Assembly: GCF_000027125.1 (NCBI RefSeq) | Contig: NC_017626.1 | Reading direction: 5' to 3' (one strand) | Source of the DNA: Escherichia coli 042 | Lineage (GTDB): Bacteria; Pseudomonadota; Gammaproteobacteria; Enterobacterales; Enterobacteriaceae | Length of the DNA: 64,000 bases | Part shown: positions 1 to 64,000 of the stretch, piece by piece | Layout: every line of letters begins with the position of its first letter | How positions within the stretch are numbered: position 1 is the stretch's first letter | Translations under genes and position numbers: made by a program | Notes under the pieces: generated by a model | Seen by the model: the letters and a program-made list of their open reading frames with translations, nothing else | Databases searched by the model: none | What the model was told of the DNA's origin: nothing

Positions 1-531
1 TACGAATAATAGTTCAACACACAGGTAATCCCATGCGTTAAATTTAACGTTTAAAAAATACTGAATAGCGAAGATCGTACACGTTGCAATAGATGCAATT
101 GCGATCGGAACCGTGAGAGATTTATTGGAATTGAGAGATTGAAAATAGCTATTTGAGAAATTAAAAAATAAAGCAACAGGTAAGGCTAACACAATAGGAA
201 TATAGACATTATATTGATAACCCTGAACAAAAGAATACAAACAAAACAGTAGTAAAACAATTACTCCAGAAAGAATTTTTTGTGCAAACGTTACATTTAA
301 TAGTTTTATTTTATCTGTAGAATCATTATATTTTTTTATAACAAACAGATCCACACCAAAATCAGTAACCACCCGAAGGACTTCGAGAAAACCAACTAAA
401 AAAATGAACTCTCCGCCTACATCTTCTCCTAAGGAACGAGTAATCAGAATTATTGCAAGTGTTTTAAAACCGAAGTAACATATTTTATTAAATAGCGAAA
501 AAATGCCATCGGAGAAAATTTCTTTGATCAT
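1..531 (-). CDS. O-antigen flippase Wzx-like, 5' portion only; gene continues beyond window start
   Basis: Manual translation of minus strand from ATG at 531-529: 177 codons open to the window edge in very AT-rich DNA; product MIKEIFSDGIFSLFNKICYFGFKTLAIILITRSLGEDVGGEFIFLVGFLEVL... is hydrophobic with a Wzx-type N-terminal pattern. Not in the ORF track because the stop lies outside the window. Confidence 0.5.
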   Translation of the reverse strand, partial: MIKEIFSDGIFSLFNKICYFGFKTLAIILITRSLGEDVGGEFIFLVGFLEVLRVVTDFGVDLFVIKKYNDSTDKIKLLNVTFAQKILSGVIVLLLFCLYSFVQGYQYNVYIPIVLALPVALFFNFSNSYFQSLNSNKSLTVPIAIASIATCTIFAIQYFLNVKFNAWDYLCVELLFV

Positions 532-572
532 GTCATGCCTACTGGTGAGATCCTGGTCGAAAAATAAACCAC

Positions 573-1904
573 TTACTGACCATGATAAATTTTATTTTTA
601 ACAAGTAATGGAGATATAAGAACAATCGGCAATGATTTTAGAAGAAAAGCCAATGGCAAAATCAGTTCACCACGAACAGCATAAAAAAATCCAGATATCA
701 TGGAGATGGCAACAAAGTTTATTATTATCCGTTGATTATTTAGTCCCCATTTAATAAAAAGCATCACCCCTGATAAATACAGTAAATAAATAATCACTCC
801 CAAGTTTAGACTCAGCAACGATGACTCTAACAATCCTGAAGATGACAACGCAATACCAGAGGATACATCACCTAAAACAATTATTGAAAAATCTTTTGCG
901 ATTTGTTGATCATCAAGAAAACCAAGACCGCTTAGCGGTAATACTTGTGTGAATACCACAGCGGGATGAAGTTGATCCCATCCTGATGATTGCATATCAA
1001 ACAAATTCTGCATCCCCCCAAGAGTAGAGGATAGCGAATCTAAAACAATGCCAATATAAATCATAAAATCGATTTGGTACCCTTCACGGAAATACGATAC
1101 CATCGAGAAGCATAAAAAACCGGCGATGAGAAATATTGGTTTTGAGAGTTGCTTAAATAAATTTCTTACTCTATACTCATTAGAGTACATATATAGTATA
1201 AAAATACAAATCACTGAAAAGAAAAACTTATTACGTATTCCAATAGCTAAATCAGATGCAAGTAAAACAAATGCAATAACTTTAATGTAGGTCGGTGTTT
1301 TAAAATAAAAAGTGGACAATGACATTACAACTGCAAAACCACTAATAGCACGAATAAAAAATGGAACTTGGGATAGCAATTCTTCGCTTTCAGTATAAAT
1401 TGCTAAATGCCCTTCTCCTGAATTCAATATAAACATAAGATAAATTAATATTTTGTATAATTGACACAGTGCAACAATAGAAAACAAAATATAAAATAAA
1501 CTAGTTAAATATCTTTTTTCTTCTTTTATGACAGTCTCTGTTGTTTGCAAGTAAAGGATGGAATTGATCAACATCCCCCAGATACAAATTATTTCAAACC
1601 CATGATTTGCGTTTTTAAAATAGTAAAGATAAATCGATGGCAAACCAATAATCAAAGAAAAAACGAATGCAAAAAGTAAGGTTAGTGATAAATAGCGAAC
1701 TCTATTAATATAATAATAGAACATCAAAACAACTAATAGCGCTGTAGATATAGTGGCTAAAATATCAATATACACTTGCGATACAAATGTATCCGCCCCT
1801 CCCCACAAGAAACATGAGGATAGTGAAAGAAATACAGAAAAATATATAGCCAGATGTTTAAACTGTATTTTATTGCACAATAATGAATAATATTGCTTAT
1901 GCAT
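573..1904 (-). CDS. polytopic membrane protein, putative O-antigen polymerase (Wzy-like)
   Basis: 443-aa ORF made of many hydrophobic segments and no recognisable enzymatic motif; position inside an O-antigen cluster. Wzy assignment is inferred from context. Confidence 0.45.
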   Translation of the reverse strand: MHKQYYSLLCNKIQFKHLAIYFSVFLSLSSCFLWGGADTFVSQVYIDILATISTALLVVLMFYYYINRVRYLSLTLLFAFVFSLIIGLPSIYLYYFKNANHGFEIICIWGMLINSILYLQTTETVIKEEKRYLTSLFYILFSIVALCQLYKILIYLMFILNSGEGHLAIYTESEELLSQVPFFIRAISGFAVVMSLSTFYFKTPTYIKVIAFVLLASDLAIGIRNKFFFSVICIFILYMYSNEYRVRNLFKQLSKPIFLIAGFLCFSMVSYFREGYQIDFMIYIGIVLDSLSSTLGGMQNLFDMQSSGWDQLHPAVVFTQVLPLSGLGFLDDQQIAKDFSIIVLGDVSSGIALSSSGLLESSLLSLNLGVIIYLLYLSGVMLFIKWGLNNQRIIINFVAISMISGFFYAVRGELILPLAFLLKSLPIVLISPLLVKNKIYHGQ

Positions 1905-2087
1905 AGTAATTAGCTTTACTAGTGAAGTAACTCATTTGAAAAATAAGAAACAGTTAATTTTACAATCTCTTATTCGGGATGAACGCAAATAAAAACACCA
2001 ATGCTAAATATAAACAATTTATAAACAATCTATTACTGAGCGGTTAAATGACAAACCGCTCAAGAGTAGAAAAAAGTTTATATTTTT

Positions 2088-3509
2088 TTACAAAAGAGTA
2101 ACTTTATGCAAAACTTCTAACACTAATTTTTCAGCTTTTATTATGTTATCTGCTTCTGCATAGCATCGCAATTCAGGTGCGTTGCCTGACGGTCGCAAAT
2201 GGATTATTGAACCATCACTTAGTGTCAATCTTAACCCGTCAATTGTATCCACCGATTGTACATGAAGATCGACAAAGCCTATTCTTTCGATAAATTCTTG
2301 AGGATTTTCTTGAGCTGACGCGATAATGCTTTTGCTTTTGCTTGTTGCAAAATTTTGAACTCTATTTGAGTAGGTAAATCGTGGTGGCAACTCCGCCAAG
2401 AGTTTTGAAATAGTCACATTATTTTTTATAGCCAGTGCCAGTACCATTAAAGCAGGCAAAACAGCATCTCTTGTTGGAAGCGCTTTAATCATACCGCTGT
2501 TATAATTTACATCGCTACCTAAAAGATACCCACCGTTAGCCTCAAACCCTGCAACCCTATCAAAACTATTATTCAGAGAATCAAACGCTGAAATGACGTA
2601 TGGTGAACCAATTTTAGTCAGCGTTACATGATTAAACCACCCGCAAGTCTGAATAACCGTATTACAACTTACAGGTACAGCTACCGCTTCAATATTCATT
2701 GCCTTTGAGCAAAATAGTCCTAATATATCACCCCGTAACCAAACGCCATTTTCGTCAGCAACCAAAGGACGATCGCCATCACCATCGGTAGAAAAAATCA
2801 TATCGAGGTCATACTCAGATGACCAGTGTAAAGCTTTTTCTTCATCTTCTTTTGATACTGCTTCAGTATCAATAGGCACAAACTCATCACTTCTACCAAT
2901 ACTTACAACTTCAGCACCAAGCTTACTGAATATTTCTGAATAAAGATCCCGTCCCGCACTTGAATGTTCATAAATCCCGATACGTTTACCTTTAAATATA
3001 TTTGAAAAAATTGAAGTGTTTCTCTCGATATAAGTATCAGCGGCACGCTTTGAACATTGTAATTCTGGCAATACAGTTACATCAGGATACTCTTTTTCAG
3101 CATGTATAATGCTGTTCTCATTTTCTTTTGAAATTTCCCCGTCTGGACGATAGAATTTCAAACCATTTCTATCAAATGGAATATGACTTCCAGTAACCAT
3201 TATTGCAGGAATCCCATCGGCAATCGCTTGATTTGCCAAAGCTGGAGTTGGAATTACACCGTAGTAAATAGGTTTAATACTACATTCCAACAATGCTGCT
3301 GCGCAAGCTTGTGCCATAGCATAGCTGCTTGGGCGATTATCTATTGCGAGCGCAACCTCTTTAAAAGAAAAATCCTTCATCATTACATCGATAAAAGCAT
3401 AAGTGAATGCAGCACACACGTTGGGTGTAAAATCTTTCACTAATCCACGAGCACCACTTGTACCAAATGCAATTCCGCTATTTTTAATTACATCATTGGT
3501 AATATTCAT
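2088..3509 (-). CDS. phosphomannomutase/phosphoglucomutase-family sugar phosphate mutase (manB-like)
   Basis: ORF-track protein has a [11 protein letters not shown] active-site serine loop and DGDGDR metal-binding loop typical of alpha-D-phosphohexomutases. Start trimmed to the ATG at 3509 (MNITNDV...), which avoids overlap with manC. Confidence 0.7.
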
Positions 3510-3513
3510 ATAA

Positions 3514-4929
3514 TTATTTATCCTCAACACGACCATATTTATCACTTAGGCGCACAATATCATCATCACCTAGATATACACCCGACTGAATCTCAATTAC
3601 TTCTAATGGTATCTTTCCTGGATTTTCCAAGGTATGAACTGTGCCAATTGGTATGAAAGTTGACTCATTTTCAGTGACGAAAAAAGTGCGTTCGCCGCAA
3701 GTCACCTTTGCAGTACCAGCGACAACCACCCAATGCTCAGCTCGATGATGATGCATTTGTGTTGAGAGACATTCACCAGGCTTAACGGTAATACGCTTTA
3801 CCTGATAACGGTCGCCACGTTCTACAGAATCATAACGTCCCCAAGGACGATAGACTTCGCGATGGGATATATGTTCGCTACGTTTTTGCTTTTTAAGAAT
3901 TTCGACAATCTTCTTTATGTCTTGTACGTTGTCTTGCTGTGCTACCAGGAGCGCATCTTTAGTTTGAACTATAATAAGGTTATTAACTCCTACAGTGCTG
4001 ATCAGTGAACCTTCAGAGTAAATGTAGTTGTTCCTGCTGTCATAGTTAATTACATCGCCATGCGATACGTTTTCATGTTCATCTTTCTCTGATATTTCCC
4101 AAAGTGATGTCCATGAACCGATGTCACTCCAGTCAGCATCAAGTGGAATAACTACACAATCCTGAGTTTTTTCCATTACCGCATAATCAATTGACTCATC
4201 GGGACATTCTGCAAAGACATCAGAATTTAATCTGATAAAATCTAGATCAGTACTAGCACTGGAAAGCGACTCTTTACACGCTGCTAAAATATCAGGGCGA
4301 AATTTTTTCAATTCATCTAAATATACGCTCGCCTTGAACATGAACATACCACTATTCCACAAATAGCATTTTTGTTCGAGATAATTTTTAGCCGTTTCTA
4401 AATCAGGTTTTTCGACGAAAGAATTTACTTTAAATACAGAGTTTTTAACTTGTTCGCCCTTTTTAATATAGCCATACCCAGTTTCAGGTTTGGTCGGGAC
4501 GATGCCAAAAGTCACTAACTTATTGTCAACGGACTCTTGTTCTGCAGCTAAAACAGCTGCATGGAAGGCTTCAATATCCTGAATAGCATGGTCAGCAGCA
4601 AGAACCAGCATATGATGATCGCCATGGAGTTCTAGAGACTTTAGAGCAGCCAGCGCAACGGCGGGCGCAGTATTTCTACCTACAGGTTCTAGAATAATCT
4701 GGAAGTCATCCACACCGAACTGTCGCAATTGTTCAGCAACAATAAATCTATGCTCATTATTGCTAACAATGACAGGAGGCAAACAATTTAATCCATCAAG
4801 TCTCTTCAACGTTTCCTGGAGCAAACTATTTTCATTAATCAATGATAAAAATTGTTTCGGGTATAACGAACGCGAAAGAGGCCATAAGCGAGTACCAGAA
4901 CCACCGGCCATAATAATTGGGATAATCAT
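3514..4929 (-). CDS. manC: mannose-1-phosphate guanylyltransferase / mannose-6-phosphate isomerase (type II)
   Basis: 471 aa; N-terminus [27 protein letters not shown] is the nucleotidyltransferase signature; a cupin-like C-terminus; clear paralogue of cpsB at 17171-18607. Confidence 0.85.
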
Positions 4930-4930
4930 T

Positions 4931-6133
4931 TTATTTAACAGACTCCTTAATTTTCTGGATATATGGGCTCAATTTAGCTTCCCATGAAAAATTCTCACCG
5001 ATAAACTTTTTCGCAACTAATGCTGTTTCGGTATATTTATCCAGATTTGTTATAAAATAATTTAATACACGTAAATATTCTTCTTTTGTATTGGCAACAT
5101 AAATCTCCTTACCCTCCTCTGCTCCCAAGCCTTCAAAGCCTACAGTAGAAGAGATACAAGGTAATCCCAACGCCATATATTCAAGTACCTTATTTTGGAT
5201 ACCTGCCCCTAATCTAATAGGACATACACCAATATGCCCATCAGCTGCTGCATAAGTTATGCTATCAACTTCACCTGTGACAACAACGCCAGGCTGGCTT
5301 TCTAACCAACTCTTATCTTTATCTGTAATACGTCCGATGACCTTAAATTCAAAATTACCATGCTTGTTAAGAAATGGTAAAACTTCCTTGGTGAACCATC
5401 TCACACCATCCATATTTTGCAAAGAATATAAATTACCTATAAATACAAGGGTTATCTTTTTATCTTTAGCTATTTTTCGTTCTGAAAAAGGTAAGCTAAC
5501 GGCATCAACACCATTTCCACAGACTAATACATTATTCGGACGGTCTGGATATAAATAATCGGAGTCAACCTGTGATACCAAAGTAGTCAAGCTGAACTTG
5601 TTATTTATAGTTCGCTCATATCGTTCGAGTCTTTTTTGTTCAAAAGAATATACAAATGTTTTTAAACTCAATAAAGATGCTTTTTCCTTTACTCGTTTAT
5701 AATTAAGTGAAATGGCATCGGTCATCTCTAAAAAATTTATATCTTTATTCTCTTTCACATAATCACCAACCCTTATCAAATGTGAAAGAGTTGCAGAATG
5801 TTCAGGTAATAACTGCTTAAGTTTATCTTCAAATTCTTTAGATTTATAATACCCAATCTGTAGGGGAGTATTTGAAAACAAAGAGAATATGACATTTAAA
5901 ATAGATTTTTTCTTTGAAAGATATACTCTGTGAACACTACTAAAAACTTCACGATCATATTCATAGTTGAGCTCTTCGCGTTTATCACACAGACTCAGCA
6001 ACGTAAGATCATAATGCTTAGACAGTTCTTTACAGATCTTATAGATACGTAATCGATCCCCACCAATGACAGGAAACGGGAACCGTGGAGTCAAAACTAA
6101 TATCTGTTTCTTATTTATATCAATATTACTCAT
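4931..6133 (-). CDS. glycosyltransferase, GT4 family (GT-B fold)
   Basis: 400 aa; C-terminal half has the GT4 pattern (GNG..., E-x7-E-like [10 protein letters not shown]); ATG start; located in the O-antigen cluster. Confidence 0.7.
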
Positions 6134-7130
6134 AAATCTTTCTCAATTCATTTTCAAATAAAATATGTTCATGCAGAGCTTTCCTTTCGACACTGGGTGA
6201 ATTATCTACCAAGTATGAATAGACTTCATAATACTCAGAATAGTAAGTATAAAAGAAAATATTCGAATCCTTTTGTTCGCGGAAAGCAGAGATCCGTGTG
6301 CATATAACATTTTTGCATGTGAGTTTTGCTTCAGCTAAAGTCCTTCCATACCCCTCGGCAAGCGAATGAGCCCAAACAATTTTAGAATTACAATATAGTT
6401 TGACGACTTCCTCTAAAGAAACAAAACCAATAATTTCAATTTCTTTATCTGTATCCCGCCCATCAATTAAGTCGTTAACCTTGCTAATACCATTCCCACA
6501 ACCTAATATTTTTAATGGTATTCTTTCTTCCCTTGGGATTGAAAAATAATAGTCCAGAGCTGTGCCTAGATCCTTATTATCCCCTAAACCTGAAACTAGA
6601 AGTAAATATCCAAGATCTTTTATTTCGGTAACATTAGCAATTTTCTCAAATGAGAAAAATGGATTTGGGAGCAGGATAGATTCTATACACTTAAATAGCG
6701 ATATTCTCTTAGATACTCGCTGAGTGCTTTGAGAAATAAATATTACTTTCTTTGCTAAAAAAGATGAAAAATAAATACAGACTTTCACATAAATGGCAGC
6801 AAGATTTCGTTTATTTTTCTTAAGACTAATGAAGTCATGAATTATAACAATTGCCTTACCTAATAACAAGTCAATGATGGAACTACTATTATAGGGATAT
6901 ATATTATACTTAGTTCTATAAAATATACCCATAATTGGTATTAAAAGCTGCTCTACTATTATAAAAAGAACATTCAGAAACCATGAAGGCAGCTTATGGA
7001 ATGCTTTTGGACATGCAACATAAATAACCTGAACATTATTGTCTCTTAACTTTTGCACAAGTTCAGAAGTATAGATCGGTATTCCTCTTTTCAAAATACC
7101 ATCAAAAAAATTATTTACAATTACTTTCAT
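6126..7130 (-). CDS. glycosyltransferase, GT4-like
   Basis: ORF-track frame 6126-7163 begins with TTG; the internal ATG at 7130 (MKVIVNNFF...) has an AAGAG Shine-Dalgarno ~8 nt upstream. C-terminal LAEGYGRTLAEA motif resembles GT4 enzymes. Confidence 0.6.
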   Translation of the reverse strand: MKVIVNNFFDGILKRGIPIYTSELVQKLRDNNVQVIYVACPKAFHKLPSWFLNVLFIIVEQLLIPIMGIFYRTKYNIYPYNSSSIIDLLLGKAIVIIHDFISLKKNKRNLAAIYVKVCIYFSSFLAKKVIFISQSTQRVSKRISLFKCIESILLPNPFFSFEKIANVTEIKDLGYLLLVSGLGDNKDLGTALDYYFSIPREERIPLKILGCGNGISKVNDLIDGRDTDKEIEIIGFVSLEEVVKLYCNSKIVWAHSLAEGYGRTLAEAKLTCKNVICTRISAFREQKDSNIFFYTYYSEYYEVYSYLVDNSPSVERKALHEHILFENELRKIYE

Positions 7131-7229
7131 GTTTGCTCTTAAGTTTATTTCAGATATTATCAATAGTATAAAAATAGTCAGGATTATTATTTCTTATTTT
7201 GAGAACGCATCATATAAACACAATCTTAC

Positions 7230-7268
7230 CACGCTACCGCCCCTGGCTTAACAGCTACCAGTGCACTA
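7230..7268 (-). promoter_or_regulatory. JUMPstart element with ops (GGCGGTAGCGTG), RfaH-dependent antitermination site in the O-antigen operon leader
   Basis: Minus-strand sequence TAGTGCACTGGTAGCTGTTAAGCCAGGGGCGGTAGCGTG matches the 39-bp JUMPstart consensus and ends with the ops element. Confidence 0.85.
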
Positions 7269-7523
7269 GCAAAATGCCAAAGATGTACCCCGCCCCGCTA
7301 GCTATCGCAAAGCTATCTTAAATTCAAACGCCAATTGTCTTACCAAATGCTGTCAGAAACAAGGATAAATCCAACAAAAAATAGATTAAACTTAGTAGGT
7401 TAACTCGTTGTTATTCTTTGTTTTAAAAAGAAAAACGACAGTAACATTCCTTTGTTTAAAGCATAGACGCCGGGATGTTAGCTGCCGCTATTTATCTAAA
7501 TTATTGTTACATTGGCTTGGGAT

Positions 7524-8417
7524 CTATTCCCCGAGCAACTTCTCAATGCTCTTACGGAACTTTGGCCCTTCCTTCAGGTTGCGCAGTCCATACTTCACAA
7601 ACGCCTGCATATAGCCCATTTTTTTACCGCAGTCGTAGCTGTCGCCGGTCATCAGCATGGCATCAACGGACTGTTTTTTCGCCAGTTCGGCAATAGCATC
7701 AGTCAGCTGAATACGCCCCCATGCACCAGGTTGCGTGCGTTCAAGTTCCGGCCAAATATCGGCAGAAAGCACATAGCGACCAACGGCCATGATGTCTGAG
7801 TCCAGCGTCTGCGGCTGATCCGGTTTTTCGATAAATTCGACGATGCGGCTGACTTTACCTTCACGATCCAGTGGTTCTTTGGTCTGAATGACGGAGTATT
7901 CAGAGAGGTCACCCGGCATACGTTTTGCCAGCACCTGGCTGCGGCCCGTTTCGTTGAAGCGCGCAATCATGGCAGCAAGGTTATAGCGTAGCGGATCGGC
8001 GCTGGCGTCATCGATAACAACGTCTGGCAGTACCACGACAAATGGGTTGTCACCAATGGCAGGTCGTGCACATAAAATGGAGTGGCCCAAACCTAAAGGT
8101 TCGCCCTGACGCACGTTCATAATGGTCACGCCCGGCGGACAGATGGACTGCACTTCCGCCAGTAGTTGACGCTTCACGCGCTGTTCAAGGAGAGATTCTA
8201 ATTCATAAGAGGTGTCGAAGTGGTTTTCGACCGCGTTCTTGGACGCGTGAGTTACCAGGAGGATTTCTTTGATCCCTGCAGCCACAATCTCGTCAACAAT
8301 GTACTGAATCATTGGCTTGTCGACGATCGGTAGCATCTCTTTGGGAATCGCCTTAGTGGCAGGCAACATATGCATCCCAAGACCCGCTACAGGAATAACT
8401 GCTTTTAAATTCGTCAT
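7524..8417 (-). CDS. galF: UTP-glucose-1-phosphate uridylyltransferase paralogue GalF
   Basis: Protein [30 protein letters not shown]... matches GalF as I recall it; start trimmed from the ORF-track MDEI extension to the ATG at 8417. Confidence 0.9.
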
Positions 8418-8591
8418 TATTTCATCCACCTGTAAAATGGTTGCTGAATTATAGCTTGTTCGATTTTTTTCGCCAGCATCAATTACCCTGAATTGATTAC
8501 TGAATTACTTGTGATGTTACGCCGCTTCGTTGTGGATTGCAGTAGCATTGTTCCTAAGTATGGCTCCATTTTTCCAGGAATGGTCGCAAAT

Positions 8592-9986
8592 CTACTCTCT
8601 CCGTTCTGGCAATCTAAAGTTAATCTTTTCCACATTAACAATATGGTGATTAACCCTGTCGATATCGACGGAGCTTTGCCCTCTTTCATTCACCGCATGA
8701 ACATTTGCAAGAGACAGCAGTGTTTCTTTTTTCGCCATAAAGACGCCGCGAACGTCTTTGCGCATGTCGAAGTTCATGCTCAATGCGGGTCCAACAGAGG
8801 ATTCCTGCATCACTTTGATATTTCGTATAAAAAGATGTTGCGGTTTGTTGTGTAACTCCAACGAGGCACGCTTCATCTCAATGTTAGTCAGTGCAACAAA
8901 GGAGACAGCATTCCCGGCAGAGATTTGGATACCGCGCAATTTGTAAGCAAGGTGGGTGTTATCCAGCTGAATATTATTCACTCGGAAATTTTGCGGTATC
9001 GAGAGATATTTGCCTTTAATTACCCCATAACCGATTAACATCCCGGCGCTATTAATCATTTCAATATTATCAATCACGAAATTGTCACAACCGTAAATAG
9101 CGACCGTGGCGTTATCAATACCTGCTTTCTTACTGAAATCCGGCGTGATATTGCGGGCTTTGATATTACGAATAACAAAATGTTTACCATTTTCAACATG
9201 GATCAGTTGTCGACAATCCGATCCCGTGATATTCGCCACGACAAAGTTTTTCACTGCCTGGTCTTCCGGGTAGTTATTATCATAAGTACTCCCCGCAAGG
9301 CCTATGCCGATTCCCCAGTTGATTTTGCCGTTGGTACAGTTGATGCGCTCGATGATGTGGTCGGAGATCAAAATATCACTGTCGTTAATCGCCACGTTCC
9401 ATTCAATGGCGTCCCCCTGTAAGTCGCTGAACTTACAATTGGTGATGTTGGCACCGATAATCTGGTTATGAAATCCCTGACGTAAGATGGCGTAATTAGC
9501 GTGGCTGACAGTGAGGTTATCGATGGTCAGGTTGCGCATGACCCGTTTGTTTTTGCCGCCGATATAAATCTGCGTTACTGGGCCAAAGCCGCTCATCGCC
9601 AGCCCTTTGATGGTGCAGTCAGAGCCGCGCACATCCAGGGTGATGTTATGCATACTGCCGCCCTCCTCCCCTGTCACCTGGCTGCCGTCTTGTAAGACAA
9701 AACGCCCTCTGCCGTTGCCGCGCAGGCTTCCAAGGATGTGTAACGTTTTGCCAGGAGGAATGAAGATGCCGGTGTTGATATTTTCACAAACCAATCCGGC
9801 AGGCACGACGACCGTTTGCCCTTCGCTGAAGGCTTGTTTAAATGAAGCAATCCAGTCGTGTGGGTTGTAGTCGTTAATGTTAACGCTTTGCCGGGCAGGA
9901 AGTGCTCGGGCGAAAGGCGTATGAAGGAAGGCAAGCGCCGAGCTTACCGTCAGGAAAGTGCGTCGGGAGAGTTTTTTAAATGGCAT
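8592..9986 (-). CDS. wcaM: colanic acid biosynthesis protein WcaM
   Basis: 464 aa, same length as K-12 WcaM; signal-peptide-like N-terminus; last gene of the wca operon, adjacent to galF. Confidence 0.88.
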
Positions 9987-9996
9987 ACGTTCTCCT

Positions 9997-11217
9997 CTAT
10001 AAAGCTTGCAGCAAGCTGGCGAGTTCTCGATTAATCACCTGCTGGTTAAAATCATGTTCGACTTTTTCGCGCGCACGTTTGATAACCGGAGCCAGTTCGT
10101 CGGTGTCCAGTTGGCTAAACGCCGCCAGTCGTTGCGCCAGTGCACGGGCATCGTTCTCAGGCACCAGCCAGCCGGATTTGTCAGCCTCCACCAGTTCCGG
10201 TATTCCGCTATGCAGAGTAGAAACCACCGGAATGCCGACCGCCATCGCTTCCATTAGCGCCACCGGAATGCCTTCCATATCACCATCCGCACCTGTAACC
10301 GATGGCAACAGGAAGACATCCGCGTCGTCGAGCATCGCTTTCACTTCGTGGCTCGGTTTAAAGCCCGGCATCTCCACCACATCTTCCAGTTGATATTGTT
10401 CGATGAGGGTGCGCAGGCGTCGTTCCCACGGGCCAATGCCGAGGATGCGATAGCGAAATGCCACGCCCTGCTCTTTCAACTGACGGCAGGATTCGATCGC
10501 CACATGCAGGCCTTTTTTCTCGGTTAAGCGTGCGACGGAGATGATTTCCAGCGGTATTGCGGGCGCTTTCACCGGACGCGGGCTAAAACGCGTCATGTCC
10601 ACGCCCATGCGCGATACGGCAATTTTTTCCCTCGGGCAGCCCATTTTTTGCAGCCTTCCGGCCCAGAGATCGCTGATCGGTAGCATCAAATCGCCACGGC
10701 GAAACAGTTGCTGATATTCGGGGGTGTAGTGGTTGAGCACTTCCCGACTGGAGATATCAATGCCGTGGAAGATAGTAGCGATTTTGCCGCGAATGACACC
10801 CAGTTCCCGTAGTTTTGCTGCGGTTACCCCCGCCGGGCCAAAATGAGCGATGAACACATCGGCATAAAATGGTGTTGCGACCTGGCCGCAAATGGCAGAC
10901 AAAATCAGGTTCCGCGACTCGGCACCATAGCGTTTGAGGTTGAGCGCCTGCCAGGTATTTTTGCGATGAATGCCGCGTAAGGTCTGGCTGGCGCGGTGGC
11001 GCAGCTTCGCCACTTTGCCCGTAGGTTCGTCCTGTAACCAGCGGGTTCTGGCGGCAAGGTTGTATTTCGTCCATGCCGCGTGGGTGTTTTGTGTGTCGCC
11101 TTTTTGCAGCGCGACAATCTCCACCTCAAATCCCATATCAATAAACGCAGTGATTTGGTTGAGAACGAAGGTTTCCGACGACAGCGGAAATTTCAGTAAA
11201 AAGAAGCCGACCTTCAT
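9997..11217 (-). CDS. wcaL: colanic acid glycosyltransferase WcaL
   Basis: 406 aa GT4-type protein in conserved wca order. Confidence 0.88.
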
Positions 11218-12494
11218 TTCACCTCCCCGATGCGTTCAAGCACAGATTGCACCATCTGCATTCCCGTCTGACGTTCGCGACTGACGGCTTCGTTAAGTCG
11301 CGCGTTCAGCGCCGGAAGTTGGCCTAAGGTATCCGCAACCATCGCTTGCAGGCTGCCGTCCAGTAAATGACGGATATCAATTGCCATCTCTGGCAGCCCC
11401 AGCTGCTGCATAATCCCGGCGGATTTATGTTCATAGTTGATGGCAATCGCCGGAGTGGCAAAGTTCATCGAGATAATGGCTGAGTGCAGGCGCGTACCGA
11501 CGGTGAGTTCACTGGCACCGAGAATTTTGCCCATTTCCAGATCATTGAGTTCATCCATCACTACGTGGTAACGGGCAGGATCGCAGATGTGCTGGCGCAG
11601 ATTGAGCGCCACCATGCGGTCGTCTTTGTTATAGCTGTCGATGCCCGTACAGGTGGAGAGCGCAATGACCTGATAGCCTTCGTCGAGAATGCGATTGACC
11701 ACCCCGGCAAAGGCTTTTTCATACGCTTGTTGGGTGGTGCCGAGACGTTTGTCGAACGGTGCCAGTTCGCGCAGGGTAATTGCCACCGTTTTCTGTTGTG
11801 CGGCAACGTCCAGCCAGTGTTGAACGGCATAGCTGGCGGTGAAGTCTTCTGTGTGGTGATCGACCAGCCACGCGGTATCGACGCCATGTTCAACTTTTGC
11901 AGTGGAGATATTGCTGCGTTTCATCAAATCAAGGCTGACCGATTCGCGCAGGATCAGCGCATCGCAGTGACCAAAAACGTAGTTCGCCAGTTGGTTAAAT
12001 TGCTCATCCTGGAAGGGGCCGACGCTGTGACCAATCATAAACAGCGGCTTTTTCGCCATAAATGTGCAAAGCGCATGTTCAAACTGTGGCACGCCGTAGA
12101 GATCGACAAAAAACGATCCGCCGACCTGAATAATGGCGTCGTAACCTGACAGCAGGCGCACGAAGTCAGTGAATCCCTGGGCGATGGCGATATTACGCAA
12201 CTTGCCAGTGTCGGTGACGCGTGAGAGCAATACCTGATGCTGGTAGCGGCGACGGAGGACTTTTTTAACGCGCCCGACAACGCCCGCCACGCTGTTGTGT
12301 TGTTTCATTTGCAGGAACAGTGGATCGCCCATTACCGGGCGGTTGAGCAGCCAGGAAGAACTGACCGGATAGCGGCTCATCACGTCCACTTCGGCATGTG
12401 GATTGAGGATGTTGATGGCATCAAGTAAGCCGCGCAGGATGGCGCTGTCGCCACGATTGCCGCAAGTGTGGTTGCCCAGAATAAGTAATTTCAT
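11214..12494 (-). CDS. wcaK: colanic acid pyruvyl transferase WcaK
   Basis: 426 aa; 4-nt overlap with wcaL (translational coupling); conserved position. Confidence 0.88.
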   Translation of the reverse strand: MKLLILGNHTCGNRGDSAILRGLLDAINILNPHAEVDVMSRYPVSSSWLLNRPVMGDPLFLQMKQHNSVAGVVGRVKKVLRRRYQHQVLLSRVTDTGKLRNIAIAQGFTDFVRLLSGYDAIIQVGGSFFVDLYGVPQFEHALCTFMAKKPLFMIGHSVGPFQDEQFNQLANYVFGHCDALILRESVSLDLMKRSNISTAKVEHGVDTAWLVDHHTEDFTASYAVQHWLDVAAQQKTVAITLRELAPFDKRLGTTQQAYEKAFAGVVNRILDEGYQVIALSTCTGIDSYNKDDRMVALNLRQHICDPARYHVVMDELNDLEMGKILGASELTVGTRLHSAIISMNFATPAIAINYEHKSAGIMQQLGLPEMAIDIRHLLDGSLQAMVADTLGQLPALNARLNEAVSRERQTGMQMVQSVLERIGEVK

Positions 12495-12555
12495 TTTTTC
12501 CTCATAAATTTGATGCCAGGTGAAGCTGCGTTTGTTTTGTTCGTTGCCGCTTTTT

Positions 12556-12745
12556 GCCTGATGCGACGCTGGCGCGTCTTATCAGGCCTACAAGACCCGA
12601 GCACAGAACCGTAGGCCGGATAAGGCGTTCACGCCGCATCCGGCATTCAGTGCCTGATGCGACGCTGACGCGTCTTATCAGGCCTACAGGTCCCGAGCAC
12701 AGAACCGTAGGACGGATAAGGCGTTTTACGCCGCATCCGGCAACC
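12556..12745. repeat. REP/BIME cluster (several palindromic units) between wzxC and wcaK
   Basis: Repeated GCCTGATGCGACGCTGGCGCGTCTTATCAGGCCTAC and CCGGATAAGGCGT...CGCCGCATCCGGCA units in alternating orientation. Confidence 0.85.
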
Positions 12746-12769
12746 ATTGCCGGAACCGAAAACAACAAC

Positions 12770-14248
12770 TCACCCCGCCCGTAAAAGCATTTTCATTTTT
12801 TCGCTGCGACAAAACTGACGCTTCACTTCCACCACCAGCGGATGGCGCGACAGCACAATCATCACTACAAACGCCAGCACGCCTGCGGCTATTTGCACCG
12901 CCAGCAGCATCCCCAGCGCCAGTTGCCCTTTCAGCACAATGCCCAGCGCATAACTGACCACCAGCGTCGGCAGCGAGAGATAAAACGGCAGCCATAAACT
13001 CAGGATGTACTGGCGATAACTGGAACCGAGCACCGGTTTAATCATCACGAAGTAACTCAGAATGGTGTTGATAATCTGCACCAGCAGGAAGCCGAGCGTG
13101 ACGCCGATTGCGCCCGCCATTTGCCCACCTATAACAATCGCCGGAATAAACAGAAAGGTTTTGAATACGTTGAATTTAAAGCTGATATCGACCCGCGCTT
13201 TCGCCATCAGCAGCGAACCAATCGGGTTCCCCACTGAGCGCAGCAGCCCCACCACACACAGTAAATGCAGCACCGGAATAATGCTGTTCCACTTCTCACC
13301 AAAGACCAGCGGTACAAAGTTATTCGACACCACCATCAGCCCCAGCAGCGCCGGAAAGTTGATAATCCCCACCACCGACAGCAGCTTGTAGAAGTTGACG
13401 CGCAGCTTTTCGGTGTCGTCCTGAATTTTGGCAAATGCCGGAAACAACACGCGGGTGATGATCGGGTTCAGCTTCATCGGCGGCACAACGGCCACGTTGT
13501 ACGCCAGGTTGTATCCCCCTGCCACGCCCGCGCCAAGAATACGCGCCAGCACCAGCGTTGAAAGGTTGGTGTTGAGATAGTTGATGATGCTGTCCGCCGT
13601 CAGCCAGGCACCAAAACGTAAGTTCGGTGCTACCGACGCCAGCGAGAAGTGCAGACCGGGACGATAAATTTTGCGGCCAAAGTAGCCAAACAGCAGCGTT
13701 CTTACCGTACTATTGACCAGATAACCGAGGATCGCGGTCATCGCCAGCGGCCAGAAATGGGCGCTAACCACAGTAAAAGTGAAGCCCGCCAGCACCGCGC
13801 TGGTTTCGATCATGCCGATTTTGTTGAACTCCAGCTCCTTCTGCATCAACGCGCGGAACTGTTGCCCGTGGGGGATCACCACAAACGCCAGCGACAATGT
13901 TTTAATCAACGGTGCCAGGTCCGGGTTATTCAGCACGTCGCCGATGAGATCACTCAACAAAAACACCGCCACGCACACCACGATCCCCAGCCCGACGTTC
14001 AGCCAGTACAGCGTGGTGAGTTCAAGGTGGCTGATTTCTTTTCGCTGAATAATCGAGTTAGCGATACCGAAGTCAGAAAGCGTATCTGCCAGCGCGATAA
14101 TCACCAGCGACACAGTCAGCAGGCCGAACTGGTGGTTGTCGATAATCCGCGCCAGCACGGTCATCTGTACCAGCCCGAGGCCGATGATGATCACCGTGGC
14201 AATCGCCGACCACTTCGCGCCGCTGATGGTTTTTTCACGTAAGCTCAT
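12770..14248 (-). CDS. wzxC: colanic acid repeat-unit flippase WzxC
   Basis: 492 aa polytopic membrane protein; conserved position. Confidence 0.9.
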   Translation of the reverse strand: MSLREKTISGAKWSAIATVIIIGLGLVQMTVLARIIDNHQFGLLTVSLVIIALADTLSDFGIANSIIQRKEISHLELTTLYWLNVGLGIVVCVAVFLLSDLIGDVLNNPDLAPLIKTLSLAFVVIPHGQQFRALMQKELEFNKIGMIETSAVLAGFTFTVVSAHFWPLAMTAILGYLVNSTVRTLLFGYFGRKIYRPGLHFSLASVAPNLRFGAWLTADSIINYLNTNLSTLVLARILGAGVAGGYNLAYNVAVVPPMKLNPIITRVLFPAFAKIQDDTEKLRVNFYKLLSVVGIINFPALLGLMVVSNNFVPLVFGEKWNSIIPVLHLLCVVGLLRSVGNPIGSLLMAKARVDISFKFNVFKTFLFIPAIVIGGQMAGAIGVTLGFLLVQIINTILSYFVMIKPVLGSSYRQYILSLWLPFYLSLPTLVVSYALGIVLKGQLALGMLLAVQIAAGVLAFVVMIVLSRHPLVVEVKRQFCRSEKMKMLLRAG

Positions 14249-14249
14249 A

Positions 14250-15644
14250 TCAATATGCCGCTTTGTTAACGAAGCCTTTGAATACCGTCAGGAAAACGAT
14301 TTTGATATCGAACCAGACGCTCCATTCGCGGATGTACTCAAGGTCGAACTCGACGCGTTTTTCCATTTTCTCCAGCGTGTCGGTTTCGCCGCGCCAGCCA
14401 TTAATCTGCGCCCAGCCGGTAATGCCCGGTTTCACTTTATGGCGCAGCATGTAGCCTTCAATGAGCTGGCGATACTGTTCGTTATGCGCCACCGCGTGCG
14501 GACGTGGACCCACAATCGACATCCCCCCGGTCAGCACATTGATAAACTGCGGCAGTTCATCCAGCGAGGTGCGGCGCAGAAAGTTCCCCACTTTGGTGAC
14601 GCGCGGATCGTTCTGCGTCGCCTGGGTCACCACTTTGTCGTTCTCCATCACTTTCATGGAACGGAACTTCCACACTTTGATCGGCTTGCCATCCATGCCG
14701 TAGCGAGTCTGGCGGAAAATAACCGGCCCAGGTGAGCTCAGTTTCACCGCCAGCGCAATGCAGCACAGCACCGGGGAGATCAGCAGCAGGATAAGCGTCG
14801 CCAGCACAATGTCTTCCGCACGTTTGAGCAGGCGGTTAACCCCGGAAAGCGGCGTGTCGTAAAGCGGCACCACCGGAACGCCGTTCATCTCTTCAAGACG
14901 TGAATGAAGAATGTTGAAGGTAAAAACATCGGGGATCAGCAGCACCGAACAGGTGGTGTCCGCCAGTTGATGGACCAGTTTTTTCACTCGCGCGCCGTCG
15001 CACATCTGCATCGCGATATAGACGTTATGAATCTTGCCCGCTTTTGCATCCTCTACCAGCTGTTGCAGATTGCCCGCCCAGTCGTTAGAAACGCCGCCCG
15101 GTTTTGGGTCGTGGTATACGCCCACCACTTCAAACCCTAACCACGGCTGATTACGGAAGCTCTCCATCAGCATTTGTCCGGCGGCTAAATCCCCCGCCAC
15201 CGCGACCATCCGCTTGTTATAGCCATGATTACGCAGCCAGCCCGCCCCAATGCGAATACATGAACGGCAAACCACCAGTCCGATGCTGGTCAGCCCATAC
15301 AACGCCAGCCAGATTTTCAGTTGCGTGTCGAAATCATTGTTGAACGCCACCAGTCCGGCGCTGAAAATCACGCTTAAGGTCCAGTTTTGTAGCAACAGAG
15401 CAAATTCTGTCGCTGCCCGAACACCGCGCCATGAGCGATAAAAATCGGTGATGCCGCCCAGCATCTGGAACACCACCAGCGTAATCAGCGCCACCAACAG
15501 GTGCATGTAGAGGAATGACAGTCCGCTGACTTCGCAAACCAGCCATAGTCCGGCAAACATGATGGTGATATCTGAAAAGCGTTGCACCATAGAGATTAAC
15601 GATGCATTGGTTTTCGCTCGCTCGCGCTTTTTTAGATTTGTCAT
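14250..15644 (-). CDS. wcaJ: undecaprenyl-phosphate glucose-1-phosphate transferase WcaJ
   Basis: 464 aa; C-terminal sugar-transferase domain (…DELPQF…GPRP…) with N-terminal membrane segments. Confidence 0.9.
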   Translation of the reverse strand: MTNLKKRERAKTNASLISMVQRFSDITIMFAGLWLVCEVSGLSFLYMHLLVALITLVVFQMLGGITDFYRSWRGVRAATEFALLLQNWTLSVIFSAGLVAFNNDFDTQLKIWLALYGLTSIGLVVCRSCIRIGAGWLRNHGYNKRMVAVAGDLAAGQMLMESFRNQPWLGFEVVGVYHDPKPGGVSNDWAGNLQQLVEDAKAGKIHNVYIAMQMCDGARVKKLVHQLADTTCSVLLIPDVFTFNILHSRLEEMNGVPVVPLYDTPLSGVNRLLKRAEDIVLATLILLLISPVLCCIALAVKLSSPGPVIFRQTRYGMDGKPIKVWKFRSMKVMENDKVVTQATQNDPRVTKVGNFLRRTSLDELPQFINVLTGGMSIVGPRPHAVAHNEQYRQLIEGYMLRHKVKPGITGWAQINGWRGETDTLEKMEKRVEFDLEYIREWSVWFDIKIVFLTVFKGFVNKAAY

Positions 15645-15698
15645 CGTTGTTCCTGTTATTAGCCCCTTACCCGCAGTGGGGTAAGGGAAGATCCGACA

Positions 15699-17069
15699 TT
15701 ACTCGTTCAGCAACGTCAGCAGAGTTCGCGTTCTCGCTTCCATCAGCGGCACATCACCGCGTGATTCCACATTCAACCGCACCACCGGTTCGGTGTTGGA
15801 GGAGCGCAGGTTAAAGCGCCAGTCGGCAAAGGTCATACTGATGCCATCGGTGCGATCCACCGCCAGCGCCTCGCGGCTAAAATGCTGTTCCACGCGATTA
15901 ATTGCCTCAACGGGTTGCGCCAGTTTGCTGTTGATCTCACCGCTTGCCGGAAACGCTGCCATCCGGTCGCGCACCAGTTCGCCCAGCGTTTTCCCTTTCA
16001 GGCACACCAGTTCGGCGACCAGCAGCCACGGGATCATGCCGCTGTCGCAGTAGGCAAAATCACGGAAGTAATGGTGGGCGCTCATTTCGCCACCGTAGAT
16101 GGCGTCTTCCTTGCGCATCCGTTCTTTAATAAAGGCGTGTCCGGTTTTCGACATTACCGGGGTGCCGCCTGCGGCCGTCACCACATCAACGGTGTTCCAG
16201 GAGAGACGCGGATCGTGGATGATCTTCGCGCCGGGATTTTTTTCGAGGAACGCTTCTGCCAGCAGGCCGACAATGTAGTAGCCCTCGATAAACTGCCCTT
16301 TTTCGTCAAACAGAAAACAGCGGTCAAAATCGCCATCAAAGGCAATGCCCATATCCGCGCCGTGTTTGATGACCGCATTGCGGGTGTCGTCGCGGCATTC
16401 CGGCAGCAATGGATTAGGAATACCGTTGGGGAAATTGCCGTCCGGCGTGTTGTGTACTTTGATGAATTCCACCGGTGCGCCGAGGGCGTTAAAGCGGGCT
16501 TCGATGGCGTCCACCACCGGACCCGCCGCGCCGTTCCCGGAGTTAATCACCAGCTTGAGCGGCGTGAGGTTTTTGACGTTGATATAACCGAACAGGTGAT
16601 CAACGTAAGCGTCACGCAGATTGATTTGCTGATAGCGACCGCGTTTGGTTTCATCGACAGGAGGGAAGTCATTGGCTTCTGCCAGGCGCTGGACGTCGCG
16701 CAGTCCGGTATCACCGCTGATCGGGCGAGCCCCTTCGCGCACCAGCTTCATGCCGTTGTAATCCATCGGGTTATGGCTGGCGGTAACTTCGATGCCGCCA
16801 TCCACGCCGAGATGGAACGTGGCGAAATAAATCTCTTCGGTGCCGGACATGCCAATATCCAGCACATCGACGCCCGCATCCTGTAAACCTTTCGCCAGCG
16901 CCAGTTTTAAGGTTTCGCTGGTGAGGCGGACATCACCGCCTAACACAATAGTTTTCGGTTTGAGAAATTCGCCATAGGCGCGACCAATGCGCCAGGCAAT
17001 ATTTTCATTCAGTTCTTCGCCTAATTTCCCGCGAATATCATAGGCTTTAAAGCAGGTTAATTTTTTCAT
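15699..17069 (-). CDS. cpsG: phosphomannomutase
   Basis: TASHNP active-site motif; start trimmed to [14 protein letters not shown] (ATG at 17069), giving 456 aa. Confidence 0.9.
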
Positions 17070-17170
17070 ATCGTTACCCTTTTTCAGGCAATAGTTGGCC
17101 CTGACCGAAACGGCCAATTTTGTTTTTGTCGTTATTTACCGGAGAATTAATCCGGTTGATTATTCAACTG

Positions 17171-18607
17171 CTACACCCGTCCGTAGCGATCCGCGAAGCG
17201 CACCACATCATCCTCTTCGAGGTAAGACCCGGAGCGCACTTCAATTAAATCGAGTGGAATTTTCCCCGGGTTTTCCAGGCAGTGCGTCGCCCCCAGCGGA
17301 ATATAAATCGACTCGTTTTCACCAAGCAGTTTGATATCACCGTCAATAGTGACTTTTGCCGTTCCTGCGACAACCACCCAGTGTTCCGCGCGGTGATGGT
17401 GCATCTGTACCGACAAACCCTCGCCCGGTTTCACGGTGATGCGTTTCACCTGGTAGCGGTCGCCCGCGTCGATAGAGTCATATTTGCCCCACGGGCGATA
17501 CACTTCGCGATGCACCCGATGCTCATGGCGACCGTCGGCTTTGATCTGCTCGACCACTTTTTTCACATCCTGCACCGCGTTACGGTCGGCAATCAGCACC
17601 GCATCTTTGGTCTGCACCACTACCAGATCTTTCACCCCGACGGTGGTGACCAGGCCAGATTCGGCGTACACATAGCTGTTTTCAGTTTTGTGATTAATCA
17701 CATCGCCGTGGCAAACGTTGCCCTCGGCGGTGTGGGCGCTGATCTCCCATAATGAAGACCAGGAACCGACATCGCTCCAGCCCGCATCCATCGGCACCAC
17801 AACGGCATCTGCCGTACGTTCCATGACCGCGTAATCCACAGACTCTTCCGGGCAGGCGAGAAACGCTTCTTCATCCACACGAATAAAATCGAGATCCGGA
17901 TCGACGGCGCTCATCGCTTTTTCACAGGCGTCGAGAATATCCGGGCGATATTTTTTCAGCTCTTCTAGATAGCGTCCGGCGCGGAACAGGAACATACCGC
18001 TGTTCCAGTAATATTCGCCGCTTGCCACATAGGCCTGAGCGGTTTCCAGATTCGGTTTTTCGACAAACTGCGCCACTTCAAAGGCCACCGTATCCTGCTC
18101 ACCCGCCGACACTTCACCGCGACGAATATAGCCATATCCGGTTTCAGGTAGATCCGGCACAATGCCGAAGGTCACCAGCTTGCCTGCTTCGGCATACGGC
18201 ATGGCGTTACGCACGGCGGCACGGAACGCGTCTTCGTCGGCAATCACATGATCCGCTGCCAGCACCAGCATTAATGGGTCGCTCTCCGGGCTATGACGTT
18301 TTGCCGCCAGCGCCGCCAGCGCAATGGCAGGTGCAGTGTTACGCCCTGCCGGTTCGAGAATAATGTTCTCGGTGAGTTTGTTCAGTTGACGCAGCTGTTC
18401 CGCGACAATAAAGCGGTGCTGCTCATTGCAAATCACCACCGGGCTTTCGCACTCCACGCCGTTCAGGCGGCAGATGGTGGTTTGCAGCATGGTGAGATCG
18501 CCTTTCAGGCATAAAAACTGCTTGGGGTAAAGTACGCGGGAAAGCGGCCATAAGCGGCTCCCGGAGCCACCTGCCATCACAACTGGATAGAGTTTCGACT
18601 GCGCCAT
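17171..18607 (-). CDS. cpsB: mannose-1-phosphate guanylyltransferase
   Basis: 478 aa; [14 protein letters not shown] nucleotidyltransferase motif. Confidence 0.9.
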
Positions 18608-18609
18608 AA

Positions 18610-19833
18610 TTATCCCCGAATATCATTTATAAATTGACGTAACACGTTCTCTTTATCGAGCGTGCGTTCGGCATATTCACGTGCCACCGTGTTGTGTTTG
18701 GGCAGCAGGAGCGCCTGACGAATCCCCGCCACCAGCGCCTCGACCGATTCCGGTTCAACGCAAACCGCAATGCCCGGAAAGGTTTCGCAAAGGTGTCCCA
18801 GTTCGGTGTGAGCTTCTGCGGTAATCACCGCGTTGCCGCCTACCGCCAGAATATTGGTCAGTTTCGACGGCAATACGGCATCCGCCGCGCCGCGTTTTTG
18901 CACCACCAGATGGCAATCGCCCATCTTCAGCAGTGCGGGTAAAGCGTCATACGATTGCAGCGGGAAGAATTGCATGTTGCGCAGTCCACGCTGTTGCGCC
19001 ATTTTTTCCAGTCGCGCTTTGCCGCCGCCCTGCCCGACAATGGCAAAAATCAGCGGTTCATCACGCAGGCGTTCGGCAGCTTCAATAACGTTTTCCAGCC
19101 CCTGCTTTTCACCAATATTGCCGGAGTAAAGAATGATTTTTTTGTTATCCGGCAGGCCAAGCTGGTTACGAAGGGCATCAACATCGGCCTCTGCGACATG
19201 CTGAAAACGGGTAATTTCTGACCAGTTGGGGAAGAAGATGACGTTTTCTGCCGCCACGCCTTTTTCGATGGCTTTATTCATCATCGAACGCGAAATCGTG
19301 GAGACGTTATCGACGTTATGCAGTCCGCTACGTTCGAACGCCGTTGCCAGCTGTGCCACTTTGCCGCCTTTGCCTTTTCCGGCAAGGCCCAGCCCCAGCA
19401 TGGCGTCCACTTCGTAATCCTGAATATGCAGCACGGTACGCGCGCCAGAGAGTTTCGCCAGCAGGCGCATTCCCGGCGTGCAAAACAGCGTTGGCACTAC
19501 GCCGATAATGCGATCCGGCTTCCAGCGACGTTGCGCCATCAACGGGAAAAAACTGCTGGCGGCAAAACTGCCGAGATGCAACAGGCGTTTCAGGGTGCTC
19601 GGCTGTTTTGGCACGTACAGCGGGCAGCGCCACACCGTGGCGGCCCCCTCTTCTCGTTTGTACCGCCAGGCGGAATAGTTCTCGCCCACCTGCCATTGCG
19701 GGTAGTAAGGCGGTGCGGTAATAACCCGCACCTCATGACCTTGTGCCGCCAGCCATTCCACCATCTCTCCGGTGTATTTGCCGATACCGGTTAACTCCGG
19801 CGAGTAGTTAATGCCGTAGACCAGTATTTTCAT
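18610..19833 (-). CDS. wcaI: colanic acid glycosyltransferase WcaI
   Basis: 407 aa GT4-like protein; conserved position. Confidence 0.88.
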
Positions 19834-20309
19834 AATCCGGGTACTCCGGCACGCTTCTCAGCGAGAAAATAGGCGCGGCTGTTAGCGTGAACATTGTCAC
19901 TGGCGAGCAGTGCATCCGGCGTCAGCCAGCGGTAATCGTCATGCTGCTCATCCGGCAGTAACAGCTCTTCTTCCGATACTCTGAAGCGAAAACCGAGCAC
20001 CACATAGTGAGTGGTGAAATCCGTGCCGGAGAAGTTATCGTCATAAAAGTGCTGCCAGACACCGTAAAACTGGCCTGCTGTTATCGGCAGACGCAGCCCC
20101 AGTTCCGCCATCGTCAGCCGCTCAAATGCGGCTTCCAGCGTTTCGTCTTTCTGCACGCGCCCTCCCGGCACAAACCAGTAACCCTGCGCCGGGCGGTTGG
20201 TTCTTTTGCCAAGCAGAAACTCGCCGCGACTGTTCTCGACAATAAAATCGAGAGAGACAAGCGGAGTGGAGCGCACTACCGTGGCAAAGTCTTCCTGACG
20301 TAAAAACAT
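19830..20309 (-). CDS. gmm: GDP-mannose mannosyl hydrolase (Nudix)
   Basis: Nudix-family protein; start taken at the second Met (MFLRQEDF...), 159 aa; 4-nt overlap with wcaI. Confidence 0.85.
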
Positions 20310-20311
20310 CA

Positions 20312-21277
20312 TTACCCCCGAAAGCGGTCTTGATTCTCAAGGAACCACTGGTAAGTGCTGGCAAGCCCCGCTTCCAGTGAGATTTCGTGATACCAGCCAA
20401 GCTGATGCAGGCGCGTCACATCCAGCAGTTTGCGCGGTGTGCCATCTGGTTTGCTGGCATCAAAAACCACCCGACCTTTGTAACCCACCACTTTGGCGAT
20501 GGTTTGCGCCAGCTCGCGGATAGTGCAGTCAACGCCCGTGCCGACGTTAATGTGCGACAGCATCGGCTGGGTGTTCTCCAGCCAGACTTCGTGCGCCAGC
20601 TCCATGACATGAATGCTCGCCGCCGCCATATCATCGACATGCAGAAATTCGCGCATCGGTGTACCGCTGCCCCACACCACCACGTCCGGCGCATTCTGTG
20701 CCGTCGCCTCGTGGAAGCGACGCAGCAATGCAGGGATCACATGCGAATTACTCGGGTGGAAGTTGTCGTGTGGCCCGTACAGGTTGGTCGGCATGACCGA
20801 GCGGTAATCGCGTCCGTACTGACGGTTGTAAGATTCGCACAGTTTGATCCCGGCGATTTTGGCAATGGCATAAGGCTCGTTGGTCGGCTCCAGCGTACCC
20901 TGCAACAACTCGCTTTCTGCCATCGGCTGTTTTGCCAGTTTCGGGTAGATACAGGACGATCCGAGAAACAGCAGTTTGTTCACGTCGTTCTGATGCGCGG
21001 CGTGAATGATGTTGCTCTCAATCATCATGTTCTGATAGATGAAATCCGCCGGATACGTGTTGTTGGCGACAATGCCGCCCACTTTCGCCGCCGCCAGATA
21101 GACCTGGTCAATGCTTTCGCTGGCAAAGAAATCATGCACCGCCCGGCTGTCCAGCAGGTTCAGCTCGTCGCGGGTGCGTAATACCAGTTCCACATCACCG
21201 CGCTGTTCGAGCTGCCGCCTGATGGCAGAACCGACCATCCCGCGATGGCCAGCGATAAAAATGCGTTGTCTACTCAT
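20312..21277 (-). CDS. fcl: GDP-L-fucose synthase
   Basis: 321 aa; N-terminal Rossmann motif [14 protein letters not shown] of the SDR family. Confidence 0.9.
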
Positions 21278-21279
21278 GC

Positions 21280-22401
21280 TTATGACTCCAGCGCGATCGC
21301 CACGTCGTAGCCGTGAGATTTCAGCAGAGAGTGTTTTTTCGCCGCTTCGAGGTCATTAGCCACCATTTCAGACACCATCTCTCTGAGGGTGATTTCCGGT
21401 TTCCAGCCCAGTTTTTCGTGCGCTTTGGTCGGGTCACCGAGCAGCGTTTCAACTTCTGCCGGACGGAAGTAACGCGGATCAACGGCGATAATCACATCAC
21501 CCGGTTTAACGCCCGGCGCGTCATGCCCGGTGACGGAAACCACAATGCCCTTCTCTTCAACACCCGTGCCTTCAAAGCGCAGTTTGATGCCCAGCTGTGC
21601 TGCCGCCATTTCCACGAACTGACGTACGGAGTACTGAACGCCGGTCGCGATAACGAAATCTTCCGGCTGTTCCTGTTGCAGCATCATCCACTGCATTTTT
21701 ACGTAGTCTTTGGCGTGGCCCCAGTCACGCAGGGAATCCATATTGCCGAGGTACAGGCACGACTCCAGCCCCTGGGCGATGTTGGCGATTGCGCGGGTGA
21801 TTTTGCGGGTAACGAAGGTTTCGCCGCGGCGCGGGGATTCATGGTTGAAGAGAATACCGTTACAGGCATACATGCCGTAGGATTCGCGGTAGTTAACGGT
21901 GATCCAGTAGGCATACAGTTTGGCGACCGCATACGGAGAGCGTGGATAGAACGGCGTGGTTTCTTTCTGCGGAATTTCCTGCACCAGACCATACAGTTCA
22001 GAGGTGGAAGCCTGATAGAAACGGGTTTTCTTTTCCAGACCGAGGAAGCGGATCGCCTCCAGCAGGCGCAGCGTACCCATCGCATCGACGTCTGCGGTAT
22101 ATTCCGGTGACTCAAAAGAAACCGCAACGTGGCTCATTGCGCCCAGGTTGTACACTTCATCCGGCTGCACTTCACGCAAAATGCGCGTCAGGTTGGAGGT
22201 ATCACTCAGGTCGCCATAATGCAGATGGAATTTCGGGTTGCAGGTGTGCGGATCCTGATAAATGTGATCCACGCGCTCGGTGTTGAATGACGATGCACGA
22301 CGCTTAATACCATGCACCTCGTAACCTTTTTCCAGCAGAAACTCTGCCAGGTAAGAACCGTCTTGTCCGGTTACACCGGTGATGAGAGCGACTTTTGACA
22401 T
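21280..22401 (-). CDS. gmd: GDP-mannose 4,6-dehydratase
   Basis: 373 aa; [19 protein letters not shown] Rossmann motif. Confidence 0.92.
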
Positions 22402-22427
22402 GTCTTATTCCTCTGTATTTTTTGAAT

Positions 22428-22976
22428 TTATTCAGTTTCAACGCGTTCGCGTATCACCACTGCGGGATTCCCCCGGCAAACCACATTTGCCGGAAGCGAT
22501 TTAAAAACACTGCTTCGCGCACCCACGACGGTGCCGTCGCCAATCGTGACGCCAGGCGCGACAAAGACATCGGTTGCCAGCCAGCATTTCTCGCCAATCA
22601 CAATAGGCGTGGCGTTAATGGTGAAATGTTGACTTGCATGGTCGTGGCTCCCGGTGCATAAATAACTTTTTTGCGATATCACCGAATGTGCGCCAATGGT
22701 TATTTCACCGAGGGTATATAAATTGACGTCATCGCCGACCCACGCGTAATCACCTAAGGTTAATTTCCACGGATAGGTAATTTTTACTGACGGACGAATA
22801 ACTACGTTTTTTCCTATTTTTGCGCCGAATAAACGTAATAAAAATGCCCGCCAGCGATACAATACTTGTGGCGACCAGGCAAATATTGTTGCCTGTACTG
22901 CCCACCACAATTGCACTTTAATAGCGTTGCCACCCCGGAACCCTTTCGGCACCGAGAATCCACTTAAATCCTGCAT
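22428..22976 (-). CDS. wcaF: colanic acid acetyltransferase WcaF (hexapeptide-repeat)
   Basis: 182 aa with left-handed beta-helix hexapeptide repeats. Confidence 0.88.
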   Translation of the reverse strand: MQDLSGFSVPKGFRGGNAIKVQLWWAVQATIFAWSPQVLYRWRAFLLRLFGAKIGKNVVIRPSVKITYPWKLTLGDYAWVGDDVNLYTLGEITIGAHSVISQKSYLCTGSHDHASQHFTINATPIVIGEKCWLATDVFVAPGVTIGDGTVVGARSSVFKSLPANVVCRGNPAVVIRERVETE

Positions 22977-22991
22977 CGTTTTCCCTTATAT

Positions 22992-23738
22992 TCAGCTTTT
23001 GTTATATAAGGCTTTCGTCTTTGAGGTAGTACGTTGGCGTAAATGCCAGGATAATTCTGCCCAGAAGCCAGGCACATGTAATATCTGCCGTTGGACTTTT
23101 TTGGCGTCAGCACATAATTCCATATTATTGGTGGTAGATACTCCACCCATAGAAAATTCAGACACCAGGCCATTGAGTTTTCTAAATGCATAACCAGCTT
23201 TATACATTTTGGCTGCCAGCGCGTAATCGGAAGAAACTTTATATTCCAGGTCATAACGCCATTTTTTCAAGCCGGATACCGGAAAAAATATCGCCTGATG
23301 ACTGGCGGGCAGGCTGTGATAAATATACCAGCCCGGTTTGGCGCTACGTTTAATTTTATGCCCGTCGCCAAAATCCAGCAGCGCATCGCCGGTGATCATC
23401 ACGTTATCTTTTTGCACTTTTAACTTACGGACAAAATTTGCGGCATCCTGATGAAAAATATCGCCTGAATTGAGAAACAGCGCGAACTTGCCTTGCGCCA
23501 TTTCAATACCTTTGTTCATGGCGTCGTAGATACCGTTATCTGGTTCGCTGACAAAGCGTAGGTTATAGATACCATTGAGATTTTCCAGATACTCACGGGT
23601 ACCGTCGTTGGAACCGCCATCGACAACAATCCATTCGAAGCTGATATCGTCCGCCTGCGCCAGATGCGCCAGAGAGGCGTGTGTTTTGACTATCCCTTCG
23701 AGGTTACGAAACGCGACAGTGATTATGCTAAGCAACAT
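22992..23738 (-). CDS. wcaE: colanic acid glycosyltransferase WcaE (GT2)
   Basis: 248 aa; GT2-like N-terminus (…[10 protein letters not shown]…). Confidence 0.88.
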
Positions 23739-23748
23739 GTTCTTATTC

Positions 23749-24966
23749 TTACCTCGTAATATTTAACGCTTTTCGCAAAATAAACGGACAGACGATTAAA
23801 AATGCATATTCCGGGCTAAATATCGAACCGGTAAAAAACAGCGATACCGGAGTAAAAAGATATAATTGCACGCGAAAATTGCGGTTATCACCAAAAGCGT
23901 TGATCATCATTTTTATCACTTTCCCCATGTACCACAGTGATAAAAACACCGCGAACCAGGAAAAATAAATAATCAGCAGATACAAACCATTGTCTATGGT
24001 TTTTCCGACATCCGCACCGTTAAATATTCCGAATGATGCGACATATTCATAAAGTGAGCCAAATCTGACTACACCGTCAATATGGGTCAAAGAATAACCG
24101 ACCATCACCAGCGGACCGACAATACGATAATATGATGACGATCCTTCCGTACCTAAATCGCCCAGACGGGTGGAAATATAAGGAAATGCAATTACCACAC
24201 CAACCAGGAATACAGCCAGAGAAATCAATGCTAACGGTAACTTTTTCTTAATCGCCTCTTTATTCAGATATTGAAATGCCCACTCCAGCAAATAAAACAG
24301 GATAAAGGTCATAACCCCTGAAAACGATCCGGATAATATTATCCCTGCGAGAATCATAGCATCGGTTTTAGGCGTTTTGATACCAAACTGTTTGATGCTG
24401 AGCCAAATTGAGATTAATGCCAGAGCGAAAAATGCCGGTTCGAAATAAAGTGCTGTCGTGCGCTTGCCGCCGAATTTAATGAAATTCAGCACATAGCTGT
24501 TGCTGTAAATCAGATATTTCGAAATCGACTCCATAATACTGCTGCCACCGGTGAGGATAATTTGCGCCATCTCCACCGCCGCCAGCGCCACCACCAGCCC
24601 GACCACCAGATAAAAGAAACGTAATATCTTGCGATGGTTGTGTGGCGAAATTGTTTTAAAGCGAATACTCCACACCATGCCAATAATGATCACAATATAG
24701 ACAAACAGCATGGTTGAAGTGACGTATTTACTGGCATCCAACGACTGACCAAACAGGTAGTTAAACGCCGTGAGTCCCGCACCAATCCCTAAGGCAATCA
24801 TCAATTTTTTAACGCTGATGCGCTCTAAAAACAGCAGTAACAAGACAGGTAAAAAAGTGACGATGGTGATGGGAAAACTTTCGCCAAGCTGGGCGATTTT
24901 GACGTTAACCAACAGGTAAATCAGCGGCAGCAGCAGGTAGCTACAGATTCTGATAGAAGTTGACAT
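23749..24966 (-). CDS. wcaD: colanic acid polymerase WcaD
   Basis: Polytopic membrane protein; start trimmed to [15 protein letters not shown] (ATG at 24966), 405 aa; overlaps the wcaC 3' end by 26 nt. Confidence 0.85.
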
Positions 24967-26158
24967 ACTCCTCCAGCATCTGTTGTCCACTGTAGGCGGC
25001 GCGGCTGCGCTGGCTGAACTCATCCAGCGTGGTACTAAATATCGCCTGCGCGATTTCCGGTTTGCTTAACTGCACCAGTTGCAGCACGTCTTCTTCACTG
25101 ACGGTTTTACCGCCGGATTTTTGCAGCACTTCCCGCGCCGCGTCGCTATGGGTGGCAATCACCGGCACGCCAATCGATAGCGCCTCACACAAAATTAGCG
25201 GGTAGTTATCGACGCGAGAACTGAATACCAGCGCATCCATCTGATTGAGCGCGCTCATCAACTTGCGCTTGTCAGTTTCAAAGCCGTGATTAACCACGTT
25301 GCCAGCGGTGAACGGCGAGAACTTACCAAAGGTATGCAGTTCGATTTTGTCGCCCAGCGCCATCATCTCGCGTACCAGTTGCTGGTTAGTTTTGCCGTCG
25401 TAACGCAGGTCATGCGCTACCACCGCGATTTTCGGCTTGCCCTGAGTTTCGCGCACCGGAGGCAAGTCCGCCAGAATCGCTTCGGTTGCCATATCAATGC
25501 CATTATTGATAATCCGGCAACGCCCTGGACCGTACAGACTATTGAAAGCATCAGCCACATGCTGGCTGGGGGAAATAAACTGACAGCCCAGCGCCAGCAT
25601 CTCACGGAATAACTGGCGTTTGCCCGCCACCAGCTGGTGTGCGCGATCAATCTTCACCGGCGGATAATTATTTAAGGTCGGGCATTTCTGGCAGCCCGTT
25701 TTCCAGCCTTCGCAACCGTCGGTAAAGGCGCAGCGTCCGGTAACGCTCCAGTGATCGTGCAGCGTCCAGACCAGAGTGACATCCGGTTTGTGGTTTTTCA
25801 CCTTTTCGCAAAAGCGCACCACGCTCTTAAGATTTAGCCAGTAGCTGTGCAGCACATGAAAATGCAGAACCACCGGGCCCGGTGTGCAAGTAATGGTGCG
25901 ATATAACTCATTGAAATTGCCAAACAGATCGCGATTAAACAGACGAAACAGGGCAATGTTCGCCATCGCGGTCATCTGCGGCGTATGTTTGATGACCTGC
26001 GGATAGTTTTGATGGCTGACGCTCTCTTTGCCGCCTTTGCCGTAGCCGTAGACAAAATGTGACGCCAGCCCCTGTTGCAGCGCACGCTGGTGGAGATCTA
26101 ACGCCACACCTGCCGCCCCGCCTTCCGCCAATCGCACATTAAATTGCAGAATATTCAT
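24941..26158 (-). CDS. wcaC: colanic acid glycosyltransferase WcaC
   Basis: 405 aa GT4-like protein. Confidence 0.88.
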   Translation of the reverse strand: MNILQFNVRLAEGGAAGVALDLHQRALQQGLASHFVYGYGKGGKESVSHQNYPQVIKHTPQMTAMANIALFRLFNRDLFGNFNELYRTITCTPGPVVLHFHVLHSYWLNLKSVVRFCEKVKNHKPDVTLVWTLHDHWSVTGRCAFTDGCEGWKTGCQKCPTLNNYPPVKIDRAHQLVAGKRQLFREMLALGCQFISPSQHVADAFNSLYGPGRCRIINNGIDMATEAILADLPPVRETQGKPKIAVVAHDLRYDGKTNQQLVREMMALGDKIELHTFGKFSPFTAGNVVNHGFETDKRKLMSALNQMDALVFSSRVDNYPLILCEALSIGVPVIATHSDAAREVLQKSGGKTVSEEDVLQLVQLSKPEIAQAIFSTTLDEFSQRSRAAYSGQQMLEEYVNFYQNL

Positions 26159-26643
26159 TTAATTACCTTCACTCGCGCTTTTTCTCCCACCACCAGCGCG
26201 TTGTCCGGGACAGAGTCGAGCACCACGCTGCCCGCGCCCACGGTGACGTTGTTACCAAGCGTGATATCACCAAGAATAATGACGTTGGCACCGAGCTCGA
26301 CGCCGTTGCCAATGTGTGGACATGCCATGTTATCGGCACCACGATTGCCGATAGTGACGCCGTGGCGAATGGTGAAATCATCCCCCGCTACCACGTTTTT
26401 ATTGATCACTACGGCGTAACCGTGATGGATAGTGAAACGGCGACCAATGGTTGCGGCTGCCTGGATTTCATAACCGAAAAAGCCTTCGGTGATAATGCGA
26501 TACAGCACCAACAGCGGGGCCGCCCAAAGATTGTTGAGGACGTTCTTTTTGCGCCACACCGAACAAAAATGAGCGGCGCGATAGGCAAGAACCATGCAGC
26601 ACGGGCGTAAACTCCAGCTGTTGGCGCGCAGATCTTCCAGCAT
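26155..26643 (-). CDS. wcaB: colanic acid acetyltransferase WcaB
   Basis: 162 aa hexapeptide-repeat acyltransferase. Confidence 0.88.
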   Translation of the reverse strand: MLEDLRANSWSLRPCCMVLAYRAAHFCSVWRKKNVLNNLWAAPLLVLYRIITEGFFGYEIQAAATIGRRFTIHHGYAVVINKNVVAGDDFTIRHGVTIGNRGADNMACPHIGNGVELGANVIILGDITLGNNVTVGAGSVVLDSVPDNALVVGEKARVKVIK

Positions 26644-26645
26644 CT

Positions 26646-27485
26646 TTAGCGCCCCCGAATACCATCAGCCAGACGTTTGCCGTTACGCACCGACAGCAGC
26701 GTCAACAACGTGCGCCAGGTCATACGTTTATTGCGGATCTGGTAGAGGGTAAACAGCTGATATTTTTTACTGGCACGGTCGAATTTATCTTTGTGCTTGC
26801 GGTAAAAGTGGAAGTATCCGGAGAATTTTTTTGGTGACGAGGTGATCTGCATTTCGCCGTGATTGATATGCAGGATCTGCGTCGCCTCTTCTACTTTCCA
26901 CGGTTCGCCATACTCCACCACCATCCGCAGGAAAATGTCGTAATCCTGTGCCGCTTTCAGTTCGGTATCGAACAAACACTCTTTGAAACGCCACGCCCAG
27001 GTAAAGACCTGATTGCCAATGATATTGCGTTTGTAGAACAGGCGGCGTGAATACGGCGATTTGGGATACAGTGGTAAGCTTGCCGGTTGGGAATAAACTT
27101 CTCCCTGGCATACGTAGTCGTTAGCGTACAAAAAGGCGTGAGTGACCAGTTGCTGTTTATGGGCGAGGAAGACGCTCAGGCGGTTGGGTGTCCATTCATC
27201 ATCATCATCGATTCCGGTGATATATTCCCCTTGCGCCAGCATAATCGCCTGGTTACGTACCGCGCACGCCCCGTTGTTAATGTCGTTGTGAATGTAGGTG
27301 ATACGCGGGTCGTTGAGGGCGGTGACGTACTGTTGCAGCTGTTCCCAGGAGGTGGAGCAATCATCCACGATGATCATCTCCCAGTTACTGTAGTCCTGGC
27401 GCAGGACCGATTTTATCGCCCGAATCGCCAGTTGTTGGCGGTTCCAGGTCGGCATATAGATTGAAATCAGCGGATTGTCTTTCAT
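26646..27485 (-). CDS. wcaA: colanic acid glycosyltransferase WcaA (GT2)
   Basis: 279 aa; GT2 N-terminus ISIYMPTWNRQQ...VDDCS. Confidence 0.88.
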   Translation of the reverse strand: MKDNPLISIYMPTWNRQQLAIRAIKSVLRQDYSNWEMIIVDDCSTSWEQLQQYVTALNDPRITYIHNDINNGACAVRNQAIMLAQGEYITGIDDDDEWTPNRLSVFLAHKQQLVTHAFLYANDYVCQGEVYSQPASLPLYPKSPYSRRLFYKRNIIGNQVFTWAWRFKECLFDTELKAAQDYDIFLRMVVEYGEPWKVEEATQILHINHGEMQITSSPKKFSGYFHFYRKHKDKFDRASKKYQLFTLYQIRNKRMTWRTLLTLLSVRNGKRLADGIRGR

Positions 27486-27549
27486 AGGTTGTTCTCCCGG
27501 AGTGTCGAGATGTTCTGCCGGTTTATAAGCTTGTTTACGGGTTCTGTTG

Positions 27550-27612
27550 CCGGATGCGGCGTGAACGGAGGTCGGATAAGATGCGTCAGCATCGCATCCG
27601 ACAGCGGATCTC
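27550..27612. repeat. REP-like palindromic unit between wcaA and wzc
   Basis: CCGGATGCGGCG...GCATCGCATCCGAC inverted-repeat structure typical of REP. Confidence 0.5.
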
Positions 27613-27613
27613 G

Positions 27614-29776
27614 TTATTTCGCATCCGACTTATATTCGTATTCGTAATAGCCATAATCCTGATACGCGCTGGCGCGGCGGAAGATGGAGTTCAGAATCAC
27701 CCCTTTCACCGGAATACCGTTTTGCTCAAAGCGGCTCAGACTGGTTTCCACTTCTTTCAATGTGTTGACCGCATAACGCGCCACCATTAACGTGGTTCCA
27801 ACATGACGACCAACAATTGCCGCATCGGTCACTGCCAGAATCGGCGGCGTATCAATCAACACCAGGTCGTAGTTTTTACTCGCCCAGTTCACCAGTTCGG
27901 CAAAGCGTTCGCTCATCAACAGTTCAGAAGGATTTGGCGGCACCTGACCGCGCGGGATCAGGTCAAATTTGGCAATAGAGGTCGGTTTAGCAGCGGTAGT
28001 AATATCGCCCTGACCAATCAGAATTTCCGACAGACCATTAACGTTATTAGTGCCCAACAGCTCGTGGGTGTAGCCTTTGCGCATATCGCAGTCGATCAAC
28101 AACACCCGTTTATTGGTCTGGCTGATCACCGCCGCCAGGTTGGCGCAGACAAAGGTTTTACCGATTGACGGGCTAACCCCGGTCATCATCAACACATTGT
28201 TCTGTGCCTGCATCATCGCGAAGTGCAGACTGGTACGCAGACTACGGATGGCTTCAATCGCCAGATCGGTTGGATTCCCCACCGCCAGTAGCTGGCTCTG
28301 TTTATAGCGTTTAACCCCTTTGATGGTTTTGACGCTATCGCGCGCTTTCTGCCACTCCGACAGCGGGATGCTGGCATAGACGCTGATGCCATGTTCTTCC
28401 AGCACCTGCGGGCTTTCAATGCCGCGATTGAACAAAGAGCGCAGCAGCACACCCACGATAGAGAGCATCAGGCCGAAGATAATCGCCCCGAGGATAATCA
28501 GCCCTTTCTTCGGTTTCAGCACACCAGGCTGGGTGATTGCCGGGTCAACAATGCGCACATCGCCGACGGTGCTGGCTTCGGTGATTTTCAGCTCCTGTTC
28601 TTTATTCAGCAGTTGCATATAGACCTGCTGCCCAGACTCGACATCGCGGGTCAGACGGACAATTTCCTGCTGGGTTTTCGGCATCGCCGTTACGCGACCG
28701 TTAAGTTTGGCTTTTTCGTCTTCCAGCGCCTGCCGTTTCTCCAGCAGCGTGCGATACGCCGGGTGAACTTTGGTGTACAGCTTGGAGATTTCCGCTTCTT
28801 TAAAGGTCAGTTCGTTCAACTGCGCGTCGATGTTCACCATCGAATCGAGCACCGCTTTCGCTTCCAGCGGCAGATCAACAGAATCTTTATCCTGACGGAA
28901 GGCATTCAGTTTGTTTTCGGCAACATCGAGGCGGCTACGTACTTCCGGTAACTGTTGCGCGAGGAAAGCGAGGCTTTTCGACGCTTCCGCCGATTTGCGC
29001 TCAATATTTTGTTCCTGATAGTTACGAGCGATGCTGTTAAGAATGTCGCGGATCTGTTCACGATCTTCACCGGTATAAGTCAGGCTCAGGACGCCTGCGT
29101 CTTTGCCGTTCTCCGTTACCGTCAGGCTGTTTTGCAGTTGATTGATCATCCCCAGCGTGGAGTATTTGGTGACGGTAAACTCACTGCCCGGGCGGGCGTG
29201 AATAGCTTCAACCATCAGCGTGACGCCTTCTTTTTTCAGCATCTGGCCCGCTTGCCCACGGGCGCTAAAGCCGCCATCGCTGCTCAGAGTGTAGTTTTTA
29301 TCGTCCAGCACATTAAGCGTAAACACCTGATCCGCCATCTCTTTCGGGCGGTTAAAGGTGGTCACTTTTACCGTCTCGTTCTGGCGTCCCATCAGGCGAT
29401 CCCAGCCCGCACCGAAAATCGGGAACGTGTTTTTGCTCACTGCAATATCGAGGTCGAGATCGTCCACCGTTTTACCAAGCACCAGACGCGAACGAATCAA
29501 CTGGATCTCGGCGTCCGATGCAGGCGGTTTGTTGGCTAATGCAGAGCCAATATCCTGCACCAGCGAATTGCCGCTGCTTTGTTCGATTTGTACCAGTGCG
29601 TCGGCGCTGTATATCGGCGTGGCGAAGAAGGTGTAAACCACGGCACAGAGGGCGAATACGGCGGTGATGCCAATTACCCACCAGCGCGCTTCAATGACGG
29701 TGCCGACCAGGCGACCAATATCGATTTCATCACTGCCCGTTACCGGAGCGGCATGTTGTTTTACTTTTTCTGTCAT
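27614..29776 (-). CDS. wzc: tyrosine autokinase / polysaccharide co-polymerase Wzc
   Basis: Start trimmed to MTEKVKQHAAPVTG (ATG at 29776), 720 aa; Walker A-like GVSPSIGKT and a C-terminal tyrosine-rich tail YQDYGYYEYEYKSD. Confidence 0.9.
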   Translation of the reverse strand: MTEKVKQHAAPVTGSDEIDIGRLVGTVIEARWWVIGITAVFALCAVVYTFFATPIYSADALVQIEQSSGNSLVQDIGSALANKPPASDAEIQLIRSRLVLGKTVDDLDLDIAVSKNTFPIFGAGWDRLMGRQNETVKVTTFNRPKEMADQVFTLNVLDDKNYTLSSDGGFSARGQAGQMLKKEGVTLMVEAIHARPGSEFTVTKYSTLGMINQLQNSLTVTENGKDAGVLSLTYTGEDREQIRDILNSIARNYQEQNIERKSAEASKSLAFLAQQLPEVRSRLDVAENKLNAFRQDKDSVDLPLEAKAVLDSMVNIDAQLNELTFKEAEISKLYTKVHPAYRTLLEKRQALEDEKAKLNGRVTAMPKTQQEIVRLTRDVESGQQVYMQLLNKEQELKITEASTVGDVRIVDPAITQPGVLKPKKGLIILGAIIFGLMLSIVGVLLRSLFNRGIESPQVLEEHGISVYASIPLSEWQKARDSVKTIKGVKRYKQSQLLAVGNPTDLAIEAIRSLRTSLHFAMMQAQNNVLMMTGVSPSIGKTFVCANLAAVISQTNKRVLLIDCDMRKGYTHELLGTNNVNGLSEILIGQGDITTAAKPTSIAKFDLIPRGQVPPNPSELLMSERFAELVNWASKNYDLVLIDTPPILAVTDAAIVGRHVGTTLMVARYAVNTLKEVETSLSRFEQNGIPVKGVILNSIFRRASAYQDYGYYEYEYKSDAK

Positions 29777-29778
29777 TC

Positions 29779-30222
29779 TTATACCTGCTCTGCGTTCAAT
29801 GCCTGCGCCCACTGGCGGGCAGACCGTTCAAGTAATGTGTACACCGCTGCAAACGTTTCCCGGCTTTTGCGATATGGATCGGGGATTTCACATTCGTTAT
29901 CCCAGTGACCAAACAGCATCACTTTGCCGCGCATCTCAGGTGCCATCTCGCATAAGCGTTCGATATGGCGCTTTTCCATGGTCAAAATCAGGTCGTAGTT
30001 GCGACACAGGCTGCGGCTGATTTGACGGGCACAGTGACCTTCCAGAGACAGTTGATGTTCTGCGGCGACGCTGATAGCGGTAGGATCAGCGCCCTTACCG
30101 ACCAGCGCGCCGAGTCCAGCGGACTCCACTTTCAGCTCCGGGTGATAACGTTGCAGTAAGCGTTCCGCCGTCGGGGAACGGCAAATATTGCCGACACAGA
30201 CAACTAATATGTTGTTAAACAT
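29779..30222 (-). CDS. wzb: low-molecular-weight protein-tyrosine phosphatase Wzb
   Basis: 147 aa; N-terminal CVGNICRSP P-loop. Confidence 0.92.
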   Translation of the reverse strand: MFNNILVVCVGNICRSPTAERLLQRYHPELKVESAGLGALVGKGADPTAISVAAEHQLSLEGHCARQISRSLCRNYDLILTMEKRHIERLCEMAPEMRGKVMLFGHWDNECEIPDPYRKSRETFAAVYTLLERSARQWAQALNAEQV

Positions 30223-30227
30223 GACGA

Positions 30228-31367
30228 TTACCAGTTATGAATGTCGCTGGCTGTATCCGTCATGTAACGGACACCGCTAATAGTTGGCAGCAACTGATTG
30301 ATCAGACGGTTCCAGCGGGAAACCGGTGCGGTGGTGACATACACCACGTCATAAGGTTGCAGGCGGAATTCTGTCGCCATCACCAGCGACGTCGCATCGG
30401 ACATATCCAGCTGATAGATATTGGCAATCTTGCCGTTACGCCCGCCCTCGCCTTTCAGCGGACGAATGACAAAGATGCCGCTGGCGTTGGAGGTGGTCAT
30501 GTCGATGCCTTCAGCATTGCCCAGGGCTTCAGTCAGGGTCATACCGCTAAAGTCCATTTTCAGGGTGCTCTGTTTCTTCACTTCACCCATCACAAACACT
30601 TTCAGATCATCATTACGCGGCACGTAGAGAATATCGCCAGGATAAAGCAGTCGGTTCTGATTGAGGTCGCCGTTTTGCATCAGCGCCTGCAAAGAAATGC
30701 GTTCTTCACGACCATTGTGTGTTAGCACCACGTTGCGCCAGTCAGCGGTGTCGGTCAGGCCACCTGCGGCGTTGATGGCGTCGAGAATGGTCAGTGGTAC
30801 GTTGGTGATCGCCTGTTGACCGGATTTATTCACCTGACCGGAGATATACGCTTTTTGCGAGCGGAAGGCGGCGATATTAACGTCCACCTGCGGGTCAGCG
30901 ATGTACGTCGCTAAGCGCCCGGTAATATCACTGCGGATTTCAGCGAGCGTTTTCCCCACCACGTGAACTTTGCCGATATACGGGTAGAACATGGTGCCGT
31001 CAGGCTGTACCCAGTTGCCGGTGTCGCTGGAGCTGCGGTACTGACCGGCTGGCGTGGTGAGCTCCGGGTGATCCCAGACGGTGACATTAAGAACGTCCCC
31101 CGGCCCGACGCGATACTGGTAATTCGCGATCTCACTTTCCAGCGTCATATTGGGGCGCGCTACGTTGGGTCGTGGACGTAATTGGTCAATCAGGCGCGGG
31201 GTCAACGGATAAACATTCACCATTTTGTCGAGATCGAAATCAGCGTCCTGCTGTTTGATGACGTCTTTGCCCATCGTCGACATATTGCTGCCCGGAAGTA
31301 CTGTGCAACCGCTTATCAAGGTTACTGACACCAATAATGGCATCAATTTCATTTTGGATTTCATCAT
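30228..31367 (-). CDS. wza: outer-membrane polysaccharide export lipoprotein Wza
   Basis: 379 aa; lipoprotein signal ending ...LISGCT. Confidence 0.9.
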
Positions 31368-31545
31368 TGTTTATTTATCACTTTGGCAGAGTAATTATCC
31401 TGTGCACTATTAATAGCAATGTCGCCATGCACATTTACCTTGCAGTTAATTGAATAAAAATTTAACTGGCATCAGTCCTAAAAAAATTGATTTCATCCGC
31501 AGGCTATTGACAGAATAATTCAGACTGGTCTTTCAGGCATCCAGA

Positions 31546-31584
31546 CACGCTACCGCCCCTGGCTTTTTAGCTACCAATACACTG
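31546..31584 (-). promoter_or_regulatory. JUMPstart element with ops (GGCGGTAGCGTG) in the wza leader
   Basis: Minus-strand sequence CAGTGTATTGGTAGCTAAAAAGCCAGGGGCGGTAGCGTG; shares the ...AGCCAGGGGCGGTAGCGTG core with the element at 7230-7268. Confidence 0.85.
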
Positions 31585-31769
31585 ATTTAGCTTAATTTTT
31601 AAAACCCTCTCAACATACAGTCGTTGATGAGAAAGGGTTATTGCGGAAATTAACTTCCGAATATAAGGTGACATTATGGTAATTGAATATTGGCTCTCCA
31701 ATAATGCAGGAGGAAGTGTTACAGCTAACGGAATAGCAGGCAAGGTAACAATTCGGCAATTGGCTATTT

Positions 31770-31785
31770 TTAAGAATTATATTAA
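31770..31785 (-). promoter_or_regulatory. candidate RcsAB-box-like site upstream of wza
   Basis: TAAGAATTATATTAAG partly resembles the RcsAB box consensus TaAGaatatTCctA; the match is weak and the position is not verified. Confidence 0.25.
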
Positions 31786-32025
31786 GTGTCATTCAATATG
31801 GTTTTTAGGAGTTTCTTTAGGTTGACAATATTTAATATAGTGTCTCCACATGCGATATTTCTTAAATAATGTTTTATTATTACCACTTTTAATTCAGGGA
31901 TAATGTGAGGTTATAAACCTCAAATAATATGAGATAAATAGTGCTGCAACATTGCATTTTTGCCCCGATTTATCCATGATCGAATTGTGACATTTGTCAT
32001 ACAACGAATAGGTTTTGTACTTACT

Positions 32026-33609
32026 ATGGAATGGATTGCCGATCCGTCTATCTGGGCCGGGTTAATCACGCTGATTGTGATCGAACTGGTCCTCGGCATT
32101 GATAACCTGGTCTTTATTGCCATCCTCGCCGAAAAACTACCGCCGAAGCAGCGCGACCGCGCACGGGTTACCGGGCTGCTGCTGGCGATGTTAATGCGCC
32201 TGTTACTGCTGGCGTCAATCTCCTGGCTGGTCACCCTGACTCAACCGCTGTTCAGCTTCCGCTCGTTTACCTTTAGCGCCCGCGACTTAATCATGCTGTT
32301 TGGTGGTTTCTTCCTGTTGTTCAAAGCCACGATGGAGCTTAACGAACGGCTGGAAGGGAAAGACAGCAATAACCCCACGCAACGCAAAGGTGCGAAGTTC
32401 TGGGGGGTGGTGACACAAATTGTGGTACTGGACGCCATCTTCTCACTCGACTCAGTGATTACCGCCGTCGGGATGGTCGACCATTTACTGGTCATGATGG
32501 CCGCCGTGGTTATCGCTATCAGCCTGATGTTGATGGCCAGCAAGCCGTTAACCCAGTTCGTTAACAGTCACCCGACCATCGTTATTCTCTGCTTAAGCTT
32601 CCTGTTGATGATTGGCTTTAGCCTGGTGGCGGAAGGTTTCGGCTTCGTCATTCCGAAAGGCTACCTGTACGCTGCCATTGGTTTCTCGGTGATGATCGAG
32701 GCGCTCAATCAGTTGGCTATCTTTAACCGGCGACGTTTTCTTTCCGCTAACCAGACGCTGCGCCAGCGGACTACCGAAGCGGTAATGCGCCTGCTTAGCG
32801 GGCAAAAAGAAGATGCGGAACTGGACGCCGAAACCGCGTCCATGCTGGTGGATCATGGTAACCAGCAGATCTTTAATCCGCAGGAACGGCGGATGATTGA
32901 GCGGGTACTTAATCTTAACCAGCGTACTGTCAGCAGCATTATGACGTCGCGCCACGATATTGAGCATATCGATCTCAACGCGCCGGAAGAAGAAATCCGC
33001 CAGTTGCTGGAGCGAAATCAGCATACGCGGCTGGTGGTTACTGATGGCGATGACGCAGAAGATTTGCTCGGTGTTGTTCACGTTATCGACCTGCTACAAC
33101 AGTCTCTGCGCGGCGAACCGCTCAACCTGCGGGTGTTGATTCGCCAGCCGCTGGTGTTCCCGGAAACCTTGCCGTTGTTACCTGCCCTGGAGCAGTTCCG
33201 TAATGCTCGCACACACTTTGCTTTTGTGGTGGATGAGTTTGGTTCAGTGGAAGGGATTGTGACATTAAGTGACGTCACTGAAACCATTGCCGGTAACTTA
33301 CCGAACGAAGTGGAAGAGATCGACGCCCGCCATGATATTCAGAAGAATGCGGACGGTTCCTGGACGGCGAATGGTCATATGCCACTGGAAGATCTGGTGC
33401 AATATGTGCCGCTACCGCTGGATGAGAAACGCGAATATCACACCATTGCCGGGCTGCTGATGGAATATTTGCAGCGTATTCCAAAACCTGGCGAAGAAGT
33501 TCAGGTGGGGGATTATTTGCTTAAAACGTTGCAGGTGGAAAGCCATCGCGTGCAGAAGGTGCAGATTATACCGCTGCGTAAGGATGGCGAGATGGAGTAC
33601 GAGGTGTGA
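32026..33609 (+). CDS. yegH: inner-membrane TerC-family protein with CBS/CorC domains (UPF0053)
   Basis: Start trimmed to [13 protein letters not shown] (ATG at 32026), 527 aa; N-terminal membrane domain followed by a soluble C-terminal region. Confidence 0.85.
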
Positions 33610-33946
33610 TGGTATCGGCCATTTTACCCAATGCTGCGTAACGCCTTATAACTTCAGCAATGAAGCGATGTCTGTGGTACATGGACATCACAGCGGGGGT
33701 GTGGGTCCGGCTGTAAATCGCCGAATCGTTTCCTGTAGGCCGGGGCAGCCCACATGGATGTGGGCTGAGGGCGCGTTTTACAGGGATGTTACCTCGCGCC
33801 CGTACCCGATAGCCGAAAGGAATAAGATGAGGGAACCGCGCCAGCGGCGATTTACCGCCGGGAGCCCGGGTTGCCAGGGTGGTGGCGATTGAGCCACCCT
33901 GGCACGTTCACCGGCTTGAGCGTTCCATAGTAGCGAGGAACATCAA

Positions 33947-34168
33947 GTGAACGGAACAGCCTTCGATCTTACATATTCAGAATATAATGGTGCCGCCGCT
34001 CGCGATGCTGATGGGATCTATCGCGTCATGTATGTCGCAAAATTTGAAGAAGCGGTTTACGTATTGCATTGTTTTCAAAAGAAAACACAGACTACCAGTC
34101 AATCGGATATTGATTTAGCCAAACGACGCTATAAAGAACTTGTTCAGGAGCGGAAAAATGAAAATTGA
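33947..34168 (+). CDS. RelE/HigB-2 (Gp49-like) family toxin, apparently N-terminally truncated (possible remnant)
   Basis: C-terminal core ...GIYRVMYVAKFEEAVYVLHCFQKKTQTTSQSDIDLAKRRYKEL carries the LHxFxKKTQ signature. The frame is closed by an in-frame TGA at 33917-33919 and the first start is GTG at 33947, leaving only 73 aa. Confidence 0.5.
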   Translation: MNGTAFDLTYSEYNGAAARDADGIYRVMYVAKFEEAVYVLHCFQKKTQTTSQSDIDLAKRRYKELVQERKNEN

Positions 34169-34448
34169 AACCTTTGATAGTGTGTGGGATGCGGTGAGTG
34201 ACACCCCTGAACAAGCGGAAAATATGCGGATCCGTGCCGAACTTGTTACGATCATTAATAACTGGATTGAACAACAAGGGTTTAGCCAGGCTCAGGCAGC
34301 GTCTGCTTTAGGGGTCACTCAACCTCGCATATCTGAACTTGCCAGAGGTAAGATCCAGATCTTTAGTATCGATAAATTGATCACCATGATGGCTCATGCA
34401 GGATTGCATATTCAACGTATTGAAGTTCAATATCCACATGCTGCTTAG
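34158..34448 (+). CDS. HigA-2-like XRE-family helix-turn-helix antitoxin
   Basis: MKIETFDSVWDAVSDTPEQAENMRIRAEL...GFSQAQAASALGVTQPRISELARGKIQIFSIDKL fits the small HTH antitoxin pattern; AGGAG Shine-Dalgarno at 34146-34150; ATG at 34158 overlaps the toxin ORF 3' end. Confidence 0.7.
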   Translation: MKIETFDSVWDAVSDTPEQAENMRIRAELVTIINNWIEQQGFSQAQAASALGVTQPRISELARGKIQIFSIDKLITMMAHAGLHIQRIEVQYPHAA

Positions 34449-34459
34449 TACTATAAATA

Positions 34460-34489
34460 CAGATGGCGACAAATTGACGCCGCCATCTG
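34460..34489. terminator. hairpin between the convergent antitoxin gene and asmA (possible bidirectional terminator)
   Basis: CAGATGGCG...CGCCATCTG inverted repeat; no strong U-tract, so the call is tentative. Confidence 0.35.
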
Positions 34490-34500
34490 CATAACTTGTC

Positions 34501-36354
34501 TTACATCTTCTCCAGCAACTTCTTCACATCTTTGCCATTGCGGGAATCTTTATTCCGCTCGGCCCAGTCATTCAGGCGACGTTTCGCTTCGTCCTGTAAG
34601 TGTTTACGCAGTAACTGATCCACTTGCAGACTGTAATTGAGTTGCTGCCAGTTGCCATAAACCCGCAGCGGTACTGGCGTTTCTTTGAGGAAATCAATCA
34701 GTTTGCTTTCCCCGTTCCAGCCACCCACGACCCGAATATCAAACTGGGTGTCGCAGGTTTGATCTGCCAGATTCAACATACCTTCCCCTGTAAGCGCCAG
34801 CACAGGCGATTGACCTTGCATGTCGTTTAACGTCACGACGCCATCCTTCAACATCAAATCGGTGGTAAAGCGGTCAAGACGCGTCACGTTATCAAAGTTT
34901 TCAGCGGCCTTCACATCACCACCATTACGCTCTACCGCTTGCTGAATCATCTGCTGGAAGTTCATCCCTTCCATGCGCGTGTCGGTCATTTCGACATGTG
35001 CCTGTCCTTGCCAGTTGTGGCGGAATGCGTCGGCATCTATGTCAGCACCGGAGAAATCACCAGCCAGTGACATCTTTCCAGTCAACGAAATCGGATAGTT
35101 AAACGCCTTCAGAATGGTGCCAATCTCAACGTTTTCCAGCCGGGGCTGGAAGTTTATCCGCGGATTTATTGATGTCGCGTCCAGCGCGCCCGGCAGTGAA
35201 ACCTGTCCACCGTTAAGTTTGCCCTGCAGTTGAGTAATTTCCAGCAGACCCGACTTGTTGGTCATTTGCGTGGCAACATCTGTAAAATTCATTCCGCGCC
35301 AGCGCACGTTACTGGCCTGCAACAAAATATCAGCCGTAAAGCCTTGCAGTCCCTGATAGGCCGGTTCATCAATACGCGAAGAAATGACCGGGCGCGGCAA
35401 CGTTGATTGGCTCTGCCCCTGCTGCGCGGCACCGTTTTCACCGTTCGCTGTTTCATTAAGCGGGATGAGGTTGTCAAGATTCAGTTGCGGAAATTGCAGT
35501 CTCAGCTGCCATTCCGGTTGCTCTGTCAGCGTGACCTGTGCTTGCCCGCTCAGCGTACTGTCATTGGCGGTCAAACTAATTTGGTTAAATGAAAGGCGTT
35601 TATGTGACTCCTGCCACTGGGCCTGGAAACTCCCCTGCCCCTGAATACCTTGTTTTGGTAAATCTGCACCCTGCAACTGCCAGTTAACTTGTTCAATAGC
35701 CGCCGTTAAATCATGCGGATAATCAGAAGCATCTACCGTACCGTTAAGGGATATCGTGAGATCGCGCTGATCGCGATTAACCCGCCCGGAGAACTCAAAT
35801 GAACCACGATGTTGGGGATCTTGTTCCATTTGCAGGCGAATATTGCGGATTGTCACCTGCTCGTCATCTTCATGCTGGAACACCAGCACGCTGTCCGCCA
35901 CCTTAAGACTGGATATATCAAACGACCATCCGCGATCGTCTGACAGATCCGGCAAGGTATTGTCGCGCGGTGCAACCGGAGCGTCTTCACTGCGCACCGC
36001 TTCCGTCTGCGGCGTCAGTTGAATCACTGCCCCTTTTAGCATCACCTGCTTAACGCTCAGTTGATGACTCAGCAGTGGTAAAAGCGCCACGTCCAGACGC
36101 ATGTTGTCTGCGCGAACCAGTGGCTGGCTCGCGCCCTGGGCAGTGAGAGACATTCGCCCGGAGAGGATACTAAGCTGCGGCCAGACGTGCCAACGCAGTG
36201 GCCCGTCGAGCTGCAATTGATAACCGCTACGTGCAGCAACTTGCTTGACCATATAGTCGCGGAAATCATTCGGATTCACCAGCAACACTAACGCAGATAA
36301 CCCGGTCACCAGCACGACCAGGAGTATCATCAGCGTCGTCAGAAATCGTCTCAT
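34501..36354 (-). CDS. asmA: outer-membrane assembly protein AsmA
   Basis: 617 aa; N-terminal signal anchor; matches AsmA length and position. Confidence 0.9.
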   Translation of the reverse strand: MRRFLTTLMILLVVLVTGLSALVLLVNPNDFRDYMVKQVAARSGYQLQLDGPLRWHVWPQLSILSGRMSLTAQGASQPLVRADNMRLDVALLPLLSHQLSVKQVMLKGAVIQLTPQTEAVRSEDAPVAPRDNTLPDLSDDRGWSFDISSLKVADSVLVFQHEDDEQVTIRNIRLQMEQDPQHRGSFEFSGRVNRDQRDLTISLNGTVDASDYPHDLTAAIEQVNWQLQGADLPKQGIQGQGSFQAQWQESHKRLSFNQISLTANDSTLSGQAQVTLTEQPEWQLRLQFPQLNLDNLIPLNETANGENGAAQQGQSQSTLPRPVISSRIDEPAYQGLQGFTADILLQASNVRWRGMNFTDVATQMTNKSGLLEITQLQGKLNGGQVSLPGALDATSINPRINFQPRLENVEIGTILKAFNYPISLTGKMSLAGDFSGADIDADAFRHNWQGQAHVEMTDTRMEGMNFQQMIQQAVERNGGDVKAAENFDNVTRLDRFTTDLMLKDGVVTLNDMQGQSPVLALTGEGMLNLADQTCDTQFDIRVVGGWNGESKLIDFLKETPVPLRVYGNWQQLNYSLQVDQLLRKHLQDEAKRRLNDWAERNKDSRNGKDVKKLLEKM

Positions 36355-36375
36355 GGTATCCTCAATGGGCCTGAA

Positions 36376-36957
36376 TTAGTCTTTATCGATTCGGCTGGCT
36401 ACCGCGCCCTGCTGGTTGCGATATTTCGCATCTTCACGGCGGTTGTAAGGTCGCGCCGCCGGGCCGGAAAGCGGCTCAAAGCTCAGCGCACCAATTAACA
36501 TGCCCGGACGCAGCGCCAGCGGCAGCTTACCGGAGTTGTAGAACTCCAGCACAATACAGCCAGACCAGCCCGGATCGATACGGTGCGCGGTGACGTGCAC
36601 CATCAGCCCCAGACGCGCCAGTGAGGAACGACCGTCCAGCCAGCCCACCAGATCGGCTGGCAGCGTCACCGACTCCAGCGTCACCGCCAGCGCCAGCTCT
36701 CCTGGGTGAAGATAAAACGCCTCGCTTTCATCGAGTACGATCTCATCGCTCATCACGCGGTCAAGCGCGGCGCTCACTTCATCTTTGGGACCGCTCAGAT
36801 CGATAAACGCTGCCGTGTGACCACGGAAGGTACGAAATTTATTGCCCAGGCGCACATCCACCGTCGCGCCATTAATACGCTCCACTGGCGGACGTGGGTT
36901 GATCGACAAACGGCCTTCATCAAGCCAGGCTTCAATATCTCGGTCACACAGACGCAT
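36376..36957 (-). CDS. dcd: dCTP deaminase
   Basis: 193 aa; [18 protein letters not shown]-terminus of Dcd. Confidence 0.92.
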
Positions 36958-37048
36958 GGCATTTTCTCCTTTCGTGCATCACTCCCTTAACGCCAATTAC
37001 GTCAAGGGCATACCAGGTTATCACTGAACGGTACACAATTTATCAAGC

Positions 37049-37690
37049 TTATTCAAAGAACTGACTTATTTTCGCTTTCAATATATCGATGGCGATGCGG
37101 TTTTTCCCGCCGCGTGGCACGATAATGTCCGCATATTGTTTAGAAGGCTCAATGAATTGCAGGAACATCGGGCGCACGGTTTTTTGATATTGCGCCATCA
37201 CGGAATCCATTGAACGCCCACGCTCGTTAACGTCACGCTTGATGCGGCGCATCAGACAGATATCCAGCGGGGTATCAACGAAAATTGAGAAGTTAAGTTC
37301 ATCACGCAAACGCGCATCCGTCAGCAGCAAAATGCCTTCGAGAATGATGACTTTCTTCGGCTCAACCGTCACCGTTTCTTTCATACGCGTATGTTCAACA
37401 TAGCTGTAAACCGGCAGGTCAATTGCCGAGCCGCGTTTCAATGCTTGTAAATGCTCAAGCAGCAGGCTGTGATCCATCGCGCTGGGATGGTCGTAGTTGG
37501 TCTTAACGCGTTCTTCCATCGACAGATGGCTTTGATCTTTGTAATAGCAGTCTTCGGGAATTACGCCGATGTGTTCATCACCGACTTGCTCACGTAATTC
37601 ACGATAAAGGGTACTGGCAATAAGACTCTTGCCGGAAGCCGATGCGCCAGCGATACCGATAATGACGCACTGATGAGACTGATCAGTCAT
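37049..37690 (-). CDS. udk: uridine/cytidine kinase
   Basis: Start trimmed to [22 protein letters not shown] (ATG at 37690), 213 aa; Walker A P-loop. Confidence 0.9.
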
Positions 37691-38007
37691 ATATTTAGCG
37701 ACCTGATTAACCTGGATGTTAGGAAGGGGGCGACGAAGCGCCAAACGCGGCAATTATAGGGATTTCATCCGCCTGATACCAGTCGAATAGCGTTGCCGCG
37801 CGCTCAGAGTTAATTGTTGACGAAGAATTCCCGGTGGCAAATTACGTTGATCAGTTTTATACAAGGTAAAAAATGTTATACGCCGTTGCGCAAATTATCC
37901 GCCTTTACGTCACTTTATGTGCAATTCGCATATAAAATGTAAAACTTTTGTACTAGCATAAACACAGAAACGAATACTGGCGACCTGGTCTTGCGGATAA
38001 AGCGGTA

Positions 38008-41000
38008 ATGAGCAAACAATCACAGCATGTATTAATTGCCCTGCCCCACCCGCTGCTTCACCTGGTCAGTTTAGGTTTAGTCTCGTTTATCTTTACCCTT
38101 TTCTCGCTTGAGCTTTCGCAGTTTGGCACCCAACTTGCCCCATTGTGGTTCCCGACGTCCATCATGATGGTGGCGTTTTATCGCCATGCCGGGCGCATGT
38201 GGCCGGGGATTGCGCTGAGCTGCTCGCTGGGAAATATCGCCGCATCCATCCTGCTTTTTTCCACCAGCTCGCTGAACATGACCTGGACGACCATCAATAT
38301 TGTTGAAGCCGTGGTCGGGGCAGTGCTACTGCGTAAATTACTGCCGTGGTATAACCCCTTGCAAAATCTGGCTGACTGGCTGCGTCTGGCACTCGGCAGC
38401 GCCATTGTTCCGCCTCTGTTGGGGGGGGGTTCTGGTTGTCCTGCTGACGCCCGGAGACGATCCTCTCAGGGCATTTTTGATATGGGTACTGTCAGAATCC
38501 ATCGGCGCACTGGCACTGGTGCCACTGGGATTGTTATTTAAACCACACTATCTGCTGCGCCATCGCAACCCACGGTTGCTTTTTGAGTCGCTGCTCACGT
38601 TAGCCATCACACTGACGTTAAGCTGGCTTTCGATGCTGTATCTGCCGTGGCCTTTTACTTTCATTATTGTGCTGTTGATGTGGAGCGCCGTGCGCCTGCC
38701 ACGAATGGAAGCCTTTTTGATCTTCCTTACCACGGTGATGATGGTGTCACTGATGATGGCCGCTGATCCCTCCCTGCTTGCTACGCCGCGTACATACCTG
38801 ATGAGCCATATGCCGTGGCTACCGTTTTTGCTGATCCTGCTGCCCGCCAACATCATGACCATGGTGATGTATGCCTTTCGTGCGGAACGCAAACACATTT
38901 CCGAAAGCGAAACCCGCTTTCGGAACGCGATGGAATATTCCGCCATCGGCATGGCATTAGTGGGCACCGAGGGGCAATGGCTGCAATCCAACAAAGCGCT
39001 CTGCCAGTTTCTCGGTTACAGTCAGGAAGAACTGCGCGGACTCACCTTTCAGCAACTGACCTGGCCGGAGGATCTCAATAAAGATCTGCAACAGGTTGAA
39101 AAGCTGATCAGCGGTGAAATAAACACCTATTCAATGGAAAAACGCTACTACAACCGCAATGGCGATGTTGTCTGGGCGTTGCTTGCCGTCTCACTGGTGC
39201 GCCACACCGATGGTACGCCGCTCTATTTTATCGCTCAGATTGAAGACATTAACGAGCTAAAACGCACCGAACAGGTGAACCAGCAACTGATGGAGCGCAT
39301 CACGCTGGCTAACGAAGCGGGCGGGATTGGCATCTGGGAGTGGGAGCTAAAGCCGAATATTTTTAGCTGGGATAAGCGGATGTTCGAGCTGTATGAAATT
39401 CCTCCGCATATCAAACCGAACTGGCAGGTGTGGTACGAGTGCGTGCTGCCGGAAGATCGCCAGCACGCCGAAAAAGTGATTCGCGATTCATTGCAATCAC
39501 GCTCTCCCTTTAAACTGGAATTTCGCATTACCGTGAAAGACGGCATCCGCCATATCCGCGCCCTCGCCAACCGGGTACTGAATAAAGAAGGCGAAGTCGA
39601 ACGTCTGCTCGGCATTAATATGGATATGACCGAGGTTAAACAGCTTAACGAGGCATTGTTTCAGGAAAAAGAGCGCCTGCACATTACGCTGGACTCCATC
39701 GGTGAAGCCGTGGTCTGTATTGATATGGCGATGAAAATTACCTTTATGAATCCGGTGGCGGAGAAGATGAGCGGCTGGACGCAGGAAGAAGCATTAGGTG
39801 TTCCGCTCCTGACGGTGTTGCATATTACTTTTGGCGACAACGGACCATTAATGGAGAACATTTACAGTGCCGACACCTCACGTTCCGCGATTGAACAAGA
39901 TGTGGTGTTGCACTGTCGGAGCGGCGGCAGCTACGACGTGCATTACAGTATTACGCCGTTAAGTACTCTGGACGGCAGCAATATAGGCTCGGTTCTGGTG
40001 ATTCAGGACGTCACCGAATCGCGTAAAATGCTGCGCCAGCTGAGCTACAGCGCCTCCCATGATGCACTGACGCATCTCGCCAATCGCGCCAGTTTTGAGA
40101 AGCAACTACGCATCCTGCTGCAAACGGTAAACAGTACACATCAGCGACATGCCCTGGTGTTTATCGATCTTGATCGCTTTAAAGCGGTGAATGACAGCGC
40201 CGGGCACGCCGCTGGCGACGCTTTACTGCGCGAACTGGCGTCATTGATGCTGAGTATGCTGCGCTCCAGCGACGTGCTAGCGCGACTCGGTGGCGATGAA
40301 TTTGGTCTGCTGCTGCCAGATTGTAATGTCGAAAGTGCGCGTTTTATCGCTACACGTATTATCAGCGCCGTGAATGACTATCACTTTATCTGGGAAGGAC
40401 GTGTACATCGGGTAGGTGCCAGTGCCGGGATTACCTTGATTGATGACAACAATCATCAGGCGGCTGAAGTGATGTCGCAGGCTGATATCGCCTGTTATGC
40501 CTCCAAAAATGGTGGACGGGGCCGGGTGACGGTTTACGAACCGCAGCAAGCTGCCGCACATAGCGAACGGGCGGTGATGTCGCTTGATGAACAGTGGCGG
40601 ATGATTAAAGAGAATCAGTTGATGATGATCGCCCGCGGTGTCGCTTCGCCGCGGATCCCGGAAGCGCGTAATTTGTGGCTGATTTCACTTAAGCTCTGGA
40701 GTTGCGAAGGCGAGATTATTGATGAACAAACATTTCGTCGTAGCTTCAGCGATCCGGCACTTAGCCATGCTCTTGACCGACGGGTATTCCACGATTTTTT
40801 CCAGCAGGCCGCAAAAGCGGTTGCCAGTAAAGGCTTAAGCATCGCCCTCCCCCTTTCCGTTGCCGGTTTGAGTAGCGCCACGCTGGTGAATGAACTAATT
40901 GAGCAGCTGGAAAATAGCCCTCTACCACCACGGTTATTACATCTGATTATTCCGGCAGACGCGATTTTAGATCACGCAGAAAGCGTGCAAAAACTGCGGC

Positions 41001-41326
41001 TGGCAGGATGTCGGATCGTATTCAGTCAGGTGGGCCGCGATCTGCAAATCTTCAACTCGCTGAAAGCGAATATGGCAGATTACCTGCTACTTGATGGTGA
41101 GTTATGCGCCAACGTGCAGGGAAATTTGATGGATGAGATGCTGATTACGATCATTCAGGGGCACGCTCAGCGGCTCGGGATGAAGATCATCGCCGGGCCA
41201 GTCGTTTTACCCTTAGTGATGGATACGCTTTCTGGCATCGGCGTCGATCTGATTTATGGCGATGTGATTGCCGATGCCCAACCGCTGGATTTGCTGGTGA
41301 ATAGCAGTTATTTCGCGATTAACTGA
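38008..41326 (+). pseudogene. dgcE: diguanylate cyclase DgcE (MASE1-PAS-GGDEF-EAL), interrupted by a +1 frameshift in a G9 homopolymer at 38431-38439
   Basis: N-terminal ORF 38008-38541 reads ...SAIVPPLLGGGSGCPADARRR* while frame 38300-41326 continues ...VLVVLLTPGDDPLRAF... through the GGDEF (RLGGDEFG) and EAL regions. Deleting one G restores a 1105-codon reading frame. Confidence 0.8.
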
Positions 41327-41343
41327 GGGAGCGTTTGCCCATT

Positions 41344-41368
41344 GCCTGATGCGACGTATCAGGCCTAC
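41344..41368. repeat. single REP unit at the alkA 3' end
   Basis: GCCTGATGCGACGTATCAGGCCTAC palindromic unit. Confidence 0.6.
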
Positions 41369-42222
41369 AATTCGTCCGTTCCGTCTGGTTGCCAGCCTTC
41401 TGTATACCAGATATGCAACAGCGCATAAGAACGCCAGGGCTTCCAGCGTTCGGCATAACGGCGGATTTGTGCCGGTGTCATTCCCGGAAATCGCTGTTTA
41501 ATCAGATAATCATCCGGCAGGAAAACATCTTTCGCCTGCCAGCCACGTAAGGCGAAATAATTCGCCGTCCAGCGCCCGATACCCGGAAAAGTTTGCAGCG
41601 TTTTCATCGCTTGTTCTACGTCGCCCGGAATTGTCATTGGTAAGGTGCCCTCCAGCGCCGCATTTGCCAGATGAATCAGTGCCTCTGCCCGTTTCAACGG
41701 CATACCTAACGCTTTTAATGCCTGCGGGTCGGCTGCAGCCAGCCGCTGAGGCGTGGGGAAGCAGACATAATCCGGAAAATCATCCAGCCGTTCGCCATAA
41801 AGCTGTGCCACTCTGGCGGTCAATTTTGCCGCCATCGCCACGCTCACCAGTTGGCCTAAAATCGCCCGCACGCCCTGCTCAAAAGCATCAACACTGCCGG
41901 GTAAACGCAATCCGGGCCGCGCCGCGCCTAACTTGCCCAACGCACCGTTAACAATCTGCGGGTGACATTGCAGATCAAACAGGCGGCTCATTTTCGCCAG
42001 ACACTCTGCGGCAACAGGTTCTAAACCTGCACTTAAATTTATGTGCAGAGTATGGCGGGCTATATCCGGAATAGCAGTCACCACGCCGCGATATTCGCCC
42101 ACCGCCAGACTACGGGCATAATAATCGTCAGCGACCGTTTCCACACCGTTCACCGCACGGGCGGCGAGAAATCCCAACATCCACGACCAGTCATACGGCG
42201 GCTGCCAGTTCAGGGTATACAT
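41365..42222 (-). CDS. alkA: 3-methyladenine DNA glycosylase II
   Basis: 285 aa; MYTLNWQPPYDWSWMLGFLAARAV N-terminus of AlkA. Confidence 0.9.
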   Translation of the reverse strand: MYTLNWQPPYDWSWMLGFLAARAVNGVETVADDYYARSLAVGEYRGVVTAIPDIARHTLHINLSAGLEPVAAECLAKMSRLFDLQCHPQIVNGALGKLGAARPGLRLPGSVDAFEQGVRAILGQLVSVAMAAKLTARVAQLYGERLDDFPDYVCFPTPQRLAAADPQALKALGMPLKRAEALIHLANAALEGTLPMTIPGDVEQAMKTLQTFPGIGRWTANYFALRGWQAKDVFLPDDYLIKQRFPGMTPAQIRRYAERWKPWRSYALLHIWYTEGWQPDGTDEL

Positions 42223-42274
42223 CGCATCTCCTTGTTAATCCGCTTTCAGCATAAACGTTATTCAGACGCTACGC

Positions 42275-42282
42275 TTTGCTTT
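42275..42282 (-). promoter_or_regulatory. Ada box (AAAGCAAA) in the alkA promoter
   Basis: Minus-strand AAAGCAAA about 50 bp upstream of the alkA start, matching the alkA-type Ada site. Confidence 0.6.
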
Positions 42283-42355
42283 CATATTCCGGTTGTCGCG
42301 ACGGCAACATTTCGCTAAAGTCACGCCCCTTCTTCACCGGCATGGGGATTATTTC

Positions 42356-43708
42356 GTGTTTATTGGTTTTGATTACGGTACAGCAAACTGTTCAGTGGCG
42401 GTTATGCGCGACGGTAAGCCGCAATTACTGAAAATGGAAAACGACAGCACGCTGCTGCCTTCAATGCTTTGCGCGCCAACGCGTGAAGCGGTAAGCGAAT
42501 GGCTGTACCGCCATCATGATGTTCCGGCAGACGACGATGAAACGCAGGCGCTGTTGCGTCGGGCGATTCGTTATAACCGCGAAGAAGATATCGATGTTAC
42601 GGCGAAAAGCGTGCAGTTCGGTCTTTCCTCACTGGCACAGTACATTGATGATCCAGAAGAGGTGTGGTTTGTGAAATCACCAAAATCATTCCTCGGTGCC
42701 AGCGGCTTAAAACCGCAGCAGGTAGCGCTGTTTGAGGATCTGGTCTGCGCAATGATGTTGCACATTCGCCAGCAGGCGCAGGCGCAGCTGCCGGAGGCAA
42801 TTACTCAGGCGGTGATTGGTCGCCCGATCAACTTCCAGGGGCTGGGCGGCGATGAAGCAAACGCCCAGGCGCAAGGGATTCTGGAACGCGCGGCGAAGCG
42901 TGCCGGGTTTAAGGATGTGGTATTCCAGTACGAGCCGGTCGCGGCTGGGCTGGATTACGAAGCCACCTTGCAGGAAGAAAAACGGGTGCTGGTGGTGGAT
43001 ATCGGCGGTGGTACGACTGACTGTTCATTGCTGCTGATGGGGCCGCAGTGGCGTTCGCGTCTCGATCGTGAAGCCAGCCTGCTGGGTCACAGTGGTTGCC
43101 GTATTGGCGGTAACGATCTGGATATCGCACTGGCGTTTAAAAACCTGATGCCGTTACTGGGCATGGGTGGCGAAACCGAAAAAGGCATCGCCCTGCCGAT
43201 TCTGCCGTGGTGGAATGCGGTTGCCATCAACGACGTTCCTGCACAGAGTGATTTCTACAGTAGTGCCAACGGTCGTCTGCTTAACGACCTGGTACGCGAT
43301 GCCCGCGAACCGGAAAAAGTGGCCCTGTTACAGAAAGTCTGGCGTCAGCGTTTAAGCTATCGCCTGGTACGTAGCGCAGAAGAGAGCAAAATTGCGCTTT
43401 CAAGCGTAGCGGAAACCCGCGCCTCACTGCCGTTTATCAGCGATGAACTGGCTACGCTGATTAGCCAGCAAGGGCTGGAAAGCGCCCTCAGCCAGCCACT
43501 GGCGCGGATTCTGGAACAGGTGCAACTGGCGCTGGATAACGCCCAGGAAAAACCGGACGTTATCTACCTGACCGGCGGTAGCGCCCGTTCGCCGCTGATT
43601 AAAAAAGCGCTGACAGAACAGTTGCCGGGCATTCCGATTGCAGGTGGCGATGACTTTGGCTCCGTCACCGCCGGGCTGGCACGCTGGGCGGAAGTGGTGT
43701 TTCGTTAA
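42356..43708 (+). CDS. yegD: Hsp70-family (actin-like ATPase) protein YegD
   Basis: GTG start at 42356 gives 450 aa beginning FIGFDYGTANCSVAV; ORF-track frame extended upstream to 42293. Confidence 0.85.
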   Translation: MFIGFDYGTANCSVAVMRDGKPQLLKMENDSTLLPSMLCAPTREAVSEWLYRHHDVPADDDETQALLRRAIRYNREEDIDVTAKSVQFGLSSLAQYIDDPEEVWFVKSPKSFLGASGLKPQQVALFEDLVCAMMLHIRQQAQAQLPEAITQAVIGRPINFQGLGGDEANAQAQGILERAAKRAGFKDVVFQYEPVAAGLDYEATLQEEKRVLVVDIGGGTTDCSLLLMGPQWRSRLDREASLLGHSGCRIGGNDLDIALAFKNLMPLLGMGGETEKGIALPILPWWNAVAINDVPAQSDFYSSANGRLLNDLVRDAREPEKVALLQKVWRQRLSYRLVRSAEESKIALSSVAETRASLPFISDELATLISQQGLESALSQPLARILEQVQLALDNAQEKPDVIYLTGGSARSPLIKKALTEQLPGIPIAGGDDFGSVTAGLARWAEVVFR

Positions 43709-43720
43709 TTGAAAACTGGC

Positions 43721-45667
43721 TCAGCAACGGCTTAAATCAGCCTGCGCCTGAGCCAGTTTTTCTGCCGCCTGACGTAACGGTTCCATCAACGGCATGGTCC
43801 GTGCTGGAGCATGAAGGCGGAATCGCTGCAACTCTGTCGCACCGACAGTCAGCGCCGATTCCAGCCGATGTCGTTTGGCGGCCATTTTTGCCATTACCGC
43901 TTGTCTGTCTGCAGGCGTTACCGCTTCGTTCGGCCTGAAAACAAAACGGCGTTCGCAACTCGCTTTCCAGTCGATAACCGCCTGGGTCAGATGATCACCA
44001 AAACCTTTAACTTGCTTAACGCTCCGTCGGGTAACGTCTGCCGCCGTTTCAATACCAAAGGACCGTAACGCCGCTTTACGCGCAGGGCCAACGCCGGGAA
44101 TAGAGGCAACATCAATAAAAAATCCCTCCAGAAACTTCTGCTTCTGCCGTTCCCTTGCGGTGTCCTGAAGTGCTGCCAGATCGCGCTTTTCTTCTTCCGG
44201 TAACCCAAGAATTTCGTCCTTCATTTTTTCGAGCATCGTCCGTTTGGCAATAAAACCTTCCAGCCCGCCCAACTGTTGGATCTGGCTGACTAAATGGTCA
44301 TAGTCCATTTTTGCGCGATTAAAAGCCTCTCTTCGTCGCTGGACTTCTGCTTTGTACGCTTTGCTTGTCAGGCTGCCAATAATCCAGATAGCCGCCAGCA
44401 CGGGAACCAAAATGATATAACGCGGTTCTACCTGAAGGCCGCAAAGCAACAGCGATAACGCTGACAGTGTGATCTCAATCAGAATGATGTATTCACGCCG
44501 TAACAGGCCTAAAGGAAGCGGCCTGCCAGTCGGTTGGAAATGATCGGGTAATGGCAGTTGCAATGCTGGTGGTGCTACTGACGCCATCACCATCGCCCAG
44601 ACTTTCGCCAGCACAAAATCACCGCTGGTGGTAATGACCTCTTCGCCGAGATCAATAAAATAGATAACGCCTTGATTATCCAGCGCACACCACGGGCAGT
44701 CAGTCAAATGACCAGGGTAAACATGCATTGCCGAAACGGTACATTTCTTTAACTGTTGGCGTAGTAAATCAAGTGCCGCTACCCACGCTTTTGCCGTCGG
44801 ACGCCCGGTTGCCACGCCACTTTCCGTGAATGCCTGCTGAAACATGGCTTCAACATCGCCCGGTAACATCGACAGCGGAATAGATCGTGGCGGCGGTTTT
44901 AAACCACGTCGCTGATTATCTGACGCGTAGGCATAACGGAAATGGGCAATATCCGTCTCCAGCGCATTACCCGCATCAGAGATAAGCGGTACACCAGAAT
45001 AAGGATGCCGCCCACCAAACAAGACGTGAAAAATCAGCAACGCAAGGCCAAAATTATCGTGATTCGCGGTACGTTCAAAACCGACAAATGACGACAAGGT
45101 TTGTAGCTCTGGCGGCGTAAAATGCGACACGCCGACTTCGCATAAATGCAGTGTGCCATTGGCGTTAATCTGAAAGGAGTCGCTATCAATCAACACCACT
45201 TTGCTGTCACGGCCTACCATAAAGCTGTTCTGGTTTACGTCACCCACGACATGCCCGTGCTCGTGAACCGTAGCAAAAGATGACGCAATATTGCGCGCAA
45301 CATAGAGTAGAAAATCCCACGCACAATGAGGGTAACGTTGGCGACGATGTGCCGGGCTATAGATCATATGAATCGGTTCTTTACCAGAAACTTTTGGCAT
45401 CATAAAACCGATAACTTTTCCGCCTCGTCCACCGTGAAGCGTTGCCTGCGGCCAGGCGACATAATCCAGCAACTGTGCGTCAGCTGTCGCAGCCATAAAG
45501 GCAAGTTTGTCCTGTTTTAAGGCGGGTGGCGGCGTGTGATAAATCTTGGCGACGCTATCGACAAACTCCTCGATATCATAAACCGCGCCTTCACCACCTT
45601 TACCCAGTTCACGCCCGAGAGTGGTCAATTCACCTGTCGATGTAAATACTTTTATATTTGTCTTCAT
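43721..45667 (-). CDS. yegI: protein kinase-like protein YegI
   Basis: 648 aa; N-terminal kinase-like domain, a predicted transmembrane segment and a coiled-coil/helix-hairpin-helix-like C-terminus. Confidence 0.85.
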   Translation of the reverse strand: MKTNIKVFTSTGELTTLGRELGKGGEGAVYDIEEFVDSVAKIYHTPPPALKQDKLAFMAATADAQLLDYVAWPQATLHGGRGGKVIGFMMPKVSGKEPIHMIYSPAHRRQRYPHCAWDFLLYVARNIASSFATVHEHGHVVGDVNQNSFMVGRDSKVVLIDSDSFQINANGTLHLCEVGVSHFTPPELQTLSSFVGFERTANHDNFGLALLIFHVLFGGRHPYSGVPLISDAGNALETDIAHFRYAYASDNQRRGLKPPPRSIPLSMLPGDVEAMFQQAFTESGVATGRPTAKAWVAALDLLRQQLKKCTVSAMHVYPGHLTDCPWCALDNQGVIYFIDLGEEVITTSGDFVLAKVWAMVMASVAPPALQLPLPDHFQPTGRPLPLGLLRREYIILIEITLSALSLLLCGLQVEPRYIILVPVLAAIWIIGSLTSKAYKAEVQRRREAFNRAKMDYDHLVSQIQQLGGLEGFIAKRTMLEKMKDEILGLPEEEKRDLAALQDTARERQKQKFLEGFFIDVASIPGVGPARKAALRSFGIETAADVTRRSVKQVKGFGDHLTQAVIDWKASCERRFVFRPNEAVTPADRQAVMAKMAAKRHRLESALTVGATELQRFRLHAPARTMPLMEPLRQAAEKLAQAQADLSRC

Positions 45668-45867
45668 AATGTTTCAAGGGCAGTCATATTATATTTTAAT
45701 GAATAATAACACTGCCCATTATAATTATTTCTATATTGGAAGAGTCCCACTCAAGAATAAAAATGATAATGCAATTTCATCAGGATACAATTCAATTCCA
45801 ACCTGATAATGATTCACTTCCACAGGTTTTTTGCTAACTTTTACTACACAGGGATTCTGGAGAAAAA

Positions 45868-46329
45868 ATGAAAAAGATATTACTTATGTTGAGTCTGCTA
45901 TTTTTTACTACCGCGGGCTTTAGTGAAGTTTCGGATACGTTAGTGACGGGAGGTTATGATAAACAAGCGATGTCTGACGCCATTCAACATGCGCGGAAAG
46001 AAACCGATCAATTCATCGAAGTTATGAATAAAAAAGATGCAGATACTTTCGCAGTCAAAGCCCCGATAACCGATCACGGAAGAACCGAGCATTTCTGGCT
46101 TACGGATGTCACTTATTCTAACGGCATATTTATTGGCGTAATAAGCAATGACCCTGGTATTGTTACAAACGTAGAATATGGTCAGGAGTGGAAAATCAAG
46201 AAAGAAGATATTTCAGACTGGATGTATACGCGCGGGGATAAAATTTACGGCGGTTATACCATTGATCCTTTATTGGTCACCTATCCAAAAGAAGAAGCCG
46301 ACGAGCTAAGAGCAAAATTAGTTCGCTAA
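45868..46329 (+). CDS. yegJ: DUF2314-family secreted protein YegJ
   Basis: 153 aa with an N-terminal signal peptide (MKKILLMLSLLFFTTAGFS). Confidence 0.8.
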   Translation: MKKILLMLSLLFFTTAGFSEVSDTLVTGGYDKQAMSDAIQHARKETDQFIEVMNKKDADTFAVKAPITDHGRTEHFWLTDVTYSNGIFIGVISNDPGIVTNVEYGQEWKIKKEDISDWMYTRGDKIYGGYTIDPLLVTYPKEEADELRAKLVR

Positions 46330-46356
46330 CCAGCCATTATATTGATTGCTTAAACT

Positions 46357-46384
46357 GGCGGTTGAACTGTTGTCTTCAACCGCC
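46357..46384. terminator. hairpin between convergent yegJ and yegK (possible bidirectional terminator)
   Basis: GGCGGTTGAA-ctgttgtc-TTCAACCGCC, a 10-bp perfect stem. Confidence 0.4.
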
Positions 46385-46393
46385 ATGCGATGT

Positions 46394-47155
46394 TCATTCT
46401 GTCCACAGCGCCAGTGCCAACGTTTTATCATCATCGGTACGCTCGTTTACCGCCGGGCTGGACAAAAACTGCTTTAACAATTCAGGTAATAAATCGAGTT
46501 GTTCCTGCGTTGCTGACGCCAGCCCATTGAAAAACGGGGTAAAGAAAGGCACATGGGGAGAATTATCCAGCATATTTAACGCCAGCCGCTGGATACCATC
46601 CGTAAAAGCTGCAACTTTGTGCGCACGCTCAGTGCTGGTGAAAGTTTCCAGTCTGGAAACCGCATCTTCATCAGTAATGAAGTGTGTCATATTGGCATAT
46701 TCACCCACCATCGGCGTGAGCGGCAGTTGCAGACCGTGCCCCAAATCTACCACCACGCCGCCATCGCCAATCTGCATAATCAGGGTGCCATTAGCTGATG
46801 AAATCAATCCCATAAACGTGCAGGCAAAATCTCGAACAGCTAATTCTTTGGCTTCCGCCTCGGCAAAAAGTCGCTGACGAATAGTCAGCACAATATCCGT
46901 TGCGAGGACATCATTAAGCCCAAATTCCCCGCCCTGCACTTTTTGCATCATATAAGCCATCGCTTCATTGACGGCAAGCATCGCACCTTCGCCACCCTGC
47001 GAGACGCTACCTGCGCCATCGGCGACAAATAACGTCAATAATGGCTGCTGGTCATTTAGCCAGGCAACCTGCATCTGGCAGGCATCCTGGCAAGGCAAGT
47101 CCGCGCTGATGTGCGACGTTCCAACGGTTGATGCATAGACCAGACGCCAGCTCAC
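46394..47155 (-). CDS. yegK: PP2C-family Ser/Thr protein phosphatase YegK
   Basis: 253 aa; 4-nt overlap with yegL. Confidence 0.85.
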
Positions 47156-47811
47156 ACTGACGTCCAGCCTTTTGGCGCTTCCAGCACAACTTCCGTTCCC
47201 GGCGTGGAGCGGGAAACCGAACGCAGTGAACTGGATAACCAGCTAAACAGTTCACGGAATTGTAATCCCTGCAGTGGCAAAGGCTGACGAACGCTGATTT
47301 GTGCCAAAGTCTTCATATCCGCCCCCTGAACACCGATGGAAAAGAAGGCAAACTTCTTATCTTCTTCCCCCTGAAACACTTTGTTGGCGGCAGCCTGCCA
47401 CTCATCGGTTGGAGCGCCATCGGTGATCAGGAAAATCCACGGGCGATAATACGAAATACCATTTGCACGATACTCACGTTTGCGCTCCTCTACCATATCC
47501 AGGGCTTTGGTAATGGCAGCGCCCATTGGTGTATCGCCCTGGGCAAACAGGATGGGTGGGAAAAAATTAGCGGCGCTGGTAAAGGGTTGTTCCACATGCA
47601 CCGGGCCGAACGTCACAATGCCGAGTTCCACTCTTTTTAAGGCCAGCGGGTCGGCAAGCAGCTCATCGCGAAAGGTAACCAATCCGGCATTAAGTTCATT
47701 AATAGGTCTTCCGCTCATCGAGCCAGAAACATCCAGCAACAAAATGCAGGGGCAACGTGGTTCCGGGTTACTGGCAAAATCGCTGGTGGCAAACATGATT
47801 TGTTCGCTCAT
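47152..47811 (-). CDS. yegL: von Willebrand factor A domain protein YegL
   Basis: 219 aa; vWA MIDAS-like motif DVSGSMSG near the N-terminus. Confidence 0.85.
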
Positions 47812-47992
47812 AAGAAATCCTTTCTTAGAGAATTATTGAGGTCCGGTATCATACCGATTGCAATAATGAAATAAGAGCAAACGAAGAAACTTTCAGAATT
47901 AGGCCCGGCGGCGCAGAAAATTTTGCTATTCGCCTCGCAAGAACGAAGAGCCGTCGATTGACACTAAGGGCGGAGTGACATAATTTCAGGAG

Positions 47993-48134
47993 TGAGGGTT
48001 AGGGAGAGGTTTCCCCCTCCCCCTGGTGTTCTTAGTAAGCCTGGAAGCTAATCACTAAGAGTATCACCAGTATGATGACGTGCTTCATCATAACCCTTTC
48101 CTTATTAAAAGCCCTCTTCTCCGGGAGAGGGTTT
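47993..48134 (+). ncRNA. sibA: Sib antisense sRNA (type I antitoxin), unit 1 (SibA-like); coordinates approximate
   Basis: Sigma70-like promoter TTGACA (47958-47963), 17-nt spacer, TAATTT; fully antisense to ibs unit 1; ends at a stem-loop CCCTCT...AGAGGG followed by T residues. Confidence 0.7.
48032..48091 (-). CDS. ibsA: Ibs type I toxin peptide, 19 aa (MMKHVIILVILLVISFQAY)
   Basis: Manual translation of the minus strand; hydrophobic Ibs-family peptide encoded opposite the Sib RNA. Confidence 0.8.
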   Translation of the reverse strand: MMKHVIILVILLVISFQAY

Positions 48135-48327
48135 CCCGTTTCAGCGTCCCGCTGAAATCGTCGGCTTACCTCCTTTCGCCCTGAATGCAGTCTATCGCTA
48201 ACGCGTGAACAAAATAGTTTCCTCTGTGATTATTGCGTAACGACTCGCAAAGAATATTTGCTGGCAGGATCGCAGACTGCAAAGCCTGCAGATTGACAAT
48301 CTTATCGTGAAGGCATACTTTCAGGAG

Positions 48328-48465
48328 TGAGGGTAGAGCGGGGTTTCCCCCGCCCTGGTAGTCTTAGTATGCTGGGTAGCTAATCACTAAGAGCACCACG
48401 ATGATGAGTATCTTCATCATGACCCTTTCCTTATTTAAGGCCCCTTCCTCGGGAGGGGCTTTCCC
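48328..48465 (+). ncRNA. sibB: Sib antisense sRNA, unit 2 (SibB-like); coordinates approximate
   Basis: Promoter TTGACA (48293-48298), 17-nt spacer, TACTTT; terminator stem GCCCCT...AGGGGC plus T-run. Confidence 0.7.
48364..48420 (-). CDS. ibsB: Ibs type I toxin peptide, 18 aa (MMKILIIVVLLVISYPAY)
   Basis: Manual translation of the minus strand, antisense to Sib unit 2. Confidence 0.75.
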   Translation of the reverse strand: MMKILIIVVLLVISYPAY

Positions 48466-48655
48466 GTTTCAGCGTCCCGCTGAAATCGTCGGCTTACCTC
48501 CTTTCGCCCTGAATGCAGTCTATCGCTGACTTGCGGATAAAATAGTTTCCAGTGTGATTATTGCGTAACGTCTCGCAAAGAATATTTGCTGGCAGGATCG
48601 CAGACTGCAAAGCCTGCAGATTGACAATCTTATCGTGAAGGCATACTTTCAGGAG

Positions 48656-48793
48656 TGAGGGTAGAGCGGGGTTTCCCCCGCCCTGGTAGTCTTAGTAAGC
48701 TGGCCAGCTAATGACTAAGAGCACCACGATGATGAGTAGCTTCATCATGACCCTTTCCTTATTTATGGCCCCTTCCTCGGGAGGGGCTTTCCC
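48656..48793 (+). ncRNA. Sib antisense sRNA, unit 3 (additional SibB-like copy); coordinates approximate
   Basis: Near-identical to unit 2 with a 328-bp period; promoter and terminator are conserved. Confidence 0.65.
48692..48748 (-). CDS. Ibs type I toxin peptide, 18 aa (MMKLLIIVVLLVISWPAY)
   Basis: Manual translation; differs from the unit 2 peptide at two positions. Confidence 0.75.
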   Translation of the reverse strand: MMKLLIIVVLLVISWPAY

Positions 48794-48955
48794 GTTTCAG
48801 CGTCCCGCTGAAATCATCGGCTTACCTCCTTTCGCCATGCACGTAGTCTATCGCTAACGCGTAGATAAAATAGTTTCATGTGTTATTACTGGATGCGTGC
48901 TCGCAAATGTGCCCGTCATTCAGACGATTCCCGACAGTGTTTCATAATTCCTCCA

Positions 48956-48973
48956 TTTTTCTCCCTTATTGGC
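48956..48973 (+). promoter_or_regulatory. BaeR box in the mdtA promoter
   Basis: TTTTTCTCCCTTATTGGC matches the BaeR consensus TTTTTCTCCATDATTGGC at 17 of 18 positions, about 55 bp upstream of the mdtA start. Confidence 0.7.
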
Positions 48974-49026
48974 TGGCTACACTAGTATCATTCCGCGAAA
49001 CGTTTCAGGAAGAGAAACTCTTAACG

Positions 49027-50274
49027 ATGAAAGGCAGTTATAAATCCCGTTGGGTAATCGTAATCGTGGTGGTTATCGCCGCCATCGCCGCATTCTGGTT
49101 CTGGCAAGGCCGCAATGACTCCCAGAGTGCAGCCCCAGGGGCGACGAAACAAGCGCAGCAATCGCCAGCGGGTGGTCGCCGTGGTATGCGTTCCGGCCCA
49201 TTAGCCCCGGTTCAGGCGGCGACCGCCGTAGAACAGGCAGTTCCGCGTTACCTCACCGGGCTTGGCACCATTACCGCCGCTAATACTGTTACGGTGCGCA
49301 GCCGCGTGGACGGTCAACTGATGGCGTTACATTTCCAGGAAGGCCAGCAGGTCAAAGCAGGCGATTTACTGGCAGAAATTGACCCCAGCCAGTTCAAAGT
49401 TGCATTAGCACAAGCCCAGGGCCAACTGGCAAAAGATAAAGCCACGCTTGCTAACGCCCGCCGTGATCTGGCGCGTTATCAGCAACTGGCAAAAACCAAT
49501 CTCGTATCCCGTCAGGAGCTGGATGCCCAACAGGCGCTGGTCAGTGAAACCGAAGGCACCATTAAGGCTGATGAAGCAAGCGTCGCCAGCGCACAGCTGC
49601 AACTCGACTGGAGCCGCATCACCGCACCAGTCGATGGTCGCGTTGGTCTCAAGCAGGTTGATGTTGGTAACCAAATCTCCAGTGGTGATACCACCGGGAT
49701 TGTAGTGATCACCCAGACGCATCCTATCGATTTGCTCTTTACCCTGCCGGAAAGCGATATCACTACCGTAGTACAGGCGCAAAAAGCCGGAAAACCGCTG
49801 GTTGTTGAAGCCTGGGATCGCACCAACTCGAAGAAATTAAGTGAAGGCACGCTGTTAAGCCTCGATAACCAAATCGATGCCACTACCGGTACGATTAAAG
49901 TGAAAGCACGCTTTAATAATCAGGATGATGCGCTGTTTCCCAATCAGTTTGTTAACGCGCGTATGTTAGTCGACACCGAACAAAACGCCGTAGTGATCCC
50001 AACAGCCGCCCTGCAAATGGGCAATGAAGGCCATTTTGTCTGGGTGCTGAATAGCGAAAACAAGGTCAGCAAACATCTGGTGACGCCGGGCATTCAGGAC
50101 AGTCAGAAAGTGGTGATCCGCGCAGGTATTTCTGCGGGCGACCGCGTAGTGACGGACGGAATTGATCGCCTGACCGAAGGGGCGAAAGTGGAAGTGGTTG
50201 AAGCTCAAAGCGCCACCACTTCGGAAGAGAAAGCCACCAGCCGCGAATACGCGAAAAAAGGAGCACGCTCCTGA
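49027..50274 (+). CDS. mdtA: RND efflux membrane fusion protein MdtA
   Basis: Start trimmed to [14 protein letters not shown] (ATG at 49027), 415 aa. Confidence 0.9.
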
Positions 50275-53200
50275 TGCAGGTGTTACCCCCGAGCAGCACA
50301 GGCGGCCCGTCGCGCCTGTTTATTATGCGTCCTGTCGCCACCACGCTGCTGATGGTGGCGATCTTACTCGCCGGGATTATCGGTTATCGCGCCCTGCCCG
50401 TTTCGGCGCTGCCGGAAGTGGACTATCCAACCATTCAGGTAGTCACGCTCTACCCAGGTGCGAGCCCGGATGTCATGACCTCTGCCGTTACCGCGCCGCT
50501 TGAACGCCAGTTTGGGCAGATGTCTGGCCTGAAACAGATGTCGTCGCAAAGTTCCGGCGGTGCGTCAGTTATCACCTTACAGTTCCAGCTAACATTACCG
50601 CTCGATGTCGCCGAGCAGGAAGTGCAGGCCGCGATTAACGCTGCGACCAACTTGTTGCCGAGCGATCTGCCTAACCCGCCGGTTTACAGCAAAGTGAACC
50701 CGGCAGATCCACCAATCATGACGCTCGCCGTCACCTCAACCGCCATGCCAATGACGCAAGTGGAAGATATGGTGGAAACCCGCGTCGCGCAGAAAATCTC
50801 GCAGATTTCCGGCGTCGGCCTGGTGACACTTTCCGGCGGTCAGCGTCCGGCTGTTCGCGTCAAACTTAACGCTCAGGCGATTGCCGCCCTCGGCCTGACC
50901 AGCGAAACCGTGCGCACCGCCATTACCGGCGCTAACGTTAACTCGGCAAAAGGTAGCCTCGACGGCCCTTCCCGTGCGGTTACGCTTTCCGCGAACGACC
51001 AGATGCAATCCGCCGAAGAGTATCGCCAGCTAATCATCGCCTACCAGAACGGCGCACCGATTCGTCTGGGCGATGTCGCAACCGTAGAGCAAGGTGCAGA
51101 AAACAGCTGGCTCGGCGCATGGGCGAATAAAGAACAGGCCATTGTGATGAATGTTCAGCGCCAGCCCGGTGCTAACATTATCTCCACCGCCGACAGCATC
51201 CGGCAGATGCTGCCACAGCTCACCGAGAGTCTGCCGAAATCGGTGAAGGTGACGGTACTTTCTGACCGTACCACCAATATCCGCGCATCCGTCGATGATA
51301 CTCAGTTTGAATTGATGATGGCTATCGCGCTGGTAGTCATGATTATCTACCTGTTTTTGCGCAATATTCCGGCGACCATCATTCCCGGCGTCGCAGTGCC
51401 GCTGTCGTTAATCGGCACCTTCGCGGTCATGGTGTTTCTCGATTTTTCAATCAATAACCTGACGCTGATGGCGTTAACTATCGCCACCGGATTTGTGGTC
51501 GATGACGCCATCGTGGTGATCGAAAACATTTCCCGCTATATCGAAAAAGGCGAAAAACCGCTGGCGGCAGCGCTCAAGGGCGCGGGTGAAATCGGCTTTA
51601 CCATTATCTCGCTGACCTTCTCACTGATTGCGGTGTTGATCCCACTGCTGTTTATGGGCGATATCGTCGGGCGACTGTTCCGCGAATTTGCTATTACACT
51701 GGCGGTCGCGATTTTGATCTCAGCCGTGGTGTCGCTGACCCTGACGCCGATGATGTGCGCACGGATGCTCAGCCAGGAGTCGCTGCGTAAACAGAACCGC
51801 TTCTCCCGTGCCTCGGAGAAAATGTTCGACAGAATAATCGCCGCCTATGGTCGTGGACTGGCGAAAGTGCTGAATCATCCGTGGCTGACTTTAAGCGTAG
51901 CGCTCAGCACGCTGCTGCTTAGCGTTCTCTTGTGGGTGTTCATTCCGAAAGGTTTCTTCCCGGTACAGGACAACGGCATTATTCAGGGTACTTTGCAGGC
52001 ACCGCAATCCAGTTCCTTTGCCAATATGGCCCAGCGGCAACGCCAGGTTGCAGACGTGATTTTGCAGGATCCGGCGGTGCAAAGTTTGACCTCGTTTGTT
52101 GGCGTTGACGGCACTAACCCATCGCTGAACAGTGCGCGTTTGCAGATCAACCTCAAACCGCTGGATGAGCGTGATGACCGGGTGCAAAAAGTCATCGCTC
52201 GTTTGCAAACGGCGGTAGATAAAGTGCCGGGCGTCGATCTCTTCCTGCAACCAACGCAGGACCTGACCATCGATACTCAGGTCAGCCGCACCCAGTACCA
52301 GTTTACCTTGCAGGCAACTACACTGGATGCACTCAGCACCTGGGTGCCACAGTTGATGGAAAAACTCCAGCAGTTGCCACAGCTTTCTGATGTCTCCAGC
52401 GACTGGCAGGACCAAGGGCTGGTGGCGTATGTCAATGTTGATCGCGACAGCGCCAGCCGTCTGGGGATCAGCATGGCGGATGTCGATAACGCCCTGTACA
52501 ACGCGTTTGGTCAGCGGCTGATTTCCACTATTTATACTCAGGCTAACCAGTATCGCGTGGTGCTGGAACACAACACCGAAAATACCCCAGGCCTCGCGGC
52601 GCTGGATACCATTCGCCTGACCAGCAGCGACGGCGGCGTGGTGCCGCTAAGCTCAATTGCCAAAATTGAGCAGCGTTTTGCGCCGCTCTCCATCAACCAT
52701 CTGGATCAGTTCCCGGTAACGACTATCTCCTTTAACGTGCCGGATAACTATTCGCTGGGCGATGCGGTGCAGGCGATTATGGACACCGAAAAGACGCTGA
52801 ATCTGCCGGTGGATATCACCACGCAGTTCCAGGGCAGCACCCTCGCCTTCCAGTCGGCGCTGGGCAGCACTGTCTGGCTGATTGTCGCGGCGGTGGTGGC
52901 GATGTATATCGTGCTCGGCATTCTGTACGAGAGCTTTATTCACCCGATAACCATTCTCTCGACGCTACCCACCGCAGGGGTCGGCGCGCTGCTGGCATTA
53001 ATGATTGCCGGTAGCGAACTGGATGTGATCGCCATTATCGGCATTATTTTGCTGATCGGTATCGTGAAGAAGAACGCCATCATGATGATCGACTTCGCGC
53101 TGGCTGCCGAGCGCGAGCAAGGCATGTCGCCGCGCGATGCTATTTACCAGGCTTGTCTGTTGCGTTTTCGTCCGATCCTGATGACCACTCTGGCGGCTCT

Positions 53201-53396
53201 GCTTGGCGCGCTGCCGCTGATGTTAAGTACCGGGGTCGGCGCGGAACTGCGTCGTCCGTTAGGTATCGGCATGGTCGGCGGTCTGATAGTCAGCCAGGTG
53301 CTGACGCTGTTTACCACGCCGGTGATTTATTTGCTGTTCGACCGCCTGGCATTGTGGACCAAAAGCCGCTTTGCTCGTCATGAAGAGGAGGCGTAA
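50274..53396 (+). CDS. mdtB: RND efflux transporter MdtB
   Basis: 1040 aa, twelve-helix RND permease architecture. Confidence 0.92.
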
Positions 53397-56300
53397 GTGA
53401 AGTTTTTTGCCCTCTTCATTTACCGCCCGGTGGCGACGATTTTACTGTCGGTCGCCATTACCCTGTGCGGCATACTGGGCTTCCGTATGCTGCCGGTCGC
53501 CCCACTGCCGCAGGTCGATTTTCCGGTGATTATGGTCAGCGCCTCGCTGCCCGGTGCATCGCCGGAGACAATGGCGTCTTCCGTTGCCACACCGCTGGAG
53601 CGCTCACTTGGGCGCATTGCCGGGGTTAGTGAAATGACCTCCAGTAGTTCGCTCGGCAGCACGCGCATTATTTTGCAGTTTGATTTTGATCGGGATATTA
53701 ACGGCGCAGCGCGCGATGTGCAGGCGGCGATCAACGCCGCGCAAAGTCTGCTACCCAGCGGGATGCCCAGCCGTCCGACCTACCGCAAAGCGAACCCGTC
53801 GGATGCGCCAATTATGATCCTCACGCTGACATCCGATACTTATTCGCAGGGTGAACTGTACGATTTTGCCTCGACGCAGCTGGCTCCGACGATTTCGCAA
53901 ATCGACGGCGTCGGTGATGTCGATGTTGGCGGCAGCTCACTGCCCGCCGTGCGCGTCGGGCTGAATCCGCAGGCGCTGTTTAATCAGGGCGTCTCGCTGG
54001 ACGATGTGCGCACTGCCATCAGCAATGCCAACGTGCGTAAACCGCAGGGGGCGCTGGAAGATGGCACTCACCGCTGGCAGATCCAGACTAACGATGAACT
54101 GAAAACCGCTGCTGAATATCAGCCGCTGATTATTCATTACAACAACGGCGGCGCGGTTCGTCTGGGCGATGTGGCGACGGTGACCGACTCAGTGCAGGAT
54201 GTGCGCAACGCTGGGATGACCAACGCCAAACCGGCTATTTTGCTGATGATCCGCAAGCTGCCGGAAGCCAATATTATCCAGACGGTTGACAGCATCCGGA
54301 CAAAATTACCGGAGTTGCAGGAGACCATTCCGGCGGCGATTGATCTGCAAATTGCCCAGGATCGCTCCCCCACCATTCGCGCCTCGCTGGAAGAAGTCGA
54401 GCAAACGCTGATTATCTCGGTGGCGCTGGTGATTCTGGTGGTCTTTTTATTCCTGCGCTCGGGTCGCGCCACTATTATTCCCGCCGTTGCAGTGCCGGTT
54501 TCGCTGATTGGTACGTTTGCGGCGATGTACCTGTGCGGTTTCAGTCTCAATAATCTTTCGTTAATGGCGCTCACCATCGCTACTGGTTTCGTGGTGGATG
54601 ACGCGATCGTGGTGCTGGAAAACATTGCACGTCATCTGGAAGCGGGGATGAAACCGCTACAGGCCGCGCTGCAAGGTACCAGTGAAGTCGGATTTACGGT
54701 GCTATCGATGAGTCTGTCACTGGTGGCGGTGTTCCTGCCGCTACTGTTGATGGGCGGATTGCCGGGCCGCCTGTTACGCGAATTTGCCGTGACGCTTTCT
54801 GTCGCCATTGGGATTTCGTTGCTGGTTTCCCTGACGCTAACGCCAATGATGTGTGGCTGGATGCTGAAAGCCAGCAAGCCGCGCGAGCAAAAGCGTCTGC
54901 GTGGTTTTGGTCGCATGTTGGTAGCCCTGCAACAAAGCTACGGCAAGTCACTGAAATGGGTGCTTAATCATACCCGTCTGGTGGGCGTGGTGCTGCTTGG
55001 CACCATTGCTTTGAATATCTGGCTGTATATCTCGATCCCGAAAACCTTCTTCCCGGAGCAGGACACCGGCGTGTTGATGGGCGGGATACAGGCGGATCAG
55101 AGTATTTCGTTTCAGGCGATGCGCGGTAAGTTGCAGGATTTCATGAAAATTATCCGTGACGATCCGGCAGTGGATAATGTCACCGGATTTACCGGCGGTT
55201 CGCGGGTGAACAGCGGGATGATGTTTATCACCCTCAAGCCACGCGGCGAACGCAGCGAAACGGCGCAGCAAATTATCGACCGTCTGCGCGTGAAGCTGGC
55301 GAAAGAACCGGGGGCTAATCTGTTCCTGATGGCGGTACAGGATATTCGCGTTGGCGGACGTCAGTCGAACGCCAGCTACCAGTACACGTTGTTATCCGAC
55401 GACCTGGCGGCACTGCGCGAATGGGAGCCGAAAATCCGCAAAAAACTGGCGACGTTGCCGGAACTGGCGGACGTGAACTCCGATCAGCAGGATAACGGCG
55501 CGGAGATGAATCTGGTTTACGACCGCGACACCATGGCACGGCTGGGAATCGACGTACAGGCCGCCAACAGTCTATTAAATAACGCCTTCGGTCAGCGGCA
55601 AATCTCGACCATTTACCAGCCGATGAACCAGTATAAAGTGGTGATGGAAGTGGATCCGCGCTATACCCAGGACATCAGTGCGCTGGAAAAAATGTTCGTT
55701 ATCAATAACGAAGGAAAAGCGATCCCGCTGTCGTATTTCGCTAAATGGCAACCGGCGAATGCTCCGCTGTCGGTGAATCATCAAGGATTATCGGCAGCCT
55801 CGACCATCTCGTTCAACCTGCCGACCGGAAAATCGCTCTCGGACGCCAGTGCGGCGATCGATCGCGCAATGACCCAGCTTGGTGTGCCTTCGACGGTGCG
55901 CGGCAGTTTTGCCGGCACGGCGCAGGTGTTCCAGGAGACGATGAACTCACAGGTGATCCTGATTATCGCCGCCATCGCCACGGTGTATATCGTGCTGGGT
56001 ATCCTTTACGAGAGTTACGTACATCCGCTGACGATTCTCTCCACCCTGCCCTCGGCGGGCGTTGGAGCGCTGTTGGCGCTGGAGCTGTTCAATGCCCCGT
56101 TCAGCCTAATCGCCCTGATAGGGATCATGCTATTAATCGGCATCGTAAAGAAAAACGCCATCATGATGGTCGATTTTGCGCTTGAAGCCCAACGGCACGG
56201 TAACCTGACGCCGCAGGAAGCTATTTTCCAGGCCTGTCTGCTGCGTTTTCGCCCGATTATGATGACTACCCTGGCGGCGCTGTTTGGTGCGCTGCCGCTG

Positions 56301-56474
56301 GTATTGTCGGGCGGTGACGGCTCGGAGCTGCGGCAACCATTGGGGATCACCATTGTCGGCGGTCTGGTAATGAGCCAGCTTCTGACGCTGTATACCACGC
56401 CGGTGGTGTATCTCTTTTTCGACCGTCTACGGCTGCGTTTTTCGCGTAAACCTAAACAAACGGTAACCGAGTAA
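53397..56474 (+). CDS. mdtC: RND efflux transporter MdtC
   Basis: 1025 aa RND permease paralogous to MdtB. Confidence 0.92.
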
Positions 56475-57890
56475 ATGACAGATCTTCCCGACAGCACCCG
56501 CTGGCAATTGTGGATTGTGGCTTTCGGCTTCTTTATGCAGTCGCTGGACACCACCATCGTCAACACCGCGCTTCCCTCAATGGCGCAAAGCCTCGGGGAA
56601 AGTCCGCTACATATGCACATGGTCATTGTCTCTTATGTGCTGACCGTGGCGGTGATGCTGCCCGCCAGCGGCTGGCTGGCGGACAAAGTCGGCGTGCGCA
56701 ATATTTTCTTTACCGCCATCGTGCTGTTTACTCTCGGTTCACTGTTTTGCGCGCTTTCCGGCACGCTGAACGAACTGTTACTGGCACGCGCGTTACAGGG
56801 CGTTGGCGGTGCGATGATGGTGCCGGTCGGAAGGCTTACGGTGATGAAAATCGTACCGCGCGAGCAATATATGGCGGCGATGACCTTTGTCACGTTACCC
56901 GGTCAGGTCGGTCCGCTGCTGGGTCCGGCGCTCGGCGGTCTGCTGGTGGAGTACGCATCGTGGCACTGGATCTTTTTGATCAACATTCCGGTGGGAATTA
57001 TCGGCGCGATCGCCACACTGATGTTAATGCCGAACTACACCATGCAGACGCGGCGCTTCGATCTTTCCGGCTTTTTATTGCTGGCGGTTGGCATGGCGGT
57101 ATTAACCCTGGCGCTGGACGGCAGTAAAGGTACAGGTTTATCGCCGCTGGCGATTACTGGCCTGGTCGCTGTTGGCGTGGTAGCACTGGTGCTTTATCTG
57201 CTGCACGCCAGAAATAACAACCGCGCTCTTTTCAGTCTGAAACTGTTCCGCACTCGTACCTTTTCGCTGGGCCTGGCGGGGAGCTTTGCCGGACGTATCG
57301 GTAGCGGCATGTTGCCCTTTATGACGCCGGTTTTCCTGCAAATTGGCCTTGGCTTCTCACCGTTTCATGCCGGACTGATGATGATCCCGATGGTGCTCGG
57401 CAGCATGGGGATGAAGCGAATTGTGGTACAGGTAGTGAATCGCTTTGGTTATCGTCGGGTACTGGTGGCGACCACGCTGGGTCTGTCGCTGGTCACCCTG
57501 TTGTTTATGACTACCGCCCTGCTGGGCTGGTACTACGTTTTGCCGTTCGTCCTGTTTTTACAAGGGATGGTCAACTCGACCCGTTTCTCCTCCATGAACA
57601 CCCTGACGCTGAAAGATCTCCCGGACAATCTGGCGAGCAGCGGCAACAGTCTGCTGTCGATGATTATGCAATTGTCGATGAGTATCGGCGTCACCATCGC
57701 CGGGCTGTTGCTGGGGCTTTTTGGTTCGCAGCATGTCAGCATCGACAGCGGCACCACACAAACCGTCTTTATGTACACCTGGCTTAGCATGGCGTTGATC
57801 ATCGCCCTTCCGGCGTTCATCTTTGCCAGAGTGCCGAACGATACGCATCAAAATGTAGCTATTTCGCGGCGAAAAAGGAGCGCGCAATGA
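56475..57890 (+). CDS. mdtD: MFS transporter MdtD
   Basis: 471 aa major facilitator superfamily protein. Confidence 0.9.
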
Positions 57891-59290
57891 AGTTCTGGCG
57901 ACCCGGTATTACCGGCAAACTGTTTCTGGCGATTTTCGCCACCTGCATTGTCTTGCTGATCAGTATGCACTGGGCGGTGCGTATCAGTTTTGAGCGTGGC
58001 TTTATTGATTACATCAAGCATGGTAATGAACAGCGATTACAACTGTTAAGTGATGCGCTTGGCGAGCAGTATGCGCAGCATGGCAACTGGCGCTTCCTGC
58101 GCAACAATGATCGCTTTGTCTTTCAGATCCTGCGCTCATTTGAACACGATAATTCGGAAGATAAACCCGGCCCGGGTATGCCACCACACGGCTGGCGTAC
58201 TCAGTTCTGGGTGGTTGATCAAAACAACAAAGTGCTGGTTGGTCCGCGAGCGCCGATTCCACCTGACGGTACACGGCGACCCATTCTGGTCAACGGTGCG
58301 GAAGTGGGTGCGGTGATTGCCTCCCCTGTTGAGCGACTGACCCGCAATACTGATATCAATTTCGATAAACAACAGCGGCAAACCAGCTGGCTGATTGTCG
58401 CCCTGGCAACGTTACTCGCGGCGCTCGCCACCTTTCTGCTGGCGCGTGGTCTGTTGGCCCCGGTCAAACGGCTGGTGGACGGCACGCACAAACTGGCGGC
58501 GGGCGATTTCACAACCCGCGTGACGCCCACCAGTGAAGATGAACTGGGCAAACTGGCGCAAGACTTCAACCAGCTTGCCAGCACGCTGGAGAAAAACCAG
58601 CAAATGCGGCGCGATTTTATGGCCGATATTTCTCACGAACTGCGTACGCCATTAGCGGTGCTGCGCGGTGAACTGGAAGCCATTCAGGATGGCGTGCGTA
58701 AATTCACGCCGGAGACGGTGGCGTCTTTACAGGCGGAGGTCGGTACACTGACCAAACTGGTTGACGATCTCCATCAGTTGTCGATGTCTGATGAAGGCGC
58801 TCTCGCCTATCAAAAAGCACCGGTAGATTTGATCCCACTGCTGGAAGTGGCGGGCGGCGCATTTCGCGAACGATTCGCCAGCCGTGGCCTGAAACTGCAA
58901 TTTTCCCTGCCAGACAGTATTACCGTATTTGGCGATCGCGACCGTTTAATGCAGTTATTCAATAACTTACTGGAAAACAGCCTGCGCTACACTGACAGTG
59001 GCGGCAGCCTGAAAATCTCTGCCGAGCAGCACGACAAAACGGTGCGCCTGACCTTTGCTGACAGCGCGCCGGGCGTCAGTGACGATCAGCTACAAAAATT
59101 GTTTGAACGTTTTTATCGCACCGAAGGTTCCCGCAACCGCGCCAGCGGCGGTTCCGGGCTGGGGCTGGCGATTTGCCTGAACATTGTTGAAGCCCATAAT
59201 GGCCGCATTATTGCTGCCCATTCGCCTTTTGGCGGGGTAAGCATTACAGTAGAGTTACCGCTGGAACGGGATTTACAGAGAGAAGTATGA
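57887..59290 (+). CDS. baeS: envelope-stress sensor histidine kinase BaeS
   Basis: 467 aa; HAMP domain, H-box [10 protein letters not shown] and HATPase region; 4-nt overlaps with mdtD and baeR. Confidence 0.9.
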
Positions 59291-60009
59291 CCGAGTTACC
59301 AATCGACGAAAACACACCGCGTATTTTGATCGTGGAAGATGAACCGAAGCTGGGGCAGTTGCTCATTGATTATCTGCGTGCTGCGAGCTATGCGCCGACG
59401 CTTATCAGCCACGGCGATCAGGTACTGCCGTATGTGCGCCAGACACCACCGGATCTGATCCTGTTGGATCTGATGCTGCCTGGCACCGATGGCCTGACGC
59501 TGTGCCGGGAAATTCGTCGTTTTTCTGACATTCCGATCGTGATGGTGACGGCGAAAATCGAAGAGATCGACCGCCTGCTCGGGCTGGAAATTGGCGCAGA
59601 TGATTATATCTGCAAGCCGTACAGCCCGCGGGAAGTCGTAGCGCGCGTCAAAACCATTTTGCGCCGTTGCAAACCGCAGCGCGAATTGCAGCAACAGGAT
59701 GCCGAAAGCCCGTTGATTATCGACGAAGGTCGTTTTCAGGCTTCATGGCGCGGTAAAATGCTTGACCTGACGCCTGCGGAATTTCGTCTGCTGAAAACGC
59801 TCTCTCATGAACCAGGAAAAGTGTTCTCCCGCGAGCAATTGCTCAATCATCTTTATGACGACTACCGCGTAGTAACCGACCGCACCATCGACAGCCACAT
59901 TAAAAACCTGCGTCGCAAGCTGGAATCTCTCGACGCCGAACAGTCATTTATCCGCGCCGTTTACGGCGTCGGTTACCGCTGGGAAGCCGACGCCTGCCGC
60001 ATCGTTTAA
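59287..60009 (+). CDS. baeR: OmpR-family response regulator BaeR
   Basis: 240 aa; receiver domain and winged-helix DNA-binding domain. Confidence 0.92.
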
Positions 60010-60020
60010 CATTTTTACCT

Positions 60021-60053
60021 GCCGGAGAAGGCATTCACGCCGCATCCGGCAAC
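60021..60053. repeat. REP-like palindrome downstream of baeR (possible terminator)
   Basis: GCCGGA...ACGCCGCATCCGGCA. Confidence 0.4.
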
Positions 60054-60188
60054 ATTATCCCATGCATTGTCGGCTATCTGACATTATCTCTTCGCCCTGG
60101 CAACCGCCTGAAAATCGCTCATACTTTAATCGGTAAACAGTCCTTTTAGATGCTGTTTTCGATACGCAATTTCAATCAAGGAGTCATT

Positions 60189-60521
60189 ATGGCTGGTTGG
60201 TTTGAACTCAGTAAGAGCAGTGATAATCAATTTCGGTTTGTGCTAAAAGCGGGCAATGGTGAGACTATCCTCACCAGCGAGCTGTATACCTCAAAAGCCT
60301 CTGCGGAAAAGGGCATCGCGTCGGTGCGTAGCAACAGCCCGCAAGAAGAACGCTATGAGAAAAAAACGGCAAGCAATGGCAAATTCTATTTCAATCTGAA
60401 AGCCGCCAATCATCAAATTATCGGCTCCAGCCAGATGTATGCCACCGCGCAATCTCGTGAAACCGGAATTGCCTCCGTTAAAGCAAATGGCACAAGCCAG
60501 ACGGTGAAAGACAATACGTAA
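60189..60521 (+). CDS. yegP: DUF1508-family protein YegP
   Basis: Start trimmed to MAGWFELSKSSDNQFRF (ATG at 60189), 110 aa with two internal repeats. Confidence 0.85.
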   Translation: MAGWFELSKSSDNQFRFVLKAGNGETILTSELYTSKASAEKGIASVRSNSPQEERYEKKTASNGKFYFNLKAANHQIIGSSQMYATAQSRETGIASVKANGTSQTVKDNT

Positions 60522-60667
60522 TTACGATGCCGGGCGCGTGTTGTTGGCGTCTGGCGCTTTACCAGCTCCCCCCTACAGCGCTACAATGCCCGCCCTTAAA
60601 GTGGGGCACTCCCCTAACCGCTTCATCAGGTGAAGCGGATCTGACCTGTCATCAGAACGAGAGAATT

Positions 60668-62029
60668 ATGTTTAAACCGGAACTCCTTTCCCCGGCGGGA
60701 ACGCTGAAAAATATGCGTTACGCTTTCGCTTATGGCGCAGATGCTGTTTATGCGGGCCAGCCGCGTTACTCCCTGCGTGTGCGCAACAACGAATTCAACC
60801 ACGAAAATCTTCAGCTCGGCATTAATGAAGCCCATGCGCTGGGGAAAAAGTTTTATGTCGTGGTCAACATTGCACCGCACAACGCCAAGCTGAAAACCTT
60901 TATCCGTGACCTGAAACCGGTGGTGGAAATGGGGCCGGATGCGCTGATTATGTCTGATCCAGGGCTGATTATGCTGGTGCGTGAGCACTTCCCTGAAATG
61001 CCGATCCACCTCTCGGTGCAGGCTAACGCCGTGAACTGGGCGACGGTGAAATTCTGGCAGCAAATGGGACTGACCCGCGTGATCCTCTCTCGCGAGCTGT
61101 CGCTGGAAGAGATTGAAGAGATTCGTAATCAGGTGCCGGATATGGAGATCGAGATCTTCGTTCACGGCGCGCTGTGCATGGCCTACTCCGGTCGCTGCCT
61201 GCTCTCTGGCTATATCAACAAGCGCGACCCGAACCAGGGCACCTGCACCAACGCCTGCCGCTGGGAGTACAACGTCCAGGAAGGGAAAGAAGATGACGTT
61301 GGCAACATCGTACACAAGTACGAGCCGATTCCGGTGCAAAATGTTGAGCCGACGCTGGGTATCGGCGCGCCAACCGACAAAGTGTTTATGATCGAAGAAG
61401 CCCAGCGTCCGGGCGAGTATATGACCGCGTTTGAAGATGAGCACGGCACTTACATCATGAACTCGAAAGATCTGCGCGCCATCGCCCATGTAGAACGCCT
61501 GACCAAAATGGGCGTGCATTCGCTGAAAATCGAAGGTCGTACCAAATCTTTCTACTATTGCGCACGCACCGCGCAGGTTTACCGTAAAGCTATCGATGAC
61601 GCCGCTGCGGGCAAACCGTTCGATACCAGCCTGCTGGAAACTCTGGAAGGTCTGGCGCATCGTGGCTATACCGAAGGTTTCCTGCGTCGTCATACTCACG
61701 ACGATTATCAGAACTACGAATACGGTTATTCAGTTTCTGACCGCCAGCAGTTTGTTGGTGAGTTTACCGGTGAGCGCAAGGGCGACCTCGCGGCGGTAGC
61801 GGTGAAAAATAAATTCTCCGTTGGCGACAGCCTTGAGCTGATGACGCCGCAAGGCAACATTAACTTTACCCTTGAGCACATGGAAAACGCCAAAGGCGAA
61901 GCAATGCCGGTCGCACCGGGCGATGGTTATACTGTGTGGATCCCGGTGCCGCAGGATCTTGAGCTAAATTACGCGCTGCTGATGCGTAATTTCTCCGGGG
62001 AAACCACGCGTAACCCCCACGGTAAGTGA
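60668..62029 (+). CDS. yegQ: U32-family peptidase-like protein YegQ
   Basis: Start trimmed to MFKPELLSPAGTLKNMRYAF (ATG at 60668), 453 aa. Confidence 0.88.
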   Translation: MFKPELLSPAGTLKNMRYAFAYGADAVYAGQPRYSLRVRNNEFNHENLQLGINEAHALGKKFYVVVNIAPHNAKLKTFIRDLKPVVEMGPDALIMSDPGLIMLVREHFPEMPIHLSVQANAVNWATVKFWQQMGLTRVILSRELSLEEIEEIRNQVPDMEIEIFVHGALCMAYSGRCLLSGYINKRDPNQGTCTNACRWEYNVQEGKEDDVGNIVHKYEPIPVQNVEPTLGIGAPTDKVFMIEEAQRPGEYMTAFEDEHGTYIMNSKDLRAIAHVERLTKMGVHSLKIEGRTKSFYYCARTAQVYRKAIDDAAAGKPFDTSLLETLEGLAHRGYTEGFLRRHTHDDYQNYEYGYSVSDRQQFVGEFTGERKGDLAAVAVKNKFSVGDSLELMTPQGNINFTLEHMENAKGEAMPVAPGDGYTVWIPVPQDLELNYALLMRNFSGETTRNPHGK

Positions 62030-62063
62030 TTAATTTCGATTATTTTTCCCGGATGGAAAATTC

Positions 62064-62079
62064 TTAGAAACCGATCACA
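62064..62079 (+). promoter_or_regulatory. candidate CRP site (class II position) in the cyaR promoter
   Basis: TTAGAaaccgaTCACA with a good right half-site, centred about 42 bp upstream of the CyaR 5' end; -10-like TATCAT at 62101-62106. Confidence 0.4.
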
Positions 62080-62113
62080 TACAGCTGCATTTATTAAGGT
62101 TATCATCCGTTTC

Positions 62114-62200
62114 GCTGAAAAACATAACCCATAAAATGCTAGCTGTACCAGGAACCACCTCCTTAGCCTGTGTAATCTCCCTTACACGGGCTTATTTTTT
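62114..62200 (+). ncRNA. cyaR: CyaR (RyeE) Hfq-dependent sRNA
   Basis: GCTGAAAAACATAACCCATAAAATGCTAGCTGTACCAGGAACCACCTCCTTAGCCTGTGTAATCTCCCTTACACGGGCTTATTTTTT matches the CyaR sequence as I recall it, including the intrinsic terminator. Confidence 0.85.
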
Positions 62201-62522
62201 ACGCATAAGCCCTATCCCTGATAACCGTCTTCCATTGACCACATCGATAGAATCTCCCTTCATAGCACGATGCCTTTCACACAACGGCATCGTGCTCGCC
62301 CAGGTTCCGGCTACGCACAGCCAGAACGCGCATGTTTGACGCTTACCAAAAAATGAACCTAAAGCATTGGAATATTTTTGACATCATTTTCTGATGGCGG
62401 CATAAAATAAAAATGCTGCTTTAGTTTCATCTATCTGTTTGTCATTATTACTCACATTCAATAATGGTGTTGAAGAACAACTATCAGAGATAAAAATGAA
62501 TGTGTACATCGTAGTCTTGAAT

Positions 62523-62846
62523 CTATTCTCGCTCTCCACATTTGAATGTCAGACGAGCGACGCCATGTAATCCTGCACCTTCTGTCTTCAGGTCAACTAT
62601 CTGCATTTTTTTGCCCTGAGTAACACAGAAATGAGCTGCATCATTTTTTACTATATTTTCTGCACCAGAAATTCTGCCCCTGGCTAAAGAAGCTTCGGCT
62701 TCGGTGTAGTATTGGTTATCGAGTTTACGCTGAATATTACTTTTATATGCAAGACCAAATTTACCGATACTTGTCTCATCATTATGTACAGCACACCCAG
62801 ACATAAGAAAAACACTAATTAATGATATAGCAGCTATCTTTTTCAT
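62523..62846 (-). CDS. yegR: lipoprotein YegR
   Basis: Start trimmed to MKKIAAISLISVFLMSGC (ATG at 62846); lipobox LMSGC. Confidence 0.8.
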   Translation of the reverse strand: MKKIAAISLISVFLMSGCAVHNDETSIGKFGLAYKSNIQRKLDNQYYTEAEASLARGRISGAENIVKNDAAHFCVTQGKKMQIVDLKTEGAGLHGVARLTFKCGERE

Positions 62847-63249
62847 CTCACCTTCCCCCATTAAATACCAACGACACGCTCTGGTGTTTAAATATAATAA
62901 TGGCATGATTATTATAATTGAATAGGATTATAATAAATGTTCTGTACAACATTTCCTACATAAGTAGGAATTACATACACGGATGCCTTCCGGGTAACCC
63001 CATGGGGGGGTTAATATATTTTTAATAGTATATTGAAGATGCCACTGTTTAGTTGAATATTAGGTATATGCTCTTTTTTGAAATTTATCGGTGGCTGCCG
63101 TTAACATTCACTGTCCCCATTGCAAGCTCCTGGTGGTAACCACTGAATCCTCTATACTTGAACTGACTTTTTATCCTCCGACTTTCATCCTGTTCTGACT
63201 CCACCTTTTCTTTTCTGCTCTACACTATCTACAGACCAATCATAAAGGC

Positions 63250-64000
63250 ACATACGATCATGGCAGAATTTCCCGCCAGCTTACTGATTCTTAATGGCAA
63301 AAGTACTGACAATCTACCCTTGCGCGAAGCAATTATGCTGTTGCGTGAGGAAGGAATGACGATCCATGTGCGGGTCACCTGGGAGAAAGGCGATGCCGCA
63401 CGATATGTAGAGGAGGCCCGGAAGTTGGGCGTCGCAACGGTGATTGCCGGTGGTGGCGATGGCACCATTAATGAAGTTTCTACGGCGTTGATTCAATGTG
63501 AGGGGGATGACATACCCGCGCTGGGAATTTTGCCATTAGGAACCGCCAATGATTTTGCCACCAGTGTAGGGATTCCTGAGGCACTGGATAAGGCGCTGAA
63601 ACTGGCAATTGCCGGTAACGCCATTGCGATAGATATGGCGCAGGTCAACAAACAAACCTGTTTTATTAATATGGCGACAGGCGGGTTTGGGACGCGTATT
63701 ACCACAGAAACGCCGGAAAAATTAAAAGCCGCGCTGGGTGGCGTCTCTTACATCATTCATGGCTTAATGCGCATGGACACTCTGCAACCGGACCGTTGTG
63801 AAATCCGCGGTGAAAACTTTCACTGGCAAGGTGACGCCCTGGTCATAGGTATTGGTAACGGGCGTCAGGCCGGTGGCGGTCAGCAATTGTGCCCGAACGC
63901 GTTAATTAACGATGGCCTGCTGCAACTGCGCATTTTTACCGGCGATGAAATTCTTCCAGCTCTCGTATCAACCTTAAAATCTGACGAAGATAACCCGAAT
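63250..64000 (+). CDS. yegS: lipid kinase YegS (diacylglycerol kinase catalytic domain), 3' end outside window
   Basis: [18 protein letters not shown]... with the GGDGT motif of DAGK_cat-family kinases; ORF is open to the window end. Confidence 0.85.

Follow-up and report, generated by a model that had tools for sequence, protein, structure and literature searches.

Identity and gene content of the region next to galF

Which surface polysaccharide is encoded by the AT-rich DNA at the start of the window (the whole stretch of DNA that was analyzed, 64,000 nucleotides), is its gene set a new one, and which serogroup does it specify? We conclude that positions 1 to 7523 are almost certainly a six-gene Wzx/Wzy-dependent O-antigen operon of the O77 group, lying between galF and gnd. 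The features of the region are as follows.

1..531, minus strand: wzx, O-unit flippase, first 177 of 411 codons; open frame from the ATG at 531
573..1904, minus strand: wzy, O-antigen polymerase, 443 aa; identical to WP_000549530.1
2088..3509, minus strand: manB, phosphomannomutase, 473 aa; PGM_PMM domains I to IV all present; RefSeq phosphomannomutase; GC content of 38.2%
3514..4929, minus strand: manC, mannose-1-phosphate guanylyltransferase/mannose-6-phosphate isomerase, 471 aa; TIGR01479
4931..6133, minus strand: GT4-type glycosyltransferase (GT), 400 aa, presumed mannosyltransferase; GT-B fold with a GT4-type C-terminal domain; Pfam Glyco_trans_1_4, E = 5e-19
6126..7130, minus strand: GT, 334 aa, presumed mannosyltransferase; Pfam Glycos_transf_1, E = 1e-10; RefSeq "glycosyltransferase"
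7131..7523, minus strand: galF-to-GT intergenic region; GC content of 35.6%; composition boundary
7230..7268, minus strand: JUMPstart element; Rfam RF01707, 59.2 bits (gathering threshold, 35), E = 7e-12
7524..8417, minus strand: galF, conserved 5' flank; TIGR01105, 685.8 bits (cut-off, 659); RefSeq galF

The GC content was 34.9% over positions 1 to 7523 and 52.4% over positions 7524 to 64000. An earlier note on this DNA had described an abrupt switch in composition, and a sliding-window calculation located it near 7250 to 7500: 500-nt windows stood at 29 to 41% from position 1 to approximately 7250 and at 52 to 54% from 7500. The by-eye estimate of around 30% GC in that note agrees with the values for wzx, wzy, and the GT genes (31 to 34%) but not with those for manB and manC (38 to 40%). 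At third codon positions, the GC content was 25 to 32% in the six cluster genes, compared with 55 to 62% in galF, wcaM, and wcaL.

Reading from the JUMPstart along the minus strand, the gene order is GT, GT4, manC, manB, wzy, and wzx. This is the order previously given, and the cluster indeed has no rml genes and is not the rfb cluster of K-12. The description of an O-antigen cluster that follows galF and a JUMPstart also held. The window covers the locus from galF through five of the cluster genes and about half of the sixth. The cluster had been said to continue beyond it, which is true in that wzx runs off the end but overstated, as no more than the last 705 nt of wzx are missing before gnd (as seen in related loci). 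The full order galF-GT-GT4-manC-manB-wzy-wzx-gnd-ugd-wzzB was found in loci L001 and L002 and in L015 to L018, same-lineage loci (0 or 1 mismatch over 20 kb) that served as the source for the rest of wzx and for gnd.

The earlier assignment of 1 to 531 to Wzx and of 573 to 1904 to Wzy was upheld by the RefSeq names and by the Pfam match of wzx. The part of Wzx inside the window matched Polysacc_synt (PF01943; MOP) at 35.3 bits (cut-off, 28.2), and the complete gene, taken from the same-lineage locus L015, encodes approximately 12 hydrophobic segments. RefSeq names the product "O17/O44/O73/O77/O106 family O-antigen flippase." WP_000549530.1 is correspondingly named "O17/O44/O73/O77/O106 family O-antigen polymerase" in 100%-matching RefSeq genomes, and an index of public assemblies lists the exact Wzy protein in 10,476 blocks. 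A Pfam search of Wzy gave no match, and its hit to the repeat-unit polymerase model TIGR04370 (E = 1.9e-7) fell below the cut-off. The protein is called Wzy on two grounds: it is identical to the curated typing allele, and its topology fits (approximately 10 to 11 hydrophobic segments and, at about residues 240 to 355, a long loop). With a Polysacc_synt flippase, a multispanning polymerase, and no wzm or wzt, the predicted route of synthesis is Wzx/Wzy dependent.

ManC matched TIGR01479 (GMP_PMI) at 755 bits (cut-off, 373) as well as the Pfam families NTP_transferase and MannoseP_isomer. The manB start at 3509 is better placed than the GTG at 3545 that gives the longest open reading frame. For the 334-aa GT, the ATG at 7130 used by RefSeq, which is preceded by a Shine-Dalgarno-like sequence (AAGAG), was likewise preferred over the longest-frame TTG at 7163.

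Transcription signals

The JUMPstart and its ops element are an RfaH-dependent antitermination signal for O-antigen operons. The 39-nt JUMPstart contains an exact match to ops (GGCGGTAG) at 7234 to 7241. A scan for promoter and terminator consensus sequences returned counts equal to the shuffled expectation, with no convincing minus-strand sigma-70 site in the galF-GT spacer. We infer that the operon promoter lies in this spacer (7131 to 7523). From what is established about RfaH, ops, and JUMPstart, transcription would begin there, and RfaH recruited at 7230 to 7268 would carry it through the operon. A separate Rfam hit, to the archaeal snoRNA sR14 at 814 to 862 (22 bits; threshold, 38), was rejected as a chance match.

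The cluster belongs to the O77 group

Positions 1 to 7523 differed from ECA64, CB6837, and the O17 reference strain K12a by 2 mismatches in 7523 nt (99.97% identity), and wzx and wzy of these matched loci are named "O17/O44/O73/O77/O106 family" by RefSeq. The two genes match a known O-antigen cluster. At least 80% of the region is carried by 92 of 5426 complete E. coli genomes. In the literature, the GTs of this set, termed Gp9, are 100% identical in O17, O44, O73, and O77 (Iguchi 2015; PMC4379981). The group corresponds to DebRoy set 3 (PMC4732683), and O77g is its name elsewhere (PMC13188871). Cluster DNA is >99% identical among the group, which shares a common Man3-GlcNAc backbone; the structure ->6)Man(a1-2)Man(a1-2)Man(b1-3)GlcNAc(a1-> is taken from published chemistry, in which one GT is held to transfer two Man residues and Glc side branches are added by gtr (PMC7685785).

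The cluster studied here shares with the known one its six genes, their order, its position between galF and gnd, and an identical Wzy, and with six genes the O77-group cluster is minimal. None of the results contradicts its place in the group. It differs from the other O77-group loci compared by two nonsynonymous single-nucleotide polymorphisms (SNPs). The first (nt 111) causes F141V in Wzx, leaving 176 of the 177 N-terminal residues identical to the O17 reference; the second (nt 4041) causes N297D, the single substitution in ManC relative to that reference. Both are absent from ECA64, K12a, L006 to L008, L010, and L011 and present in the same-lineage locus L015. These two substitutions may matter for function in the O44/042 lineage.

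Serogroup within the group

The cluster encodes the common backbone only, and a strain's serogroup is determined by prophage-borne gtr genes for glucosylation, located at another site in the genome. Since these prophage genes must be examined too, genoserotyping from the O-antigen locus alone does not resolve the serogroup. No gtr genes were found within the 64-kb window.

Across 37 kb of flanking DNA, three proteins (WcaM, AsmA, and YegI) were exact matches to CBG35114.1, CBG35137.1, CBG35143.1, and D3GZC8_ECO44, and the spacing of the CBG accessions (23 and 29) agrees with the gene order in the window. We take the CBG and ECO44 identifiers to be entries of E. coli O44:H18 strain 042. The cluster content agrees with the O44 locus of this enteroaggregative strain (EAEC), Ec042-2270-99, which the 042 genome paper assigned to the O44 O antigen; the same paper describes gtrAB and the glucosyltransferase Ec042-0853 on prophage 042p1 (PMC2808357). 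Strain 042 is O44:H18 by serum agglutination (PMC7198487). Because the flank proteins exactly match entries of a strain with gtrAB and a glucosyltransferase on 042p1, O44 is, by this indirect route, the most likely serogroup. The earlier note had left the serogroup undetermined; the choice has now been narrowed to five and probably to O44.

A different gtr set elsewhere, or none, would make the strain express O17, O73, O77, or O106 from the same cluster. We regard this as unlikely, at a probability that is still appreciable: the cluster is shared by all five serogroups and the window is devoid of gtr, but three flank proteins exactly match the 042 (O44:H18) entries, and the SNPs at 111 and 4041, present in L015, do not occur in K12a or in six other O77-group loci.

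Rejected alternatives: a new cluster or another type of polysaccharide

The note had also called the gene set unusual, and some features would suit a cluster that is new or has not been typed: a three-mannose backbone is served by just two GT genes, manCB are the only sugar-pathway genes, and Wzy has no Pfam match. We nevertheless give this reading almost no weight. It is refuted by the match to K12a, the gene set being that of the repeatedly published and RefSeq-named O17/O44/O73/O77/O106 cluster at 99.97% identity, and the oddity of the two GTs has already been discussed (PMC7685785). Among related systems, Salmonella enterica O:6,14 (group H) has, according to the literature, the same four-sugar backbone (PMC4732683). 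Sequence identity to this cluster, which is from another genus, is expected to be much lower.

A group 1 K-antigen capsule or an ABC transporter-dependent polymannan of the O8/O9 type can be dismissed with near certainty: the position between galF and gnd is common to group 1 capsule clusters, and the mannose-only chemistry recalls O8/O9, but wzx and wzy are present, and neither wzm, wzt, nor wbdD nor any ABC transporter frame was found in 1 to 7523 (open reading frames, annotation, and Pfam). The E. coli O8/O9/O9a polymannan clusters do resemble the present one in having manCB and GT4-type mannosyltransferases, with one enzyme adding more than one mannose (PMC7685785); however, they have the ABC transporter genes wzm/wzt and no wzx/wzy, whereas the present cluster is Wzx/Wzy dependent. 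A capsule is further contradicted by the separate group 2 capsule locus of strain 042 (PMC2808357). Upstream of the O-antigen locus here there is also an entire colanic acid cluster, which includes a wza-wzb-wzc set of its own and argues against a capsule as well. Group 1 capsule strains are not known to have such a cluster upstream.

Exchange of the cluster by recombination in the flanks

Compared with other O77-group strains, the window shares a tract with 4 mismatches in approximately 10.9 kb (0.04%), while the flanks differ by about 2%. On one side the tract reaches at least 1409 nt outside the window, past position 1; on the other it runs through galF into wcaM and up to 9506. Mismatches are dense from 9507, and identity is 93% in 9501 to 10000.

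8896..9507, no strand: recombination junction inside wcaM; end of the near-identical O77-group tract

The exchanged tract therefore does not stop at the composition boundary near 7523 but reaches approximately 9507. Some other O77-group carriers differ in this respect, with the genomes L006 and L011 diverging from 8598. The contrast between 0.04% divergence inside the tract and about 2% in the flanks is a clear signature of lateral exchange, in agreement with the earlier suggestion. These comparisons make it very probable that homologous recombination in the flanking DNA has carried the cluster from one E. coli lineage to another and that in this genome the galF-side junction lies in wcaM near 9507.

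The flanks had best identities of 97.4 to 98.6% among the 5426 complete E. coli genomes, a set without NC_017626.1 itself, compared with approximately 100% for the cluster. Two complete chromosomes, LR134238 and LR134246, showed no base mismatch to the window and 3 to 5 indels. A scan of GTDB species representatives with a 26-mer from dcd returned three loci, the sole Escherichia among them being MOD1-EC7003 (95.1% identical). We had considered a cryptic Escherichia clade with a recently imported cluster; this was rejected because the flank proteins exactly match E. coli 042 entries and because NC_017626.1 lies outside the 5426-genome set. The 2% gap in the flanks is ordinary interlineage divergence in a recombination-prone region.

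Glycosyltransferases and the proposed repeat-unit pathway

Both GTs match the Glycos_transf_1 clan in Pfam. The 334-aa enzyme contains an E-x7-E motif (AEGYGRTLAEA), while the first Glu of this motif is absent from the translation of the 400-aa enzyme. The latter is named "glycosyltransferase family 4 protein" by RefSeq and aligned with TIGR03087 over its full length (E = 9e-62), yet below the model cut-off. A PDB sequence search with the two GTs found no solved relative of either.

The pathway can be sketched from the gene content and the published structure. ManB and ManC would provide GDP-mannose, and WecA, encoded outside the cluster, would transfer GlcNAc-1-P onto undecaprenyl phosphate. 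The two cluster GTs would then add three mannoses, one linked beta1-3 to GlcNAc and two alpha1-2, with one enzyme adding two of the three as proposed in the literature. Wzx would flip the tetrasaccharide, and Wzy would polymerize it via an alpha-GlcNAc-(1->6)-Man linkage. The chain length would be set by WzzB, and WaaL would ligate the chain to lipid A-core.

A beta-linkage is not expected from a retaining GT4 enzyme, and the O77-group backbone needs one. We tentatively suggest, as a possibility that falls well short of an even chance, that one GT, although GT4-like in sequence, is an inverting beta-1,3-mannosyltransferase and that the 334-aa GT adds both alpha-1,2-linked Man residues. The missing first Glu of E-x7-E makes the 400-aa GT a weak candidate for the inverting enzyme. 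Similarity in fold would not distinguish inverting from retaining chemistry. Outside the primary description of the group by Wang et al. (2007, Microbiology) and the supplementary material of a 2020 review, a search of the literature found no biochemical demonstration of how the two GTs divide this labor. If the suggestion is true, the system would be a compact one, with two enzymes for three linkages.

The O17/O44/O73/O77/O106 cluster is already known, published, and widely distributed, and no new biology follows from the present sequence. [quoted passage not shown] The value of the analysis is in annotation: the region can be labeled an O77-group O-antigen locus whose lineage is most likely that of O44:H18 EAEC 042.

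Gene content and composition

GC content was 29 to 41% from position 1 to ~7250 and 52 to 54% from 7500 on (sliding-window composition), giving 34.9% overall in 1-7523 versus 52.4% in the remaining window. Third-codon-position GC was 25 to 32% in the six cluster genes and 55 to 62% in galF, wcaM, and wcaL. Every long open reading frame (ORF) in the region lies on the minus strand. The composition switch and gene coordinates reported in the earlier note are thus real; its estimate of about 30% GC fits wzx, wzy, and the glycosyltransferase (GT) genes (31 to 34%) but not manB and manC (38 to 40%). The features are as follows.

7524-8417, minus: galF (TIGR01105, 686 bits)
7131-7523, minus: 393-nt spacer with JUMPstart at 7230-7268 (Rfam RF01707, 59.2 bits, E = 7e-12)
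6126-7130, minus: glycosyltransferase, 334 aa (Glycos_transf_1)
4931-6133, minus: glycosyltransferase (GT4-type), 400 aa (Glyco_trans_1_4; RefSeq "GT family 4")
3514-4929, minus: manC, 471 aa (TIGR01479, 755 bits)
2088-3509, minus: manB, 473 aa (four PGM_PMM domains)
573-1904, minus: wzy, 443 aa (subthreshold TIGR04370, hydropathy, RefSeq naming in matching genomes)
1-531, minus: 5' part of wzx, 177 codons (Polysacc_synt above cutoff)

The JUMPstart of the galF-GT spacer contains an exact match to ops, GGCGGTAG. For the 334-aa GT (ATG at 7130, preceded by AAGAG) and manB (3509), the RefSeq starts have stronger support than those of the longest ORFs. Wzy had no match in Pfam and scored below threshold against the repeat-unit polymerase model TIGR04370 (E = 1.9e-7); its hydropathy profile shows ~10 to 11 hydrophobic segments and a long loop. 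The full locus in matching records reads galF-GT-GT4-manC-manB-wzy-wzx-gnd-ugd-wzzB-his, so the cluster consists of six genes only, and of these the window lacks no more than the last 705 nt of wzx.

Identity to the O77-group cluster

By megablast, at least 80% of 1-7523 was present in 92 of 5426 complete E. coli genomes. The closest (ECA64, CB6837, and the O17 reference strain K12a) differ from it at two positions only, 111 and 4041, both nonsynonymous (Wzx F141V and ManC N297D). Matching RefSeq records name an "O17/O44/O73/O77/O106 family O-antigen polymerase" and "flippase," and in public assemblies the exact Wzy protein is listed in 10,476 index blocks. Gene content, JUMPstart, and identity to a typed cluster bear out the earlier claim of an O-antigen island. 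The cluster is real, but it is common, thoroughly described, and already known.

The clusters of the five serogroups are >99% identical to each other and share the backbone ->6)-Man-(a1->2)-Man-(a1->2)-Man-(b1->3)-GlcNAc-(a1->; O77 is unbranched, the remaining four carry Glc side branches from prophage gtr genes, and two mannose transfers by a single GT have been proposed (PMC7685785). Iguchi et al. designated the group Gp9, with GTs 100% identical in O17, O44, O73, and O77 (PMC4379981). DebRoy et al. designated it set 3 and noted that Salmonella O:6,14 has the same backbone (PMC4732683). Recent outbreak papers use the name O77g and report that the five serogroups are inseparable by genoserotyping (PMC13188871).

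Two other carriers have an IS1 within manC (L009, 7041-7738, GCA_964040175.1; L012, 7330-8027, CP163651.1). The colanic acid paralogue cpsB may compensate, or these may be rough strains.

Lineage and likely serogroup

Identity to the best complete genome was only 97.4 to 98.6% in the flanks (7524-32000, 39500-64000, and 56000-60000), which first suggested a divergent host. Exact protein matches settled the matter: WcaM, AsmA, and YegI are identical to GenBank CBG35114.1, CBG35137.1, and CBG35143.1 and UniProt D3GZC8_ECO44, and their accessions are spaced by 23 and 29, matching the intervening gene number in the window. We take the CBG and ECO44 identifiers to be those of E. coli O44:H18 strain 042 (FN554766). 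The searched genome collection held no RefSeq record of this strain, hence the lack of a close flank match.

Three public loci of the same lineage (L015, L016, and L018) differ from the window by 0 to 1 mismatch over 20 kb and supplied what the window lacks of wzx, along with the beginning of gnd. L016 and L018 (LR134238.1 and LR134246.1, complete chromosomes) have zero base mismatches and 3 to 5 single-base indels over 20 kb, which break wcaK, wzy, GT, manC, and wzx into fragments. These indels are probably long-read homopolymer errors and not real pseudogenes.

No gtr gene was found within the 64-kb window. The 042 genome paper assigns the O44 O antigen to Ec042-2270-99 and describes gtrAB plus the glucosyltransferase gene Ec042-0853 in prophage 042p1 at 877 to 918 kb (PMC2808357), and the strain agglutinates as O44:H18 (PMC7198487). 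Given these assignments, the serogroup is likely O44.

Proposed biosynthesis

The steps below draw on established knowledge and the published structure, our own observations being the genes, the JUMPstart, and the match to the typed cluster. RfaH-dependent read-through would start from the spacer, ManB and ManC would supply GDP-Man, and WecA would initiate. The two GTs would carry out three mannosyl transfers, after which Wzx would flip the unit and Wzy would polymerize it through alpha-GlcNAc-(1->6)-Man. WzzB and WaaL would act downstream, and Gtr proteins would glucosylate in the periplasm. The 334-aa GT carries the canonical E-x7-E motif that typifies retaining GT4 enzymes; in the 400-aa GT, the first Glu of this motif is absent. 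This motif difference leads us to lean weakly toward the 334-aa GT for the alpha1-2 linkages; sequence comparison found no solved relatives of either GT.

Other elements in the window

The colanic acid operon is headed by a second JUMPstart/ops, upstream of wza (31546-31584, minus strand; RF01707, 57.3 bits), as expected for that operon. Between yegL and mdtA, three tandem Sib antitoxin RNA genes (47958-48763, plus strand; RF00113, 140 to 150 bits; ~330-nt repeats) form an Ibs/Sib type I toxin-antitoxin array. In ECA64, four Ibs copies are annotated at the corresponding position, so copy number is strain variable. Three further elements exceeded the Rfam gathering score.

17074-17123, minus: algC RNA motif, between cpsB and cpsG
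12614-12684, plus: naRNA4 (REP-derived element), wcaK-wzxC spacer
62112-62197, plus: CyaR sRNA

A 91-nt indel relative to ECA64 (~17139-17172) adjoins the algC motif. At mdtC-mdtD-baeS-baeR (56000-60000), 4241 of 5423 E. coli genomes are 95 to 99% identical to the window and 1182 are 90 to 95% identical; these two classes indicate deeply divergent alleles within the species, ~50 kb from the O-antigen locus.

Lateral exchange

The window, extended with L015, was compared with K12a and ECA64 at every base. Only 4 mismatches occur in a tract that begins at least 1409 nt before position 1 of the window (the remaining wzx plus 552 nt of gnd) and runs to 9506. Mismatches are dense from 9507, with 93 to 96% identity to 11000 (the 5' part of wcaM and wcaL); a second identical stretch follows at 11001-12800 (100% across wcaL/wcaK), and past 12800 identity is ~97 to 98%. 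This mosaic at 9507-12800 suggests that the colanic acid cluster adjoining the O-antigen locus contains several independent recombination tracts. In two other O77-group genomes (L006 and L011), divergence begins at 8598. The exchanged tract thus extends past the AT-rich block. It takes in galF together with the 3' portion of wcaM, and its junctions differ between lineages, the pattern expected for O-antigen replacement via flank recombination.

Follow-up and report, generated by a model that had tools for sequence, protein, structure and literature searches.

The two genes at positions 2088-4929 of the window, by which we mean the whole stretch of 64,000 nucleotides of Escherichia coli 042 DNA that was analysed, very probably form the ordinary manC-manB module of an O-antigen cluster of the O17/O44/O73/O77/O106 type (the 'O77 group'), in which an RfbK-type ManB supplies GDP-mannose. 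The feature was known before and carries a correct annotation: RefSeq has a 'phosphomannomutase' at exactly 2088-3509 (WP_001027885.1) and a 'mannose-1-phosphate guanylyltransferase/mannose-6-phosphate isomerase' at 3514-4929. A second GDP-mannose module is familiar from mannose-, fucose-, colitose- and perosamine-containing O-antigen clusters of E. coli and Salmonella, and it comes in a CpsG-like and an RfbK-like form. A duplicated rfbM/rfbK pair in O9:K30 was reportedly described by Jayaratne in 1994. The genes and signals discussed below are collected in the table.

Table. Features of the window that bear on the manC-manB module and its colanic-acid counterpart
Feature	Position	Strand	Basis and remarks
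wzx, O17/O44/O73/O77/O106-family flippase	1..531	(-)	Cut by the window start; 5296-6531 of locus L001 corresponds to window -704 to 531
wzy, O17/O44/O73/O77/O106-family O-antigen polymerase	573..1904	(-)	ORF, RefSeq
Hairpin, 9-10-pair stem, 8-nt loop	2037..2062	(-)	-17.5 kcal/mol, z = -4.6; about 26 nt past the manB stop, in the 183-nt manB-wzy spacer
manB, rfbK-type phosphomannomutase, 473 aa	2088..3509	(-)	ORF, profiles, RefSeq, homology
manC, 471 aa; GDP-mannose pyrophosphorylase with type II PMI-like C-terminal domain	3514..4929	(-)	ORF, profiles, RefSeq
GT4-family glycosyltransferase, presumed mannosyltransferase	4931..6133	(-)	Role presumed from the O-unit structure (PMC7685785)
Glycosyltransferase, first gene of the O-antigen operon	6126..7130	(-)	ORF list, RefSeq; RefSeq ATG at 7130
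JUMPstart, 39 nt, with ops GGCGGTAG (7234-7241)	7230..7268	(-)	Rfam RF01707, 59.2 bits against 35 (gathering); spacer between galF and the first glycosyltransferase gene
galF	7524-8417	(-)	
cpsG, colanic-acid phosphomannomutase, 456 aa from MKKLTCF, TASHNP loop	15699..17069	(-)	NF011943, 1054 bits against 801
cpsB, colanic-acid GDP-mannose pyrophosphorylase, 478 aa	17171..18607	(-)	PRK15460, 1116 bits against 859
JUMPstart of the colanic-acid (wca) operon	31546-31584	(-)	RF01707; the operon, with cpsG and cpsB, runs from about 8.6 kb

The first 8.4 kb of the window lie entirely on the minus strand and hold galF, the JUMPstart element, two glycosyltransferase genes, manC, manB, wzy and the start of wzx. 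Positions 1-7600 match the O-antigen cluster of E. coli O17_K12a, and that of 91 other complete genomes, with 100% identity; in these genomes wzx and wzy carry the RefSeq label 'O17/O44/O73/O77/O106 family', and with only 2 mismatches to the O17-group cluster over positions 1-8790 the locus belongs to this group. Because 92 complete E. coli genomes contain this 7.6-kb stretch with practically 100% identity, manB and manC are real genes and not chance open reading frames. manC and manB belong to the O-antigen operon whose leader is marked by the JUMPstart element between galF and the first glycosyltransferase gene; for that first gene, a mechanical ORF list extends the start to a TTG at 7163. 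The window has 8 copies of the ops octamer GGCGGTAG, where 1.4 would be expected. The backbone credited to this cluster is the repeat unit ->6)-Man-(a1->2)-Man-(a1->2)-Man-(b1->3)-GlcNAc-(a1-> (PMC7685785; PMC4732683), and since it consists of three Man residues and GlcNAc, GDP-mannose is the sole nucleotide sugar that the cluster must provide.

Both genes encode complete enzymes with their expected domains. The manB reading frame spans 2088-3545, and an internal ATG at 3509, 4 nt past the manC stop and with GAGGA 11 nt upstream, gives the 473-residue product on the minus strand. On TIGR01479 ManC reaches 755 bits (cut-off 373), which makes it a member of the ManC/GMP-PMI family, and contains the nucleotidyltransferase (PF00483), beta-helix (PF22640) and cupin/PMI (PF01050) domains. 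ManB has the four-domain PGM_PMM architecture (I-IV), with the Pfam domains PF02878, PF02879, PF02880 and PF00408 all above their gathering thresholds. CpsG and CpsB exceed their own equivalog and subfamily cut-offs. The window hence holds two mannose-1-phosphate guanylyltransferases, both above curated cut-offs, and two phosphomannomutase-type genes, as an earlier note on this DNA had counted them. The catalytic loops of ManB are preserved: the phosphoserine loop T106-G-S-H-I-P111, with Ser108 as the catalytic serine by homology; the metal loop TDGDGDRP, in which D242, D244 and D246 are assigned to Mg2+ binding by homology; the sugar loop G321-FEANGG-327, which includes Glu323 and Asn325, again by homology; and the phosphate loop R439-PSGNAPELR-448, in which Arg439 and Ser441 were assigned in the same way. 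The phosphoserine, metal and phosphate loops align with those of CpsG, GlmM and Pgm, placing ManB in the alpha-D-phosphohexomutase superfamily.

Within this superfamily ManB belongs to a large clade typified by Salmonella RfbK. It is 62% identical over its full length (474 aligned positions) to a protein that NCBI names 'O-antigen biosynthesis phosphomannomutase RfbK [Salmonella enterica]'; the reference was a 100%-identical database cluster of 2343 members with the name RfbK, whose rfb gene context we checked. Protein searches returned at least 7998 clusters at E <= 1e-50 to Salmonella RfbK, indicating a very large and uniform clade. The TGSHIP loop was present in all 212 homologues retrieved, the other three clade motifs, including SGNAPE(L/F)R, were invariant or nearly so in the best 120 homologues, and the median length among the matches listed was 475 aa. 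A neighbour-joining tree placed ManB within the RfbK-type clade, the deepest member of which was Brucella ManB (PDB 4HJH), and apart from CpsG, GlmM and Pgm, which lie outside the clade at 19-25% identity. At the DNA level, 332 of the 5426 complete E. coli genomes carry this type of manB, 93 of them at 99% identity or more and 239 at 60-80%. The three divergent loci that we opened were all other E. coli O-antigen clusters (an O115 cluster, a cluster with the order gmd-fcl-gmm-manC-GT2-manB, and a third one in strain 13KWH46), with ManB proteins 58-62% identical to that of the window and manB either adjoining manC or one GT2 gene away. The same manC/manB module is found in Aeromonas and Photobacterium. 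In every locus examined manB adjoins manC or has a single glycosyltransferase gene in between, often together with gmd-fcl-gmm. In GDP-fucose-type clusters with the order manC-GT2-manB, the GT2 gene lies at 10074-10820 of locus L003 (E. coli KBN10P04869) and at 5253-6008 of locus L007 (Aeromonas); this arrangement suggests a conserved mobile block common to E. coli and Aeromonas.

None of the families in an NCBIfam scan of ManB reached its cut-off, the only matches being sub-threshold GlmM and PMM/PGM models. ManB is not a GlmM by these profiles (110 bits against 448 for TIGR01455, 170 against 439 for TIGR03990; 24% identity to E. coli GlmM), nor is it a PMM/PGM of the CpsG/AlgC type (22 bits against 801 for NF011943, 61 against 618 for NF007088). 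As every model stayed below threshold, the scan could not name the clade, and with no curated NCBIfam model that reaches its cut-off, the names given to RfbK-type proteins come from similarity alone. Our literature searches found no paper that sets out the two ManB lineages explicitly.

The comparison with the colanic-acid copies separates what is distinctive about ManB from what is not. Both phosphomannomutases of the window share the superfamily, the four-domain fold, the phosphoserine, the DxDxDR metal loop and the Arg/Ser phosphate loop, and by analogy they would also share the reaction. They differ in the phosphoserine loop, TGSHIP in ManB and TASHNP in CpsG, which is visible in both translations and had been noticed earlier, and in the sugar loop, FEANGG compared with GEMSAH; MAFFT misaligned the sugar-binding loop across clades, and we used the BLASTP pairing of GFEANGG with GGEMSAH. 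ManB and CpsG are 24% identical, and ManC and CpsB 60%. The view that ManB is no simple duplicate of CpsG is upheld by an identity of 22-24% and a score of 22 bits on the CpsG model (cut-off 801), and so is the proposal of a different phosphohexomutase subfamily, since ManB sits in a separate clade from CpsG and is about as far from it as from GlmM. The surplus of about 30 residues that had been attributed to ManB is in reality 17 (473 against 456 aa), and in the alignment it consists of an 8-residue N-terminal extension and several short insertions.

Where the earlier note has to be revised is in calling manB atypical. Phylogenetic placement of the 2088-3509 product agrees with the note in separating it from CpsG: the protein groups tightly with canonical O-antigen ManB/RfbK enzymes (58-75% identity), among which TGSHIP is the common form, and the separate clade is the classical RfbK/ManB lineage of O-antigen phosphomannomutases, so manB is not atypical. 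A substrate preference other than that of CpsG, which had been suggested as a possibility, finds no support in this placement. Annotation pipelines should accordingly not call a TGSHIP-type ManB atypical.

Several known systems are close to the module. Salmonella enterica RfbK of groups B/D has TGSHIPF(D/E) and SGNAPELR, is 477 aa long compared with 473 for ManB, and is encoded directly downstream of manC (RfbM). Its cluster differs from that of the window in that it makes another O antigen, which is galactose-initiated, and continues with wbaP, and 38% of the RfbK residues differ from ManB. Using gene order, product sizes and Pfam domains to assign the Salmonella rfb gene names, we read the locus as prt-tyv-wzx-wbaV-wbaU-wbaN-manC-manB-wbaP-gnd, that is, serogroup D1. 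According to PMC5765510, ManB and ManC of Salmonella (group B) were purified and kinetically characterised, and ManB is a phosphomannomutase (Elling 1996, as cited there); the two enzymes are 21.7% and 58.2% identical, respectively, to the E. coli K-12 (colanic-acid) enzymes (PMC5765510). As these values match the 24% and 60% obtained here, and as the RfbK cluster was found, we infer that the enzyme characterised from Salmonella belongs to the RfbK type. The closest relative of ManB, 75% identical, comes from a Salmonella cluster that is colinear with the window (galF-GT-GT-manC-manB-wzy-wzx-gnd); it differs in species and by an amino-acid divergence of 25% in ManB. This cluster is probably that of serogroup O:6,14 / H. 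According to DebRoy et al., Salmonella O:6,14 has the same four-sugar backbone as the O77 group of E. coli (PMC4732683), and the 75%-identical ManB of the colinear cluster fits this.

The closest solved structure is that of a Brucella melitensis protein of the same clade, named 'phosphomannomutase' (PDB 4HJH; 40% identity, E = 1e-95). Its phosphoserine loop reads TGSHIPDDRNG, and it has the same GFEANGG and SGNAPELR motifs as ManB; unlike ManB, it is an alphaproteobacterial paralogue. The entry is described as an unpublished structure of a phosphoglucomutase in crystals with glucose-6-phosphate (PMC7762576). Some activity on glucose phosphates in the RfbK-type clade is therefore possible. Brucella manBcore mutants are rough, and a natural rough strain carries G103E in the TGSH loop (PMC7762576).

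The phosphohexomutase superfamily works by a ping-pong mechanism, which for mannose phosphates passes through mannose-1,6-bisphosphate. By analogy with this textbook scheme and with characterised homologues, phospho-Ser108 of ManB would donate its phosphate to mannose-6-phosphate, giving mannose-1,6-bisphosphate; the intermediate would reorient, return its 6-phosphate to Ser108 and leave as mannose-1-phosphate, with Asp242, Asp244 and Asp246 holding Mg2+. ManC would then condense mannose-1-phosphate with GTP to GDP-mannose, the predicted donor for the three Man residues of the O77-group repeat unit. O-antigen operons are read through from the JUMPstart/ops leader with RfaH, and the wca operon depends on Rcs induction. 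Standing behind a JUMPstart/ops leader of its own, manC-manB would thus make GDP-mannose for the O antigen independent of the separately regulated cpsB/cpsG.

Three other readings were weighed against a plain supply of GDP-mannose by this pair. With two complete GDP-mannose modules less than 15 kb apart and cpsB/cpsG already supplying GDP-mannose, manC-manB might be thought a redundant or decaying duplicate that has no role of its own. This is hardly credible, however, given that both reading frames are intact and keep all catalytic motifs, that 93 genomes carry manB with at least 99% identity, and that the O-antigen operon has its own JUMPstart leader. The colanic-acid operon, for its part, is Rcs-controlled and poorly expressed during normal growth at 37 C. 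DebRoy et al., moreover, list 56 O-antigen clusters of E. coli with manB and manC (PMC4732683). Slightly less far-fetched, though still very improbable, is the idea that the main substrate of ManB is glucosamine-6-phosphate, glucose-6-phosphate or another sugar phosphate, with CpsG acting as the real phosphomannomutase for both polysaccharides. It could appeal to the best NCBIfam matches of ManB, which are GlmM-type models (all sub-threshold, 170 bits against 439), to the phosphoglucosamine mutases that follow 4HJH among the PDB matches, to the Ile of the phosphoserine loop where other clades have Asn, to FEANGG in place of GEMSAH, and to the description of 4HJH as a phosphoglucomutase with bound glucose-6-phosphate (PMC7762576). 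Yet the GlmM score is far under its cut-off (110 bits against 448), and manB lies beside manC or one glycosyltransferase gene off in every locus examined, GDP-fucose modules included. Mannose and GlcNAc are the only sugars of the O unit, and housekeeping genes provide UDP-GlcNAc. ManB is also 62% identical to a phosphomannomutase that was purified and characterised, as reported in PMC5765510.

A milder proposal is that window manB is an ordinary member of its clade and that the RfbK-type clade as a whole differs from CpsG/AlgC-type enzymes in mechanism or specificity. This is conceivable because Ile replaces a conserved Asn in the phosphoserine loop and Asn replaces Ser in the sugar loop; we consider it unlikely, albeit less so than either of the readings above. 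Possible traits of the clade could be a strict specificity for mannose phosphates, a different dependence on glucose-1,6-bisphosphate, or channelling with the cognate ManC. To our knowledge, far less work has been done on the fine specificity of the RfbK clade than on that of AlgC-type enzymes. Literature searches returned no structure-function study of the clade, and the sole paper found that cites 4HJH calls the structure unpublished.

The ordinary O-antigen module and its colanic-acid counterpart also differ in base composition, with a GC content of 38% in manB and 40% in manC compared with 56% in cpsG and cpsB. Reeves et al. give 36-41% for Salmonella manBC, and 98.7% manB DNA identity in one pairwise serogroup comparison of their table (PMC3715488). 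The similarly low GC of manB and manC points to a foreign, low-GC origin. At the DNA level, no similarity is detectable between manB and cpsG. Between manC and cpsB it is confined to three patches of 65-76% identity, and exact matches within the two gene pairs (manB/cpsG and manC/cpsB) reach 14 nt at most. In the O14 type strain a homologous deletion took place between cpsG and a CpsG-like manB copy (PMC7685785); since manB and cpsG lack DNA similarity, an event of this kind would not be expected in O77-group strains. Of the 5426 complete E. coli genomes, 4689 gave megablast matches to cpsG, at 5725 places in total and as many as 6 in a single genome, and 737 gave none. Many E. coli thus carry extra CpsG-like manB copies, presumably in O-antigen or capsule clusters, an alternative to the RfbK-type solution.

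Turning to possible regulatory signals, the hairpin behind manB is not followed by a U-tract, so that instead of terminating transcription it may serve to stabilise or process the mRNA. In scans for promoters and terminators the window did not exceed the counts of shuffled sequence, and for this reason we do not claim an internal manB promoter. The spacer between cpsB and cpsG contains a match to the Rfam 'algC RNA' motif (RF02929; 17074-17123, (-); 78 bits against 33.8 for gathering), which is absent before the O-antigen manB, where the spacer is only 4 nt; a literature search on this motif found nothing relevant.

The remainder of the window may have a different history from its O-antigen end. 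From position 1 to about 9500, a part that extends from the O-antigen genes through galF into the start of wcaM, there are 4 mismatches in 9500 nt to O17-group E. coli. From about 9507 onwards differences fall mostly at multiples of 3 nt, and over the rest of the window even the best match among the 5426 complete E. coli genomes has an identity of only about 97.4-97.8%. A divergent Escherichia lineage thus seems to have gained the O77-group cluster in a recent recombination event, one junction of which lies in wcaM. Outside the polysaccharide genes we observed a CyaR sRNA gene at 62112-62197 (+) (RF00112, 100.7 bits), and the wcaK-wzxC spacer has a match to Rfam naRNA4, a REP-derived nucleoid-associated RNA, at 12614-12684 (+). 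Three tandem SIB RNAs (Sib/Ibs-type antitoxin, RF00113; 140-150 bits each) follow one another at intervals of about 330 nt, at 47958-48106, 48293-48435 and 48621-48763 (+); K-12 has two copies at the corresponding locus.

Follow-up and report, generated by a model that had tools for sequence, protein, structure and literature searches.

Introduction

The question raised by this locus is whether two 39-bp sequences on the minus strand of a 64-kb stretch of the Escherichia coli 042 chromosome (hereafter the window, i.e., the whole stretch of DNA analyzed) are genuine JUMPstart/ops elements, and whether they bring two polysaccharide operons under the control of RfaH. The first part can be answered with high confidence: the two elements are standard JUMPstart/ops leaders of the his-proximal polysaccharide region of E. 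coli. The feature is already known and ordinary: descriptions of the elements and where they lie, of the partner protein and of the way in which it is loaded appeared between 1994 and 2022. As to the second part, what is established about RfaH at ops sites in general would, by analogy, extend to this strain.

The ops motif is a consensus pause site at which RNA polymerase stops at U11, bases 3-8 serving the recruitment of RfaH and G12 the pause; a hairpin in the non-template strand of ops puts T6 into a pocket of RfaH, and RfaH, once loaded, excludes NusG and recruits ribosomes to leaders without Shine-Dalgarno sites (PMC5995543). The JUMPstart-RfaH mechanism is given as background for the colanic acid operon (PMC9976346, citing Stout 1996 and Hobbs & Reeves 1994) and likewise for O-antigen and group 1 capsule loci (PMC6128206).

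Gene content of the region

The window lies near his on the E. coli chromosome and comprises the wza–wcaM, galF and O-antigen region. Genes were assigned from the list of open reading frames (ORFs) and from the RefSeq annotation of strains that are 100% identical over positions 1-9000. The colanic acid operon (wza-wzb-wzc-wcaABCDEF-gmd-fcl-gmm-wcaI-cpsB-cpsG-wcaJ-wzxC-wcaKLM; 8592-31367, minus strand) covers roughly 23 kb with a G+C content of 0.53. Its first gene, wza (31367-30228, minus strand), is an intact ORF, and wcaM is located at 9986-8592 (minus strand). Next to it on the same strand are galF (8417-7524) and the O-antigen genes of the O17/O44/O73/O77/O106 family (1-7130), the distal genes whose transcription RfaH is predicted to sustain. 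The first gene of the O-antigen cluster, identified from the ORFs and the annotation of the 100%-identical strains, encodes a glycosyltransferase (6126-7130, minus strand) and is followed by a GT4 glycosyltransferase gene, manC, manB, wzy (1904-573) and wzx, which leaves the window at its left end.

The O-antigen genes have a G+C content of 0.35, lower than the 0.53 of the colanic acid genes and of the remaining window, and this O-antigen block is present in only 92 of the 5426 complete E. coli genomes. Both observations fit the lateral acquisition of these genes that the original prediction had assumed. Its assignment of one leader to the O-antigen genes and of the other to wza was right according to the ORFs and the RefSeq annotation. 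What had been called the capsule operon is the wza operon, the product of which is colanic acid, a slime.

Several further features were recorded in the window. The O-antigen cluster carries a second manC/manB pair (2088-4929, minus strand; G+C about 0.39) besides cpsB/cpsG at 15699-18607. An algC RNA motif (RF02929, 78 bits against a cut-off of 34) is found at 17074-17123 (minus strand) in the cpsB/cpsG gap, directly before the phosphomannomutase gene, and a REP-like naRNA4 match (RF02564, 80 bits) at 12614-12684 (plus strand) within the 275-nt wzxC/wcaK gap. The lengths of the wzxC/wcaK and cpsB/cpsG gaps differ from those in strain GF60, which accounts for the offset of about 187 nt between the coordinates of the window and those of GF60. 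Three tandem Sib antitoxin RNAs (RF00113, 140-150 bits) are encoded on the plus strand at 47958-48106, 48293-48435 and 48621-48763, and each of them is opposed by a short Ibs toxin gene; the locus has two copies in K-12 strains, and three are common elsewhere in E. coli, including O104:H4 and O157:H7. The CyaR sRNA (RF00112, 101 bits) is located at 62112-62197 (plus strand), downstream of the mdtABCD-baeSR block (48880-60009).

The JUMPstart and ops elements

Read on the minus strand, the JUMPstart of the O-antigen leader is TAGTGCACTGGTAGCTGTTAAGCCAGGGGCGGTAGCGTG (7268-7230) and that of the wza leader, which heads the colanic acid operon, is CAGTGTATTGGTAGCTAAAAAGCCAGGGGCGGTAGCGTG (31584-31546). 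The Rfam covariance model for JUMPstart (RF01707, gathering score 35 bits) matched exactly the same two spans, 7230-7268 with 59.2 bits (E-value 4.6e-11) and 31546-31584 with 57.3 bits (E-value 1.6e-10), in both cases over its full length (model positions 1-38 of 38). The predicted coordinates and strand were confirmed. Both elements are non-coding and lie on the minus strand like the genes downstream of them, one in the gap between galF and the glycosyltransferase gene and the other in the gap between yegH and wza. They had been described as near-identical. This holds for the 3' 20 nt (AAGCCAGGGGCGGTAGCGTG), which are the same in both; over the whole 39-mer, 33 of 39 positions (85%) are identical, with mismatches at positions 1, 6, 8, 17, 18 and 19, and the wording is generous for the 5' half.

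A scan of the entire 64-kb window for GGCGGTAGNNTG, as the original prediction had proposed, yielded exactly two matches, 7230-7241 and 31546-31557, which lie on the minus strand at the predicted sites; 0.10 matches were expected by chance, and two or more were obtained in none of 100 shuffles. Each site is a complete 12-nt ops (GGCGGTAGCGTG), i.e., an RfaH loading site with a consensus pause at T11. The ops consensus GGCGGTAGnnTG is matched exactly at both, with bases 3-8 as well as T11 and G12 intact. In either case the motif belongs to an untranslated leader and is carried by its coding (non-template) strand, the strand that RfaH loading requires. In the O-antigen leader, 99 nt separate the end of the motif from the first start codon; in the wza leader it starts 190 nt and ends 178 nt before the ATG of wza.

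The 8-nt core GGCGGTAG is more widespread, with eight copies in the window; the full 12-nt ops, with its TG pause dinucleotide and an untranslated leader, is restricted to these two sites. Variants of ops with one mismatch numbered nine, against 3.1 expected, a count that includes the two exact sites; all of the non-exact variants are in coding regions or on the wrong strand. In CFT073, ops-like sites within coding regions do not recruit RfaH (PMC9765446). Within wcaI (18836-18847, minus strand), the non-template strand carries an intact 8-nt core (GGCGGTAGGCGG) but no TG pause dinucleotide.

The 5' part of the element can form a stem-loop. In the Rfam consensus structure of JUMPstart, a stem of 5 bp (CUGGU/GCCAG) encloses a 9-nt loop, and all five pairs are possible in both copies. 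At the O-antigen site the stem-loop (7243-7261, minus strand) pairs CUGGU (7261-7257) with GCCAG (7247-7243), that is, C-G, U-A, G-C, G-C and U-G; at the wza site (31559-31577, minus strand) UUGGU (31577-31573) faces GCCAG (31563-31559), the first pair being U-G and not C-G. In a sample of six E. coli copies (the two of the window, K-12 rfb and waaQ, CFT073 wzx and wza) the stem pairs are kept in all six, with standard pairs in 30 of 30 cells; waaQ shows the single compensatory change, from U-A to A-U, and wza the single wobble change, from C-G to U-G. Covariation within this six-sequence sample was not significant, as 91 of 500 shuffles scored as high. The stem is part of the minimum free energy (MFE) folds of the O-antigen and waaQ 51- to 54-mers and is absent from that of the isolated wza 51-mer; the z-scores of the leader folds are weak (-1.4 to -1.7). 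The exact role of the 5' stem-loop is less well defined than that of ops.

Transcription and translation signals of the two leaders

The elements had also been said to delimit the transcription units. They do mark the 5' leaders; the promoters, however, are placed further upstream, and the 3' ends are not defined by the elements. In CFT073, RfaH-modified polymerase continues past the O-antigen genes through gnd-ugd-wzzB (PMC9765446).

Upstream of the O-antigen element, a scan for the sigma-70 consensus found no minus-strand promoter in the galF/O-antigen gap. Two blocks, CCTTGTTTC and TTGGTAAGACAATT, are conserved between the window, K-12 and CFT073, and the 17-nt spacer between them varies. 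On the grounds of this conservation, TTGTTT (7362-7357), a 17-nt spacer and GACAAT (7339-7334) form a candidate O-antigen promoter (7334-7362, minus strand), from which transcription would start near 7328. Directly after the stop codon of galF, a hairpin followed by a U-run (7434-7489, minus strand) folds with -18.5 kcal/mol and a z-score of only -1.3; its K-12 counterpart, as judged by eye, is a long hairpin with a T-run. The hairpin at 7489-7434 is likely to be the galF terminator, which would separate galF from the O-antigen genes and make the latter a unit of their own.

For wza, a promoter scan and sequence reading gave two candidates upstream of JUMPstart (31673-31781, minus strand): a perfect TATAAT at 31781-31776 without a -35 hexamer, and TGGAGA-16-CATAAT at 31700-31673 (CATAAT at 31678-31673). 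The best match to the sigma-70 consensus upstream of wza was only 9/12. A search for the RcsAB box (consensus TAAGAATATTCCTA, with up to three mismatches) found none upstream of wza, and its total number of matches was at chance level. RefSeq lists, for GF60 and CFT073, a 49-aa hypothetical protein (WP_162829205.1) that corresponds to about 31676-31825 (plus strand) of the window; being antisense and overlapping the wza promoter region, it is probably a spurious gene call.

Sites resembling intrinsic terminators were not in excess within the two operons (19 against 16.8 and 25 against 19.4 expected from shuffles), and any signals that are overridden are therefore presumably dependent on Rho or H-NS and invisible in the sequence. 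No Shine-Dalgarno-like sequence precedes the start codon of wza in AAAGTGATAAATAAACAATG, and the only candidate for the glycosyltransferase gene is AAGAG, five nt before the ATG. Both are consistent with ribosome recruitment by RfaH; the lack of a good Shine-Dalgarno site at the first gene is a reported tendency of RfaH operons and no strict criterion.

Comparison with other JUMPstart and ops copies

Over the 623 nt upstream of wza the window is identical to K-12 MG1655 at 612 positions and to CFT073 at 609 (about 98%). The wza JUMPstart 39-mer is identical in the window, in K-12 (the element of Stout 1996) and in CFT073, and the distance of 190 nt between ops and wza is shared with CFT073. 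The gene itself is a frameshifted pseudogene in CFT073, whereas the ORF is intact in the window.

The O-antigen copy agrees with the JUMPstart of E. coli and Salmonella rfb loci (Hobbs & Reeves 1994; RF01707) in its 39 nt, its location on the galF side, its orientation, its stem-loop and its 3' ops; relative to the rfb copies of K-12 and CFT073, 36 of 39 positions are the same, with substitutions at 1, 8 and 21. The cassettes downstream differ, belonging to the O17/O44/O73/O77/O106 family in the window, to O16 in K-12 and to O6 in CFT073, and the first O-antigen start codon follows ops after 99 nt in the window and after 59 nt in CFT073. The leader aligns with both K-12 and CFT073 from galF to the last base of ops, after which similarity is lost; in the three-way alignment identity ends at column 302. 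In a megablast search across the species E. coli with the galF/O-antigen gap, partial matches end at query positions 291-298, position 294 being 7230 of the window. Since these matches stop only a few bases from the end of ops, JUMPstart is the last sequence to be conserved ahead of the serogroup-specific cassette. Towards galF, the gap (7131-7523) is unusually diverged from K-12 (78% identity overall).

A third JUMPstart copy of K-12 is located in the leader of waaQ (rfaQ), which has the same ops, GGCGGTAGCGTG, and the same stem-loop architecture as the window copies. It differs from them in its compensatory A-U stem pair and in a U-run directly after ops, which both window leaders lack; in K-12, this leader with its JUMPstart/ops is annotated as the 73-nt sRNA RirA. 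The ops sites of hly, kps (group 2 capsule) and F tra, none of which is in this window, share the same core and are all RfaH-dependent, but they are much further from the first gene than the window copies, and the CFT073 hly (GGCGGTAGCATG) and kps (GGCGGTAGCATA) ops differ at positions 10-12.

Of 5426 complete E. coli genomes, 5425 contain matches to the JUMPstart 39-mer; the number of places per genome has a median of three and reaches six at most. The wza leader occurs in about 4800 genomes. The rfaH gene, which is outside the window, is likewise found in 5425 of 5426 complete genomes and is thus almost certainly present in this strain.

Predicted RfaH loading at the two leaders

Given the intact ops motifs, the course of events at the two leaders would be as follows. 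RNA polymerase would start upstream of JUMPstart, transcribe into ops and pause at U11 of GGCGGTAGCGTG, where the exposed non-template DNA would form a small hairpin (pair C3:G8, T6 flipped out) that is recognized by RfaH. RfaH would then open, take the place of NusG on the polymerase and stay there for the remainder of the operon, where it would suppress pausing, termination by Rho and roadblocks formed by H-NS; its refolded C-terminal domain would bring the ribosome to leaders whose Shine-Dalgarno sites are weak. Operons that are long, AT-rich or poorly translated would thereby be expressed over their full length. Loading should be constitutive at the O-antigen operon; at wza it should matter only after the Rcs-dependent, H-NS-silenced promoter has fired. 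The colanic acid operon is silent unless it is activated by Rcs or freed from H-NS, and dependence on RfaH at wza would therefore be conditional.

The orthologous loci of CFT073 provide the closest experimental evidence. ChIP-seq of RfaH in this strain revealed eight ops-dependent loci (PMC9765446). The O-antigen operon ('wzx') is occupied in the wild type, with a 15.4-kb peak that extends through gndA, ugd and wzzB, whereas wza-wcaM is occupied only in a delta-hns delta-stpA background (PMC9765446). The signals vanish in delta-rfaH, and sigma-70 peaks as well as predicted starts are located upstream of ops; Data set S2 of the same study places the O-antigen ops 67 nt downstream of the start of the transcription unit and the wza ops 190 nt before wza (PMC9765446). 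Transcription starts downstream of the elements would leave ops out of the transcript, and in the CFT073 orthologues the start of the O-antigen unit and the sigma-70 peaks are upstream (PMC9765446), an outcome that favours the original prediction. The predicted RfaH-dependent antitermination of both operons thus finds support by analogy, ops being intact at both sites and the orthologous sites of CFT073 loading RfaH. Because RfaH occupied the colanic acid genes of CFT073 only in cells lacking hns and stpA, its physiological importance is less certain there than at the O-antigen genes.

Alternative explanations

The other readings that were considered are minor or do not exclude RfaH loading. 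An origin of both motifs by chance, for which nothing speaks apart from the shortness of the motif, is refuted by two exact matches against an expectation of 0.10, by the Rfam scores and E-values, by the correct orientation in the leaders of polysaccharide operons and by conservation of the element in 5425 of 5426 genomes. It is unlikely that the wza copy is largely a conserved relic, in which case RcsAB activation and H-NS silencing would set expression and RfaH would contribute little in nature. This reading draws on CFT073, where the RNA polymerase signal at wza is below background, RfaH is detected only in delta-hns delta-stpA and the locus was called 'cryptic RfaH-regulated' (PMC9765446), and on the host-like G+C content of 0.53, at which less counter-silencing would be needed than for the O-antigen genes at 0.35. 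Yet the element is perfectly conserved in K-12, CFT073 and the window amid leader bases that vary on its flanks, which argues for purifying selection; RfaH did load at the wza ops once the promoter was active (PMC9765446); and the literature cites Navasa et al. for a control of colanic acid production by RfaH in E. coli K92. That the O-antigen copy is mainly a recombination landmark, a conserved left-hand anchor for cassette swaps and not a regulatory signal, is very improbable: similarity to other serogroups does break off no more than a few bases from the end of ops, but such a sharp edge is also expected if selection keeps a functional leader beside a replaced gene block, the same element precedes wza and waaQ, neither of which is a swapped cassette, and a role as landmark is compatible with a regulatory one.

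A function of the elements that is exerted at least partly as RNA, in which the stem-loop and ops of the leader transcript act, for instance, as a short RirA-like RNA that titrates RfaH between the core, O-antigen and colanic acid operons, is rather improbable. Rfam models JUMPstart as a structured cis-regulatory RNA that both copies fit, the stem is kept in all six E. coli copies with one compensatory change and one change from C-G to U-G, and RirA has been reported to bind RfaH in an ops-dependent manner, its overexpression mimicking delta-rfaH. Against this, structural and biochemical work has shown that it is the non-template DNA of ops that RfaH recognizes in the paused complex (PMC5995543), both window leaders lack the waaQ-like U-run after ops that could make the 3' end of a short RNA, and the stem is missing from the MFE fold of the wza 51-mer, with the weak z-scores given above. 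The more specific proposal that the O-antigen and wza leaders release short RfaH-binding RNAs containing JUMPstart and ops, like RirA and in addition to DNA-based loading, so that three or four leaders per cell compete for scarce RfaH, has very little probability; if it were true, the output of LPS core, O-antigen and colanic acid would be coupled at the RNA level. The reading of both elements as DNA loading sites for RfaH is the one that is followed here.

Implications

The two elements are useful for annotation, as they mark the 5' leaders of both long polysaccharide operons, and the O-antigen JUMPstart further indicates where the serogroup-specific cassette has its left edge. Current understanding is not changed by their occurrence in this strain, the orthologous sites having been directly shown to recruit RfaH. 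An rfaH mutant of this strain is predicted to be rough and poorly mucoid.

Follow-up and report, generated by a model that had tools for sequence, protein, structure and literature searches.

REPs are imperfect palindromes of 30–40 nt whose stem has a conserved GTAG at its foot, and a BIME-2 consists of z2 and y REPs joined by a short linker and present in tandem copies, the number of which varies between strains (PMC3333891). The substrate of TnpA-REP (RayT) has been described as consisting of one y REP and one z2 inverted REP (iREP); binding requires the GTAG and a stem mismatch, and cleavage occurs at a CT in the iREP or in the linker (Ton-Hoang et al. 2012, PMC3333891).

The classical intercistronic stabilizers are the REPs of malE-malF and hisJ-hisQ (Newbury 1987 and Stern 1988, as cited in PMC3158064 and PMC6061677). 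In yjdMN, REP325 stabilizes the upstream gene and attenuates the downstream gene about 10-fold, partly via Rho, and tandem gene pairs separated by REPs are upstream-biased genome-wide; fragments of REP325 carrying 2–4 hairpins have no detectable Rho-dependence (bioRxiv 10.64898/2026.03.23.713779). The naRNA4 model was built from the REP325 BIME-2, and naRNA4 is described as a discrete HU-binding small RNA whose proposed role in the nucleoid is contested (bioRxiv 10.64898/2026.03.23.713779). Ribosome stalling by a REP needs a distance of 15 nt or less from the stop codon (Liang, Rudd and Deutscher 2015, as cited in PMC12306157).

REPs in the spacer between wcaK and wzxC, in four or two copies depending on the strain, were reported by Iguchi et al. 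2011 (PMC3158064). The presence and the copy-number variation of REPs at this junction are thus already published, and the element is catalogued.

The REP array between wzxC and wcaK

The window analyzed here is a 64,000-nt stretch of Escherichia coli 042 (NC_017626.1), the minus strand of which carries the colanic acid (wca) cluster. The genes and signals surrounding the array are as follows.

8592-9986, minus strand: wcaM (NCBIfam equivalog match)
9997-11217, minus strand: wcaL (NCBIfam equivalog match)
11214-12494, minus strand: wcaK, pyruvyl transferase, the downstream gene (TIGR04006, E = 4e-279, NCBIfam equivalog)
12503-12500, minus strand: GAGG Shine-Dalgarno sequence of wcaK, 5 nt before the AUG
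12772-12770, minus strand: UGA stop codon of wzxC, 28 nt before the first REP
12770-14248, minus strand: wzxC, colanic acid flippase, the upstream gene (NCBIfam NF007773, E = 1e-250, equivalog)
14250-15644, minus strand: wcaJ (NCBIfam equivalog match)
31546-31557, minus strand: ops element GGCGGTAGCGTG in the JUMPstart of the wca operon leader (exact match)

wzxC and wcaK are both minus-strand genes, and the spacer that separates them occupies 12495-12769 (275 nt). All four REP palindromes, z2, y, z2 and y' in alternating orientation, lie inside it at 12556-12741, and the wcaK AUG is 61 nt downstream of the end of the last REP.

12556-12591, minus strand: z2 REP copy a, wcaK-proximal, GTAGGCCTGATAAGACGCGCCAGCGTCGCATCAGGC on the mRNA (minus) strand; exact match to the z2 pattern, RNA hairpin of -20.5 kcal/mol
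12592-12610, no strand: 19-nt tail-to-tail linker AAGACCCGAGCACAGAACC, the gap between annotated REPs
12611-12644, plus strand: y REP copy 1, GTAGGCCGGATAAGGCGTTCACGCCGCATCCGGC on the plus strand; exact match to the y pattern, RNA hairpin of -21.3 kcal/mol
12645-12651, no strand: 7-nt head-to-head linker ATTCAGT, the S-type of BIME-2
12652-12687, minus strand: z2 REP copy b; match to the z2 pattern, differing from copy a at a single position, the N of the pattern
12688-12706, no strand: second 19-nt tail-to-tail linker
12707-12741, plus strand: y' REP, wzxC-proximal, 35 nt, degenerate; 3 differences from the y model, RNA hairpin of -15.6 kcal/mol

The REP units are 34–36 nt long, and each has GTAGG/CCTAC and a mismatched stem. 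The y' unit is degenerate through a 1-nt insertion in the loop (TTTTAC) and a GGAC that replaces GGCC. Written as a pattern the array reads z2> 19 nt y< 7 nt z2> 19 nt y<. Its two z2 + y units make up a direct repeat of 96 nt with 95% identity, and all alleles examined share the identical 19-nt tail-to-tail linker. In 100 dinucleotide-preserving shuffles of the window, neither the full-length z2 pattern nor the full-length y pattern had a match. The initial annotation had placed multiple REPs of alternating orientation between the two genes at 12556-12745. Four such units are present and no shuffle reproduces them, and since the start is exact and the end is only 4 nt past the last REP base, that observation is confirmed.

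Units were typed with consensus sequences, and the assignment was then checked independently against the 5' BIME of the rayT REPtron of MG1655. The BIME upstream of rayT, GTAGGACGGATAAGGCG...CATCCGGC followed by GCCTGATGCGACGCTGGCGCGTCTTATCATGCCTAC, contains a y REP and a z2 iREP, with which our z2 and y types agree. Every feature that defines a BIME-2 was found at the junction: REP units, the z2 and y types, alternation with a short linker, tandem copies of variable number and an extragenic location. The element is a canonical BIME-2, and the earlier label ‘BIME-type’ is correct and can be sharpened accordingly. BIME-1, which combines z1 and y with a long L linker containing an IHF site, was ruled out because the z1 model was the best fit to none of the four units, the linkers are 7 and 19 nt, and the IHF consensus WATCAANNNNTTR had no match in the element on either strand with one mismatch allowed. 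Judged by its sequence, the element is a candidate TnpA-REP (RayT) substrate, as the prerequisites, GTAG and stem mismatches, are present.

The element corresponds to REP144 of EcoCyc, MG1655 2118467-2118652, which maps to window 12557-12742; the MG1655 spacer is also 275 nt and has the same architecture of four REPs. The Rfam naRNA4 model matched 12614-12684 on the plus strand with 79.7 bits, above its gathering score of 59.5, whereas the mRNA (minus) strand scored 55.4 bits, below it. The matched pair is y copy 1 plus z2 copy b (77 nt), and the model in effect recognizes any y/z2 pair.

Elsewhere in the window, a first REP scan was too permissive and was useful only as a pointer to three other REP remnants. 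These are degenerate y-like palindromes at 27547-27600 in the wzc-wcaA spacer, a short z1-like REP, GCCTGATGCGACGTATCAGGCCTAC, standing alone at 41344-41368, and a degenerate y REP at 60019-60050.

Unit number and the empty allele in E. coli

Alleles of E. coli carry 0–6 units (0–12 REPs) between fixed outer borders, which in representative alleles lie 61 nt from the wcaK AUG and 28 nt from the wzxC stop codon. We used a query of the coding flanks only and sampled at even steps down the ranking, which gave 56 joined hits. A 47-nt junction probe for the empty allele was too strict (at least 106 genomes matched at full length, and its left arm varies), and the flank-only query was used instead. 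Representative alleles are listed with their spacers and with their share of the sampled hits.

0 units: SX12, spacer 71 nt; 5/56 hits
1 unit: O157:H7, spacer 179 nt; 6/56 hits
Single-REP remnant: spacer 145 nt; 2/56 hits
2 units: the window and K-12, spacer 275 nt; 18/56 hits
3 units: F9792, spacer 371 nt; 6/56 hits
4 units: ST131, spacer 468 nt; 5/56 hits
5 units: H10407, spacer 565 nt; 11/56 hits
6 units: NRG857C, spacer 660 nt, 12 REPs
Unrelated spacer with a boxC-like repeat: 161 nt; 3/56 hits

In every allele from one to six units the outermost y' is the most degenerate copy, which fits amplification from within the array.

As a separate observation, 785 of 5,426 complete E. coli genomes had no match to the flanks of the wcaK/wzxC junction, a hint that about 14% of genomes lack the distal wca region or carry something else in its place.

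The allele without units shows what the array is embedded in. Its 71-nt spacer (SX12, locus L005 846-916) contains a perfect 13-bp stem, GUUGUUGUUUUCG/CGAAAACAACAAC, directly after the stop codon, and folds with -29.8 kcal/mol (z = -4.5). Both arms of this hairpin can be found in the window.

12757-12769, minus strand: 5' arm of the flanking hairpin, GUUGUUGUUUUCG, starting directly after the wzxC stop codon
12533-12546, minus strand: 3' arm of the flanking hairpin, CGAACAAAACAAAC, slightly diverged in the window

The BIME occupies the loop of this flanking hairpin, and in the minimum free energy structure of the window the arms are still paired across about 200 nt. A CGGCAA direct repeat brackets the BIME; it could be a target duplication, or it could have provided microhomology for precise deletion.

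Most probably, the element as a whole is an expandable BIME-2 repeat that occupies a permissive gap of the distal wca operon and is not a built-in regulator of it. The array would have begun as a single ancestral insertion into the loop of the small hairpin just after the wzxC stop codon. Later expansion and contraction would have proceeded by whole units, either through TnpA-REP/RayT or by slippage or unequal recombination between the 95%-identical units.

We also considered whether recombination at the REP cluster itself promotes the exchange of the O-antigen/colanic acid region among strains. When Iguchi et al. compared two O157 strains, similarity changed sharply at the wcaK-wzxC spacer, and they proposed that REPs were involved; however, they found only a few such cases (PMC3158064). 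In eight strains the coding flanks on both sides of the element were 96–97% identical to the window, and therefore there is no recombination break at the element in these strains. A role of this kind is highly unlikely to account for the cluster. Matches that covered only one side of the element were an artefact of joining repeated pieces and did not reflect divergence.

Transcription through the array

A very stable RNA is predicted for the junction. The mRNA strand of 12485-12780 folded with -143 kcal/mol (z = -8.6), and none of 200 shuffles was as stable. Single REP hairpins ranged from -15.6 to -21.3 kcal/mol, and y copy 1 and z2 copy b can alternatively form one long hairpin of -50.1 kcal/mol. 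Scanning both strands of 12300-13000 revealed neither an intrinsic terminator (GC-rich hairpin plus U tract) nor a sigma-70-like promoter, and no promoter-like site was found on either strand of 11200-14300. A wider scan gave five terminator-like sites, all outside the spacer and no more than shuffles yield.

The initial annotation had suggested that the REPs act as an internal mRNA stability or polarity element and separate the expression of wcaKLM from that of the upstream genes. As a model, this is a functional boundary within the operon, at which the hairpins stabilize the wza-wzxC mRNA, attenuate transcription or do both, leaving wcaKLM lower and separately set. In its favor, the 12-unit z2/y array REP325 behaves in just this way in yjdMN; the array RNA at wzxC-wcaK is predicted to be very stable; and some natural alleles reach 12 REPs, the size of REP325. 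Against the model stand the published per-gene data for MG1655, in which the transcript level does not drop across the element. Upon induction by colicin M/Rcs, the log2 fold changes on arrays were 4.82 for wcaJ, 4.45 for wzxC, 4.45 for wcaK, 3.63 for wcaL and 2.71 for wcaM (PMC3599342). Induction thus falls gradually along the operon and is equal on both sides of the element, although a constant fractional attenuation would cancel out of such fold changes.

Basal expression points the same way. Normalized counts from uninduced MG1655 grown in LB were 37.5 for wcaJ, 36.2 for wzxC, 90.9 for wcaK, 161.5 for wcaL and 144.3 for wcaM; these RNA-seq counts are very low, since the main operon promoter is off, and the strandedness of the counting step is unstated in the source. 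Per kb, wcaK was about 3-fold higher than wzxC, and wcaK, wcaL and wcaM together were about 3–5 fold higher than wzxC and the upstream wca genes. This pattern is the opposite of the upstream bias typical of REP-separated pairs, and it suggests that the distal wca genes are partly expressed independently of the main promoter.

The operon itself is expected to be a poor setting for attenuation by Rho. The RfaH ChIP signal covers wza-wcaM in CFT073 delta-hns delta-stpA (PMC9765446), and the leader ops element, which shares a transcript with the BIME, precedes wza by about 180 nt and the BIME by 19 kb. Rho-dependent attenuation should therefore be blunted. The boundary model is further opposed by the lack of detectable Rho-dependence in REP325 fragments with 2–4 hairpins, by the missing U-tract terminator at the array, and by the natural occurrence of alleles without REPs and of a non-REP allele that includes BL21. 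We consider such a boundary unlikely. Of the earlier proposal, the stability element agrees with the mainstream view of the REP class and with the predicted fold, but the locus expression data give no sign of polarity. The proposed separation of wcaKLM from the upstream genes finds no support in these indirect and not decisive data, in which wzxC equals wcaK on induction and basal counts are higher downstream; a modest stabilizing or insulating effect may nevertheless exist.

The basal step could also be read in the opposite direction, with a REP hairpin at a processed 5' end protecting wcaKLM, or with the array insulating a weak internal start, so that wcaKLM expression is raised. The increase from wzxC (36.2) to wcaK (90.9) occurs at the junction, and a higher basal level would agree with the weaker fold induction seen for wcaL and wcaM. 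However, the absence of any promoter-like site in 11200-14300 on either strand, the very low counts and the unstated strandedness of counting all weigh against it, and because the rise continues from wcaK to wcaL the step is not localized to the BIME. We find this reading quite improbable.

We favor the expandable repeat in a permissive gap, for which the course of events on the RNA can be proposed as follows. The array would be transcribed within the long, RfaH-modified mRNA that runs from wza to wcaM, and its hairpins are predicted to be very stable. As with other REPs, the hairpins would be expected to obstruct 3'-to-5' exonucleases, and decay intermediates of the upstream segment would then end at a REP. 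Premature termination would be small, because RfaH antagonizes Rho and short arrays are weak terminators, and wcaK would be translated from its own ribosome-binding site 61 nt downstream. The effect of the 4-REP allele on wcaKLM expression is probably small, and the side effect of the array on RNA stability is at most modest. As DNA, REP144 is probably a gyrase-binding site as well, like other BIME-2. With 0–12 REPs among E. coli strains and no array in most other genera, the element does not count as a conserved part of the operon's design, and a required regulatory role is unlikely.

Two further features were noted near the operon. Abutting REP144 and antisense to the 3' end of wzxC, at window 12741-12839 on the plus strand (MG1655 2118651-2118749), the 2026 REP preprint places a Rho-binding site detected in vitro (‘NusG plus’; supplementary table). 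A second exact ops element, GGCGGTAGCGTG, is found at 7230-7241 (minus strand), downstream of wcaM and on the same strand as the leader ops; the chance expectation for an exact ops is 0.1 per window, and two were found. Judged by its position, the second is probably the leader of the O-antigen cluster.

The junction in other genera and in relation to known systems

About 5% of E. coli have a different wzxC-wcaK spacer of 161 nt, present at full length in 275 genomes, BL21 included. In E. coli RCAD0514 (locus L006 846-1006) it contains a GC-rich palindromic repeat, which we take to be boxC-like, and a GAGGTCA-type ribosome-binding site. The repeat has the form CCCTCTCCC...GGGAGAGGG...GGGGTGAGGG, and the coding flanks of this allele are 97–99% identical to those of normal E. 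coli alleles.

We also compared the junction across other genera, using 80 loci (L011-L090) from species-representative genomes with WcaK. The wzxC-wcaK spacer had a median of 29 nt in 77 species representatives, and in most other genera it measures 14–32 nt and contains only a GAGGTCA-type ribosome-binding site. By an alignment-based measure 27 of the 77 loci have a spacer of at least 50 nt, and direct measurement gives 28. By motif classification, REP-type palindromes occur in 8 of these 28 long spacers (Escherichia and several Citrobacter) and boxC-like repeats in 13 (Pluralibacter, Pseudenterobacter, Lelliottia, Kosakonia and others), while 7 have neither motif. The ancestral wzxC-wcaK spacer of Enterobacteriaceae is 14–32 nt, and REP pairs, boxC-like repeats or other palindromes have filled it independently.

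Neighboring junctions are much less often enlarged. Spacers of at least 50 nt were found in 5/75 loci at wcaJ-wzxC, in 0/80 at wcaK-wcaL, where the genes overlap by 4 nt, and in 4/77 at wcaL-wcaM. Small palindromic repeats have thus landed at the wzxC-wcaK junction repeatedly. Permissiveness is the simplest reading of this recurrent filling, as the junction is the only uncoupled gap in the distal wca operon. At wcaJ-wzxC, where the genes normally lie close together, the junction is widened to 108–159 nt in Salmonella enterica subsp. arizonae (L027), Phytobacter diazotrophicus (L067) and Buttiauxella agrestis (L089).

Because a stable hairpin is present even in the REP-free allele and the gap has been filled by palindromes independently, one may also speculate that the junction is selected to carry strong RNA structure, the number of units (0–6) being a heritable dial for the ratio of the late enzymes to the flippase and the upstream enzymes. 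We give this idea little chance of being correct. If true, unit number would tune the WcaK pyruvyl transferase, WcaL and WcaM against the flippase, and hence the modification of colanic acid between lineages.

The element could instead act at the DNA level, as a strong gyrase site that works independently of transcription and relieves positive supercoiling, or as a topological boundary, in this operon of more than 20 kb at times of heavy transcription. BIME-2 are enriched for in vivo gyrase cleavage sites, mainly at y REPs, and their cleavage signal rises when transcription is blocked (PMC6379681); the wzxC-wcaK element is a textbook BIME-2. However, only a subset of BIME-2 is cleaved, and neither wcaK nor wzxC is named in the available parts of the supplements of that study (PMC6379681). 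It is common for strains to lack units or to carry a boxC-type spacer, and any gyrase role is therefore dispensable. It is not likely that such a role explains the element.

This catalogued REP cluster of a well-described family has little significance for new biology. The useful outcome is a negative one: one should not take it for granted that wzxC-wcaK divides the colanic acid operon. We believe that the natural series of 0–12 REPs, together with the non-REP allele of BL21, is a convenient test bed for how REP array length affects termination and mRNA decay in an antiterminated operon, a question that is still debated.

Several described systems resemble the junction in part. The boxC-like repeats occupy the same wzxC-wcaK junction as the BIME, in E. 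coli including BL21 and in many other genera, but they are an unrelated sequence family without the GTAG or the z2/y motifs of BIME-2. The stalling REPs (Liang 2015) likewise lie downstream of a stop codon; at REP144, 28 nt separate the wzxC UGA from the first REP stem, and the earliest alternative pairing is at +17, compared with the limit of 15 nt, which rules out the translational stalling class.

The closest functional parallels are intercistronic. As in malE-malF and hisJ-hisQ, REP hairpins stand between two cistrons at wzxC-wcaK and would be expected to block 3' exonucleases, but two public datasets argue against an upstream excess at wzxC-wcaK. REP325/naRNA4 (yjdM-yjdN, Rfam RF02564) has the same z2/y unit as REP144 and likewise lies within an operon between co-oriented genes. 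It has 12 REPs, a number that some strains carry at wzxC-wcaK as well, compared with 4 in the window allele. The best naRNA4 match at REP144 is on the strand antisense to the operon, and REP144 also differs in that its host operon is RfaH-antiterminated and shows no upstream-biased expression in the available data. With the BIME-2 family (Bachellier/Gilson nomenclature; PMC3333891), REP144 shares all of its structure, and nothing structural sets it apart.

Follow-up and report, generated by a model that had tools for sequence, protein, structure and literature searches.

Does the 26-nt overlap between wcaC and wcaD, two neighboring genes of the colanic acid operon of Escherichia coli 042, represent sequence that is read in two frames, or does it result from a start codon called at the wrong place? 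Start calls are less reliable than any other element of gene annotation, and mis-called starts are known to show up as long overlaps. We examined the junction within a 64,000-nt stretch of E. coli 042 DNA (hereafter the window), whose minus strand carries the colanic acid (wca/cps) operon with the wza-to-wcaM gene order and the gene sizes found in annotated K-12. In the list of open reading frames (ORFs), wcaC (24941..26158, minus) runs from ATG to TAG and encodes a colanic acid GT4 glycosyltransferase of 405 amino acids, and wcaD (23749..24966, minus) runs from ATG to TAA and encodes a Wzy-type colanic acid polymerase, likewise of 405 amino acids. As in K-12, wcaD lies between wcaC and wcaE in the wza-wzb-wzc-wcaA...wcaM cluster.

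An initial annotation of the window, made from the sequence alone, had named the two genes, placed the WcaD start at MSTSIRIC (24966), and described an overlap of 26 nt in different frames. Both the sequence and the ORF list agree with this description to the base. The dual-coding stretch occupies 24941..24966 on the minus strand. There, the wcaC frame reads ...CAG ATG CTG GAG GAG TAT GTC AAC TTC TAT CAG AAT CTG TAG, in which the overlap itself specifies Y-V-N-F-Y-Q-N-L-stop, and the wcaD frame reads ATG TCA ACT TCT ATC AGA ATC TGT AGC (MSTSIRICS), in which it specifies M-S-T-S-I-R-I-C and enters the following serine codon. The wcaD ATG (24964..24966, minus) sits 23 nt upstream of the wcaC TAG (24941..24943, minus). 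Long phase 1 overlaps have been defined as pairs on the same strand in which the downstream start precedes the upstream stop and the shared length is 3n+2 and at least 6 nt (PMC3887535). With both genes on the minus strand and 26 mod 3 equal to 2, wcaC/wcaD has this geometry, and it is an ordinary member of the known class of long, co-directional phase 1 overlaps whose Shine-Dalgarno (SD) sequence is embedded in the upstream gene.

The initial annotation also held that this overlap exceeds the 1- and 4-nt overlaps found elsewhere in the operon, and a table of the junctions among the 20 operon genes bears this out. Overlaps of 4 nt occur at wcaB/wcaC, gmm/wcaI and wcaK/wcaL, and an overlap of 1 nt occurs at fcl/gmm only when gmm is started at ATG 20312 and not at the RefSeq-type ATG 20309. 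All remaining junctions are gaps of 1–275 nt, and the 26 nt shared by wcaC and wcaD form the largest overlap of the operon. The fcl/gmm junction (20309-20314, minus) reads TAATGATG; its first ATG (20312) yields a Gmm of 160 amino acids with the 1-nt overlap, and RefSeq Gmm uses the second ATG, which gives 159 amino acids and a 2-nt gap.

The wcaC/wcaD overlap is already known, in that it is present in the reference E. coli annotation. RefSeq carries the identical overlap in K-12 (locus L001; wcaC 8343-9560, wcaD 9535-10752), and the same start and overlap are recorded for strains 99-3165, ECA64, 16F5M1D1, OkiPb01697 and 4FM. This agreement among RefSeq records is not independent, as they come from one pipeline with shared protein models. 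The K-12 pair has the same genes, start and 26-nt overlap and shows no difference at the junction; the window strain departs from it only at more distant synonymous sites and in some intergenic spacers. Across seven compared E. coli strains, 63 nt around the junction are identical, and all polymorphisms in the seven-strain alignment fall outside an interval of about −30 to +32 relative to the ATG. The junction was found in 4736 of 5426 complete E. coli genomes, 3171 of which are at least 99% identical to it over 76 nt. A literature search judged by titles and abstracts found no paper on the wcaC/wcaD junction. Under standard laboratory growth, colanic acid genes are only weakly expressed, and routine proteomics would hardly capture the WcaD N-terminus, whose tryptic peptide (M)STSIR is too short and is followed by one that is too hydrophobic. 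Full-text searching for wcaD together with ribosome profiling returned no relevant paper on an experimental WcaD start, and the supplements of PMC4909307 (tetracycline profiling) and PMC5576327 contain no wcaD/b2056 entry.

To place the junction in a wider context, it was collected from 80 species-level genomes of roughly 25 Enterobacteriaceae genera, giving 81 sequences with the window. Every one of the 80 species loci keeps the ATG, the 26-nt overlap, the TAG and, directly upstream, the block CAGATGCTGGAGGA; the ATG and the TAG are thus each present in 81 of 81 sequences. Because all 80 species loci overlap by exactly this length, chance in a single sequence does not explain the overlap. In the WcaD frame, the first and second codon positions are conserved and the third is free from codon 9 onward, a pattern that continues through codons 10–55. 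Codon 9 is the first WcaD codon whose third base falls outside the overlap. Since the coding pattern in the WcaD frame begins there, initiation of WcaD must lie at or before codon 9. Among in-frame starts at that codon or upstream of it, only ATG 24966 is conserved in every sequence. Residues M1, S2, S4, I5 and C8 of WcaD are invariant across genera. Judged by this alignment, no start other than ATG 24966 fits every lineage.

As the initial annotation had pointed out, the overlap hinges on the true WcaD start, and WcaD initiation at a downstream codon would speak against it. RefSeq has the start at 24966, the comparative analysis supports it, and the comparison argues against displaced starts in either direction. 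If translation began downstream, at Met56 (ATG 24799..24801, minus), at the codon-19 TTG (24912) or elsewhere, there would be no overlap and the annotated N-terminus would be an artifact. In favor of such a start, Met56 is a start codon in 72 of 81 sequences, and the annotated ATG has a short spacer to its SD sequence. However, codons 9-55 retain their residues and vary synonymously in the WcaD frame, the homologs include the N-terminal helix, and the N-terminal residues listed above do not vary among genera. Between WcaD codons 2 and 55 there is no conserved in-frame ATG, GTG or TTG, the next widely kept start being Met56 itself; at codon 19, a TTG or GTG is found in only 23 of 81 sequences, and K-12 has CTG. 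Distant full-length WcaD homologs (20–46% identity, HMMER) start no more than about six residues away from Met1. Their sequences include the first hydrophobic helix and, after it, a conserved G-x-[FY]-P-[ILV]-T motif (WcaD residues 28-34), and both elements are also covered by the NCBIfam model TIGR04010. We consequently regard downstream initiation as very improbable.

Initiation upstream of 24966 would lengthen the overlap, and we rate it just as poorly. The ORF in the window is indeed open to 25023, such that the longest wcaD ORF (23749..25023) has 424 codons compared with 405 from the MSTSIRIC start, and a GTG is present at −24 (24990) in 50 of 81 sequences. The ATG at 25021..25023 (minus), which would produce the 424-residue protein and an 83-nt overlap, is matched by a start codon at −57 in only 6 of 81 sequences, and the GTG by one in only those 50; neither candidate is preceded by an SD sequence. 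In-frame stops interrupt the frame upstream of the ATG in several genera, at −60 in six sequences and at −42 in another (L067), which has no start in between, and one further sequence (L081) has no in-frame start whatsoever upstream of the wcaD ATG. Moreover, the 'residues' that the WcaD frame would specify before the ATG are unconserved and follow the wcaC codon pattern, and the WcaD homologs found in many genera are 405-407 amino acids long.

Protein models are in keeping with the annotated ends of both genes. WcaC matches the NCBIfam equivalog TIGR04015 over residues 1-405 of 405 with 894 bits (cut-off 785) and carries Pfam GT4/GT1 domains. Other GT4 models (BshA, TuaC and stp2) align as far as WcaC residue 404, and because these unrelated models reach that residue, the WcaC tail belongs to the fold and is no spurious addition. 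WcaD matches the equivalog TIGR04010 with 873 bits (cut-off 590), residues 1-404 aligning to profile positions 1-404 of 404. Membership in TIGR04010 and position in the cluster identify WcaD as the probable polymerase of the colanic acid repeat units. The combined data suggest that both frames of the overlap are really translated and that neither the start nor the stop has been mis-called. We conclude that this is very likely an ancient, real overlap and that WcaD is translated from ATG 24966..24964 with the use of an embedded GGAGG.

That GGAGG (24970..24974, minus) lies within the Leu-Glu-Glu codons of WcaC and is separated from the wcaD ATG by a 3-nt spacer. It is invariant in all 81 sequences, and its predicted duplex with the anti-SD sequence (−9.3 kcal/mol) is the third strongest among the 20 operon genes. 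A spacer of 3 nt is below the usual optimum for E. coli. The short-spaced SD sequence may therefore be a weak initiator, or it may work independently of any coupling to wcaC translation. The GGAGG is contained in the invariant block CAGATGCTGGAGGA (24969..24982, minus; −16 to −3 relative to the ATG), in which the synonymous sites of wcaC are frozen. Third-position entropy is 0 among the 81 sequences for the wcaC codons CAG, CTG and GAG just before the wcaD ATG. For comparison, zero entropy among codons for invariant residues is seen at 0 of 55 in the 460 nt upstream and at 6 of 91 downstream in wcaD. Frozen sites of this kind mark a nucleotide-level element within wcaC, and this fits an embedded SD sequence.

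Within the overlap proper, only 7 of 26 positions vary among the 81 sequences. On the WcaD side, these substitutions are either synonymous or conservative (residue 6, Arg/Lys; residue 7, Ile/Val/Leu), and they fall mainly at two WcaC residues that tolerate replacement (Ser/Asn/Ala/Gly and Asn/Ser/Gly/Thr). In the wcaC frame, the shared stretch encodes the final portion of the last GT4 helix; in the other frame, it encodes the short, positively charged N-terminal tail of WcaD that precedes transmembrane helix 1. The 26 nt are presumably almost frozen because both proteins need this stretch. At 24958-24963 (minus), E. coli has TCA ACT (Ser-Thr in WcaD; Asn in WcaC), whereas nearly all other genera have TCT CGT (Ser-Arg in WcaD; Ser in WcaC).

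An RNA hairpin is predicted at 24943..24983 (minus; −17 to +23), with the SD sequence in its 5′ arm (ACAGAU·CUGGAGGAGU) and the AUG in its loop. Its 3′ arm lies within the overlap, and the last base of this arm is the U of the wcaC UAG. The structure has a predicted free energy of −16.7 kcal/mol in the window (z = −3.6) and of −11.4 to −15.2 kcal/mol in five other genera (z from −0.65 to −3.0, the weakest value belonging to L027). The E. coli TCA ACT sequence adds two base pairs, giving −16.7 compared with about −12.4 kcal/mol. An RNAalifold consensus from 35 sequences includes the hairpin, and 98.9% of cells are paired versus 35–44% when the partners are slid. The four variable pairs show one-sided, compatible changes (U-A/U-G and G-U/A-U). 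No compensatory changes were seen, a result with little power given that 9 of 15 pairs never vary. At the Rfam 15 gathering score, eight matches occur in the window and none is near 24941-24983. On this evidence, a function of the predicted hairpin seems less likely than not, although far from remote.

The arrangement of start and stop suggests how expression of the two genes could be linked. Stop and start in one operon lie within a few tens of nucleotides (23 nt), as is expected of coupled genes, and since 23 nt is less than one ribosome footprint, a ribosome terminating on wcaC adjoins the wcaD start. A ribosome that finishes wcaC at the UAG would have just unwound the predicted SD-containing hairpin. 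It might then slide back by about 23 nt and re-initiate at wcaD, or it might leave the SD sequence and AUG open for a fresh 30S subunit. In either case, the amount of polymerase would be tied to that of the preceding glycosyltransferase. We infer that translation of wcaD is coupled to that of wcaC, a reading to which we lean only slightly. A more elaborate version of coupling, which we put forward as speculative and on balance improbable, is that the hairpin (24983..24943) is a conserved switch hiding the wcaD SD sequence, and that the length of the overlap has been selected so that the terminating ribosome opens the stem, thereby fixing a low WcaD:WcaC ratio and the polymerase dosage. The 3′ arm of such a switch would be composed solely of immutable, dual-coding sequence and would stop right at the wcaC stop codon.

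Coupling has to be weighed against the view that genome compaction produced the overlap as a neutral side effect. The overlap would then be real, but wcaD would be initiated independently at its strong SD sequence and the hairpin would have no function. Phase 1 overlaps of such length can come from neutral turnover of starts and stops (PMC3887535), and 26 nt is within the normal range, as more than 80% of overlapping pairs share less than 30 bp (PMC12548453). The wcaD SD sequence is also strong enough for de novo initiation, and no covariation supports the hairpin, which some lineages have only in a weak form or not at all. Conversely, synonymous sites are frozen in 80 species beyond the SD core, at the G of CAG (−14) and the C of CTG (−10), and the predicted stem ends exactly at the wcaC stop codon. 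In addition, with a stop-to-start distance shorter than one ribosome footprint, the two events would probably not be kinetically independent. We therefore consider the neutral explanation a serious contender, albeit one with a less than even chance of being correct.

A different use of the overlap, as a programmed frameshift site that yields a WcaC-WcaD fusion protein, is extremely improbable. Fusion ORFs of this kind do exist in public records, for example P0018 (742 amino acids), which has GT4 and WcaD domains. Nonetheless, TATGTCAACTTCTATCAGAATCTGTAG contains no slippery heptamer (X XXY YYZ) or homopolymer run. At prfB-type +1 frameshift sites, the SD sequence is roughly 3 nt from the stop, whereas the internal SD sequence here is 23 nt from it. 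The separate ATG and SD sequence are invariant in 81 sequences, and P0018 is explained by a 16-nt deletion that takes out both. The junction of this protein, whose record is named E. coli WcaD, reads ...YSGQQM|RSIRICSY..., equivalent to such a deletion, and it loses the wcaD SD sequence, the ATG and the first two codons as well as the last 12 WcaC codons. The deletion could have arisen by mutation or could reflect a faulty assembly. A similar fusion, of WcaD with WcaE, is found in P0112 (602 amino acids).

The coupled arrangement that we slightly favor for wcaC/wcaD can be compared with established systems. In the coat-lysis gene pairs of the RNA phages fr (−38 nt) and MS2 (−50 nt), the downstream start also lies inside the upstream ORF (PMC12548453). 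The fr pair works by re-initiation after back-scanning, and the MS2 pair conforms to an unfolding model in which termination opens a hairpin at the downstream ribosome-binding site (PMC12548453). Coupling is experimentally proven for both phages, whereas for wcaC/wcaD it is deduced; moreover, wcaC and wcaD share fewer nucleotides, and wcaD differs from the phage lysis genes in having a strong SD sequence. The ATGA and TAATG overlaps of termination-reinitiation pairs (PMC6728339, PMC10666635, PMC12548453) likewise involve co-directional operon neighbors of one pathway, with the stop near the start and the SD sequence within the upstream coding sequence. In contrast to these pairs, wcaC/wcaD is in phase 1 and not phase 2, its start precedes the stop by 23 nt, and eight codons of each protein are dual-coded. 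A ribosome re-initiating at wcaD would need to move backwards.

An AT-rich distant relative (L083, GCA_022258985.1) encodes proteins with 46% identity to WcaD and 47% identity to WcaC, in a cluster of the same order (wcaC-like, wcaD-like, GT2, acetyltransferase, gmd, fcl, NUDIX, GT4). Its wcaC-like and wcaD-like genes share 14 nt, with the phase seen in E. coli, and its WcaC homolog ends at the homologous residue. Its called ATG is four codons further downstream, and the position of the E. coli ATG is occupied by ATA. Because this pair also overlaps in the same phase, the tail-to-head overlap of wcaC and wcaD appears to be ancient. The stem of similar topology at the junction of this relative falls short of significance (−4.6 kcal/mol, z = −0.37).

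What is added here to the annotated overlap is comparative support for the WcaD start and a candidate coupling hairpin. If, as the comparison indicates, the 26-nt overlap is not a start-calling error, the N-terminus of WcaD in databases can be trusted. There are also practical consequences for the deletion or recoding of wcaC, in which at least the last ~45 nt (24941..24983) should be kept, as otherwise the start and ribosome-binding site of wcaD would be lost. By coordinates, a deletion that leaves only the last 21 nt of wcaC removes the wcaD ATG. The same caution applies to colanic acid overproduction strains, clean knockouts and CRISPRi. Should the coupling hairpin prove true, it would represent a further case of stoichiometry control in a polysaccharide operon, a modest addition to a well-described phenomenon.

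Several other features of the window were recorded during the analysis. Two JUMPstart RNA elements (RF01707; 57 and 59 bits) are located at 31546-31584 (minus) and 7230-7268 (minus), one preceding wza and the other the O-antigen cluster, which is the expected placement for polysaccharide operons that depend on RfaH. An algC RNA motif (RF02929, 78 bits) occupies 17074-17123 (minus) in the cpsB-cpsG spacer, directly upstream of cpsG; this spacer is 101 nt long in the window versus about 192 nt in ECA64. The largest gap of the operon, the 275-nt wzxC-wcaK spacer, contains an naRNA4/REP-type element (RF02564) at 12614-12684 (plus). The wzc-wcaA spacer (27486-27613) measures 128 nt, compared with 92 nt in K-12, and 27501-27610 have no blastn alignment to K-12.

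The window also differs along its length in its relationship to other strains. Positions 1-8600, which hold galF and O-antigen genes of the O17/O44/O73/O77/O106 family, are 100% identical to ECA64, O17_K12a and similar strains. ECA64 has only 97.7% identity to 17172-33610, and in the kilobase spanning wcaC and wcaD, no complete E. coli genome exceeds 98.4% identity. This mosaic (1-17139 versus 17172-33610) is consistent with recombination around the O-antigen locus. In the yegH–asmA region (about 33600-34500), about 33998-34501 lack an alignment to K-12; the ECA64 counterpart of this region carries an annotated pair of a RelE/ParE toxin and an HTH antitoxin with an 11-nt overlap. At 47958-48763 (plus), three Sib antitoxin RNAs (RF00113) are arranged in tandem opposite ibs toxin genes, of which ECA64 has four annotated copies, and the small RNA CyaR is found at 62112-62197 (plus).

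Follow-up and report, generated by a model that had tools for sequence, protein, structure and literature searches.

Positions 31,368 to 32,025 of the window, by which we mean the whole 64,000-nucleotide stretch of Escherichia coli 042 DNA that was analysed, very probably hold the well-studied control region of the colanic-acid operon (cps/wca) and, at their far end, a small promoter that serves yegH separately. The system was known already, and extra conserved boxes add a minor new detail to it. What is new is comparative only, and points to two further conserved box-like elements beside the published RcsAB box of wza, a candidate RcsB box facing yegH that varies between lineages, and a leader conserved in sequence. 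The kind of element is unchanged by this material.

The wza-yegH spacer and its counterparts in other species

According to the ORF list and the RefSeq annotation of a strain with 100% identity, wza spans 30228-31367 (-) and the ATG of yegH is at 32026 (+); the yegH product is a TerC/CBS-domain membrane protein. An earlier note on this DNA, made from the sequence alone, had described some 650 bp of AT-rich DNA between the two genes as a control region upstream of wza, and both the extent and the assignment hold: the spacer measures 658 bp with a GC content of 34.3%, compared with 50.3% for the whole window and 53% in wza and yegH (Table 1).

Bases 31300-32100 are 100% identical to the corresponding sequence of E. 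coli strain 2014C-3075. The spacer region was found in 4838 of 5426 complete E. coli genomes, mostly at 95-100% identity and always between wza and yegH. The remaining 588 genomes gave no spacer match, and in a few (for example H25) the yegH-proximal 70 bp are all that is left. The pattern fits a replacement of the colanic-acid locus, for instance by group 1 capsule loci. The K-12 sequence shows 98.6% identity and an equal spacer length, and MG1655 (NC_000913.3) coordinates are obtained by adding 2,105,876 to those of the window.

For comparison across genera we scanned one genome per species with YegH. Among the resulting 80 loci, wza is divergently adjacent in 67, which together with the window gave 68 spacers. 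These cover Escherichia, Citrobacter, Salmonella, Enterobacter, Lelliottia, Leclercia, Kosakonia, Kluyvera, Trabulsiella, Yokenella, Siccibacter, Buttiauxella and others, and in the 67 species the spacer is mostly 630-790 bp long. A MAFFT alignment resolved sharp conserved blocks, namely three box-like sites (C, B and A), a promoter block, the JUMPstart, most of the leader downstream of it and the yegH-proximal 80 bp, separated by stretches in which identity drops to 0-40%. The identity, coordinates, conservation and fixed spacing of these elements are direct observations on the sequences.

Table 1. Features of the wza-yegH spacer, in window coordinates; positions with a sign are relative to the predicted wza start site.
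Feature	Positions	Strand	Basis and remarks
wza-yegH intergenic spacer	31368-32025		658 bp, 34.3% GC; ORF list, RefSeq annotation, composition
wza 5' leader, ~340 nt (predicted)	31368-31707	-	distance from the predicted +1 to the ATG
Sequence-conserved leader downstream of JUMPstart	31368-31545	-	79% mean column identity in 36 genera-level sequences
ops, RfaH loading site, GGCGGTAGCGTG	31546-31557	-	exact 12-nt match; 190 nt before the wza ATG
JUMPstart	31546-31584	-	Rfam RF01707, 57.3 bits, E=3.6e-12; ~+124 to +162
Predicted wza core promoter	31715-31743	-	near-invariant block across genera; -35 TTGCCT 31743..31738, -10 31720..31715
Site A (box of the earlier note)	31771-31784	-	10/14 to consensus; 9.2 and 8.9 bits; ~-77 to -64
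Site B (published E. coli wza RcsAB box), TAAAGAAACTCCTA	31806-31819	-	identical to the wza entry of Table S1 (PMC4381331); ~-112 to -99
Site C (distal Rcs-box-like), TAAGAAATATCGCA	31851-31864	-	10.2 bits (+), 8.8 bits (-); ~-157 to -144
Site D (apparent decayed RcsB-type box remnant), TGAGATAAATAGTG	31930-31943	+	-2.1 bits in E. coli; 8 bp upstream of the yegH -35
Predicted yegH promoter	31952-31980	+	conserved hexamers; -35 TTGCAT 31952-31957, -10 CATGAT 31975-31980
Conserved palindrome, TGTGACATTTGTCATA (TGTGACAATTGTCAT in other genera)	31986-32001	+	alignment; between the yegH -10 and the ATG

A full-length JUMPstart with an exact ops site precedes wza

The JUMPstart placed in this interval by the earlier note was confirmed: the RF01707 match spans the full length of the model (1-38) and scores well above the gathering score of 35, and it includes an exact 12-nt ops. 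The ops core GGCGGTAG is on the non-template strand, runs in the same direction as wza and follows the conserved promoter block. The chance expectation for the 12-nt ops is a mean of 0.01 matches per shuffled window. An Rfam search of the region at a permissive E-value returned, besides the JUMPstart, one mir-320 match that we regard as meaningless, merely the marker of a hairpin. A terminator scan of the region found none.

In strain CFT073 an identical ops, at the same -190 distance and on the non-template strand of the wza leader, carries an RfaH ChIP signal in a delta-hns delta-stpA background, and the wza promoter is bound and silenced by H-NS/StpA (PMC9765446). The region shares with the JUMPstart/ops-RfaH leaders of rfaQ, rfb/wzx, hlyC and kps a full JUMPstart, an exact non-template ops, a long leader and a long polysaccharide operon. 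It differs from them in that the wild-type wza operon is silent at initiation, so that RfaH comes into play only once Rcs is activated or H-NS is lost (PMC9765446).

A second exact copy of the 12-nt ops lies at 7230-7241 (-) of the window and presumably belongs to the JUMPstart of the O-antigen (rfb) cluster, which follows the colanic-acid genes.

A near-invariant block marks the probable wza promoter

Upstream of the JUMPstart the block CCTTGCCTG..TTAGCTG(C/T)AACA(A/C)TTC is near-invariant across genera, and the DNA downstream of it is variable. The block contains TTGCCT, a 17-bp spacer and an extended -10 consisting of TGT and AACACT (AACAAT in most genera). Its hexamers match the sigma-70 consensus at 4/6 and 3/6 positions and are accompanied by a TGn motif; because only 7/12 sigma-70 positions match, a promoter scan was silent at 31715-31743. 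The cores of sites A and B stand at a distance from this -10 that is constant within 1 bp in nearly all 68 spacers. From the conserved hexamers only, we infer a wza start site at ~31707 (+-2). This position agrees with the start that Stout reportedly mapped in 1996 roughly 340 bp upstream of the first gene.

The scan match TGGAGA-16-CATAAT at 31700..31673 (-) is the sole site above the scan threshold (9/12), but it is very improbable as the wza promoter: one match is fewer than the shuffle mean of 3.6, the stretch has a mean identity of 34% across genera (the 22nd percentile of the spacer), and it is the block 25-50 bp upstream that is near-invariant.

RefSeq places a 49-aa hypothetical protein, WP_162829205.1, at 31676-31825 (+), antisense to the wza promoter and to boxes A and B, and it is annotated in many E. 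coli genomes; in K-12 the frame is interrupted by a stop, only 4/68 spacers have it intact, and we consider it almost certainly a spurious gene call. A reporter fragment described as the wza promoter in PMC11112850 (primers AAAAGCCAGGGGCGGTAGCG and TGTTTATTTATCACTTTGGCAG) corresponds to ~31369-31566, extending from inside the JUMPstart to just before the ATG. On the map derived here this fragment is leader only, lacking the conserved promoter and any Rcs box.

The published RcsAB box lies between two further box-like elements

Activation of cps by RcsA-RcsB proceeds through an RcsAB box (PMC5829831, PMC5651002, PMC2478693). The E. coli wza box is listed as TAAAGAAACTCCTA (Fang et al. 2015, PMC4381331, Table S1), a 14-mer present unchanged in the window as site B. 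In the portion of that supplement available to us, the references include Wehland & Bernhard 2000 and Stout 1996, none of them tied to the wza row. The earlier note had tentatively proposed a box at 31770-31785 (TTAAGAATTATATTAA) and had warned that the real RcsAB site might lie elsewhere in the interval. A box is indeed present, and the warning was well placed: read in the wza direction, the published site precedes the proposed position by 35 bp.

We built a log-odds matrix from the 16 other distinct boxes of PMC4381331 Table S1, leaving wza out. With this matrix, sites C, A and B scored 10.2, 9.2 and 8.1 bits, compared with 10.8-19.0 bits for the training sites. A matrix scan, proposed in the earlier note as a check on its box, thus places 31771-31784 below all 16 training sites, though the site is conserved and fixed in position across genera. 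The spacer contains five matrix matches of at least 6 bits, against 0.59 expected under a Markov null (P=0.002). The weak scores of the individual sites combined with this excess point to a cluster of weak boxes and not to one strong box. Across species, the top aligned positions for the matrix were C, with a median of 11.1 bits, and B, A and the yegH-proximal site D, with 10.5 bits each; the next position reached 3.5 bits. The strict RcsB-homodimer pattern TN(G/A)GAN4TC(T/C)NA (Huesa et al. 2021) had no match anywhere in the E. coli spacer.

In the wza sense the sequence of site A is TAATATAATTCTTA (+ strand: TAAGAATTATATTA), with AAAAA directly after it, and the site matches the consensus TaAGaatatTCctA at 10/14 positions on both strands, including 5/6 of the capital positions. 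The window holds 36 consensus matches of at least 10/14, so the consensus match alone decides nothing; site A stands above chance because of its conservation and its fixed position across genera. In the 68 spacers it is conserved as CTTAATATTA(A/T)TCTTAAAA, with the core TC(T/C)TAAA at -67/-68 in every one (68/68) and a mean identity of 0.87, the 89th percentile of the spacer. Across genera the consensus is TAATATTAATCTTA-AAAA, at a promoter distance constant within 1 bp. On the wza-sense strand the G of the "TAAG" half is missing in most genera (TAATATTAATCTTA), so that only one half-site, TCTTA-AAAA, is box-like in these. Site A is thus a real, strongly constrained box-like element, separate from the published box.

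Site B, which also matches the consensus at 10/14 positions, is conserved in the cross-genus alignment as TGTCAATATAAAGAAAATCCTAAAA. The core TCCTAAA falls between -100 and -103 in every one of the 68 spacers (at -102/-103 in 62), and an invariant TGTCAA(C/T) adjoins the site directly upstream (31820-31826). Site C matches the RcsAB consensus at 9/14 positions, the six capital ones all among them, and departs from the RcsB box TN(G/A)GAN4TC(T/C)NA at a single base. It is conserved as TTTAGGA(A/T)ATATCGCA, and the tight pattern occurs at -155..-158 in 42/68 spacers.

Any role of sites A and C, like the exact start sites, we infer from these comparisons. It is quite possible that A and C are auxiliary RcsAB or RcsB sites, so that several dimers, with the one on the published box, would assemble on a fixed scaffold so as to displace H-NS and make contact with RNA polymerase. 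Sites A, B and C are the top three wza-side matrix positions in ~60 species, and a direct repeat, AATC(C/T)TAAAA, is common to A and B, its copies a constant 34-36 bp apart. The K-12 rcsA box likewise ends in TCCGAAAAA, and the rcsA promoter has been reported with two boxes (PMC11879457). Against this reading, each site is weak or a half-site, and the spacings of 35 bp and 45 bp do not correspond to whole helical turns. In addition, the K-12 rcsA upstream region gave only one matrix match, which leaves a general multi-box rule unsupported.

A and/or C might instead be kept for another factor or for DNA shape (A-tract curvature, a UP-like contact or H-NS nucleation) and not be Rcs sites at all, a possibility that we entertain tentatively. 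The conserved blocks exceed the 14-mers (CTTAATATTAATCTTAAAA; the invariant TGTCAAT adjoining B), the similarity to the box is partial, and H-NS/StpA bind the region in CFT073 (PMC9765446). Set against these points is the likeness to an Rcs half-site at three positions, which is the sole matrix signal in the spacer.

Finally, 31770-31785 is improbable as the functional wza RcsAB box itself. In its favour are the 10/14 match with a perfect TAAGAAT half on the + strand, a leave-wza-out score slightly exceeding that of the published box (9.2 versus 8.1 bits), and extreme conservation at a fixed distance from the promoter; but the 14-mer given for wza in the literature is a different one, at 31806-31819, only one half-site of A is box-like in most genera, and mutation of the wza box defined by Wehland and Bernhard in 2000 reportedly abolished capsule production.

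The wza leader is conserved in primary sequence

Downstream of the JUMPstart the leader retains the blocks ATTATTCTGTCAATAGCCTGCGGATGAA, TTTTTTAGGACTGATGCCAGTTA, ATTAACTGCA and GCACAGGATAATTACTCTGCCAAAGTGATAAATAA.CAATG, and the length from the JUMPstart to the ATG is constant at 234-245 nt. RNAalifold on the 36 leader sequences gave a covariation term of -0.11 kcal/mol with one compensatory pair, and so supported no structured RNA in this set. An 8-codon upstream ORF (ATG at 31476, MPVKFLFN) was considered and rejected, its ATG being replaced by ATA or ATT in 5/36 sequences while the surrounding block is still conserved. The lack of covariation and the loss of the upstream ATG together indicate that the leader is conserved at the level of primary sequence. 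This strong conservation is not explained by the Rcs/RfaH model set out below. A TAGGA half-box is found within the block TTTTTTAGGACTGATGCCAGTTA, and the leader also has another TGTCAATA motif, which resembles the one adjoining the RcsAB box.

Further upstream, the E. coli leader contains a terminator-like hairpin, CCCUUUCUC..GAGAGGG followed by a U-run (UUUUAAAA), at 31605-31645 (-), that is at ~+71 and upstream of ops. As a conserved attenuator the hairpin (31605-31637) was rejected: its fold z-score is -2.1, and a comparable hairpin with a U-run was found in 18/65 species. Three other Escherichia genomes lack it, its occurrence being limited to some lineages of E. coli. Near +60, a different hairpin (UAUCNNCCG...) is found in several Enterobacter species.

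No Shine-Dalgarno sequence occurs in the last 10 nt of the leader, ahead of the wza ATG. RfaH can replace a Shine-Dalgarno by recruiting the ribosome, and the wza start fits that idea.

A separate promoter and a lineage-variable box face yegH

The earlier note had treated the spacer as one divergent control region. It is the control region of wza, but the degree of sharing was overstated, since the conserved elements of the two genes are separate. Those of wza occupy 31368-31870 and the conserved yegH promoter ~31930-32001, with ~60 bp of unconserved AT-rich DNA between them, and the predicted wza and yegH start sites are ~280 bp apart.

Both hexamers of the yegH promoter are conserved around an unconserved 17-bp spacer, which would place the yegH start site at ~31987. 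Nine Klebsiella/Raoultella-type loci without an adjacent wza still keep both hexamers, indicating that the promoter is yegH's own. The palindrome that follows it lies 25 nt before the ATG and has CRP-like half-sites (TGTGA-N6-TCATA); its position suggests an operator-like site.

Site D scores at least 8 bits in 32/58 species, and in 31 of these 32 it is separated from the yegH -35 by a gap of 8 bp; relative to the wza start its position ranges from -234 to -256. An intact example, TAAGAGAAATCTCA, fits TN(G/A)GAN4TC(T/C)NA, and a strict match occurs in ~20 other species (perfect sites at our loci L020, L021, L025-L027, L029, L043, L046-L049, L051, L054, L055, L059, L061 and L064). The E. coli copy has lost its right half, and the Salmonella arizonae copy is also decayed. 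Both site D and the palindrome are absent from the Klebsiella/Raoultella-type loci without an adjacent wza.

In Enterobacter, Lelliottia, Trabulsiella and others, site D conforms to the pattern of RcsB-homodimer promoters of the rprA and osmC type, and its placement just upstream of the -35, at 8 bp, is that described for RcsB-only targets; E. coli site D departs from this class in lacking the right half (-2.1 bits). Site D would appear to be a point of yegH activation by RcsB, present only where yegH neighbours the capsule operon, and yegH may be an unrecognised Rcs target in the genera with an intact site D. A limited literature search turned up no description of yegH as a target of Rcs.

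Proposed mechanism and relation to known promoters

The following scheme takes RcsAB dependence, RfaH loading and H-NS silencing from the literature. A weak sigma-70 promoter (TTGCCT-17-TGT-AACACT, +1 at ~31707) in AT-rich DNA would be held silent by H-NS/StpA. Phosphorylated RcsB, aided by RcsA, would bind TAAAGAAACTCCTA at ~-112..-99 and turn the promoter on, and the conserved box-like elements at ~-77..-64 and ~-157..-144 may assist. Transcription would then cross the leader of ~340 nt, where RNA polymerase is expected to pause at ops and load RfaH. RfaH would suppress termination and H-NS roadblocks over the ~20 kb operon, and probably also aids ribosome recruitment to wza. On the other side, yegH would be read from its own compact promoter at 31952-31980, with the palindromic operator-like site beyond it.

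The closest known system is the E. coli K-12 cps (wza) promoter with its RcsAB box (Stout 1996; Wehland & Bernhard 2000). The locus is the same, the box at 31806-31819 is unchanged and nothing essential differs; sites A and C are added here and have no entry in the box table of PMC4381331. The rcsA promoter, which is autoregulated through RcsAB and silenced by H-NS, shares an RcsAB box placed far upstream, with an A-tract after it, in AT-rich DNA bound by H-NS. The rcsA box is strong (13.8 bits), whereas the wza boxes are weak (8-10 bits) but several.

With some reserve, the comparisons can be joined in one proposal: the wza promoter may use a fixed scaffold of three Rcs-type elements in place of a single RcsAB box, and yegH may at the same time be an unrecognised RcsB target in many genera by way of the perfect box 8 bp from its -35, the link having been lost in E. 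coli and Salmonella. If this is true, the scaffold elements at ~-70, -105 and -150 would be kept to the base pair across the Enterobacteriaceae.

For annotation, the gain consists of exact coordinates for the published RcsAB box, for the ops/JUMPstart and for the likely core promoter, and of the removal of a spurious 49-aa call. The extra boxes and the yegH-facing RcsB box would be modest, testable refinements and not a new kind of element. The region itself sets when enterobacteria produce their colanic-acid capsule, and cps::lacZ is the standard read-out of Rcs envelope stress.
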